Below, piece after piece: positions 1 through 32,000 of a DNA stretch of 32,000 nucleotides. The stretch is from Tannockella kyphosi (GTDB taxonomy: Bacteria > Bacillota_I > Bacilli_A > Erysipelotrichales > Coprobacillaceae): contig NZ_CP088239.1 in NCBI RefSeq assembly GCF_021054785.1, forward strand, positions 360,001 to 392,000, written 5' to 3'. Each line of letters opens with the position of its first letter. Within the stretch, counting starts at the first letter, position 1. The notes below the pieces were generated by a model. It was not told the DNA's origin. It ran no database searches and was given only the letters and a program-made list of their open reading frames with translations. Both the position numbers and the translations under genes were made by a program.

Positions 1-183
1 AATGTTTCTACTGATTTTATTTTAGAGTTAACAAATAAACCAGATCAACAATATAACCAAGGCAAAACTTTGGTAGATAATAAACACTTTGTATCCATAC
101 CAGACTCTTTGTGGGATGTAGAAGTAGCAATTGATGAATTTGAGTTATTAAAGGAGTTTATCGTTTATAAATACAATAAATAA
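1..183 (+). CDS. 3' end of an unidentified CDS (partial, continues upstream of the window)
   Basis: Frame 1 is open from the window edge to TAA at 181-183 (...DEFELLKEFIVYKYNK*). I recognise no motif. Confidence 0.35.
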   Translation, partial: NVSTDFILELTNKPDQQYNQGKTLVDNKHFVSIPDSLWDVEVAIDEFELLKEFIVYKYNK

Positions 184-184
184 G

Positions 185-880
185 ATATATCGCATTGCAA
201 TATGTGATGATGACCAACAATTTTTAGAAAAACTTCAGCAACACTTCAAACCTTATTTACATAAAATAGAACTCACATCTTATCAAGATCCTAATGAATT
301 ATTAGAAAATATAAAACATTATCATGCAATACTAATAGATTATGAAATGAAAACGATGACAGCTTTTGATCTATTAGAAAAAATTAGAAAAGAAAACATT
401 TTAAAAGTTATCATTAGCTCTCATAATGAATATATTTATCAAAGCTTTGCATATCATATTTTCTGGTATATCCAAAAACAACAGTTATCAAAATACTTTC
501 CTATTATGATGGAAAAGTTAATAGAACAGATGGAACAAAATAACCAAAGGATAATATTAAATGAGGGCAGTGTTCATATTAATATTCCTAAAGAGGAAAT
601 AAGATATATAGAAAAACAAAAGAATTATCTTTATATTCACGCAAATCAAACATATAAAATTAGATATTCATTTAAAGACTTTGTTGTTCAATTTTATGAC
701 GATGATTTTGTAATACCAATATATGGAACAATGGTTCACATCCAAAATATAAGGTATGTACATAGTGGTAGAAAGCATCTTATATTATGGGACGATACAA
801 CATTACCAATTAGCTATACCCATAAAAACAATCTCTTACAAAGAACAAATGCATATAAAATGAAAAGACCAAACAGTTAG
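185..880 (+). CDS. LytTR-family response regulator (AgrA-like); start codon uncertain
   Basis: ORF 347..880 carries a C-terminal LytTR-type DNA-binding region (IRYIEKQKNYLYIHANQTYKIRYSFKDF). The same frame stays open upstream to 152. That stretch encodes the receiver N-terminus (KIYRIAICDDDQQFLEKL...HAILIDYEM), including the acidic DDD pocket and the likely phospho-acceptor Asp. It contains no ATG, GTG or TTG. AAGGAG lies at 151-156. Confidence 0.7.
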   Translation: MYRIAICDDDQQFLEKLQQHFKPYLHKIELTSYQDPNELLENIKHYHAILIDYEMKTMTAFDLLEKIRKENILKVIISSHNEYIYQSFAYHIFWYIQKQQLSKYFPIMMEKLIEQMEQNNQRIILNEGSVHINIPKEEIRYIEKQKNYLYIHANQTYKIRYSFKDFVVQFYDDDFVIPIYGTMVHIQNIRYVHSGRKHLILWDDTTLPISYTHKNNLLQRTNAYKMKRPNS

Positions 881-891
881 TTTGGTCTTTT
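863..891. terminator. Bidirectional intrinsic terminator between the convergent regulator and agrD genes
   Basis: Perfect 12-bp stem AAAAGACCAAAC (863-874) / GTTTGGTCTTTT (880-891) with a 5-nt loop. A/T runs flank it on both strands. Confidence 0.7.
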
Positions 892-909
892 AAAAGAAAG
901 AGTGATTTT

Positions 910-1035
910 TTATTTGTTATTTAATTTGGCAGGCATTTCTGGTTCATATAACCAGAAGAATGTTCCAATATTGCTTGCTGAAAGTGCAATAGCACAGATA
1001 CCTAAACATAATAATGATTTAAATTGTTTTTTCAT
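910..1035 (-). CDS. agrD: AgrD-like autoinducing-peptide precursor (41 aa, below the ORF-track length cutoff)
   Basis: The reverse strand reads AAGGAG-N8-ATG and encodes MKKQFKSLLCLGICAIALSASNIGTFFWLYEPEMPAKLNNK*. It has a basic/amphipathic N-terminus, a hydrophobic core and a C-terminal YEPEMPAKL tail. That tail aligns with S. aureus AgrD DEVEVPKEL. The gene sits immediately downstream of agrB and overlaps it by 17 nt. Confidence 0.75.
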   Translation of the reverse strand: MKKQFKSLLCLGICAIALSASNIGTFFWLYEPEMPAKLNNK

Positions 1036-1534
1036 GTGATAATCTCCTTAATATAATTAATAATATAGTTATTAGTACTGCTAAAAACATACAAAAACTA
1101 ATAGTAGAATTTAAGCAATACACGATGTAAAAAGCAATGAACATGATACCGTGGATAAATAAGTTCTTTTCATAAGAAACTAAGTAATTAATTACTAATA
1201 ACACTGCAAAAACATAATATATATATCTAGGCGCAGCTACTGTATGTATCATCGTTGTTGTTAAAAACATGAGAATATTAGAACATATAGTACATTGTAA
1301 AAATGTTTTGCAGTGATAGCTTTTATGTGCTTTACGAAAAGGGACAAAAATAATATTAAATAAAACAAATTCATAAAACAACCCACATGTAATAGAGACT
1401 AGTATTGCTAATGCAGTGTTAATGGTTGTTGTTATTATTGCTTCGATACCATATCTTAATATTTGAATGTCCTCTAAGTCATCGCTTACTGTAATTTTAT
1501 GTGCTAACTTATTTGATAATCCAATAATGTTCAT
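1019..1534 (-). CDS. agrB: AgrB-family membrane peptidase (AIP propeptide processing)
   Basis: 171-aa polytopic membrane protein. FRKAHKSYHCKTFLQCTICS has the AgrB-type Arg...His-x6-Cys catalytic spacing. It is followed by an AgrD-like ORF and lies next to an AgrC-type kinase. Confidence 0.75.
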   Translation of the reverse strand: MNIIGLSNKLAHKITVSDDLEDIQILRYGIEAIITTTINTALAILVSITCGLFYEFVLFNIIFVPFRKAHKSYHCKTFLQCTICSNILMFLTTTMIHTVAAPRYIYYVFAVLLVINYLVSYEKNLFIHGIMFIAFYIVYCLNSTISFCMFLAVLITILLIILRRLSHEKTI

Positions 1535-1570
1535 ATAAATCTCCTTCTTTCTACGAAATCATACTAAAAT

Positions 1571-1620
1571 AGTGTGGAATTGTAAACAATGTGGTAAAAT
1601 TATAACAATAGAGGTAAAAT
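1571..1620. promoter_or_regulatory. Candidate LytTR-box direct repeats in the agrB/agrC divergent intergenic region
   Basis: GGTAAAAT occurs at 1593-1600 and again at 1613-1620, a 20-bp period. TGTGGA at 1573 and TGTGGT at 1590 add a second pair. The region lies between divergently transcribed agrB (start 1534) and the kinase gene (start 1631). Confidence 0.35.
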
Positions 1621-1630
1621 ATGGAGGTTT

Positions 1631-2926
1631 TTGATGGATATAGTCATTTTATTAGTTTTTGCTTTTGGAGAAATGTTTTTATGTTTGTTGTTATGTGATG
1701 TATTTTTGAAGTATAAAGATACAAAGTTAGGGACAAAGATTATTTTGTCTGTTGTTTATGGTGTAATGATGCACTATGTGGGTGTGGTTGATAATAATGG
1801 TATTTTTTCATTTGTAATCTTTTTGTTTTGTTTATTTGTTTATGGTTATTTATCAACGGGGACAAATTTTAGAAAAATAATAATGACAGTATTTTTGGTT
1901 GCAGTGAATTTAATGGTTATTAATGCATTATTTTTGGTATTAGCGTTTTTAAGTGCGGAATCAACTACTAGTTTGTTGAATGGTACAGAATCAGAGGTGC
2001 TAAATTTTTATACATTGTTAAGTAAAGCAGCTTTATATTTTGAATATTTATGTTTGAAACAAAGAAATTCAAATCAAGTCTATTTTGATCAAATAGTATG
2101 GAAATGGGTTGCTTGTATTAGTGTTACTTCTTTAGTTATTTGTCATATTTGTTTTTATGAATATATTCAAAATAATATGAATTTATTTTCTACTTTCTCA
2201 GTTTTTATAGGAGCAATTGTGACAAATATATTAGTTTATGTTTTATGTATGGAGTTATCGAATAGTGCTAGGGAAGGAGTAAGAAAACAAATATTGATTG
2301 AAGCAATTCGTTATGAACAACAATCACAAATAGAAATGGAGAGTTTAGTTGATAAGATGTCAAAGATAAGCCATGATTTTGATAAACATATTTTGGTTAT
2401 TGAAGATATGATTGATAAAAATGATACATGTTTGGCAAAAGAATATTTGAATAAAATAAAGCTATCTTCTAGACAAGTGGTTTTTAATACCAATAGTAGT
2501 GTTTTAAATTATATGTTAAGCAATAAAGTGAGTTATGCTAAAAACTTAGGAATTGATGTTCATTATATGGTGTTTGGTCATGAGGTTAGTTATATAGATG
2601 ATGTTGATATGACAGGGTTGGTAGGTAATTTGTTAGATAATGCGATTGAAGCAGCAGGGCAGTCTAAAGAAAAACAAATTGAATTACGATTTGATTTTCA
2701 AGATGAACATGTTTCTACATTTTTAGTGAAAAATAGTTTAAATCATGAAATAAAGAAGAATGGTAAAAATCTTGTTACTACCAAAGCTGATAAACAGGGT
2801 CATGGGATAGGGATGAGCGTTATTCAAGAAATAGTAGAAAAATATCAGGGACAAGATTATTATCAAATAGAAGAGAATCAGTTTTCTCATTTGTGCATAT
2901 TGTTAGATAATGAAAAGATAGCTTAG
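1631..2926 (+). CDS. agrC: AgrC-type (HPK10) membrane sensor histidine kinase
   Basis: About 6 N-terminal TM segments. H-box ISHDFDKH, N-box GNLLDNAIEA, G-box GHGIGMSVIQEI. GGAGG lies at 1623-1627. The ATG at 1634 is an equally good start as the TTG at 1631. Confidence 0.8.
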   Translation: MMDIVILLVFAFGEMFLCLLLCDVFLKYKDTKLGTKIILSVVYGVMMHYVGVVDNNGIFSFVIFLFCLFVYGYLSTGTNFRKIIMTVFLVAVNLMVINALFLVLAFLSAESTTSLLNGTESEVLNFYTLLSKAALYFEYLCLKQRNSNQVYFDQIVWKWVACISVTSLVICHICFYEYIQNNMNLFSTFSVFIGAIVTNILVYVLCMELSNSAREGVRKQILIEAIRYEQQSQIEMESLVDKMSKISHDFDKHILVIEDMIDKNDTCLAKEYLNKIKLSSRQVVFNTNSSVLNYMLSNKVSYAKNLGIDVHYMVFGHEVSYIDDVDMTGLVGNLLDNAIEAAGQSKEKQIELRFDFQDEHVSTFLVKNSLNHEIKKNGKNLVTTKADKQGHGIGMSVIQEIVEKYQGQDYYQIEENQFSHLCILLDNEKIA

Positions 2927-3010
2927 TTTTTTGTAGTTTGTTTTCTGGTTTTGGAAAAAAACTTTTTTTATTTGGGAATGGTGTATAGTTTGGTAAGGGA
3001 GAGTGAGATC

Positions 3011-4183
3011 ATGGATAAAAAAACAAATAAAGTATTAGATATAAAATATATTGCTATCCAAATATTTTATTTAATGAATTATTGTGCAATGTTGGGATAT
3101 GCTTCGGTTTATTTATTAGAATTAGGGTTTAGTAATGGACAAATAGGGATTAGTTTAGCAATGTCTAGTGTGGTTAGTGTTATTTGTCAGCCAATTATTG
3201 CGTCTTTTGTAGATAAACATAGAGAGGTTTCTTTAAATACTGTTATTAAAATAGCTTTAACATTAGTTGTAATAGCTTCTGCTATTTTATATTTCTTATC
3301 TTTGGATAAAATAGTATTAATTGTATTACATGCTTTTGTTTTAGTGATATTACTGACATTACAACCACTTATTAATTCCATTGCTTTTGGTTTTGAAAAA
3401 CAAGGCTATGTATTGAATTTTGGTCTTGCTAGAGGGATGGGATCAGTGGCTTATGCTTTCACTTCTTTGGGATTAGGTATTTTATTAGAATCAGTATCAG
3501 CAACTATTTTGCCATTATGTTATATGGTGATAAGTATGATCTTGTTTATGTTTATTCATACTTTTGCCCTAAAACAAGAAAATATAGTAGAAAAAGAAGT
3601 AGTAAGTCAATTAAGTTTGTTAGGTTTTGTAAAAAAATACAAACGAGTAATGATTGTATTAGCAGGAGTAGTATTTGTTTATTTAGATCATGCTATTATT
3701 AACAACTTTTTTATCCAAATTGTAACAAATGTTGGTGGTACAAGTTCTAGTATGGGGAAAGCAATCTTTTTAGCGGCAATGTTAGAATTACCGACAATGA
3801 CTTTCTTTACCTTGTTTTTAAAGAAAATAAAATGTAGCAATCTATTTAAAATAGCAGTAATATTCTTTTCTATAAAGCATGTGATTACTTACTTAGCATC
3901 AAGTATGTTTGTTATTTATATAGCCCAAGCTACACAAATAGCAGGGTATGCATTGTTTATACCGGCTTCTGTTTATTATATGAATGAAGTAGTTGAAAAT
4001 AGTGATTTAACGAAAGGACAAGCGATGTTAACAGGGGCAATTACGTTAAGTAATGTGTTTGCTAGTTTAATTGGAGGAATCTTGTTAGATGCGTATGGAG
4101 TAAGTACTGTTTTATTAATAGGAGCTGTTGGTTCGATTATAGGAACAGTTATTGTATGTATGGGTTTAGTCAGCATCAAGTAA
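3011..4183 (+). CDS. MFS-type transporter (12-TM-like)
   Basis: Highly hydrophobic multi-TM protein with MFS-like organisation. I prefer the ATG at 3011, preceded by GGGAGAGTGAG, over the ORF-track TTG at 2951. Confidence 0.6.
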   Translation: MDKKTNKVLDIKYIAIQIFYLMNYCAMLGYASVYLLELGFSNGQIGISLAMSSVVSVICQPIIASFVDKHREVSLNTVIKIALTLVVIASAILYFLSLDKIVLIVLHAFVLVILLTLQPLINSIAFGFEKQGYVLNFGLARGMGSVAYAFTSLGLGILLESVSATILPLCYMVISMILFMFIHTFALKQENIVEKEVVSQLSLLGFVKKYKRVMIVLAGVVFVYLDHAIINNFFIQIVTNVGGTSSSMGKAIFLAAMLELPTMTFFTLFLKKIKCSNLFKIAVIFFSIKHVITYLASSMFVIYIAQATQIAGYALFIPASVYYMNEVVENSDLTKGQAMLTGAITLSNVFASLIGGILLDAYGVSTVLLIGAVGSIIGTVIVCMGLVSIK

Positions 4184-4239
4184 TTGGTGCTTTTTTAATG
4201 GGCGCTTTTTTGTTATAATGCTATGAGGAGGAATTTTAT

Positions 4240-5118
4240 ATGCTAGACTTTCGTATTGATACATTTATTGCTGTGTGCAAACATATGAATTTCACTCATG
4301 CCGCACAAGAGTTGAATATAACTCAACCAGCTGTATCACAACATATTAAATATTTACAAGAAGTGTATGGGGTGGATTTGTTTGAACATCATGGAAAAAA
4401 GATATTTCTTACTAAATCAGGATCCTATTTATTGAGTATTGTTACAACAATGAAACATGATGATTTATTTTTACGTGAAAAAATAAAAGAAAAAGAAATA
4501 CAAAGAATGTCATTTGGAACTACTTTAACAGTAGGCCAATATTTATTAACAGATAAAATGATTCGTTTTGTAAAACAACATGAAGATGTTACTTTATCGA
4601 TGCAAGTATTTAATACAGCAATCTTGTTAGAAAAGATAGATAGTGGTCAAATTGACTTTGCCATGATTGAAGGAAACTTTAATAAACAAGAATATGATTA
4701 TTTAGTTTACAATCAGCAACCTTTTGTAGCTGTTTGTAGTAAAGAATTCCCATTATTATATGATGAATACACAATAGAACAATTGTTTCAAGAAAGAGTT
4801 ATTTTAAGAGAAGCGGGATCAGGGAATAGAGATATTTTAGAACGTTATCTAAAAGAACGTAATTATACATTAGATGAATTTGAAAATCATATCGAAATTA
4901 ATAATATTCAAGCTATTATTCGTTTTGTTCAGTCTAATTGTGGAATTTCTTTTGTTTATCGTAAAACCATAGAAAAAGAATTAAAATCAAAAACAATCAA
5001 GGAAATACCTATCAAGGATTTCCCAATAGAACATAATATTTCGTTAGTTTGGCGTAAAAACAGTGTTTTTGCACCAACATATCAAACTATATTTAAGGAG
5101 TTAAAAAAAGATGATTAA
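4240..5118 (+). CDS. LysR-family transcriptional regulator
   Basis: N-terminal wHTH FTHAAQELNITQPAVSQHIKYLQEVYGVDLF plus a LysR substrate-binding-length C-terminus. RBS GAGGAGG lies upstream. Confidence 0.9.
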   Translation: MLDFRIDTFIAVCKHMNFTHAAQELNITQPAVSQHIKYLQEVYGVDLFEHHGKKIFLTKSGSYLLSIVTTMKHDDLFLREKIKEKEIQRMSFGTTLTVGQYLLTDKMIRFVKQHEDVTLSMQVFNTAILLEKIDSGQIDFAMIEGNFNKQEYDYLVYNQQPFVAVCSKEFPLLYDEYTIEQLFQERVILREAGSGNRDILERYLKERNYTLDEFENHIEINNIQAIIRFVQSNCGISFVYRKTIEKELKSKTIKEIPIKDFPIEHNISLVWRKNSVFAPTYQTIFKELKKDD

Positions 5119-6034
5119 CCAATATATTGAAAACTTACAATACAAAGAAGCATTAGAATTATTAGAAAACATGGAAGATGAACAAACTAGGTATTATCGA
5201 TTAGTTTGTTTGTATGGTTTACAAGATTATCAACAAGCTAAAAAAGAAGCGATGCAAGCTAAGATGTTAGCACAAGATACTTATTATGATGTTGTTGCAA
5301 TGCAGTTAAGTATTTTAAAAGAATTAGAAGAATTTGAAGATGCAATTAATATTGTAGTAGAAGAATTATCAATGCCTTATATCCCATATCAATATGAGAC
5401 AACATTTGATACAGCATATGATGAACTATTACTAGCAAAACAAGAAATGAATCAAGATAATCTAACAAATGCAACGATCTTTGATCTAGATGATATTGAA
5501 TCTATTTTATCAAAAGAACAAACTAATGAAGATTTGCTTTATTTAGCTATCGAACAAATGCAAAAATTAAACATTAGAAGACTCATACCAAGCATCCGTT
5601 CTTTTTTACAAAAGAATAGTAATACTGCTTTTGCAAAGAGTTTATTAATAGAACTAATGATAGAACAAGATATTGATGAAGAATTTATTGTATTAAAAGA
5701 TGGAGCAGAGTATGACATTAACCCTAGTTTTGCACCAATGGTTTTACAACAAGATTTTGTATCGTCTGTTTTAGAATTATTATCTAGTCATGTTGAAGAT
5801 GATAATCCATCTTTATATATGATGTGCGAGCAATTCGCTAACTATTATTTTTATACCATGTATCCAAAATACATAGATGATCTAGAAGTATCCCTTATTG
5901 CTGGTGCTATTCACTATTATCTATGTATGTTACAGTATATGGAAGTAGATTTAGCAGATATTGAAGCGTCTTATCATGTGGAAGGACAAGAAATATTGGA
6001 TATGCTAGACTCATTTAAGAAGATTGAATTCTAA
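5111..6034 (+). CDS. Hypothetical acidic cytoplasmic protein (helical/TPR-like N-terminus)
   Basis: 307-aa ORF. AAGGAG at 5095-5100. Its start overlaps the LysR stop by 8 nt. No catalytic motif recognised. Confidence 0.5.
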   Translation: MINQYIENLQYKEALELLENMEDEQTRYYRLVCLYGLQDYQQAKKEAMQAKMLAQDTYYDVVAMQLSILKELEEFEDAINIVVEELSMPYIPYQYETTFDTAYDELLLAKQEMNQDNLTNATIFDLDDIESILSKEQTNEDLLYLAIEQMQKLNIRRLIPSIRSFLQKNSNTAFAKSLLIELMIEQDIDEEFIVLKDGAEYDINPSFAPMVLQQDFVSSVLELLSSHVEDDNPSLYMMCEQFANYYFYTMYPKYIDDLEVSLIAGAIHYYLCMLQYMEVDLADIEASYHVEGQEILDMLDSFKKIEF

Positions 6035-6050
6035 AACTATATATAAATTG

Positions 6051-6073
6051 GTGGGATTAAACAAAAATCCCAC
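6051..6073 (+). terminator. Hairpin after the LysR/hypothetical gene pair
   Basis: GTGGGATT-aaacaaa-AATCCCAC stem-loop 17 nt after the stop. The downstream T-tract is weak. Confidence 0.45.
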
Positions 6074-6131
6074 TTAATTCATATTAAATTCAAAAAAGTA
6101 TGTAAAAATGATATTTTTTTTATTAAACCTA

Positions 6132-6159
6132 TTGACATTGTATGGAATATCTCTATAAT
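6132..6159 (+). promoter_or_regulatory. Sigma-A-type promoter of the pilus operon leader
   Basis: TTGACA (6132-6137), 16-nt spacer, TATAAT (6154-6159), directly upstream of the first riboswitch. Confidence 0.65.
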
Positions 6160-6175
6160 AAAGGGTGTAAAGTAT

Positions 6176-6256
6176 ATCAACCAAAGGTAAAACTATCGTG
6201 AGATAGTGACACAAAGCTATAGGGACTCTGTGGGGGAGTCAGCCAGTTACAATCCA
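6176..6256 (+). promoter_or_regulatory. c-di-GMP-I (GEMM-I) riboswitch aptamer, copy 1
   Basis: GGTAAAAC-TATC-GTGA(GNRA)-GATAG-TGACACAAAGCTATAGGGACTC-tgtgggg-GAGTCAGCCAGTTAC. This matches the GEMM-I architecture: GGYAAA, a GNRA-capped P1b, GACRCAAAGC, a P2 hairpin, then AGCC.G.UAC. Confidence 0.8.
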
Positions 6257-6287
6257 TATCATAAATGATTTGATATAGATTTTTTTA
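6252..6287 (+). terminator. Expression-platform terminator of riboswitch 1
   Basis: ATCCATATCA / TGATATAGAT stem (9 of 10 bp) with a 9-nt loop, followed by T7. Confidence 0.55.
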
Positions 6288-6366
6288 ACTAATAAAATAG
6301 GTAAAGCCATCGCAAGGTGGTGACACAAAGCTATAGGGACTCGGGGGAGTCAGCCAGTTGCAAACG
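6288..6366 (+). promoter_or_regulatory. c-di-GMP-I (GEMM-I) riboswitch aptamer, copy 2
   Basis: GGTAAAGCCATC-GCAA(GNRA)-GGTGG-TGACACAAAGCTATAGGGACTC-gggg-GAGTCAGCCAGTTGC. The core is identical to copy 1. The P1b stem differs but keeps its pairing through compensatory changes. Confidence 0.8.
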
Positions 6367-6403
6367 AGAATGATATTATTCTAGGTTTGCATTTTTTATT
6401 TTG
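6359..6403 (+). terminator. Expression-platform terminator of riboswitch 2
   Basis: TGCAAAC-g-AGAAT-gatatt-ATTCT-ag-GTTTGCA followed by TTTTTTATTTT. The 5' arm overlaps the aptamer's 3' end (CAGTTGCA). Confidence 0.75.
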
Positions 6404-6433
6404 AAAATCAAATTAAACCGGAGGTGAAGGGCC

Positions 6434-8653
6434 ATGAAAAATTATACTAGAAAATCACATAAATATACGGATGCAACAAGAGTGTTATTACTTTGTATGT
6501 TAATAGCCCTGGGATCTGTTATCGGTAATAATAAGATGTATGCAGATGAATTAAATGGAACTGCATCAATGGATATTACTCTTCTTGAAATAGAGGGTAT
6601 TACGTTTGATGTAGATATTGAATTAGTTTTCCTTATTGGTGACAATTATTATTGGGGTGCTCAAGAACAAGTTAATGCGGTTGAGGTATATGTAAATGGT
6701 GAAATAGTTGAACAATCATTTGTAGCTGGTCAATACGATGATACATTTGAAAGTGCTGGTTATAAATTATCATTAACAGATGTAGCAGCTGGGGCCCTTA
6801 TCGAGGTTAGAAATGTTAGTGTAGAATTACTCGATGATTGGGATGGTTCAATTATTGATGGGGCTAAAACAGCCGTCACAGTAACAAGCAGTGATGAAAA
6901 CTTCCCACTTGATATTACAAATGATGGTGTCGGAGAATTCTCATCAACTGAAGCATTAAATTTTGATGTCACTTTAGAAATAACAAATAGGCTGGAAACA
7001 GAAACAGACCAAGATACAAATTATACATCGGATACTTTCTTAACAACTGGTGGAAGTTACGATTTAGAATACTTATTATCACATTATAATGTGATTTCTA
7101 GAAACGATATAGTGGCTACTCATATTGTTGGACCTATTATTGCTGGAGCTTCAGTATATTACCATTCAGATGATGAAATAGGTTCGGATACGGTAACACC
7201 AACAGCAAGTATATCAGTTTCGGATTATGCAAAAGGAATTTCAAGTTTTATTGGTGATTTACTACCCCTAGATGCAGGGTGGGAAGTAACTTCTACCGCT
7301 TTATTAACTTATGGTTTCGAAAATACAGATGCTGGATTTGTTCTTCCTGCTTTCTATACTACTCTTAGCGATGTGTTTATTAGCTTAGGTGAGGAAACAT
7401 GGACTCAGTGGTATGTTACAAAAGATGATGTAACTTTCAAATCTCCAAACTATTCTGCTCAAGGAGATATTTATCAAAATGATTATTATGTAGATTTTAG
7501 TGAGATGTATGGTTCTATTTTAGCACAAGGTGAGGATTTAGTGGATGAAGGGTCTATTGAAGGGCAACAAACAACTGTTGTTCAAGTTACGCCAGCTGAT
7601 TATGTAGATGGAGTATTAACAATAGATGCAGAAAAAAGTTATACAATTTTAGATGCTACTGGATTAGATACAATTCGTATTAATTATCCTGAAGATTACG
7701 ATGATGAGACTAATAATTATTTGGATGCAACAACAGTAAGTTTTGCAGGTGATAATTTAAGCAAGATTACATTAGATGATGGTGAAACATATTCTATTTT
7801 CCCAGTTATCGAACTTTATTTAAATGGAGAAAAGATTGTAAATAGTTATGGTAGTGGGGGTAAAGGTGTTGAATATGGAGAACAAGGAAATCAAATTGTC
7901 TTCAATTTACCTTATGTTACTGGAAGTATGGTTCTAGGTGATCAAAATGATGATATTCAAGGACATATCATTGCTCCTAATGTTGATTTATATCGTTATG
8001 CTTTTACAGGTACAACGATAACAGGATGGGGTGGAGGAAATATTAATGGTTGTGTAATCGTTAATGACTTCCATAGTGGAGAAACAGAATTACATATGTT
8101 CCCATATACTGGAACTGAAATGCAAATGATTGAAGTTATTATTGAAGGTGATAAAACATTTATTGATGGTGACTTATCAGATATGAGTTTTGATTTTATA
8201 TTAGAATTAGTAGACGAAAGTCAAGAAAGTGATTTTACAGCTGGGATTTTCCCATTAACAGCTACAACGGATGCACAAGGGAACTTTGTGTTTGATGATA
8301 TAGAATTCTCAAAAACAGGTACATATGAGTTTATGATTAGTGAAGTAATACCAGATAGTACTGGTAGTGTTATCTATGACCAAAGTGTTTATATGGTTAC
8401 TGTAGATATTACAATTACAAATAGTCAGTATGTATCGAATGTAACTATTAGTAAAGTAGTAAATAGTGAAGGAGAACAAGTTAGTGAAAGTGTTGATACT
8501 ATCTATTTTGAAAACAGTATAGATCAACCAAGTTATGAAGACTTTGTTTTACCTAACACAGGAGGTTTTGGGGCTTTGCATTATTATGTTTTAGGAATTA
8601 TGGTTATAGGTTTATCAATCATTCTTAAAAAAGAGGAAAGAGGAGGAAATTAG
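6434..8653 (+). CDS. LPXTG-anchored large pilus-associated adhesin (probable tip pilin)
   Basis: Signal peptide, and a C-terminal LPNTG + hydrophobic segment + KKEERGG sorting signal. The central region resembles the choice-of-anchor A domain (YNVISRNDIVATHIVGPIIAG...GHIIAPNVDL...NINGCVIV). The C-terminal region looks like a pilin isopeptide-linkage domain (FDFILEL...GTYEFMISEV...YDQSVYMVTVDI). RBS GGAGGTG. Confidence 0.75.
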   Translation: MKNYTRKSHKYTDATRVLLLCMLIALGSVIGNNKMYADELNGTASMDITLLEIEGITFDVDIELVFLIGDNYYWGAQEQVNAVEVYVNGEIVEQSFVAGQYDDTFESAGYKLSLTDVAAGALIEVRNVSVELLDDWDGSIIDGAKTAVTVTSSDENFPLDITNDGVGEFSSTEALNFDVTLEITNRLETETDQDTNYTSDTFLTTGGSYDLEYLLSHYNVISRNDIVATHIVGPIIAGASVYYHSDDEIGSDTVTPTASISVSDYAKGISSFIGDLLPLDAGWEVTSTALLTYGFENTDAGFVLPAFYTTLSDVFISLGEETWTQWYVTKDDVTFKSPNYSAQGDIYQNDYYVDFSEMYGSILAQGEDLVDEGSIEGQQTTVVQVTPADYVDGVLTIDAEKSYTILDATGLDTIRINYPEDYDDETNNYLDATTVSFAGDNLSKITLDDGETYSIFPVIELYLNGEKIVNSYGSGGKGVEYGEQGNQIVFNLPYVTGSMVLGDQNDDIQGHIIAPNVDLYRYAFTGTTITGWGGGNINGCVIVNDFHSGETELHMFPYTGTEMQMIEVIIEGDKTFIDGDLSDMSFDFILELVDESQESDFTAGIFPLTATTDAQGNFVFDDIEFSKTGTYEFMISEVIPDSTGSVIYDQSVYMVTVDITITNSQYVSNVTISKVVNSEGEQVSESVDTIYFENSIDQPSYEDFVLPNTGGFGALHYYVLGIMVIGLSIILKKEERGGN

Positions 8654-8654
8654 A

Positions 8655-10256
8655 ATGAAAAAATTATTAAAAGTATTGCTTGTAGCATTTGTTTTTCTAA
8701 CAAGTATGACAGCAACAGGTGTTTCGACATTTGCAACGACAAGTGGAGATATCGTAGTAACAAATGATCCTGCAGAAACATCAATTACGATTGTAGGGAA
8801 AGATTTTGCAGCTTATCGTATTTTCGATATTACTGTAGGTACAAATGATGATGGAGATACAGTAATTACTAGCTGGGATTTCAATGGTGATTTTGGAGAT
8901 TTCTTCACAGGCACTATGATTGGTGAAGATGCTAATGAATATGTATTCACAGATTTAGATGACGATGCTAAAGTTGGTCGTGCTCTTGAATTAGTAAATA
9001 CTTATGCAGATAACATGACAGCATTTTATGAATTAATGACTGCATTTATTGATGCAAATGGGATAACTGCAGATTATACATTAACTGGAGCAAAAGCAGG
9101 TAACTTAGATACTGAAGAAGCAGTTGCTAGTGACGTAGAATTAGGTTATTATATTGTTGTAGATACTACTGCTGAACCAGGTGTAGATGGAATTGTTGTT
9201 GCAGGTATGATGGATACTGTAACTGGTGATTTAGATATCGCAATTAAATCATTCGCACCAACTGTTTCTAAACAAATTAAAGACAATGATGATGATTCTT
9301 GGCAAGATGTTGCTGATAACCAAATCGGAGATGATGTAGAGTTCTTATTAACAGGTACTTTACCTTCATTAAATAACTTAGAAGCTTATTCTAGCTACTA
9401 CTATGCAATGACAGATACATTAAGTGAAGGATTAAGTTATAATGATGGAACTATCGTTATTTATACAGATTATACAGCGGGAACAGTTTTAGATTCAGAA
9501 TATTATAGTTTATCAGTAAATGAAGAAAATGATGGATTTACTGTTGAATTCAATGTAGAAGATATCGTAACAGATACTTCAGCTTCTCATGTATATGTTT
9601 ACTATACAGCTGAATTAACAACAAAAGCAGCTTTAGATTTTGATAAAAATACAAATACTGTAGTATTAGATTTCAGTAATAATCCTTATGATTCAAGTGA
9701 TAAAGGACAAAGTGAAGATGAAGTTTATGATTATACATTTAGTTTAGATGTTTTCAAAACTACTGCAGATGGAGAAACAGCATTAGCTGATGCTACATTC
9801 GCATTATTTGAAGGTGATGTTCAAATTAACTTAATTTTAATAGATGAAGAAACTAACACATATGCTATTTACGATGGTGAAGCTGCTGATTTAGAAAACG
9901 GTGGACAAATCGTTACTGATGAAACTGGTTTATTTACTATTGTTGGTTTAGATGATGTTAAAACTTATACAATTAAAGAAACTGCTGCTCCTGAAGGATA
10001 TAATGCAATTGATCCAATTGAATTTGTGATTAGTGCAACATATAATGAAACAACAGGTGCTTTAGAAACATTAGTAACTGACAGTGCTTATATTAGTGAA
10101 ACAGATTTAGCAATTACTATTAGAAATACTACAAACTCTTTATTACCTTCAACAGGTGGTATGGGTACAGTGATTTTCTATGGTGCAGGTGCAGTGATTA
10201 TGGTTGGTGCAGTTGTATTATTCTTAAAAAGCCGTAAAGAAGAAGAAAAAAATTAA
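8655..10256 (+). CDS. Major (backbone) pilin, LPXTG-type
   Basis: Signal peptide and a pilin-motif-like FAPTVSKQIK. E-box YTIKETAAPEGYN. LPSTG + TM + KSRKEEEKN sorting signal. Adjacent to a class C sortase. Confidence 0.8.
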   Translation: MKKLLKVLLVAFVFLTSMTATGVSTFATTSGDIVVTNDPAETSITIVGKDFAAYRIFDITVGTNDDGDTVITSWDFNGDFGDFFTGTMIGEDANEYVFTDLDDDAKVGRALELVNTYADNMTAFYELMTAFIDANGITADYTLTGAKAGNLDTEEAVASDVELGYYIVVDTTAEPGVDGIVVAGMMDTVTGDLDIAIKSFAPTVSKQIKDNDDDSWQDVADNQIGDDVEFLLTGTLPSLNNLEAYSSYYYAMTDTLSEGLSYNDGTIVIYTDYTAGTVLDSEYYSLSVNEENDGFTVEFNVEDIVTDTSASHVYVYYTAELTTKAALDFDKNTNTVVLDFSNNPYDSSDKGQSEDEVYDYTFSLDVFKTTADGETALADATFALFEGDVQINLILIDEETNTYAIYDGEAADLENGGQIVTDETGLFTIVGLDDVKTYTIKETAAPEGYNAIDPIEFVISATYNETTGALETLVTDSAYISETDLAITIRNTTNSLLPSTGGMGTVIFYGAGAVIMVGAVVLFLKSRKEEEKN

Positions 10257-10300
10257 TTAAAAGAATATAAAACATATTAGGGAACATGAGGGAGAGTCCA

Positions 10301-11161
10301 ATGAAGAAGAAGAGTTCGACAATTGCATTTGCTTTGTTATTCATTGTTGGTCTTTCCATCATGCTATACCCTAGCTTTTCAAATTTTTACAACAGTTTAT
10401 ATTGTTCACAAGCAATAACTGCTTACCAAGAAGTAATCGAATATCAAATTGAAAACGCAGAAGAACTTTTTGAAGAAGCAAGAGAGTACAATTCAAAGAT
10501 AGTGGAAGGCGCTAGTCAGTTTATTAGTGGAGAACCTTACAATATCGATTATATAAATGCATTTGATATTTACAATGGTATGATAGGATATTTAGAAATT
10601 GATGAAATTGATGTTTCACTACCTATTTATCATGGAACAGCGGAATCAGAATTATCAAGAGGTGTTGGTCATTTAGAGGGATCATCTTTGCCTACTGGTG
10701 ATATTGGTACGCATACTGTATTAAGTGGACATACGGGATTACCGTCTGCTGATTTATTAACAGATTTAGATGAATTAGAAATTGGTGATACGTTTACATT
10801 ACTGATTTTAGATGAAGTATTTACTTATGAAATAGTAGAAATAAATGTTGTATTACCTTCTGATACCTCGTATCTAGGAGTACAAGCTGATAGGGATTTA
10901 GTAACATTGATTACTTGTACACCTTATGGTGTAAATTCACATCGTTTATTAGTTATGGGAGAACGTATTGAAACTCCTGAAGAATATTATACAGAACATG
11001 TTAGTAATAATACTTTTGTATTATTCCAATTAGTGATTTTTATTGTTGTAATCTTGTTTATTTTGTTAATAGTGGTTATAATAAAGAAGAAAAAGAGAAG
11101 TAAAAAACAAAGAGAATTTATTCAAGAAGAAGGGAGCTTAAATGATGAAATATCTACGTAA
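10301..11161 (+). CDS. srtC: Class C (pilin-polymerising) sortase
   Basis: VLSGHTGLP (His), TLITCTPYG (Cys), NSHRLLV (Arg), a lid-like GEPYN, an N-terminal TM and a C-terminal TM anchor + KKKKR. I prefer the ATG at 10301 (after GAGGGAGAG) over the ORF-track 10286. Confidence 0.85.
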   Translation: MKKKSSTIAFALLFIVGLSIMLYPSFSNFYNSLYCSQAITAYQEVIEYQIENAEELFEEAREYNSKIVEGASQFISGEPYNIDYINAFDIYNGMIGYLEIDEIDVSLPIYHGTAESELSRGVGHLEGSSLPTGDIGTHTVLSGHTGLPSADLLTDLDELEIGDTFTLLILDEVFTYEIVEINVVLPSDTSYLGVQADRDLVTLITCTPYGVNSHRLLVMGERIETPEEYYTEHVSNNTFVLFQLVIFIVVILFILLIVVIIKKKKRSKKQREFIQEEGSLNDEIST

Positions 11162-12167
11162 AGCATTTGTAGCAGTTGCTTGTTTATTAGTATGTTTAAT
11201 AAGTGTGGTAAATGTTGAGGCAATGGGTTTAATTGATACTTCAGCCCAAGGATCGATTACAATTAAATATAGTTATGATGATATTGAATTAAGTGGTATT
11301 ACTTGTAAAGTTACCCAAGTAGCTACAATCTCATCTTATGGTGAATACTCTGCAACAGAGAAGTTTGATGGTTTGCCTATGGCAGATGATTATTCTTCGA
11401 ATGAAGAATGGAGCGACTATAAAGATACGTTAGGTGTCTTAATGAACGCTAATTTAATTGAATCTGACTATACTGTAGTAACCAATGAGTATGGATATGT
11501 TACGCTTAGTGGTTTGGCTACTGGATTATATATTATTGAATTTGAAGATTTAACGATTTTAAGTGAAGATGGATTGGTGGAAACAACTTATAGTAGCGAT
11601 ACTGTTTTAGTTTCTGTACCAACTTATGATGTTGTTACTGGTGAATATAGTTATGAACAAACTACAGCACCAAAAGTAGTGATGACAGAAAATGAAGTAG
11701 AAGTTTATGAAGAACCAGAATTGATTTCTGTTTCTGTTAATAAGATTTGGGAAAATGATAATTTATTTAATATTCGACCTACTACAGTAGAAGTTACTTT
11801 ATATTGTGATGGTCAAGTGTATGATGTTATTAATCTAACAATTGAAGATGCTTGGACATATACTTGGGAAGATTTAGATCCTGAATGTGTATGGGCAGTA
11901 TTAGAGACTAGTGTGCATGTTGGATATGAAGTGGGTTATGAAGTTGTAGGAAACATTCATATTATTAAAAACAGTTTCAAATATGATGATGTATTATCTT
12001 ATGAAGAAGATTTTCCAATTATTGATGATGTATTGAGTTTTGAAGAAGAAATTCCTCAAACTGGGGTTGTGCTTTGGCCAATGCAAGCTTTAGCAGCGGT
12101 TGGCGTATTCTTAATAAGTGCGGGACTTATCATAGAAAAACGTGGGAATCATGAAAAAAAGCGCTAA
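11142..12167 (+). CDS. Minor pilin with a CnaB-type domain and an IPQTG sorting signal
   Basis: Signal peptide. CnaB-like VSVNKIWENDNLFNIRPTTVEVTLYCDGQ. C-terminal IPQTG + TM + EKRGNHEKKR. Its start overlaps the sortase stop. Confidence 0.7.
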   Translation: MMKYLRKAFVAVACLLVCLISVVNVEAMGLIDTSAQGSITIKYSYDDIELSGITCKVTQVATISSYGEYSATEKFDGLPMADDYSSNEEWSDYKDTLGVLMNANLIESDYTVVTNEYGYVTLSGLATGLYIIEFEDLTILSEDGLVETTYSSDTVLVSVPTYDVVTGEYSYEQTTAPKVVMTENEVEVYEEPELISVSVNKIWENDNLFNIRPTTVEVTLYCDGQVYDVINLTIEDAWTYTWEDLDPECVWAVLETSVHVGYEVGYEVVGNIHIIKNSFKYDDVLSYEEDFPIIDDVLSFEEEIPQTGVVLWPMQALAAVGVFLISAGLIIEKRGNHEKKR

Positions 12168-12738
12168 ATTATTAATTGTTTCTGGTGCTATTTGTATTTG
12201 TGGTGCTATTGGTTTATTTGCAAAAATGCAAATAGAAAATGCTGCAACAAGTAGTGAAAATTCAGCAGTTACGGATGACTTTAATGCTTATCTGACAACG
12301 CTAGATGGAACAGAAATAAAAGAAGTAGATACGACACAAAACAATGAAAGTGTTTATATTGATGGTGATTTATATTTAGGAATCATTATAATAGAGTCAG
12401 TAGGTATTGAATTACCTGTAAACTATGAATGGACAGATGCAAAATTGAGTTCTTCACCTTGTTATTATGATGGATTGCTTTATGAAGATACTCTTATTAT
12501 TGGTGGACACAATAGTTCTATTCATTTTGGACCACTTCATCAAGTGGAATTAGGTGATATTGTTGAATTTATTGATCCTTCTGGCACAGTACATACATAT
12601 ACAGTTACTGAAAGTTATGTTATTGCTGAAACAGAAGTAGAAGAATTGAAAGATATTGGTGATAGTGATTTAACACTATTCACTTGTTATAGTGATAATA
12701 GTTATAGAAGGGTTATTCGTTGTGAACGAATAAGCTAA
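12151..12738 (+). CDS. Second, small sortase (not class C-like)
   Basis: N-terminal TM, GGHNSSIHF (His), LTLFTC (Cys), YRRVIRC (Arg). The ATG at 12151 lies inside the ORF-track ORF 12142..12738. Confidence 0.7.
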   Translation: MKKSAKLLIVSGAICICGAIGLFAKMQIENAATSSENSAVTDDFNAYLTTLDGTEIKEVDTTQNNESVYIDGDLYLGIIIIESVGIELPVNYEWTDAKLSSSPCYYDGLLYEDTLIIGGHNSSIHFGPLHQVELGDIVEFIDPSGTVHTYTVTESYVIAETEVEELKDIGDSDLTLFTCYSDNSYRRVIRCERIS

Positions 12739-12777
12739 GAATACTATTTTAATGCAAAAGAGCTTCTCCTCTAATTT

Positions 12778-12813
12778 AAACAAAAAACAAGTCGGCTAAC
12801 TTGTTTTTTGTTT
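12778..12813 (+). terminator. Strong intrinsic terminator ending the pilus operon
   Basis: 15-bp perfect stem AAACAAAAAACAAGT / ACTTGTTTTTTGTTT with loop CGGCTA. Confidence 0.8.
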
Positions 12814-12848
12814 ATAGAGGTTTTTTAAAATTAAGTAGTGTGTTTAAG

Positions 12849-12877
12849 TTGATTATATTGATTTAATCAACTATAAT
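12849..12877 (+). promoter_or_regulatory. Promoter of the GGDEF-EAL gene
   Basis: TTGATT (12849-12854), 17-nt spacer, TATAAT (12872-12877). Confidence 0.5.
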
Positions 12878-12922
12878 TTACTTATATGTTTGTACATACA
12901 ATCTTGGGGAGGAGTGGTATGA

Positions 12923-15508
12923 ATGAAGAAGATACTATTTATTTTTGTAATTTGTTTTGCAATTATTTTTTCGAATTTTACTGATATTGAAGCTGCTCCT
13001 ATTCAAACGATAAAAATAGGATATGTTTTAGAGTCAGACTATGAATACACTTATAATTATAGTAGCTATTATCGTTTGATAGTTGATTATTTTGGAGATA
13101 TATATGATGTTTGTGGTAAAGAGTTTGAGTTTGTAGCAATTGATAAAAGTGATTTATTTACAAGTTTAGTAGAAGATGAAGTTGATATTGTAGCATTGTC
13201 TATTAAACCAGAATTTGTTAATGAGTATACTGAGGTTGAAGATAGTTATGTAGAGTCTAAATATATGCTATCTTATGATTCGATAACAAATATTGATTTA
13301 GGGGCTTTTGATGCTTTTACTTTGGATTCTAATACTAATTTAATTGAAACGCTAGAAGCTGCTGCAATTACTTTAGGAACAGATGATGAGGATTATTATA
13401 CGGATTTAATTGATATTTATTTTAATCAAAACTATGATGATTTTGATGTTTTAACTGCTGATGAATGGGAAATATTATCTACAAAAGAAGAATATATCGT
13501 TGCTTATGAATCAGATCATTTTCCTTTTAGCTATACTAATAATATGGGTGAAGCAGATGGTATTTCAGTGGATTTAATGGATGAGATTGCTAGTTATGCA
13601 GGGATTGATATACGATATGTCTGTGATGGCGAAATTGATAATGAGTTTGTGGATATTAATCTTTCTATTTTTGAAAGCAGTTCTATTTCTTATCATAATG
13701 ATGAGAGTGTTGTTTATGTTACTTTTCCATTGGTGGCAGTGGGTAGTGAACGTTTTTATTCGTCTGATGGATATTCATTTGGTTATTTAGATTATACTTT
13801 CTATCTTGAAAATACCGAGGTGTTACCTGATGATAGTATATTATTTGAAAATTATGAAACTTTAGAAGATGCATTGTTTAATGGGGAAGTTGATTATATT
13901 CTTGCAACAAGTGCAATGGCACAGAGTGTTTTAGAAGCTGTTGATGGTGATTATATTATTACTCCTTTAGGGGTAGAGTTTGATGTTACTATGTCTTATT
14001 CTAAATTTTTAGATGAAAGAATTGTTAGCGTTTTTAATAAATTATTAAGTTCTTTAGATTCTGATTTAGTTTATACGATTGTTATTAATTCTATTGCTGA
14101 AAATAATACTTCTTTTACTTTGATGGATGTGGTAGTAACTTATCGATTTGAGATAGCTGCTAATTTGTTTATTAGTGCGGTTGTTATTATTTATTTATAT
14201 CAAAGGAATAGAAAGAAATTATTAGATCAAATATATGTTGATCCTCTTACTGGATTTATGACGGAAAAGAAATTTTTTGTAGAAGCAAAGAAAATTTTAG
14301 AACTAGGAAAACCAGGTTATAGTATTGTTTCTTTTGATATAGATAATTTTAAATATTTAAATGAAACGGTAGGTTATGAAGGTGGTTCAAAACTTATTAA
14401 ATTAACTGCTGATCATATTCGTCATGCTTATGGACCTGATACTTTAATAGCACGTATTTATGGGGATCAATTTTTGGTATTGACCGATAAAGTCTATAAT
14501 GGGAAAACAATTTGTGGAAAAGATAAGTGCGAAGGTTGTATTACAGATTCTTTACGTGAAGTACTATTTAATGAAACGATTTTAAAGACTAGTGTTGGTA
14601 TATATGATATTAAGAATACGGAAGAATCATTATCGTATATGGTTGATTGTGCACATATTGCAAGAAGAATGGGGAAAGGTACTTATGCCCATACTCGATT
14701 TGTGTTTGATGAACAAATGGAGGCTGAATTAAAAATAAAGAATCGTATTGTTGCTGCGATGGAAGGGGCTATTCAAAATAATGAGTTCTTCCCAATGTTC
14801 CAACCAAAGTTTGACTTTAAAACTGGTCAAATTATTGGTTGTGAGGCATTAGTACGTTGGGATTATCATGGTGGTATGTTACCTCCTGATAGTTTCATTC
14901 CTTTGTTTGAACAAAATGGTTTTATTAATGTAGTTGACTTCTTTATCTTAAAAGAAGCTTGTCGAGTTATTCGCTCGATGGAAAATAAAGTCAAAATTGC
15001 TGTTAATATTTCAGGTGTCACGCTATTACAAAAAGGAACAACTCATAAAATTATTACGATTTGTGATGTATATGAGATAGATCATCAATATATTGAAATA
15101 GAAATCACAGAAAGTGCATTTACTTCTAATTATGAGGAAATGATAGTGAAGGTAAATAATTTAAGAGAAGCTGGATTTAGTGTGGCAATGGATGACTTTG
15201 GTTCTGGATTATCATCGTTAAATAGATTGAAGAATTTAAAATTTGATGTTTTAAAAATTGATAAGCAATTTTTAGGGGATTCCCTATCAACTGATCAAGG
15301 CTATGCTATCGTTAAGAGTGTTGTGATGATGGCAAAAGATTTAGAACTAATAATTGTTTGTGAAGGTGTTGAAACAAAAGAACAAGCTAATCTTCTTAAA
15401 GGGTTAGGTTGCGATATTGCCCAGGGATATTATTATTCAAGGCCTTTATTGGAGCAGGATTTTATGGATTTAGTGTATGAAGATGTTAAGTTTACTTCGA
15501 ATAAATAA
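12923..15508 (+). CDS. Membrane sensor c-di-GMP phosphodiesterase (two SBP-like domains, TM, degenerate GGDEF, EAL)
   Basis: Signal/TM segment, then two family-3 solute-binding-like modules (IKIGYVLESDY...; YIVAYESDHFPFSYTNNMGEADGISVDLMDEIA). One TM follows. The GGDEF domain is degenerate: DPLTGFMTEKKF and YGDQF in place of GG[DE]EF. The EAL domain keeps all catalytic motifs: CEALVRW, VNIS, EITES, DDFGSG, KIDKQF, EGVET, QGYYYSRP. Confidence 0.85.
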   Translation: MKKILFIFVICFAIIFSNFTDIEAAPIQTIKIGYVLESDYEYTYNYSSYYRLIVDYFGDIYDVCGKEFEFVAIDKSDLFTSLVEDEVDIVALSIKPEFVNEYTEVEDSYVESKYMLSYDSITNIDLGAFDAFTLDSNTNLIETLEAAAITLGTDDEDYYTDLIDIYFNQNYDDFDVLTADEWEILSTKEEYIVAYESDHFPFSYTNNMGEADGISVDLMDEIASYAGIDIRYVCDGEIDNEFVDINLSIFESSSISYHNDESVVYVTFPLVAVGSERFYSSDGYSFGYLDYTFYLENTEVLPDDSILFENYETLEDALFNGEVDYILATSAMAQSVLEAVDGDYIITPLGVEFDVTMSYSKFLDERIVSVFNKLLSSLDSDLVYTIVINSIAENNTSFTLMDVVVTYRFEIAANLFISAVVIIYLYQRNRKKLLDQIYVDPLTGFMTEKKFFVEAKKILELGKPGYSIVSFDIDNFKYLNETVGYEGGSKLIKLTADHIRHAYGPDTLIARIYGDQFLVLTDKVYNGKTICGKDKCEGCITDSLREVLFNETILKTSVGIYDIKNTEESLSYMVDCAHIARRMGKGTYAHTRFVFDEQMEAELKIKNRIVAAMEGAIQNNEFFPMFQPKFDFKTGQIIGCEALVRWDYHGGMLPPDSFIPLFEQNGFINVVDFFILKEACRVIRSMENKVKIAVNISGVTLLQKGTTHKIITICDVYEIDHQYIEIEITESAFTSNYEEMIVKVNNLREAGFSVAMDDFGSGLSSLNRLKNLKFDVLKIDKQFLGDSLSTDQGYAIVKSVVMMAKDLELIIVCEGVETKEQANLLKGLGCDIAQGYYYSRPLLEQDFMDLVYEDVKFTSNK

Positions 15509-15533
15509 GTTTTTTAGGTGATATAGTGACTAG

Positions 15534-15587
15534 AAACTACTTTTTAAGCACTCTTGCATTGAAAGTGCTAATAAAAGTAGTTTTTTA
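15534..15587 (+). terminator. Compound hairpin terminator after the GGDEF-EAL gene
   Basis: AAACTACTTTT / AAAAGTAGTTT outer stem enclosing an AGCACT / AGTGCT inner stem, followed by a T-run. Confidence 0.7.
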
Positions 15588-15588
15588 G

Positions 15589-15617
15589 TTGAATAAAGTA
15601 AACAGTTAGTATATAAT
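15589..15617 (+). promoter_or_regulatory. tig promoter
   Basis: TTGAAT (15589-15594), 17-nt spacer, TATAAT (15612-15617). Confidence 0.6.
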
Positions 15618-15646
15618 AAGCCTTGAAAATAAATAAGGAGAACAAT

Positions 15647-16924
15647 ATGAATACGACAAGTAAAAAATTAGAAAATGCGATTACTGAGATAATGGTAACG
15701 TTTGATAAAGAAGAATGGAATGGTGCTAGAGAAAAAGCAACGAACAAATTAGCACAAAACGTAAAAGTTGATGGATTCCGTCCAGGTAAAGCTCCATTAG
15801 CAATGGTGAAAGCAAGAATCTCAGAAAGCAGCATTGTTAGCGAAGCTACTGATATCTTATTACAAGAAAAATACATGGAAGTTTTAACTTCTAGTGAAAT
15901 CACACCTATCGCACAACCAAGTCTTTCAATTGAAAATGTTGATGAAAATGGTTTAACTGTAAAATTCTTAGTACCTGTTCAACCAACTGTTGAATTAGGA
16001 ACTTATAAAGGATTAGAAGTGAAAAAAGGTCGTGTAACTGTAGCTAAAAAAGATATCGATGCTAGAGTTGAATCTTACCAAGAACAATTTGCTGAATTAG
16101 CAGTAAAAGAAGGTGCTGTAGAAAATGGTGATACAGCTGTTATCGATTTTGAAGGATTTAAAGATGGTGTAGCTTTTGAAGGTGGAAAAGGTGAAAACTA
16201 TCCATTAGAAATTGGTTCAGGTTCATTTATTCCAGGATTTGAAGAACAAGTAATTGGTATGGAATTAGGAAGTACAAAAGATGTAGAAGTAACTTTCCCA
16301 GAAGATTATCAAGCTACTGATTTAGCTGGAGCTGCTGTAACTTTCAAAGTAACAGTACATGAAGTAAAAGTAAAACAATTACCTGAAATTGATGATGAAT
16401 TAGCGATGGATGTTAACATCGAAGGTGTTGAAACATTAGAACAATTAAAAGCTCATATTAAAGCAGAATTAAAATCACAAAAAGAAGTAGATGTAGAAAA
16501 TGCTTATAACGAAAACTTATTTAAAGCAATCGTTGCAGGTTCAACTGTTGAAACAAGTGATGCTTTAGTTAGCCAAGAATGTGAAATGATGTTACAAGAA
16601 ATTGATCAAAATTTACAAAGACAAGGTATGACTTTTGAATTATATGAACAATTCACTGGTAAAACAAAAGATGATGTTTTAGAAGATGTAAAACCTCAAG
16701 CTGTTGATAGAGTAAAATTAAATTTAATTTTAGCTGCTATTGTTGATGCTGAATCTTTAGAAGTTACAGAAGCTGAAACTGATGCAGAAATCGAAGAAAT
16801 TGCAAAAGTATACAACAAAGAAGTTGCAGAAGTAAAACAAATCTTTGGTGCTAATATGGATCGTATTGAAGACGATTTATTAATGAGAAAAGCATTACAA
16901 TTAGTAAAAGATAACTTACAATAA
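15647..16924 (+). CDS. tig: Trigger factor
   Basis: GFRPGKAP ribosome-binding signature and an FKBP-type PPIase core (IDFEGFKDGVAFEGGKGENYPLEIGSGSFIPGFEEQ). The ATG at 15647 follows AAGGAG (15635-15640). The ORF-track TTG at 15623 is unlikely. Confidence 0.95.
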   Translation: MNTTSKKLENAITEIMVTFDKEEWNGAREKATNKLAQNVKVDGFRPGKAPLAMVKARISESSIVSEATDILLQEKYMEVLTSSEITPIAQPSLSIENVDENGLTVKFLVPVQPTVELGTYKGLEVKKGRVTVAKKDIDARVESYQEQFAELAVKEGAVENGDTAVIDFEGFKDGVAFEGGKGENYPLEIGSGSFIPGFEEQVIGMELGSTKDVEVTFPEDYQATDLAGAAVTFKVTVHEVKVKQLPEIDDELAMDVNIEGVETLEQLKAHIKAELKSQKEVDVENAYNENLFKAIVAGSTVETSDALVSQECEMMLQEIDQNLQRQGMTFELYEQFTGKTKDDVLEDVKPQAVDRVKLNLILAAIVDAESLEVTEAETDAEIEEIAKVYNKEVAEVKQIFGANMDRIEDDLLMRKALQLVKDNLQ

Positions 16925-16946
16925 AAGACGCTCTCGCGTCTTTTTT
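16923..16946 (+). terminator. tig terminator
   Basis: AAAAGACGC-tctc-GCGTCTTTTTT. Confidence 0.75.
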
Positions 16947-16979
16947 AAAAAGTAAGCGGAAGCGGAAGGAGGAGTATCC

Positions 16980-19301
16980 ATGAATGAATCAATGATTTCA
17001 TTACCGTTAGTTTGTACTCGCGGGATGTTAGTGTTTCCAGGAAATCGTCTGACTATAGACGTTGGAAGACCAGTTAGCTTAAAGGCAGTAGAAGCTGCAA
17101 TAGCACAATATGATAATCATATTATTTTTACGTCACAAGTAAATGCAATGGATGATGATCCTAGTTTTGAAGGTGTATACCATGTGGCTACATTATGTAA
17201 AGTAGAAAAGAGAATTCGACGTGATAGTGCAGGTACTATTAAATTAACGGTACTTGGAGAGAAACGTTTACGATTAAAAAGCTATGATGATAGCTTAGGC
17301 TATATTCTTTCATCAGCAGAAGTGATGGAAGATGTTGTTGGAGATAAGAATGAAGAAATCGCATTAGTACGTAACATTACTGCTTATATTGCTTCTCAAG
17401 CAAGACGAGGTGGAAATAAAATCCCTTCAGAAGCATCTGCACGATTAGAAGGTGGAGTTACAGCCTCATTATTATGCGATACTTTAGGACAGTACTTACC
17501 ATTAGAACTAGATAGTAGACAAAAGATATTAGAAGCATCTGATATTAATGAACGTTTATTATTAGTTGCTGGTGCAATTGAATGTGAAAAAGAAATTCAA
17601 GAAATTGAAGAATCTATTAATAAAAGAGTTCGTGACACTATTGATGAAAATCAAAGAGAATATTATTTACGTGAAAAATTAAGAGCTATTAAAGAAGAAC
17701 TCGGAGATACGGTTCCTCAAGAAGATGATAGCCAAGCGATTCGTGAGGATTTAGAAAATAATCCTTATCCAGAACATGTACGTAAAAAAGTATTAGAAGA
17801 ATTAAGAAGATTTGATGCAATGCCATCTCAGTCTTCTGAATCAAATGTAGTTCGTACTTATATCGATTGGGTTATGAAAACACCTTGGTATCAAGAAACA
17901 ACGGACAATGAAGATATTACAAAAGTAGAAACTATCTTGGATTTAGAACATTATGGTTTAGAAAAAGTAAAAGAACGTATTGTAGAGCATTTGGCTGTAA
18001 AACAAATGACACAATCTTTAAAAGCCCCTATTATTTGTTTGGCTGGGCCACCAGGTGTTGGGAAAACAAGTCTTGCAAAAAGTATTTCTAATGCTTTAGG
18101 AAGAGAGTTTGTTAAAGCTTCTTTAGGTGGTGTCAAGGATGAATCAGAAGTACGTGGACATCGTCGTACGTATTTAGGTTCAATGCCAGGTAGAATTATT
18201 CAATCAATGAAAAAAGCTGGTGTTGTGAATCCTGTTTTCTTATTAGATGAAATCGATAAAATGTCAAGTGATTATAAAGGGGATCCTACTAGTGCAATGC
18301 TAGAAGTGTTAGACCCTGAACAAAATGCACATTTCTCTGATAACTATTTAGAAGAACCATATGATTTATCTAAAGTGTTGTTTATTGCAACATGTAATGA
18401 TTTATCTAATATTCCTGGACCATTACGAGATCGTTTAGAAATAATTGAATTATCTAGTTATACAGAACAAGAAAAAGTAATGATTGCAACAAATCATTTA
18501 ATTAAAAAACAATTAAAAGAACATGGTTTAGAAGCGACACAAGTAATATTTGACAATGATGCATTGTTATTCATTATTAATCACTATACAAGAGAAGCTG
18601 GTGTCCGTGATTTAGAACGTATGATTGCTAAGATTTGTCGTAAATCAGTATTACGTATTTTAAAAGGCAAAGAAGAATCAGTACATGTTGATATCGCTAG
18701 TTTAGAAGCATTATTAGGAAAAGCACCTTTTATGCATACTAGAAAATTAGAGAAGGATACAGTAGGTATTGTAACAGGGATGGCTTATACTCAATTTGGT
18801 GGAGATATTTTACCAATAGAGGTAAATCATTTTGATGGAAGTGGAAAATTTGTTATTACAGGACAATTAGGTGATGTAATGAAAGAATCTGCTACGATTG
18901 CCTTAGATTATTTAAAAGCAAACAAAGAAAAGTATGGTTTACAAGATATTAAGTTTGATAAAATGGATATTCATATTCATGCTCCAGAAGGTGCTGTTAA
19001 AAAAGATGGACCTAGTGCAGGGGTTACGTTAATCACTGCTATCTATTCTTGCCTTACTAATAAGTTAGTAAGTAATACAGTTGCTATGACTGGAGAGGTT
19101 ACTCTTCATGGTCAAGTATTGGCTATTGGTGGATTAAAAGAAAAATCAATTTCTGCACATCGTTCAGGAATTAGAAAAATCATTATTCCTAGTCAAAATG
19201 AAAAAGATATCGATGATATTCCAGAAGTAGTAAGAAATGACTTAGAAATCATTACTGCAAGTCATATTGATACAGTATTAGAACATGCAATTGTAAAATA
19301 G
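16980..19301 (+). CDS. lon: ATP-dependent Lon protease
   Basis: LON N-domain, Walker A GPPGVGKTS, Walker B FLLDEIDK, and protease Ser in DGPSAGV with a downstream Lys (GGLKEK). Confidence 0.97.
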   Translation: MNESMISLPLVCTRGMLVFPGNRLTIDVGRPVSLKAVEAAIAQYDNHIIFTSQVNAMDDDPSFEGVYHVATLCKVEKRIRRDSAGTIKLTVLGEKRLRLKSYDDSLGYILSSAEVMEDVVGDKNEEIALVRNITAYIASQARRGGNKIPSEASARLEGGVTASLLCDTLGQYLPLELDSRQKILEASDINERLLLVAGAIECEKEIQEIEESINKRVRDTIDENQREYYLREKLRAIKEELGDTVPQEDDSQAIREDLENNPYPEHVRKKVLEELRRFDAMPSQSSESNVVRTYIDWVMKTPWYQETTDNEDITKVETILDLEHYGLEKVKERIVEHLAVKQMTQSLKAPIICLAGPPGVGKTSLAKSISNALGREFVKASLGGVKDESEVRGHRRTYLGSMPGRIIQSMKKAGVVNPVFLLDEIDKMSSDYKGDPTSAMLEVLDPEQNAHFSDNYLEEPYDLSKVLFIATCNDLSNIPGPLRDRLEIIELSSYTEQEKVMIATNHLIKKQLKEHGLEATQVIFDNDALLFIINHYTREAGVRDLERMIAKICRKSVLRILKGKEESVHVDIASLEALLGKAPFMHTRKLEKDTVGIVTGMAYTQFGGDILPIEVNHFDGSGKFVITGQLGDVMKESATIALDYLKANKEKYGLQDIKFDKMDIHIHAPEGAVKKDGPSAGVTLITAIYSCLTNKLVSNTVAMTGEVTLHGQVLAIGGLKEKSISAHRSGIRKIIIPSQNEKDIDDIPEVVRNDLEIITASHIDTVLEHAIVK

Positions 19302-19326
19302 AGTCAAAAAATCGACTCTATTTTTC
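19297..19326 (+). terminator. lon terminator
   Basis: AATAGAGTC-aaaaaatc-GACTCTATT followed by a T-run. Confidence 0.7.
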
Positions 19327-19358
19327 TTTTCTATGTTATACTAGAAAGGGTGATAAAA

Positions 19359-19961
19359 ATGGCAAAAATAAAAAAAGCAGAATATGTCTTATCGGCAGCG
19401 TGGCAATCACAATGGCCAGAAGCTGATCGACCAGAGATATGTTTAGCAGGAAGATCAAATGTTGGTAAATCTAGCTTTATCAATACAATGCTTCAACGTA
19501 ATGGAATTGCAAAGGTATCTGGAACACCAGGAAAAACTAGAACATTAAATTTCTTTAATGTAAATGATGCACTATACTTTGTAGATGTTCCTGGATATGG
19601 TTATGCAAAAGTAAATGAATCAATTCAACGTTCTTTTGGTCCAATGATGGATACTTATATTAACGCTAGAGAAGTGTTAAAAGGAATGTTGTTAATTGTG
19701 GATTATCGTCATACTCCAACAAAAGATGATATAATGATGTATGAATATGTAAGACATCATAATATTCCAGTTGTAGTTATTGCAACAAAAGAAGATAAGC
19801 TAAAAAGAAATGATTTAAAGAAAAATGAAAAGAAAATTAAAGAAAAATTAGGTCTAGGACCAGAAGATGCTTTTGTTCGTTTTTCTAGTTTGAAAAAATT
19901 AGGGATTGATAAAGCTTGGAATGAGATTTATCGTTTGTGTGATATTAATTTTGAAGAATAG
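19359..19961 (+). CDS. engB: Ribosome-biogenesis GTPase YihA/YsxC (EngB)
   Basis: G1 GRSNVGKSS, G3 DVPGYG, G4 TKEDK. Located after lon, as in B. subtilis. I prefer the ATG at 19359. Confidence 0.9.
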   Translation: MAKIKKAEYVLSAAWQSQWPEADRPEICLAGRSNVGKSSFINTMLQRNGIAKVSGTPGKTRTLNFFNVNDALYFVDVPGYGYAKVNESIQRSFGPMMDTYINAREVLKGMLLIVDYRHTPTKDDIMMYEYVRHHNIPVVVIATKEDKLKRNDLKKNEKKIKEKLGLGPEDAFVRFSSLKKLGIDKAWNEIYRLCDINFEE

Positions 19962-19981
19962 GATTTCCTATTCTTTTTTTC
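19955..19981 (+). terminator. engB terminator
   Basis: AGAATAGGA / TCCTATTCT hairpin followed by T7. Confidence 0.6.
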
Positions 19982-20017
19982 TTTTTTATTCATATATTGT
20001 TTAAAAAGGAGGGTATT

Positions 20018-20692
20018 ATGCAAAAAATTATTTTAGAAAAGTACATTGATTTAAACAATAAACTATCGGAGGTAGTATCTTTATCGGTAGATGAATCTAT
20101 TAATTATAAGTTAGAACAAGTTGGGATACGGGCAATAGGAGCACTTTCTATTACAGGGGAGTATAAAGGACCAGAGTTAGAAAAGTTTGAAACAACATTG
20201 GATATCGATGTATTAGCTAATTTTGATAAGATTATCGATCAAAGAGATTTTCACATTACAATTGAAGACTTTACGTATGTGATTCAAAATGGAAACTTAC
20301 ATGTTCGTATTGAAGCGGGAGTTCATGGAGTTGTTTCAGGGCAAGATCGTTATGTTCAAGATCATTCGATAGAAGAAATAGAGTTATTGATGAGAGAAAG
20401 TGAAACGGTAGTTCAAGAAGATAGTTATCCTATTGAAGAAGTAGTAAGTACTAAAGTGATTGACTCAGAGGTAGAAGAGCTGGAAGAGATTGTTTATCCT
20501 AGTAAGAAAAGACAATTTTTTGAAGATGATCAAGATTCAATAGGTACTTATTATTTATATATTGTTAAACCAGGGGATACGTATGAATCAATAAGTAGTT
20601 ATTATCAAATAGATGGTAATATTCTAATGGAATATAACCATTATAAAGAAATGGCTCCAGGGATCACTCTTATAGTTCCATATATGCCATGA
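20018..20692 (+). CDS. SpoVID-like protein with a C-terminal LysM domain
   Basis: C-terminal LysM (YYLYIVKPGDTYESISSYYQIDGNILMEYN) and an acidic middle region. Its position between engB and a ysxE-like gene upstream of valS mirrors B. subtilis spoVID-ysxE. The ATG at 20018 follows AAGGAGGG. Confidence 0.55.
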   Translation: MQKIILEKYIDLNNKLSEVVSLSVDESINYKLEQVGIRAIGALSITGEYKGPELEKFETTLDIDVLANFDKIIDQRDFHITIEDFTYVIQNGNLHVRIEAGVHGVVSGQDRYVQDHSIEEIELLMRESETVVQEDSYPIEEVVSTKVIDSEVEELEEIVYPSKKRQFFEDDQDSIGTYYLYIVKPGDTYESISSYYQIDGNILMEYNHYKEMAPGITLIVPYMP

Positions 20693-21600
20693 AAGAATGT
20701 CTTCAAGAACTCTATAATTTAGAAGTGATAGGGTTTATACGTTTAAGCAAATATGTTTATAAAGTCAAAACAAAAGATCAGTTTTATTGTTTAAAATATA
20801 CAACTAACATTCATCTAGAACGAATGTATGAACATATATGTTCCTTACAAATGAATTGTTTTGTAAGGATATGTAAAAATAAAGAGAAACATATTTTAAG
20901 TAAGTATCATGATCAATATTTTTATCTAATGCCTTATTTAGAAATGGATCAAGGCATTGTAAAAGAACTGAAAATTAAATATTATTTAGAAACTATTTCT
21001 AATGTTCATAATAGTAGTTTTTTTCAATGTGCTATTTCAAAGGATTATTTTAAAAAACAAGTACAAGATATTTCTAATACGTTAGAATCAAGAAAAAAAT
21101 ATTATCAAACAATGATGAATAACTATGAAAATATGTATTATCGTAGTCCAAGTGGGTGGATGTTTGTATTGAACTATTATCGTTTAAAAAGAATGTTGGA
21201 AAAAGTAACTAGTTTTATGGATGAGTATCAAATGGTAACAAAGGAAATACATCATTTAAGGGTATGTTTAGTTTATCAACATTTTGATTATCAACATATC
21301 ATGATGAAACAACAAACTTTAATCTCGATAGATAAGATAGATATCATGCAATGTATTTATGATATCTATGTTTTATATCAATCTTCGATTGATTTTATTT
21401 ATGATTTTGATGTATTGTTTGAGTATTATTTAAGTCGTGTTCATTTACAAAAACAAGAGAAAGTATTGTTGAGTAGTTTATTGTGTTTGGTTCCAATAAT
21501 AGAATTAGAACAGGATGAGGTTCATAATATTATAAATATGGCACGATTGTTTTATTATATTGATTCGATAGAGGGACTATTAGAACAATTAAAAGAATAA
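20689..21600 (+). CDS. YsxE/CotS-like (kinase-fold) putative spore-coat protein
   Basis: 303 aa, translationally coupled to the upstream LysM gene (ATGA overlap). Called on synteny with B. subtilis ysxE. Motif evidence is weak. Confidence 0.45.
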   Translation: MKECLQELYNLEVIGFIRLSKYVYKVKTKDQFYCLKYTTNIHLERMYEHICSLQMNCFVRICKNKEKHILSKYHDQYFYLMPYLEMDQGIVKELKIKYYLETISNVHNSSFFQCAISKDYFKKQVQDISNTLESRKKYYQTMMNNYENMYYRSPSGWMFVLNYYRLKRMLEKVTSFMDEYQMVTKEIHHLRVCLVYQHFDYQHIMMKQQTLISIDKIDIMQCIYDIYVLYQSSIDFIYDFDVLFEYYLSRVHLQKQEKVLLSSLLCLVPIIELEQDEVHNIINMARLFYYIDSIEGLLEQLKE

Positions 21601-21613
21601 ATAAGAAACCTAT

Positions 21614-21642
21614 TTGACTTCATTTAGTGATTTTGTTAGAAT
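21614..21642 (+). promoter_or_regulatory. Promoter of the T-box leader
   Basis: TTGACT (21614-21619), 17-nt spacer, extended -10 TGtTAGAAT (21634-21642). Confidence 0.65.
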
Positions 21643-21647
21643 GATTG

Positions 21648-21860
21648 TAGCGATGAATAGAAGGAGTACTTTGGTATCTTTAGTAGAGAGTTCTTGGTTG
21701 GTGAAAAAGAACAAAGGGAACAAAGGAAGGTAGTCTAGGAGCTTGTTTGGTGAACTAATAGTAATTAAACACGTAAAACTGCGTTAAAGTTTAGAGGCAT
21801 AAATATTATGCAAAGTAAGGTGGTACCACGAACATTCGTCCTTATGACGGGTGTTTTTTT
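21648..21860 (+). promoter_or_regulatory. T-box riboswitch leader (tRNA-sensing)
   Basis: Stem I K-turn CGATGA, specifier-loop AGGAGTA, AG bay AGTAGAGAG, distal loop GGTTGGTGAAA. T-box sequence AAGGTGGTACCACG (21817-21830). Terminator CGTCC-ttat-GACGGGTG + T7. Confidence 0.85.
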
Positions 21861-21880
21861 ATTTTAAGGAGGAAAATAAA

Positions 21881-22522
21881 ATGGATTCAACAGATTTTTC
21901 AGTATTATCAATGTTTATTGCAATGGCAATATTTTTAGGTATTTTTTATTTTTTACGTATTCGCCAAATTCAAGCTGAGAGAAAAGCTAGAGCACGTATG
22001 GTGTTAGAGAGAAGAAAAAAATTTGCGAATATTACATTAGATATGTTTGATGAAATAGAAAGAAAAGAGTTACCAGAAATGGTTATCTACAGTATTCTTG
22101 CTAAAGATGAAAAAAGATTTGATGGTGAAGAAATAGATGATACACCAATCATGGAGATGTTAAGTGAAGCAGAGAGAATGGTTTTTACTATTTATCAAGT
22201 AGAATCTTGTTTATCAGGGAAAAATAGTTCTATTCATAGTTTCTTTTTAGAAGAATACTTTGCACCATATATCCCTTATTTAACACCGGCTTTTGATGTA
22301 ATGAACTGTCATGAAATTTCAAAGTTATTAGAATCAGCTAAGAAACTAGCAGAAATTATTGAAAGTGATAGTGAAGAAGAAGTAGGTGGAGATTATGAAT
22401 CTTATAACTTTGGAGATTATACGAATGAGTTATTAAGCTTAATGAAATCTTCTGCATTAGTTAAGAATACAGCAGAATATATCTATGAAAACAAGGAACA
22501 ATTTGTAGAAAAGGAAGATTAA
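21881..22522 (+). CDS. Hypothetical single-pass membrane protein, co-transcribed with valS under the T-box
   Basis: The ATG at 21881 follows AAGGAGG (21866-21872). One N-terminal TM ([18 protein letters not shown]), then an acidic soluble domain. It ends 1 nt before the valS start. The ORF-track GTG at 21851 lies inside the T-box terminator. Confidence 0.6.
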
Positions 22523-22523
22523 A

Positions 22524-25139
22524 ATGAAAAAAGAATTAGAAACAAAATATGATCATAAAAAAGTAGAAGCAGGAAAATATCAACAGTGGTTAGATAAGAA
22601 ATACTTTGAAGCAGGAGACAAAACAAAAACTCCTTATACAATTGTAATTCCACCACCAAATGTAACAGGTAAATTACACTTGGGACATGCATGGGATACA
22701 ACACTTCAAGATATGATTATTCGTTACAAACGTATGCAAGGTTTTGATGCCTTATATTTACCAGGTATGGATCATGCTGGGATTGCAACACAAGCAAAGG
22801 TAGAAGAAAGATTACGTCAAGAGGGTATTTCAAGATATGATTTAGGACGTGAAAAGTTCTTAGAACAAGCTTGGTCTTGGAAGGAAGAGTATGCTGGACA
22901 TATTCGTGAACAATGGGAGAAGTTAGGATTATCTTTAGATTATTCAAAAGAACGTTTTACATTGGATGAGGGGTTAAGTGAAGCTGTAAAAGAAGTATTT
23001 ATAACGTTATATGAAAAAGGATATATTTATCAAGGTAAACGTATTATTAACTGGGATCCTGCACAACGTACAGCACTTTCTAATATTGAAGTTATTCATA
23101 AAGAAATTGAAGGAGCAATGTATTATTTTAAATATCAAGTAGTTGGTAGTGATAAAGAATTAATTATTGCAACTACAAGACCGGAAACAATGTTTGCAGA
23201 TCAAGCTATTTTTGTTCATCCTGATGATACTAGATATACTGATTTGGTTGGTAAAAGTGCAATTAATCCAGCAAATGGAGAAGCGTTACCAATTATGGCT
23301 GATAGTTATATTGATATGGATTTTGGGACTGCTGTCATGAAATGTACACCAGCACATGATCCAAATGACTTTGCTTTGGCAAAAAAATATAATTTAGAAA
23401 TGCCTATTTGTATGAATGATGATGGAACTATGAATGAGATGGCTCATAAATATTGTGGAATGGATCGCTTTGATTGTCGTAAACAATTAGTGGAAGATTT
23501 CCAAGAGGCAGGTGTAGTGGATCATATTGAAAAACATATGCATCAAGTTGGTCATTCTGAACGTTCAAATGCCATCGTAGAACCATACTTATCAAAACAA
23601 TGGTTTGTTAAGATGGAACCATTAGCAAGAGAAGCATTAGAAAATCAACAAAGAGATTCAAAAGTAAACTTTGTACCAGAACGTTTTGAAAAAACATTTG
23701 GACAATGGATGGAGAATATTGAAGATTGGTGTATTTCAAGACAATTATGGTGGGGACATCAAGTACCTGCTTGGTACCATAAAGAAACAGGAGAAGTCTT
23801 TGTAGGGAAGCAAGCTCCTAGTGATATTGAAAATTGGAAACAAGATGAAGATGTATTAGATACATGGTTTTCAAGTGCTTTATGGCCATTCTCTACTCTA
23901 AATTGGCCAAATACAGAAGATGAATTATTTGAAAGATATTTCCCGACAGATACATTAGTAACGGGATATGATATTATTTTCTTCTGGGTAAGTCGTATGA
24001 TTTTCCAATCGTTAGAATTCACAAACCAAAGACCATTTAAACATGTTTTAATCCATGGTTTAATTCGTGATGAAAAAGGTCGTAAAATGTCAAAATCTTT
24101 AGGGAATGGTGTTGATCCAATTGATGTCATTGAACAATATGGAGTAGATACATTACGTTTCTTCTTAACTACAAATTCAGCTCCAGGTATGGATTTACGT
24201 TATACTCCTGAAAAATTAGAATCTTCATGGAATTTCATTAACAAAATTTGGAATTCAGCACGTTTTGTTTTAATGAATATGGATGAGGAAATTGGATATA
24301 ATGATTTATGTTTTGATAATTTAAATTTATGTGATAAATGGATTTTAAATCGTTTAAATGAAGTAATTAAAGAAGTAGATACAAATATGGATAAGTTTGA
24401 ATTTGTAAATGTAGGAAGTTCTTTATATTCATTTATTTGGGATGATTTCTGTTCTTGGTATATTGAGTTAGCGAAAGTTCATTTACAAAATGAATCAGTT
24501 AAACAAGCTACTTTACATACACTTATTTATGTTTTAAATGCGATTGTAAAAATGTTACATCCATTTATGCCTTTTGTAAGTGAAGAGATTTATCAAGCAA
24601 TTCCACACGTAGAAGAATCAATTTGTATCTCTTCTTGGCCAGTAGTAAAACAAGAAAATAATTTTGAAGGAATTCAAGATCAATTTACATACTTAATGGA
24701 TATTATTAAAGGTATTCGTGAAATCCGTGCCCAATATACAATTAAGAATGCAATTGAAATCACATATAGTATTGATACAAAAGATACTACTTTAGAAACT
24801 TTACTTGATGTTTGTGTTCCTTATATCAAAAAAATGTGTAATGCTACTTGTTTAGGATATAATAAGGAAACTAGTGGAGATATTGCAAGTCTTACTATTA
24901 AAGGTGGTAATTCTTTAATTGTAGAGTTAGGTGCTTATGTAGATAAAGAAGCAGAAAAAGTAAAACTAGAAATACAACAAAAGAAGTTAGCTCAAGAAAT
25001 CAAACGTTGTCAAGGAATGCTTTCTAATGAGAAATTTGTTTCTAAAGCACCAGCTAGTAAAATAGAAGAAGAAAAGAAAAAATTAGAAGAATATCAATTA
25101 AAATACCAATCGGTAGAAGAAAAGTTATCTTCAATGTAA
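22524..25139 (+). CDS. valS: Valine--tRNA ligase
   Basis: HIGH motif [17 protein letters not shown], an editing domain and a C-terminal coiled coil. 871 aa. Confidence 0.97.
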
Positions 25140-25167
25140 AAGTGTGAACATTTCACACTTTTTTTCT
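25138..25167 (+). terminator. valS terminator
   Basis: AAAAGTGTGAA-cat-TTCACACTTTTTTT. Confidence 0.75.
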
Positions 25168-25237
25168 TTTTAAAAAAGAAAAACAAGAAAGAGGAACGTA
25201 TATCCTAATGAGGGTTAGGTAAAGGAAGGAGAAAATT

Positions 25238-25396
25238 ATGCAAGAATTAATTGTTAGTGAACAAATGCAAATACAAGGTGGTTCTGTTACGATATGGATT
25301 ATTTATGCAGCCATCGCATGTGCGATTTATAAAATTGCTGGTTCTAGTGCAGGTAGACTAAGTGTTCCGTATCTTGTAACAATTGAATGGGAATAA
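25238..25396 (+). CDS. Small peptide (52 aa) with a double-glycine-type leader; bacteriocin/pheromone-like or small membrane protein
   Basis: GGAAGGAG-N7-ATG. MQELIVSEQMQIQGG|SVTIWIIYAAIACAIYKIAGSSAGRLSVPYLVTIEWE*. The leader has Gly-Gly at -2/-1, Ile at -4, Glu at -8 and Leu at -12. It is absent from the ORF track because it is under 60 aa. Confidence 0.5.
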   Translation: MQELIVSEQMQIQGGSVTIWIIYAAIACAIYKIAGSSAGRLSVPYLVTIEWE

Positions 25397-25442
25397 TAGC
25401 ATACTTTTAAGAAGAAAGGATATAGTGTATAGGAGGGATATT

Positions 25443-25820
25443 ATGAAACCAAGTTATAAGGTTAGTATTATTGCAATTATATTCGCTATTCTTTTTTCTT
25501 TCTTTTATCAATTCTGTTTTGGTAATGAAAATTATGTAGTATATGTATGTCAAGTAGGAGTATATTCAAATGAAGATAATGCCAATGGAATGTTAGAGTC
25601 ATTGGAGTTAGCTTCTTATCAAGGTGAAATTATCGACGATGAAGATATGTATAAGGTTGTATGTGGAGTATTTATAGAAGAAAAGGAAGCTAGTGTATTG
25701 GAAGAAGAATTAAAGGCAGAGGGGTTTTCAGTGGCTATTATAGAATACATAGTAAGTGAGGAAGGATATGATAGTGTGGAAAAAGCAGAATATACTTTGA
25801 TAGCAGAGGTGATCGAGTGA
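25443..25820 (+). CDS. SPOR-domain membrane protein
   Basis: N-terminal TM plus a SPOR-like fold (YVCQVGVYSNEDNANGMLESL...YKVVCGVFIEEKEASVLEEELKAEGFSVAI). The ATG at 25443 follows AGGAGGG. Confidence 0.65.
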   Translation: MKPSYKVSIIAIIFAILFSFFYQFCFGNENYVVYVCQVGVYSNEDNANGMLESLELASYQGEIIDDEDMYKVVCGVFIEEKEASVLEEELKAEGFSVAIIEYIVSEEGYDSVEKAEYTLIAEVIE

Positions 25821-26500
25821 AATTAAAGGAATATCCAGTATCTGAATTACCTCGTGAAAAAGCATTAGAGCAAGGGATTCAAAGTTTAAGTAATGTAGAA
25901 TTACTATCTTTATTACTTAGGACTGGATCTAAGGAAGAATCAGTTTTAGAATTAAGTCAAAGAGTGATAAATCAAGCTGGTGGTTTAAGTGAACTACCTT
26001 CTATCAGTTATCATTCTCTAATCCAAATAAAAGGTATTAAAAAAGCAAAAGCGATTACTCTACTAGCAAGTGTCGAACTAGCAAAGAGATTATTAAAATC
26101 AAGTGAACCAAAAGTAACATTAAATCATCCAACTAAAATATATCAGTATATAATTAATGAATTACTATTTGAAAAACAAGAAAAAGTATATTTATTATGT
26201 TTAAATGTTCGTCTAGAAGTAATTCAATCTAAATTATTATTTATAGGAAGCAATGATGTATCTATTATGGCTACCAATGAAATATTTCAAAATATATTAC
26301 TATGTGGTGCAAAAAGATTTGTATTAGTACATAATCATCCTTCTGGCAATCCCTATCCTTCAAAAGAAGATATAATAACTACTAAAAAAATAAAAGAAAT
26401 GGCAAAGAGTTTAGAAATTACATTAGTAGATCATATTATTATAGGTGATAATAAATTTTATAGTTTTGAAGCAAACCAAGTATTCATGAATGAAGATTGA
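25817..26500 (+). CDS. radC: RadC-family JAB/MPN domain protein
   Basis: ELLSLLLRTG HhH region and the JAMM motif HNHPSGNPYPSKED. Confidence 0.9.
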   Translation: MKLKEYPVSELPREKALEQGIQSLSNVELLSLLLRTGSKEESVLELSQRVINQAGGLSELPSISYHSLIQIKGIKKAKAITLLASVELAKRLLKSSEPKVTLNHPTKIYQYIINELLFEKQEKVYLLCLNVRLEVIQSKLLFIGSNDVSIMATNEIFQNILLCGAKRFVLVHNHPSGNPYPSKEDIITTKKIKEMAKSLEITLVDHIIIGDNKFYSFEANQVFMNED

Positions 26501-26549
26501 TTTTTGTTTGTGAAAGCCTTATAATAAGTTCTATATGTGAGGTGGTAGA

Positions 26550-27401
26550 ATGAATGAAAAAAAAGACAAACAAAGAAAACGTATATTAATATTTGTAGTA
26601 ACTGTATTATTAATATCTATCGTTTCTTTAATGTTAGGGAATACAAGTTTTGGTATAGAGAGAATGGTTCGTGATTCTATCACTCAAGTTGAGTATTATT
26701 TAGTGAAAAGACCGATTGAAATAGTGGAAAGTTTATTTGAAGAATTTTATGAATTAAAAGATGTATATGATGAAAATGAAAGTTTGAAAAGTCGTTTGGA
26801 TGAATATGAAAGTATTTTAGCTAGAAATGAGCTATTAGAAAGTGAAATTTCAGAGTTACAAGAACTAATGAATATGGACTATTTACCGATAGATTATACA
26901 ATAGAATATGCTGCTGTACAGTATCGTTCGATTACATCATGGGATAGCAATATTGTTATTGGTTTAGGTAGTGATGCGGGGATTATGGAAAATATGGCTG
27001 TAGTTTCTAGTGAAGGGATGATTGGTATTATTAGTGAGGTTAGTGAACTTTCAGCGACTGTTTCACTATTGTCTACAGAGAATCCAATTAACCAAATCCC
27101 AGTACAAATAAATAATGGTGATGAAGTAATCTATGGATTGTTAGATAAATATAATAGTGAAGAAAATGTATATGAAGTTATTTTACTTTCATCTATTACT
27201 GTTCTTGAGAGTGGTTCAAAAGTATATACATCTGGTTTGGGTGGAGATGGTCAAACTCCATCAGGTATTTATATAGGAGATGCGATTGAATTAGAACTTA
27301 ATTCAGATGGATCGACTGCTTGTTTATTAGTAGAACCAGCGGTTAGTTTTGATGATATAAGATATGTAGGTATCATTAATAGGGTGACGGGTGATGAGTA
27401 A
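26550..27401 (+). CDS. mreC: Rod shape-determining protein MreC
   Basis: N-terminal TM, a coiled coil (ENESLKSRLDEYE...) and the C-terminal signature SGLGGDGQTPSGIYIG. Confidence 0.85.
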   Translation: MNEKKDKQRKRILIFVVTVLLISIVSLMLGNTSFGIERMVRDSITQVEYYLVKRPIEIVESLFEEFYELKDVYDENESLKSRLDEYESILARNELLESEISELQELMNMDYLPIDYTIEYAAVQYRSITSWDSNIVIGLGSDAGIMENMAVVSSEGMIGIISEVSELSATVSLLSTENPINQIPVQINNGDEVIYGLLDKYNSEENVYEVILLSSITVLESGSKVYTSGLGGDGQTPSGIYIGDAIELELNSDGSTACLLVEPAVSFDDIRYVGIINRVTGDE

Positions 27402-27912
27402 AACATGGGTTCGTTATTTCTTAATAACTGCAGGATGTTTTGTAATAGATAGTACGATTACTTTCTTTATGCCATTTGATTTTACTAAAAACAGCTATAT
27501 GGTTGTACCATATGTTGGTACAATGGTTTTTTGTTTTTTAGTGAATCATGTAGAAAAAGAACAAAGATATTTACTTAGTGTACTTGTTGGTTTGTATTTT
27601 ACAATTGTTTATGGAAATTCTTTAGCAATCTTCCCACTTTTATATGTTGGTTTAGCTTGGGGTGTTAATAAATACACCAAAGGAATGCATTTTCAATTAT
27701 TTGAATATATTTATATTGTGTTTTCGACAATCCTCGCTTTTGAGACTGTGTTATATTTGTTGATGTGGTTTACAGGTATGACACAATTAACAGTAGTCTT
27801 GTTTTTACAATTACGCTTTATTCCTACTGTTCTCTTTAATCTCTTGATTTCAATTGTGTTATTTATAATCTATAACAAAGTTGAATGGAGAGTGATTAAA
27901 AATGTGTATTAA
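27391..27912 (+). CDS. mreD: Rod shape-determining protein MreD
   Basis: 173-aa polytopic membrane protein overlapping the mreC stop, in the conserved mreC-mreD-minC order. Confidence 0.7.
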   Translation: MMSKTWVRYFLITAGCFVIDSTITFFMPFDFTKNSYMVVPYVGTMVFCFLVNHVEKEQRYLLSVLVGLYFTIVYGNSLAIFPLLYVGLAWGVNKYTKGMHFQLFEYIYIVFSTILAFETVLYLLMWFTGMTQLTVVLFLQLRFIPTVLFNLLISIVLFIIYNKVEWRVIKNVY

Positions 27913-28498
27913 AATGAAAGCTAAAAATAATGAATATACTTTTATCATGGAGGAAAATATATCATTTTCCTCCCTTTTAAATAAATTTGAAAGTCTTTTG
28001 GATCAATCAATATTTCAAGATATTGTTATTTATCCGCAGGCTTTTTTTGATTTTCAAAATCGGGTGGTAAATAATGAAGAAATAGAAAAATTGGTTCAAT
28101 TATTGTTAGAGAAGCAAGTTTTATTGTTTGGTGGAATCGTAGGGTGTGACAAATCAAAACGAACTGTTCAAGTAAAAGAAGTGGATATACATGGTGGTCA
28201 GAGTGAAGTTTTTTATCAAGAAACTTTGTTGATAGGGAATGTGAAACCAGGAGCTATGATTGAATGTTGTCAGGATATTTATATTTTAGGGGATATGTCA
28301 GGAACTATTGTTAGTCATAATGAAAATATAAAAGTATATTGTCAGAGTATTAAAAATGGAAATATCCATATTAATAACAGTTGTCTACAAAATATTACAT
28401 CTTTTGAAGCTACAAAAGTATATTATCAAGATAATGAAATAAAATGGTGTAAGGGGGATATTAGTTATGTCAAGAATTGTGGTAGTAACTTCGGGTAA
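27902..28498 (+). CDS. minC: Septum site-determining protein MinC
   Basis: C-terminal beta-helix repeats (GNVKPGAMIECCQDIYILGDMSGTIVSHNENIKVYC). Located immediately upstream of minD. Confidence 0.75.
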   Translation: MCIKMKAKNNEYTFIMEENISFSSLLNKFESLLDQSIFQDIVIYPQAFFDFQNRVVNNEEIEKLVQLLLEKQVLLFGGIVGCDKSKRTVQVKEVDIHGGQSEVFYQETLLIGNVKPGAMIECCQDIYILGDMSGTIVSHNENIKVYCQSIKNGNIHINNSCLQNITSFEATKVYYQDNEIKWCKGDISYVKNCGSNFG

Positions 28499-29246
28499 GG
28501 GTGGAGTTGGTAAGAGTAGTGTCAGTGTGAATCTTGCCAGTGCACTAGCTTCTTTGAAAATGAAGGTTTGTTTGGTGGATGCAGATTTTGGATTAAAGAA
28601 TTTAGATGTTATGATGGGTTTGGAGAATAGAATTGTCTATGATTTGAATGATGCTATTGCGGGGCGATGTTCGATAGAACAGCTTTTAGTAAAAGATAAG
28701 AGATTTCCTCATTTATCTTTGTTACCAGCTTGTAAGTCGCTTTCTTTTGAAAATGTTTCATTAGAACATATGAAAAGATTAGTTGAAAATATTCAAGATG
28801 ATTATGATTTTATGATAGTGGATAGTCCTGCGGGAATAGAAAAAGGTTTTGATTATGCTTCAGGTATTGCAAGTAGTGCGATAGTGGTGGTGAACTTAGA
28901 TATTGCATCATTGCGAGATAGTGATCGTGTTATTGGCTTGTTAATGAAAAAAGGAATTCATGATATTCAAATAGTTTTTAATAAGGTGAATCCGGAAGAT
29001 ATTATAAATAAAAAGGCTGTTACGATGGAAGAAGCAATCGAGATATTATCGTTACCAGTACTAGGAATTATATATGATGATCATGATATGATAGAAGCGA
29101 ATAATAAAGGTGTTCCTATTTTTGTAAAAGAAGGACATTTATTGCATGCTTGTTTTTTAAATGTTGCAAAAAGGATGTTAGGACAAGATGTACCTTATAT
29201 GAAAAAAACAAAAAAGCATTTATTACGTCGAATCTTTGCATCTTAA
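28467..29246 (+). CDS. minD: Septum site-determining ATPase MinD
   Basis: Deviant Walker A SGKGGVGKSS, DADFGLKNLD, and a C-terminal amphipathic helix KKHLLRRIF. Confidence 0.95.
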   Translation: MSRIVVVTSGKGGVGKSSVSVNLASALASLKMKVCLVDADFGLKNLDVMMGLENRIVYDLNDAIAGRCSIEQLLVKDKRFPHLSLLPACKSLSFENVSLEHMKRLVENIQDDYDFMIVDSPAGIEKGFDYASGIASSAIVVVNLDIASLRDSDRVIGLLMKKGIHDIQIVFNKVNPEDIINKKAVTMEEAIEILSLPVLGIIYDDHDMIEANNKGVPIFVKEGHLLHACFLNVAKRMLGQDVPYMKKTKKHLLRRIFAS

Positions 29247-29282
29247 AATTAGCCTATTTTAGTTTATAGAACATATATTAGA

Positions 29283-29870
29283 ATGGGTGATAAAATGAAT
29301 GATATAGATGAAGTGAAAAATAGAATTCGCAAACGTAAGTATCAACCAAAAGGGAAAATGTTAGATGATTACAAATTTAAAACCCTTTATAATACGATGA
29401 TACGTTTTATGGTTGTGTTAACAGTAGGGTTATTTATTGCGACTTGTAATAAAACAGAAACCCTTTCAAAAGTGATGGATAATGTATTAAATACGCAAAG
29501 CTATGAAATAGCCAAAGTTTGGATTAGTACTAACTTGTTTGGCTTTGATGAAAGTAGTGAAGTAGGACAATCGATGCAATATGTTAGTTTGGGAGAAAAT
29601 GAGTATACAAATTATACAAATGAGGTTAAAAGTATAAAATCAGGTAGAGTGATTTATACAGGATATCAAGAAATGATGGGGTATTATGCTACGGTTTTAT
29701 TAGACAATGATGTGGAAGTAACTTATAGTGCAATGGATAATATTCAAGTAGAACTTTATGATATAGTAGAAACAGATCAAACTATTGGAACTTATCAAGA
29801 AAGTATTGTTTTATTATTTGAATATTTAGGAGAAGAAATTAGTTATGAGACTTATCAAGGGATGGAGTGA
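29283..29870 (+). CDS. SpoIVFA-like protein (degenerate M23/LytM domain)
   Basis: Basic N-terminus, one TM, and a LytM-like C-terminus (GRVIYTGYQEMMGYYATVLLDNDVEVTYSAMDNIQVELYDIVETDQTIG) lacking obvious metal ligands. Located upstream of a spoIVFB homolog, as in B. subtilis. Confidence 0.5.
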   Translation: MGDKMNDIDEVKNRIRKRKYQPKGKMLDDYKFKTLYNTMIRFMVVLTVGLFIATCNKTETLSKVMDNVLNTQSYEIAKVWISTNLFGFDESSEVGQSMQYVSLGENEYTNYTNEVKSIKSGRVIYTGYQEMMGYYATVLLDNDVEVTYSAMDNIQVELYDIVETDQTIGTYQESIVLLFEYLGEEISYETYQGME

Positions 29871-30576
29871 TTGGCATGTTCATCCGATTACGTACTTGTA
29901 TTTATTAGCAGCTTGGTGGGTAGGCTGTTTTCGAACCTATTTTCTTTTGTTGTTCATTGTTTCTTTTCATGAATTAGGACATTATTTAGTTGCAAAGTAT
30001 TATTGTTTTGAAATAAAACAAGTTTTATTGTTACCATTTGGAGCATTTATACAATTAGATGATTTTGGTTTTCATCGCATAGAAGAAGAATTGTTAGTCG
30101 TATTGGGTGGTTTATGTATGCATGCTTTTCTATTTCTTGTTCCAAATAATGAATTTCAGTATTTACAACAAACAGTATTATTTTTTAATATATTACCAAT
30201 TTATCCATTAGATGGATCAAAAATATTATTATTACTATTTTCTTATGTAATGGACTTTCAAAAGGCTATATTACTACAAATATATATATCCTTATTTTGT
30301 TTAAGTGTGTTTATTGTTTGGTATTATGAGACATCTTATTTTATTATTTATATATACTTGATTTATCACATTTCTAAGTATTATCTTACTTATCCGCTTT
30401 ATATAAAAAAACTAATTTTACAAAGAATAAATATATTACCTTTTCTAAAAGAAAGGGTTGTCTTAGACACTAATTTTTATCGTGCCTACCATAATGTATA
30501 TCATAATAAAAATCATTTAATTAGTGAAATAAATTATACTTCCGTGTTGTTAAATAGACATTCGAAGCAAAAATAG
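29845..30576 (+). CDS. spoIVFB: Site-2 (M50) intramembrane metalloprotease, SpoIVFB-like
   Basis: HELGHYLV (HExxH) in a TM segment. NILPIYPLDGSKI (NxxPxxxLDG). N-terminal HVHP as in SpoIVFB. Synteny supports the call. Confidence 0.75.
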   Translation: MRLIKGWSDWHVHPITYLYLLAAWWVGCFRTYFLLLFIVSFHELGHYLVAKYYCFEIKQVLLLPFGAFIQLDDFGFHRIEEELLVVLGGLCMHAFLFLVPNNEFQYLQQTVLFFNILPIYPLDGSKILLLLFSYVMDFQKAILLQIYISLFCLSVFIVWYYETSYFIIYIYLIYHISKYYLTYPLYIKKLILQRINILPFLKERVVLDTNFYRAYHNVYHNKNHLISEINYTSVLLNRHSKQK

Positions 30577-30603
30577 ACCGCTTAATAATAAATTAAAAAG
30601 TTA

Positions 30604-30632
30604 TTGACATTCACTATTATTAATGATAACAT
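30604..30632 (+). promoter_or_regulatory. Promoter of the rplU-prp-rpmA operon
   Basis: TTGACA (30604-30609), 17-nt spacer, extended -10 TGaTAACAT. Confidence 0.6.
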
Positions 30633-30634
30633 AG

Positions 30635-30725
30635 CTATGTTGTAGACCTCTAGACTACAACCGCACATAAAAGGTATTAAAGCAATGCTGCCTTGGTTGG
30701 CGAGTCTTAGAATATTATAGGAGGT
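30635..30725 (+). promoter_or_regulatory. Ribosomal protein L21 leader-like structured 5' UTR
   Basis: GTTGTAGAC-ctc-tAGACTACAAC hairpin plus downstream pairing (GCTGCC...GGCGAGTC) ahead of the RBS AGGAGGTG. Its position matches the Firmicutes L21 leader. Confidence 0.5.
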
Positions 30726-30730
30726 GCGAT

Positions 30731-31039
30731 ATGTACGCAATTATCGAAACAGGTGGAAAACAATTAAAAGTAGAAGCTGGAGACGCTATCTTTGTAGAAA
30801 AGTTAGAAGTTGAAGCAGGAGAAAAAGTAATTTTTGATAAAGTTTTATTAGTTGGAGATACAACTACTAAAATTGGTGCTCCTTATGTTGCAGGTGCAAC
30901 AGTAGAAGCTACTGTTGAAAAACAAGGTAAAGAGAAAAAAGTTACTATCTACAAATATAATGCAAAAAAACATTATCATAAAAAACAAGGTCATAGACAA
31001 CCTTACACTAAATTAGTTATCGACGCTATTAACGGGTAA
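30731..31039 (+). CDS. rplU: 50S ribosomal protein L21
   Basis: [18 protein letters not shown]... canonical L21. Confidence 0.97.
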
Positions 31040-31049
31040 TTAATTTATT

Positions 31050-31367
31050 ATGATTGATGTAATCATCAAAAAAACAAATAAGAACATTTCTGAAATCACG
31101 ATTAGTGGTCATGCAAATAGTAGTGAATACGGTACAGATTTAATTTGTGCAGGTGTTTCTGCAATTAGTGTGGGGATACTAAATAGCTTAGTGGCAAATG
31201 ATTTTTTAAATCAAGGTATTTTAGAAATGAAAGAAGGATATATATCTATTGTTGTAAATAGTGTTGATCAAACTTGTCAAGTGATACTAGAGACTCTTGA
31301 AATTAGTTTAGATACAATACTTGAAGGCAATCAGAAATTTATTTCAATAAATAAAATGGAGGTGTAA
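31050..31367 (+). CDS. prp: Ribosomal-processing cysteine protease Prp (YsxB family)
   Basis: Located between rplU and rpmA. GHA...DLICAGVSA motif with the catalytic His/Cys. Confidence 0.85.
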   Translation: MIDVIIKKTNKNISEITISGHANSSEYGTDLICAGVSAISVGILNSLVANDFLNQGILEMKEGYISIVVNSVDQTCQVILETLEISLDTILEGNQKFISINKMEV

Positions 31368-31370
31368 CAT

Positions 31371-31658
31371 ATGATGTTCAAATTAGACTTACAATTATTC
31401 GCTTCTAAAAAAGGTGTAGGATCTACTAAAAATGGTCGTGATTCTCACTCTAAAAGATTAGGAGCTAAATTAGCAGATGGGCAATTCTGTCTTGCAGGTT
31501 CTATTATTTATAGACAAAGAGGAACTAAAATTCATCCGGGTACAAATGTACAAAAAGGTGGAGATGATACTTTATTCGCTACAGTTGATGGGATTGTAAA
31601 ATTCGAAAGATTAGGTAGAGATCGTAAAAAAGTTTCAGTTTATCCAAAAGCTGCATAA
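31371..31658 (+). CDS. rpmA: 50S ribosomal protein L27 (with a cleavable N-terminal extension)
   Basis: [11 protein letters not shown]|[14 protein letters not shown]... The Firmicutes-type propeptide ends in LQLFA, followed by the canonical L27 core. Confidence 0.97.
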
Positions 31659-31660
31659 TG

Positions 31661-31686
31661 AAAATCCCTCTTTAGGGATTTTTTTA
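31661..31686 (+). terminator. rpmA terminator
   Basis: AAAATCCCT-cttt-AGGGATTTTTTT. Confidence 0.75.
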
Positions 31687-31710
31687 TTCGAATAGAAACG
31701 AGGTGAAATA

Positions 31711-32000
31711 ATGAAATTTATAGATAAAGCAAAAATCTACGTAGAAGCTGGTAAAGGTGGAGATGGTGTTGTTGCTTTCCGTCGTGAAGCTCACGTACCT
31801 AAAGGAGGACCTGCAGGTGGTGATGGTGGTCGTGGAGGAAGTGTTATTTTTGAAGCAACGAATTCTTTAACTACTTTATTAGATTTACGTTATAATCGTG
31901 AATACCGTGCTGCTTCAGGGCAAAATGGTATGCCAAAAAGATGTCACGGAAGTGATGCTCAAGATCGTATTATTAAAGTACCTGTTGGTACAATTATTAA
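31711..32000 (+). CDS. obg: GTPase Obg (5' part, runs off the window)
   Basis: MKFIDKAKIYVEAGKGGDGVVAFRREAHVPKGGPAGGDGGRGGSVIFEA is the canonical Obg fold N-terminus. RBS GAGGTG. Confidence 0.95.
   Translation, partial: MKFIDKAKIYVEAGKGGDGVVAFRREAHVPKGGPAGGDGGRGGSVIFEATNSLTTLLDLRYNREYRAASGQNGMPKRCHGSDAQDRIIKVPVGTII

Follow-up and report, generated by a model that had tools for sequence, protein, structure and literature searches.

Two c-di-GMP-I riboswitch aptamers in series, probably acting as ON switches, precede a sortase-dependent pilus operon in Tannockella kyphosi

Results and Discussion

Organization of the pilus locus

The locus lies in a stretch of 32,000 nucleotides of the Tannockella kyphosi genome (contig NZ_CP088239.1, positions 360,001 to 392,000), referred to here as the window, and all features are given by their positions in it on the + strand. 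From open reading frames and Pfam domains we identified a five-gene operon for a sortase-dependent pilus (6434..12738). The first gene encodes a tip subunit with an FctA domain and an LPNTG motif (6434-8653; Pfam), and it is followed by genes for a backbone pilin with an LPSTG motif (8655-10256; Pfam GramPos_pilinBB, SpaA and Gram_pos_anchor), a sortase (10286-11161; Pfam Sortase), a basal pilin with Cna_B and an IPQTG motif (11142-12167; Pfam), and a second sortase (12142-12738; Pfam Sortase). The series contains the components of an LPXTG pilus operon, namely a backbone with its anchor, ancillary pilins and dedicated sortases. The preliminary description of this DNA was correct in placing a pilus operon downstream of the leader, but its term 'pilin' has to be read as a sortase-assembled LPXTG pilin and not as a type IV pilin. 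An exact-sequence look-up of the tip pilin returned no record, and a search of genome contigs found no relatives of the backbone pilin.

The operon ends at a strong bidirectional intrinsic terminator (12778..12813; AACAAAAAACAAGT-CGGCTA-ACTTGTTTTTTGTT), a region that folds at -50 kcal/mol with a z-score of -4.9. The next gene (12923..15508) encodes an SBP_bac_3-GGDEF-EAL protein that is predicted to be a c-di-GMP phosphodiesterase (Pfam EAL 2e-65, GGDEF weak). Its GGDEF motif is degenerate (YGDQF), and the EAL, EITE, DDFGSG and EGVE motifs are intact. A promoter-like site is found upstream of this gene at 12849-12877. The gene belongs to the same inserted block as the pilus genes and probably lies outside the riboswitch-controlled transcript. 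We considered it as a co-transcribed feedback arm, which it probably is not, since the strong terminator and its own promoter-like site intervene. The GC content of the inserted block (0.314, compared with 0.28–0.31 in the flanks) does not clearly mark it as foreign.

Upstream of the leader and the pilus genes is a sigma-70 promoter, TTGACA-16-TATAAT (6132..6159), that matches the consensus at 12 of 12 positions. The ATG at 6434 is 274 nt past the end of the -10 box, in agreement with the distance of about 270 nt between a consensus promoter and the first pilin gene given in the preliminary description. A related locus, L008, whose tip pilin is 46% identical in amino acid sequence to that of the window, has the promoter TTGACT-16-TATAAT at the equivalent place. 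The ribosome binding site GGAGG (6420-6424) and the ATG of the first pilus gene (together 6420..6436), which we assigned by reading the sequence, are also kept in L008. Examination of small ORFs in the leader on both strands yielded only chance ORFs of 20–46 amino acids that overlap the aptamers, and a leader-peptide model is therefore unneeded.

Two c-di-GMP-I aptamers

The covariance model RF01051 (c-di-GMP-I, GEMM-I; gathering score 35 bits) matches the leader at 6176..6254 (aptamer 1; 53.2 bits, E 7e-8) and at 6290..6365 (aptamer 2; 55.6 bits, E 2e-8), in each case over the full length of the model (1-87), and it is the best-scoring family of clan CL00126 for both. Two significant matches had been anticipated in the preliminary description, both scores exceed the gathering score, and by the covariance model both aptamers are bona fide c-di-GMP-I aptamers. 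Each consists of a GNRA-capped hairpin with a 2-bp closing helix followed by a second hairpin. The first hairpin is GUGA-capped in aptamer 1 (6192-6207; ACTATC-GTGA-GATAGT) and GCAA-capped in aptamer 2 (6306-6321; GCCATC-GCAA-GGTGGT). The P3 stem is short and without the 11-nt tetraloop receptor. In the original GEMM descriptions a receptor-less short P3 usually accompanies a GYRA rather than a GAAA loop.

Both aptamers retain the Rfam-conserved nucleotides that contact the ligand. Through the Rfam alignment and our own, the residues that we take to correspond to G20, A47 and C92 in Vc2 numbering fall at 6186, 6213 and 6250 in aptamer 1 and at 6300, 6327 and 6361 in aptamer 2. A47 and C92 are invariant across our small alignment of 13 sequences, six of them from pilus-linked units and seven from Butyrivibrio. 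A G at position 20, in place of A, distinguishes c-di-GMP sensors from 3'3'-cGAMP sensors, and both aptamers have G there. The role of a change at this position is mentioned in PMC9481103. The identical core that the preliminary description had seen in both aptamers is present: the 23-mer GTGACACAAAGCTATAGGGACTC is the longest exact word common to the two units, and GGGGAGTCAGCCAGTT is likewise found in both.

In the comparative alignment 97.2% of cells retain pairing, compared with at most 40% in slid controls. Six pairs are changed on both sides, and all but one of these are in the GNRA hairpin. The preliminary description had already claimed covariation in this stem from a comparison of the two copies. 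The data across loci do support the helix, but the evidence within the window is thinner than was claimed, as the two stems differ by a single two-sided change (U-A to C-G) together with one-sided changes in two pairs (A-U to G-U and U-A to U-G).

A P1 helix that is formed on ligand binding closes the three-way junction in crystal structures, and it is absent from the Rfam model. None of the six pilus-linked units offers a canonical P1: no junction-proximal helix reaches 3 bp, and shuffled sequences give flank-by-tail duplex energies as good as theirs. P1 does not define the family in Rfam, yet its absence matters for the mechanism.

Conservation of the tandem arrangement

The two aptamers share one orientation (+ strand) and lie downstream of the promoter and upstream of the ATG at 6434, with no real ORF intervening. 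The leader is matched with 0 mismatches by four independent SRA assemblies. The two copies have a 23-nt exact repeat in common in which short-read contigs break, and we therefore considered whether the tandem might be an artefact of assembly or a recent and inert duplication. Both possibilities are refuted: the hairpins, P3 loops and platforms of the two copies are all different, one of the SRA assemblies (L015) independently reads from aptamer 1 into aptamer 2 without a mismatch, and the two types of copy are also present in the lineage with the 46%-identical pilin.

The L008 locus of that lineage holds two aptamers whose cores are 114 nt apart, a spacing equal to that in the window, and each copy in the window is nearest to its positional counterpart in L008. 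The orthologue of aptamer 1 (L008 1566-1642; 55.1 bits) is well conserved, and all substitutions in its stems keep pairing. Aptamer 2 with its tail differs from L008 by 1 nt, the aptamers being about 99% identical. Nucleotide identity between the window and L008 is 78% in the leader, 62% in the pilin coding sequence and 51% in the upstream non-functional spacer. Since a locus with so distant a pilin keeps the tandem, and each copy matches its own counterpart, the duplication is an old one and selection acts on both copies. The comparison with L008 thus makes a stronger case for selection over inert duplication than the preliminary description had made.

The aptamers could also reside on separate transcripts if the promoter-like sequence TTGATA-17-TAAAAT at 6270-6298, which matches 10 of 12 consensus positions, were to start an RNA with aptamer 2 only. 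However, promoter-like sites are no more frequent here than chance would give (5 compared with 5.9 expected), and this one is not kept in L008. It also overlaps the hairpin and U-run of terminator 1, and a start 6–8 nt past its -10 element would leave out the G20 equivalent at 6300, so that aptamer 2 would be incomplete. We rejected this internal promoter as a chance-level, unconserved match, and consider separate transcripts very improbable.

Expression platforms

In all six pilus-linked units the 3' tail of the aptamer is the 5' arm of a hairpin that is followed by a U-run. The hairpin starts 0–2 nt past P3, with the exception of unit 1 of the window (W1), where it starts at +5. Both in the window and in L008 each aptamer is therefore followed by its own hairpin and T-run, as the preliminary description had proposed, although hairpin 1 of the window is weak.

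Expression platform 2 is an intrinsic terminator (6359..6402) consisting of a hairpin at 6359-6391 and a T6-A-T4 run at 6392-6402, in which T6 occupies 6392-6397. The hairpin folds at -11.6 to -12.4 kcal/mol (z -3.2), and the ligand-free probability of the terminator in unit 2 is 0.93–0.94. Its 5' arm, TGCAAAC, comprises the last nucleotide of P3, G91, C92 and the tail, and the overlap of this arm with the 3' strand of aptamer 2, which the preliminary description had pointed out, thus includes the end of P3 and the presumed ligand-site residues. In terminator 2 of L008 the outer stem GCAAAC/GTTTGC and the U-run are conserved, and the inner stem is replaced by other sequence with pairing retained.

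Expression platform 1 (6253..6286) consists of an A-U-rich hairpin, TC.ATATCA / TGATAT.GA at 6253-6279, followed by T7 at 6280-6286. With one G-C pair it folds at only -3.8 kcal/mol, compared with -8.2 to -15.9 kcal/mol for the hairpins of the other five pilus-linked units. Its counterpart in L008 is the stronger at -8.2 kcal/mol, with U7. The leader segment TATATCAA (6173..6180) is a perfect complement of the 3' arm of terminator 1 (6270-6277) and a candidate long-range, P1-like anti-terminator. Because this long-range helix competes, the terminator of W1 has an equilibrium probability of only 0.19 in folds that include the native 5' leader. No equivalent of the helix occurs in the other five pilus-linked units, and it is specific to the genome of the window.

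Because platform 1 is weak and competes with the long-range helix, switch 1 may be leaky, and by the folding models it may contribute little. A fairly unlikely reading goes further and takes aptamer 1 as intact but platform 1 as degenerate or leaky, with only switch 2 gating the operon and the leader acting approximately as a single ON switch. The weak A-U-rich hairpin, the tail mutated to ACAAUC and the low probability of termination with the native leader are consistent with this, and a simple terminator scan flags neither leader hairpin. However, aptamer 1 is well conserved relative to its L008 counterpart with pairing-neutral stem changes throughout, the U7 run is kept in both lineages, and the sequence is identical in the four independent samples. 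In addition, a local hairpin forms faster than a long-range helix during transcription, so that equilibrium probabilities understate termination.

The long-range helix itself suggests another possibility, that switch 1 is an ON switch of different design in which the ligand stabilises the pairing of 6173-6180 with 6270-6277 around the aptamer as an anti-terminator. Only 226 of 20000 shuffles gave a complement as good as this perfect one of 8 bp, the two folds are isoenergetic (-17.7 kcal/mol for aptamer 1 with the long-range helix, -17.4 kcal/mol for aptamer 1 with the terminator), and the pairing would enclose the aptamer in a helix, which it otherwise lacks. Against this, the observation was made post hoc in A-U-rich, low-complexity sequence, and the complement is not kept in L008_1 or in any other unit. 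The two strands are separated from the ligand junction by 5 nt and 19 nt, which makes coupling to binding speculative. We consider this design unlikely.

Polarity and proposed mechanism

The preliminary description had proposed weighing the aptamer fold against the terminator fold. In thermodynamic models of the ligand-free state termination is the default in five of the six pilus-linked units (probabilities of 0.93–0.99), W1 being the exception. Apart from the candidate long-range strand in W1, none of the six contains an anti-terminator element, which makes termination the default state; with the aptamer tail forming part of the terminator arm, this points to ON switches. The RBS, 20–60 nt past the terminators, is not sequestered, and since RBS and ATG lie outside both switches, control appears to be transcriptional. 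On the folding models, and by analogy with characterised switches, transcriptional ON control is the most likely behaviour of both switches.

According to the proposed mechanism, the promoter at 6132-6159 would transcribe a single leader of about 270 nt carrying both switches. Without ligand, the base of the terminator stem would be made up of the final nucleotide of P3, G91, C92 (which pairs with the ligand) and AAAC, and transcription would stop. With c-di-GMP bound, the tail nucleotides would be kept in the binding pocket, 2–3 stem pairs proximal to the U-run would be blocked, and RNA polymerase would read through. As canonical P1 is missing, the link between binding and termination would rest on this overlap of 2–3 bp. 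In a bound-state proxy, which is crude, only the U-proximal pairs are lost and the rest of the terminator hairpin persists with a probability of 0.70–0.86. Read-through into the pilus genes would require passing both terminators, and for this reason basal leak would be multiplied down and the response to c-di-GMP would be steeper than with a single switch. A sharper dose-response is an expectation taken from other tandem switches, and we infer it, together with ligand binding and the real strength of terminator 1.

It is unsafe to carry the polarity of a c-di-GMP-I riboswitch over from one species to another (PMC6366702). C. difficile has seven functional class-I switches, all of them OFF, and those of Vibrio cholerae act without termination, and these precedents, along with the missing P1, would fit one or both units being OFF or using a mechanism other than termination, with c-di-GMP repressing the pilus. 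This is improbable: with no anti-terminator, and with a default terminator probability of at least 0.93 in five of the six units, an OFF switch would find nothing to turn off, and the unsequestered RBS also speaks against it. In addition, the OFF layout that is plain in Butyrivibrio relatives is absent from the pilus units, and adhesins are usually induced by high c-di-GMP.

Related aptamers and known systems

A scan of genome contigs for the exact core at the DNA level found six aptamers only, all from Butyrivibrio/Lachnospiraceae (L001-L006), and neither the tandem pattern nor the hairpin-plus-core pattern gave a match in metagenome contigs. These six aptamers are of the same short-P3, GYRA-capped subtype and contain the identical 21-nt core, A47 and C92. 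However, they occur as single copies, and the terminator in Butyrivibrio is located 11–21 nt downstream of the aptamer with a 5' arm that includes CUGGC, a complement of the aptamer 3' strand, which is an OFF layout. Two more distant pilus loci, L010 and L011, have the same aptamer and platform as the window upstream of tip-pilin homologues.

The closest known system is Bc3-5 of Bacillus thuringiensis CT-43, three tandem class-I ON switches upstream of cspABCDE in which a greater number of copies gives a more stringent and more digital response (PMC4759541). In Bc3-5 the terminators are built partly from aptamer sequence, namely the ligand-site C, the 3' strand of P1 and a portion of P3 (PMC4759541). 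In both systems a single 5' UTR carries complete class-I switches one after the other, every switch has a terminator of its own with a 5' arm that takes in the ligand-site C and the 3' end of the aptamer, the logic is ON (predicted here), and genes for cell-wall-anchored surface proteins follow. They differ in copy number, three compared with two, in the order of Firmicutes (here Coprobacillaceae-like Erysipelotrichales), and in the target, which is here a full sortase pilus operon that encodes three kinds of pilin (tip, backbone and basal) as well as two sortases. In addition, the Bc4 terminator overlaps a 4-bp P1 strand and 6 nt of P3, compared with 2–3 bp and no identifiable P1 here, and the function of Bc3-5 was shown experimentally, whereas that of the tandem in the window is predicted.

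A survey of tandem c-di-GMP-I riboswitches catalogued 347 doublets and 12 triplets (Sherlock et al. 2022, PMC9481103), and the arrangement described here, a same-class doublet with multiple expression platforms, corresponds to its 'pseudo-cooperative' category. Bc2 of the B. cereus group, including Bacillus thuringiensis, is a class-I ON switch upstream of cap/cbpA, which encodes an LPXTG collagen adhesin (PMC7423583, PMC6366702). It resembles the present switches in its class-I aptamer, in ON control by transcriptional read-through (predicted here) and in its association with a sortase-anchored Cna_B protein, but it is a lone switch for a lone MSCRAMM adhesin and not for a polymerised pilus. 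In C. difficile the ON switches Cdi-2-3 and Cdi-2-1 (sortase substrates CD2831 and CD3246) and Cdi-2-4 (type IV pilin pilA1) similarly let c-di-GMP induce adhesins and pili. However, these are single copies of the c-di-GMP-II class, and the pilus is type IV and not sortase-assembled. Our search found no literature linking c-di-GMP riboswitches to the Coprobacillaceae-like group.

Conclusions

The leader contains two complete class-I switches in series, which probably act as ON gates before a five-gene sortase pilus operon. A more far-reaching joint reading is doubtful as a whole. In it, the pilus-linked units would represent a P1-less class-I ON subtype, in which the ligand-pairing C and its neighbours are the U-proximal base of the terminator and c-di-GMP denies 2–3 bp without a helix swap. 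The tandem switch, the sortase pilus and the adjacent EAL phosphodiesterase would form a 'c-di-GMP-gated adhesion cassette', self-limiting and transferable, whose insertion site has a DUF3196-like gene on one side and tig on the other, and switch 1 would have evolved to a bistable long-range anti-terminator design, making the serial gates mechanistically different.

Tighter, more digital control of surface adhesion by tandem c-di-GMP-I riboswitches is already catalogued and experimentally tested, and because this concept is established the general significance of the present example is modest. Aptamers with the same core that are predicted to be wired ON at the pilus loci or OFF in Butyrivibrio purely by the placement of the terminator offer a natural comparison, which is potentially useful for riboswitch engineering and for the annotation of switch polarity. 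For the biology of the group, the tandem would extend riboswitch-level control by c-di-GMP to a sortase-assembled pilus operon in a Coprobacillaceae-like gut lineage.

Tandem c-di-GMP-I aptamers precede a pilus operon

A scan of the entire window with the Rfam 15 covariance models identified two full-length matches to RF01051 (gathering score 35 bits) in the leader, both on the forward strand: c-di-GMP-I aptamer 1 at 6176–6254 (53.2 bits) and aptamer 2 at 6290–6365 (55.6 bits). Two such matches had been expected from a preliminary description, which also proposed a consensus promoter upstream, a common aptamer core, and a hairpin and T-run for each aptamer. All of these are present. The sigma-70 promoter (TTGACA-16-TATAAT, 6132–6159, forward strand) agrees with the consensus at 12 of 12 positions, and the end of its -10 box lies 274 nt from the ATG at 6434. 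The common core comprises an exact 23-mer, GTGACACAAAGCTATAGGGACTC, and a second sequence, GGGGAGTCAGCCAGTT, and a separate hairpin and T-run are found 3' of each aptamer. Both copies have G, A and C at the equivalents of the ligand contacts G20, A47 and C92 (Vc2-type numbering), and the G at position 20 favours c-di-GMP over cGAMP as the probable ligand. Two Butyrivibrio aptamers with the same core (L002, 1621–1695, and L004, 1714–1788) have an A at the G20 equivalent, a signature associated with 3'3'-cGAMP-selective GEMM-I variants, and the lowest RF01051 scores of the set (43–44 bits).

The genes 3' of the leader form a five-gene sortase-dependent pilus operon encoding a 739-aa tip subunit (FctA domain, LPNTG motif), a 533-aa backbone pilin (GramPos_pilinBB and SpaA, LPSTG anchor), a sortase, a basal pilin (Cna_B, IPQTG motif) and a second sortase. 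A strong bidirectional terminator closes the operon near 12778–12813. These are sortase/LPXTG-type genes, not those of a type IV pilus. The assignment of tandem c-di-GMP-I switches ahead of a pilus operon is correct and well supported.

Other elements in the window include an agr-like quorum-sensing cluster upstream of the leader (347–2926) that encodes a LytTR-domain protein (347–880), AgrB (1019–1534, reverse strand) and a HATPase_c_5 histidine kinase (1631–2926). A 41-aa ORF called beside agrB in the identical Logan contig L012 may be AgrD-like. Two ordinary Firmicute cis-regulators also lie on the forward strand: a T-box leader (21644–21846; 141 bits) and the leader of ribosomal protein L21 (30649–30717; 53.7 bits).

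Four independent SRA assemblies from this organism contain the leader with no mismatches, and one Logan contig (L015) crosses from the first aptamer into the second. Together these matches rule out an assembly artefact as the source of the tandem. The Logan contigs of the window lineage (L007, L012–L015) all break inside the shared 23-nt core, at window positions 6223, 6336 and 6337, and L009, from the lineage of the related pilus locus L008, starts at the equivalent point of its own aptamer 2. Assembly by de Bruijn graph will systematically break riboswitch tandems of this kind, so metagenome surveys will under-count them.

Conservation in related loci

Among 5.8 billion proteins the tip pilin has four homologues, which makes the family very rare. 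L008, which has the same upstream gene, carries two RF01051 matches (55.1 and 52.3 bits) with a core-to-core spacing of 114 nt, as in the window. Each window copy is nearest to its positional counterpart in L008; the copy 1 hairpin reads ACTATCGTGAGrTAGT and the copy 2 hairpin sCCATCGCAAGGTGGT in both lineages. These correspondences indicate that the duplication predates the split of the two lineages and that both copies have been retained since. The recurrence of the same two copy types beside a tip pilin only 46% identical in amino acid sequence strengthens the earlier argument for selection rather than a recent inert duplication. The covariation on which that argument was based is real and thin: between the GNRA-capped hairpins ACTATC-GTGA-GATAGT (copy 1) and GCCATC-GCAA-GGTGGT (copy 2), a single pair (U-A to C-G) has both partners altered, and in two others a one-sided change gives a wobble.

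At the nucleotide level, the window and L008 are about 99% identical (one difference) in aptamer 2 and its tail, 78% in the whole leader, 62% in the tip pilin coding sequence and 51% in the spacer that precedes the promoter. Terminator 2 has an inner stem-loop whose sequence is wholly different in L008 and still forms a hairpin; its outer stem (GCAAAC/GTTTGC) and U-run are the same in both. In an alignment of 13 sequences (6 pilus-linked and 7 Butyrivibrio units), pairing across the Rfam-derived structure is 97.2%, compared with at most 40% when partners are slid by 1–3 columns. Both partners are altered in six pairs, and the GNRA hairpin contains five of these.

The more distantly related pilus loci L010 and L011, with a tip pilin at 32% identity, have one aptamer each, of the same subtype and with the same platform. 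In L011, the riboswitch terminator and the start codon are approximately 210 nt apart (1240–1452). Expression of this operon may partly bypass the riboswitch, as a further TTGACA promoter-like site lies within this region at about 1299–1304. Butyrivibrio sp. VCB2006 (L005) has a pair of c-di-GMP-I aptamers of this subtype (5356–5431 and 6270–6345), on one strand and about 900 nt apart. Each has an OFF-type platform, and instead of a tandem they may represent the individual leaders of neighbouring genes.

Switch mechanism and polarity

The terminator stem starts 0–2 nt past the last pair of aptamer helix P3 in 6/6 pilus-linked units (+5 in W1, the aptamer 1 unit of the window), and its 5' arm, UGCAAAY, includes the last P3 nucleotide, G91 and C92. 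Ligand-free folding gives the terminator an ensemble probability of 0.93–0.99 in five of the six units, and no alternative anti-terminator is present in this folding of the pilus-linked units, W1 being an outlier with a candidate at 6173–6180. For a switch with the terminator as its sole stable ligand-free fold, regulation would be possible only by relief of termination, which favours ON switches. This reading agrees with Bc2 and Bc3-5, tested class-I ON switches from the Bacillus thuringiensis/B. cereus group that likewise control anchored surface proteins. With two ON gates in series the read-through probabilities would multiply, giving less basal leak and a steeper response. In contrast, the Butyrivibrio aptamers, which have an identical 21-nt core, are followed by terminators 11–21 nt downstream whose 5' arm has CUGGC, the complement of GCCAG in the 3' strand of the aptamer. 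In several of these units the terminator is favoured only once the aptamer is locked, a textbook OFF layout.

No canonical P1 helix could be drawn in any of the six pilus-linked units, so coupling would rest on the two to three terminator pairs next to the U-run. In a crude bound-state proxy, only these U-proximal pairs are lost. Loss of U-proximal pairs should strongly reduce termination at intrinsic terminators. The platform of W1 is an outlier, with the tail ACAAUC and an A-U rich hairpin of -3.8 kcal/mol. Here the leader segment 6173–6180 is perfectly complementary over 8 bp to the hairpin 3' arm (6270–6277), a match attained by 226 of 20,000 shuffles. The long-range helix and the terminator are isoenergetic alternatives, with an equilibrium terminator probability of 0.19, and the helix is not conserved in L008. 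In this model, the pairing would be either a genome-specific P1-like anti-terminator or the mark of a leaky first gate. A review cautions that class-I polarity is not to be extrapolated from species to species (PMC6366702).

An inserted block with a predicted phosphodiesterase gene

Directly after the pilus operon lies a gene for an SBP_bac_3-GGDEF-EAL protein (12923–15508), which has a strong terminator between it and the operon and a promoter-like site of its own (12849–12877). The degenerate GGDEF motif (YGDQF) of the protein, combined with intact EAL, EITE, DDFGSG and EGVE motifs, predicts a c-di-GMP phosphodiesterase, which may act locally as negative feedback on the pilus-inducing signal. 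Among named organisms, the flanking DUF3196-like protein is closest to those of Thomasclavelia, Faecalibacillus and Coprobacillaceae, at only 57–60% amino acid identity, and the host was accordingly taken to be an uncultured lineage of Erysipelotrichales. In two relatives (L016 and L017, 63–64% identity), tig and then lon directly follow the DUF3196-like gene, and their short intergenic spacer is homologous to the window tig promoter region and hairpin (15549–15617). From this gene order and homology, the leader, pilus operon and EAL gene (6035–15548, ~9.5 kb) form a block inserted relative to L016 and L017. Its GC content does not clearly point to a foreign origin.

Relation to known systems

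The commonest known same-class tandem is c-di-GMP-I, with 347 doublets and 12 triplets catalogued (PMC9481103). One triplet, Bc3-5, has been characterised by experiment, and lower leak and a steeper response were shown for its serial switches (PMC4759541); the same properties have been discussed for tandem switches in general (PMC9481103). Control of sortase-anchored adhesins by c-di-GMP riboswitches is already established (PMC7423583, PMC6366702). In a limited searchable library, where a null result is no proof of absence, we found no literature that connects either a sortase-assembled pilus operon or Erysipelotrichales with class-I switches. The system is of modest interest for the ON versus OFF wiring among aptamers with a common core, for the apparently missing P1 helix, and for the island-like association with a phosphodiesterase gene.

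Follow-up and report, generated by a model that had tools for sequence, protein, structure and literature searches.

What decides whether the sortase-assembled pilus encoded at this locus is made, and does the phosphodiesterase gene lying just beyond the pilus genes take part in that decision? Our best explanation, which we hold to be fairly probable, is that tandem ON riboswitches for c-di-GMP gate a complete pilus kit and that a neighbouring sensor phosphodiesterase could close those gates. Coordinates below refer to the window, the whole 32-kb stretch of DNA analysed.

The pilus operon

Pfam and NCBIfam profile matches identified five co-directional genes from 6434 to 12738, bearing out the five-gene sortase-pilus operon claimed in the earlier note, and a terminator followed them:

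6434..8653, + strand: tip adhesin-type pilin, 739 aa; signal peptide, FctA isopeptide domain (Pfam FctA, 7.4e-10), LPNTGG sorting signal
8655..10256, + strand: major (backbone) pilin of the SpaH/EbpB family, 533 aa (NF033902, 104.4 bits; cutoff 95)
10286..11161, + strand: class C (pilin-polymerising) sortase, 291 aa (NF033745, 236.8 bits; cutoff 160)
11142..12167, + strand: minor pilin, 341 aa (Pfam Cna_B, 3.3e-11), with the non-canonical sorting signal IPQTG
12142..12738, + strand: second, small sortase, 198 aa (Pfam Sortase, 8.1e-14), with a TLFTC motif
12768..12826, + strand: operon terminator, a 22-pair hairpin (stem 12768-12820) followed by U6 (12821-12826)

The tip pilin had its homologue in the first large gene of syntenic operons. 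The major pilin, whose sequence matched a Tannockella kyphosi protein at 100% identity, carried GramPos_pilinBB and SpaA domains, an LPSTGG signal and, as its E-box, YTIKETAAPEGY. The class C sortase had a TLITC motif, carried a membrane anchor at its C terminus and showed 45-56% identity across syntenic loci. The small sortase scored below the cutoff of every NCBIfam class model; it had counterparts at the equivalent position in L001, L006, L007, L019, L127, L131 and L132. A sorting signal of [LI]PQTG followed by a residue other than G was common to eight of the nine minor pilins compared from syntenic loci, the ninth, that of L132, having PLTG. From these families we infer the assembly roles: the tip adhesin and backbone pilin, both with LPxTGG signals, would be joined by the class C sortase, and the minor pilin is probably the basal one, with the small sortase probably dedicated to processing its PQTG signal. 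Read-through into the operon would thereby supply a self-sufficient pilus kit. The terminator was as strong as the earlier note had claimed (ΔG -23.9 kcal/mol, z -7.16, with none of 200 shuffles as stable), and its extent proved larger than the 12778-12813 given there.

Two c-di-GMP riboswitches in the leader

Between the promoter and the first pilin gene lay two complete aptamers, each with its own terminator, confirming the c-di-GMP-sensing leader proposed earlier:

6132..6159, + strand: sigma-70 promoter, TTGACA-16-TATAAT, matching the consensus at 12 of 12 positions and the top site of a regional scan
6176..6254, + strand: c-di-GMP-I aptamer 1 (RF01051, 53.2 bits; gathering score 35)
6251..6286, + strand: terminator 1, stem AAUCcAUAUCA / UGAUAUaGAUU (6251-6281), then U's to 6286
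6290..6365, + strand: c-di-GMP-I aptamer 2 (RF01051, 55.6 bits; gathering score 35)
6360..6402, + strand: terminator 2, stem GCAAACgAGAAUG / UAUUCUagGUUUGC (6360-6390), then AUUUUUUAUUUU, with U's at 6392-6402

Transcription is expected to start at about 6166, and the layout was compact, with about 120 nt up to the first terminator. Both aptamers scored about 20 bits over the gathering threshold, and the two riboswitch units, spaced 114 nt apart, were diverged copies. When the two aptamers were compared with that of L019, 98% of the helix cells were paired and seven pairs had been altered on both sides, as compensatory changes. Aptamer 1 had GUGA as its GNRA loop, a G (6186) at the equivalent of Vc2 G20 and a C (6250) at the equivalent of C92; aptamer 2 had a GCAA loop, a G at 6300 and a C at 6361. 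Variants that bind cGAMP also exist in the GEMM-I fold (PMC9481103), and the ligand might in principle be another dinucleotide such as 3'3'-cGAMP. We find this hardly credible, because specificity for c-di-GMP rather than cGAMP is set by a G at the G20-equivalent position (PMC9481103), where both window aptamers have G and not A, and because c-di-GMP-I was their top Rfam family. The ligand predicted for both is c-di-GMP.

Polarity of the switches

In the predicted ligand-free folds both terminators formed (P 0.6-1.0), and no competing anti-terminator was found. The arms of terminator 1, a weak hairpin of -5.5 kcal/mol, paired with a probability of 0.6-0.87 by minimum-energy fold and partition function; those of terminator 2 (-10.0 kcal/mol by folding) paired with a probability of about 1.0. 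Forbidding the leader terminators in these folds cost 6-15 kcal/mol, and forbidding the 3' arm of terminator 2 cost 11.2 kcal/mol and yielded no alternative helix. The 5' arm of terminator 1 overlapped the 3' tail of aptamer 1, and in unit 2 of the window, as in L126 and L019, the conserved aptamer tail GC(A/C) marked the exact start of the terminator 5' arm. Because the ligand-free folds held both terminators and no anti-terminator, we predict that these are ON switches, with high c-di-GMP leading to pili.

The opposite polarity, in which c-di-GMP would promote termination, so that cells would make pili when c-di-GMP is low and the phosphodiesterase would be an activator of the operon, appears rather unlikely to us. 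It finds some support in Clostridioides difficile, where all but one of the class I riboswitches tested are OFF switches (PMC6200980). Neither visual inspection nor folding revealed a P1 helix joining the 5' flank of either window aptamer to its 3' flank, which also lends it some support and leaves terminator exclusion with an only partly defined physical basis. However, the ligand-free folds were already terminated at high probability, and, as they contained no anti-terminator helix, an OFF switch would lack a read-through state to turn off; moreover, the ligand-contacting tail overlaps the terminator arm. In L005 and L006, the class II switches that precede the homologous operon have the 3' strand of P1 inside the terminator 5' arm, clearly an ON design, and Bc2, a class I riboswitch with the same compact layout, is also ON (PMC4933901).

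As ON switches, the two complete and independent riboswitches would act in series on transcripts from the one strong promoter. Without c-di-GMP both terminators would form and transcription would halt before the operon; in each unit, bound c-di-GMP would hold the 3' tail of the aptamer, a segment that doubles as the terminator 5' arm, and RNA polymerase would read through. As both gates must open, we propose that the arrangement gives low leakage and a steep, pseudo-cooperative response to c-di-GMP, with piliated, adhesive cells at high c-di-GMP.

Recurrence in related loci

Five-gene synteny was found in L001, L005, L006, L007, L019, L126/127, L131 and L132; the only close relative, L130, was nearly the same strain. 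In two other organisms (L126 and L019) c-di-GMP-I riboswitches preceded the same five-gene operon, and c-di-GMP-II riboswitches, in a Peptostreptococcaceae genome, preceded the homologous operon in L005 and L006, being in tandem in L006. The claim that the leader riboswitches gate the pilus operon is therefore well supported, by the expression-platform architecture and by this recurrence before the same operon elsewhere. In about 75 more distant relatives no c-di-GMP riboswitch was found wherever the leader sequence could be searched, and among the metagenome loci none was found in the 13 cluster representatives searched. The close relatives L001 and L131 had a histidine kinase and a response regulator instead. 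As for the circuit that the earlier note had read in the three parts, c-di-GMP enzyme genes flanked the operon in just two loci besides the window.

The neighbouring GGDEF-EAL gene

Downstream of the operon terminator were two further features:

12849..12877, + strand: promoter-like site of the phosphodiesterase gene, TTGATT-17-TATAAT, matching at 10 of 12 positions
12923..15508, + strand: putative membrane sensor phosphodiesterase, 861 aa (Pfam EAL 220.9 bits, GGDEF 47.1, SBP_bac_3 36-39)

The ribosome-binding site GGGGAGGAG preceded the ATG at 12923. The protein began with a signal sequence or first membrane helix, followed by an extracytoplasmic SBP_bac_3-like region (about aa 26-400) with weak PDB matches to amino-acid-binding proteins, a second membrane helix (about aa 405-430), a degenerate GGDEF domain (aa 438-580) and an intact EAL domain (aa 613-841). 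Aligned with MorA (PDB 4RNH), its GGDEF motif read YGDQF, and the EAL motifs (EALVR, N, EITE, DDFGSG, KID, EGVE and QGY) were all intact. These results agreed with the earlier description of a separately promoted membrane protein with extracytoplasmic ligand-binding domains and EAL as its only intact catalytic domain.

A degenerate GGDEF domain, an EAL domain and a periplasmic domain also make up LapD, and weak matches to the NCBIfam LapD model and to FimX in the PDB were obtained; the protein might thus be a LapD/FimX-type receptor that relays c-di-GMP across the membrane, and not an enzyme. We think this very unlikely, since its catalytic EAL motifs are all intact, unlike those of LapD and FimX, since it scored 89.9 bits against the LapD cutoff of 1020, and since its top PDB matches were the phosphodiesterases MorA (4RNH, 3e-51) and DosP. 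We infer phosphodiesterase activity for the 861-aa protein. It resembles MorA, DosP and PdeA (CC3396) in its composite GGDEF-EAL tandem, their EAL domains being active and its own having intact motifs, but differs from them in an N-terminal sensor that is extracytoplasmic and resembles an amino-acid-binding protein. In PdeA the degenerate GGDEF serves as a regulatory domain, and that of the window protein may do likewise.

Possible coupling of enzyme and operon

If the outward SBP-type sensor is coupled to an active EAL phosphodiesterase, the separately transcribed neighbour would lower c-di-GMP and the gates would close; such dedication to the operon is suggested mainly by adjacency. In L006 a cyclase, a riboswitch and an EAL gene lay directly upstream of the operon, and in L007 a sensor GGDEF cyclase gene began 29 nt past the second sortase, in the same downstream slot as the phosphodiesterase gene of the window. 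Among about 80 distinct related pilus loci, these two were the only ones besides the window with a c-di-GMP enzyme gene nearby, so the phosphodiesterase link is suggestive and not established. No GGDEF or EAL ORF was found in 80 metagenome loci, and no diguanylate cyclase was visible in the 32-kb window.

The phosphodiesterase gene could instead be a mere neighbour that feeds the global c-di-GMP pool or another output, a reading to which we assign about an even chance. Its own promoter and the -23.9 kcal/mol terminator insulate it from the operon. Only two full-length homologues of its product were found, a Logan sequence identical to it (P0121) and one that was 29% identical (P0122), and contig L134, which carries the latter, lacked a pilus-operon context. 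A GGDEF/EAL gene was also absent from the available sequence of the riboswitch-bearing loci L019, L126 and L005 and, L007 apart, from the other loci, about 75 in number. Against the mere-neighbour reading, few relatives have c-di-GMP features, and in two of these turnover genes adjoin the operon, upstream in L006 and, in L007, in the same downstream slot as in the window. When the window was counted, two of five riboswitch-bearing loci had an enzyme gene, compared with one of about 75 others (p ~0.009, a value biased by the choice of the window for this very feature); with the window excluded, the comparison was one of four with one of about 75 (p ~0.1), and significance was lost.

Comparison with known systems

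Among the closest characterised systems is Bc2, a c-di-GMP-I riboswitch of Bacillus thuringiensis and B. cereus that controls cap/cbpA, the gene for an LPXTG collagen adhesin (PMC4933901; PMC7423583), and that experiments have shown to be ON (PMC4933901). In both systems a class I aptamer is followed directly by an intrinsic terminator, with a terminated product of 121 nt for Bc2 and about 120 nt for the window, and the controlled product is an adhesive, sortase-anchored surface protein bearing Cna_B/isopeptide domains. Bc2, however, stands alone before one adhesin gene, whose product depends on the housekeeping sortase for anchoring, and the Bc2 polarity was measured; the window has two switches in series, of predicted polarity, before a pilus assembly operon with two sortases of its own. 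In C. difficile, c-di-GMP-II riboswitches lie upstream of CD2831 and CD3246, which are sortase substrates, and of pilA1 for type IV pili (PMC6200980). There too, in a Firmicute, c-di-GMP turns on adhesins and pili by riboswitch read-through, but the riboswitches are class II, the adhesins are single sortase B substrates that are not polymerised, and the pili are not sortase-assembled.

Tandem c-di-GMP riboswitches have themselves been described before: PMC9481103 reports 347 class I doublets as well as class II doublets and triplets, most of which precede surface-anchor genes (COG4932) in Paraclostridium and its relatives, and Bc3-5 is a triple tandem (PMC4759541). The published tandems and the window share two complete riboswitches in series with their own terminators, no ORF between them and a surface-anchored target; L006 belongs to the Peptostreptococcaceae class II type of PMC9481103, whereas the window, in an Erysipelotrichaceae host, is class I. 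That survey named the first gene by COG only and mentioned neither a sortase pilus operon as target nor neighbouring turnover enzymes. The earlier note had called direct riboswitch control of a complete sortase pilus operon, paired with a sensor phosphodiesterase, less documented, which is fair for sortase pili as such, but tandem riboswitches before COG4932 genes had already been reported. The locus of Tannockella kyphosi, a fish-gut bacterium, is a clear new example of this known kind of regulation of surface-anchor genes.

Like the SpaA/RrgB/BcpA-type pili of Gram-positive bacteria, the encoded pilus has isopeptide domains, is served by a class C sortase, and comprises a tip adhesin together with basal and backbone pilins, the backbone pilin bearing an E-box and LPxTG. 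To our knowledge, the characterised pili of these types are controlled by protein regulators, whereas that of the window would be controlled by a second-messenger-sensing RNA. It differs from them also in the conserved [LI]PQTG on the basal pilin and in the small sortase, probably dedicated to that pilin, within the operon.

Leader of the pilus operon

Rfam detected four RNAs above threshold in the window, two of them c-di-GMP-I aptamers lying just 3' of the promoter.

Features of the leader
6132-6159, + strand, sigma-70 promoter TTGACA-16-TATAAT, the sole perfect consensus in the region
6176-6254, + strand, c-di-GMP-I aptamer 1 (RF01051, GEMM-I), 53.2 bits (gathering score 35)
6251-6281, + strand, stem of terminator 1, U's to 6286; hairpin and U-run directly 3' of aptamer 1
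6290-6365, + strand, c-di-GMP-I aptamer 2 (RF01051, GEMM-I), 55.6 bits (gathering score 35)
6360-6390, + strand, stem of terminator 2, U's 6392-6402; hairpin and U-run directly 3' of aptamer 2

Both RF01051 matches were full-length (model positions 1-87), and the first hairpin carries a GNRA tetraloop, GUGA in aptamer 1 and GCAA in aptamer 2. The helices were checked in a three-sequence alignment of the two window aptamers and that of L019, a pilus locus from an Oscillospiraceae MAG; a four-sequence MAFFT alignment misplaced the 3' half of L019. The Rfam helices had 98% paired cells and 7 pairs changed on both sides, whereas slid-register controls were only 26-53% paired. Read from the Rfam alignment, the equivalents of G20 and C92, positions with described roles (PMC11705072; PMC9481103), are G6186 and C6250 in aptamer 1 and G6300 and C6361 in aptamer 2. 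A G at the G20-equivalent separates c-di-GMP binders from cGAMP binders (PMC9481103); by this specificity position the window aptamers are of the c-di-GMP type, and ligand binding is predicted.

On the + strand, 6160-6433 contains no ORF, and each aptamer is directly trailed by its own hairpin and U-run; the leader is therefore a series of two complete riboswitches, which is termed pseudo-cooperative (PMC9481103). Doublets of c-di-GMP-I are the commonest tandem arrangement known, with 347 cases (PMC9481103). The earlier note had claimed a tandem c-di-GMP-sensing leader, and the two matches (53.2 and 55.6 bits), each with a terminator, bear this out. The two units are diverged direct repeats with a spacing of 114 nt, which points to an old duplication maintained by selection. 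Within 6185-6363 the aptamer cores of the two units are 84-95% identical; compensatory changes separate the two P2 stems, and the terminators are unrelated in sequence.

Predicted polarity of the switches

Each riboswitch unit was folded without a ligand term. In the predicted folds the terminator had a probability of 0.6-0.87 in unit 1 and of ~1.0 in unit 2. When the 3' arm of the terminator was barred, no other helix claimed the 5' arm; the penalty was 6.1 kcal/mol for unit 1 and 11.2 kcal/mol for unit 2, and constrained folding of both units revealed no anti-terminator that would suit an OFF switch. Since the terminators are the default state in this model, the ligand could regulate only by preventing termination, and we consider it quite probable that both are ON switches, given that they function at all.

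The 5' arm of terminator 2 starts exactly at the conserved aptamer tail, G6360 and C6361, and the Vc2 equivalent of C6361, C92, pairs with the ligand (PMC11705072). The same junction of aptamer tail and terminator occurs in two independent class I leaders, those of L126, a fish-gut metagenome locus (GCAAAU...), and of L019 (GCCGAUG...). The compact layout is also like that of Bc2, the class I switch of an LPXTG adhesin in B. thuringiensis, which has been proven by experiment to be ON and has a terminated product of 121 nt (PMC4933901). It counts against the ON reading that the class I switches of C. difficile are OFF switches, with one exception (PMC6200980). Terminator 1 is weak (-5.5 kcal/mol), and neither inspection by eye nor constrained folding identified a convincing P1 helix between the window aptamer flanks; the P1 options that did appear were weak and AU-rich, among them UGUAA/UUACA, which clashes with P3, and were set aside.

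The pilus operon

Downstream of the leader lie five co-directional, tightly packed genes (6434-12738).

Genes and terminator of the operon, in order
6434-8653, tip-type protein, 739 aa, FctA isopeptide domain, sorting signal LPNTGG
8655-10256, SpaH/EbpB backbone pilin, 533 aa (NF033902, 104.4 bits against a cutoff of 95), with E-box YTIKETAAPEGY and LPSTGG
third gene, class C sortase (NF033745, 236.8 against 160), with a TLITC motif and a C-terminal membrane helix
fourth gene, minor pilin, 341 aa, Cna_B, with the unusual sorting signal IPQTG
fifth gene, second sortase, 198 aa, with a TLFTC motif and no NCBIfam class model above cutoff
12768-12826, operon terminator, 22-pair hairpin and U6, dG -23.9 kcal/mol, z -7.2

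The Pfam and NCBIfam matches, NF033902 and NF033745 among them, confirmed the five-gene sortase-pilus operon that had been claimed; the strong terminator was also present, its extent being larger than the 12778-12813 originally assigned. A SpaH/EbpB backbone with LPXTG and E-box, together with a class C sortase in the locus, is what characterizes a SpaA-type pilus locus. The operon is, by its sequence, such a sortase-assembled pilus locus, and surface polymers are predicted. The backbone pilin is 100% identical to a Tannockella kyphosi protein that NCBI names SpaH/EbpB major pilin. It lacks the canonical YPKN pilin motif; K198 and K206 (in ..IAIKSFAPTVSKQ..), invariant in an alignment of 24 backbone family sequences, are mere candidates for the linkage lysine.

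The only close relative is L130, a near-identical Tannockella contig from a fish-gut run. Its tip adhesin (L130 121-2343) exceeds that of window 6434-8653 by one residue and is only 96% identical to it, as against 98.5-100% for the phosphodiesterase and the remaining four proteins of the operon. The tip protein may be diversifying faster than the rest of the operon.

Related operons and their regulatory inputs

Loci carrying related pilus genes were collected by a profile scan with one genome per species (45 loci), a metagenome scan (80 loci in 30 clusters), and closest-protein look-ups (8 more). The nearest relatives of the backbone pilin are only 35-38% identical. The order tip, backbone, class C sortase, minor pilin, small sortase is nevertheless kept in L001, L005, L006, L007, L019, L126/127, L131, and L132, and across these syntenic loci all five proteins are detectably homologous, with 45-56% identity for the class C sortase. 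In the loci compared, tip and backbone pilins carry a PxTGG signal, and in the minor pilins the signal is [LI]PQTG with a residue other than G after it, L132 (PLTG) being the sole exception. These features suggest that the small sortase and the minor pilin are a dedicated sortase-substrate pair anchoring the pilus base. The small sortase (~200 aa, TLFTC, outside the NCBIfam class models) always lies 3' of the minor pilin, in window 11142-12738 as in L001, L005, L006, L007, L126/127, L131, and L132. In two riboswitch-controlled loci, L006 (3215-3796) and L019 (2681-3259), the operon has in first or second place a gene for a type I signal peptidase (Peptidase_S26), which the window operon lacks; we take these peptidases to resemble the SipA/LepA-type pilus-associated signal peptidases of streptococci.

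Rfam scans at gathering threshold covered every genome locus (45), every look-up locus (8), and, from the metagenome set, 13 cluster representatives; the metagenome cluster representatives L102, L110, L112, and L122, those whose upstream sequence was too short, and redundant members of clusters fell outside them. A crude regular expression for GEMM-I cores had been discarded in favor of Rfam, as it matched no locus and missed even L019. The scans placed c-di-GMP riboswitches 5' of the operon in four more loci from three organisms; the more distant human-gut loci, as far as they were searched, had none.

c-di-GMP riboswitches before related operons
L126, fish-gut metagenome: class I, 54.3 bits, 65 nt 5' of the tip gene
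L019, Oscillospiraceae MAG: class I
L005, Peptostreptococcaceae MAG: single class II
L006, paralogous locus in the same MAG as L005: tandem class II

In the class II leaders the 3' strand of P1 lies inside the 5' arm of the terminator, which as predicted from sequence is an explicit ON design. With class I and class II aptamers before homologous operons, two unrelated aptamer folds thus share the same predicted logic. In L001 and L131 an upstream kinase and regulator pair stands in place of a riboswitch, the genes being a His_kinase (PF06580) and a response regulator directly upstream (L001 4276-6908; L131 2788-5477); in L126 a response regulator alone (2861-3709) is combined with the riboswitch. 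The regulatory input of the operon family therefore varies. Near human-gut pilus loci there were also matches to the pemK RNA motif, at L074 1-96 (- strand) and L082 3774-3883 (+ strand).

The adjoining phosphodiesterase gene

Features downstream of the operon
12849-12877, promoter-like site of the phosphodiesterase gene
12923-15508, phosphodiesterase gene, preceded by a strong ribosome-binding site

The product, with topology judged from hydrophobic segments, has an N-terminal hydrophobic segment, an extracytoplasmic region of ~375 aa, a second membrane segment, GGDEF, and EAL. The extracytoplasmic region matched SBP_bac_3 with 36-39 bits against a cutoff of 26.4, the best stretch covering only profile positions 2-43 of 132, and its similarity to amino-acid-binding proteins in the PDB was weak (E 0.003-0.9). 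The EAL domain scored 220.9 bits in Pfam, and alignment with MorA (4RNH, E 3e-51) located the full motif set, EALxR, N, ExxE, DDFG(T/S)G, KxD, EGVE, and QG. The GGDEF site, in contrast, reads YGDQF where MorA has GGDEF, and thus lacks an intact GG(D/E)EF; the protein is not to be classed as a cyclase on its motifs. Because all EAL motifs are present and the GGDEF site is YGDQF, we predict an active phosphodiesterase with a catalytically dead GGDEF. A LapD-type receptor was considered and dropped, as the EAL motifs are intact. The claim of a separately promoted membrane protein whose only intact catalytic domain is EAL accordingly held, given the gene's own promoter-like site and the YGDQF reading. 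The strong operon terminator and the separate promoter place the gene outside the riboswitch-controlled transcript.

An exact-sequence look-up of the phosphodiesterase gave no match. Its full-length homologues were P0121, identical and encoded on L130, and P0122, 29% identical, on a contig too short to reveal neighbors. L130 has the gene order of the window; as it is essentially the same strain with its leader cut off, it says nothing on conservation.

Association of turnover genes with the operon

When EAL and GGDEF HMMs were run on all ORFs of the 125 profile-scan loci (L001-L125), only L006 and L007 gave matches besides the window phosphodiesterase, and for the 8 look-up loci precomputed Pfam annotations added none. 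In L006 the order is an intact-looking GGDEF cyclase gene, a class II riboswitch, a gene for degenerate GGDEF plus EAL, the tandem riboswitches, and the operon; the GGDEF-EAL protein is 27% identical to the window phosphodiesterase across both domains. The L006 locus may thus have negative feedback, with c-di-GMP controlling its own phosphodiesterase. In this part of L006 (58-2797) the cyclase gene ends 18 nt 5' of the c-di-GMP-II aptamer (1155-1238), which precedes the degenerate-GGDEF-plus-EAL gene (1272-2513). The leader of that gene has a hairpin adjoining the ribosome-binding site without a U-run, so control may act on translation. The L007 enzyme, a sensor cyclase, has membrane segments, a HAMP domain, and the motif RLGGDEF; its gene begins 29 nt past the second sortase, the slot of the window phosphodiesterase, and the L007 leader is off the contig.

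A turnover gene lay nearby in 2 of 5 riboswitch-bearing loci vs 1 of ~75 other distinct loci (hypergeometric p ~0.009), with L005 and L006 counted as separate loci though non-independent. The window should be excluded because it was selected for the phosphodiesterase adjacency itself, and without it the counts are 1 of 4 vs 1 of ~75 (p ~0.1). The earlier note had proposed a circuit in which the phosphodiesterase sets c-di-GMP for the riboswitches: turnover genes at L006 and L007 speak for it, and the p of ~0.1 without the window tells against it. The combination of riboswitch, EAL gene, and pilus operon, whose co-occurrence in relatives was to be checked, recurs in L006; the L007 enzyme is a cyclase, and the other loci searched are without EAL or GGDEF genes. 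A functional link between phosphodiesterase and operon is plausible, with some comparative support, and not established.

We put forward tentatively, and regard as rather doubtful, a broader reading in which c-di-GMP control is a portable local module that the pilus operon family gained more than once, the neighboring enzyme being a dedicated input that gives a private signal. The module would comprise class I switches (Tannockella, L126, L019) or class II switches (Peptostreptococcaceae), all predicted ON and some in tandem, and in some lineages its own turnover enzymes, a phosphodiesterase (window), a cyclase (L007), or both (L006, where the phosphodiesterase gene has a riboswitch of its own 5' of it). 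An external ligand at the SBP-like domain would set a private c-di-GMP signal, which the RNA would convert into a decision on piliation.

Relation to known systems

That c-di-GMP riboswitches control adhesins is, as had been stated, established: sortase-anchored examples are Bc2-cap/CbpA (PMC4933901; PMC7423583) and CD2831 and CD3246 of C. difficile (PMC6200980). Tandem class II riboswitches have been reported mostly upstream of 'surface anchor protein (COG4932)' in Paraclostridium and relatives (PMC9481103), and these published loci are very likely of the L006 type. Full-text searches found no literature linking c-di-GMP riboswitches to sortase-dependent pili as such. The description of such control as less documented therefore stands for sortase pili and is qualified by the tandem switches already reported before surface-anchor genes. 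What is added here is a full pilus assembly operon as the regulated unit, the presence of both riboswitch classes at one operon family, and the occasional co-localization of turnover genes with it.

With these observations, the reach of c-di-GMP riboswitches extends beyond single adhesins and type IV pili to an entire sortase-assembled pilus machine. Current understanding is not overturned; the value lies in a well-defined example and in class I and class II switches before homologous operons. The locus offers a compact test system for tandem class I ON switches that would sharpen an adhere-or-not decision, for independent recruitment of two riboswitch classes to one operon, and for a neighboring sensor phosphodiesterase as local input to an RNA effector.

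Host and genomic surroundings

Tannockella kyphosi, the host of the module, is an Erysipelotrichaceae gut symbiont from the hindgut of a herbivorous fish, Kyphosus sydneyanus; its name occurs in papers on Kyphosus gut microbiota. The module is flanked upstream by a LysR regulator and a DUF3196 gene and downstream by the core genes tig and lon. Nothing in its base composition (GC 0.30-0.33 vs 0.27-0.34 in the flanks) suggests recent horizontal transfer. The other two RNAs in the window are a T-box leader (21644-21846, 141.3 bits), directly 5' of ORFs 21851-22522 and 22524-25139 (871 aa), and a ribosomal protein L21 leader (30649-30717, 53.7 bits), upstream of the small ORFs 30731-31039 and 31050-31367.
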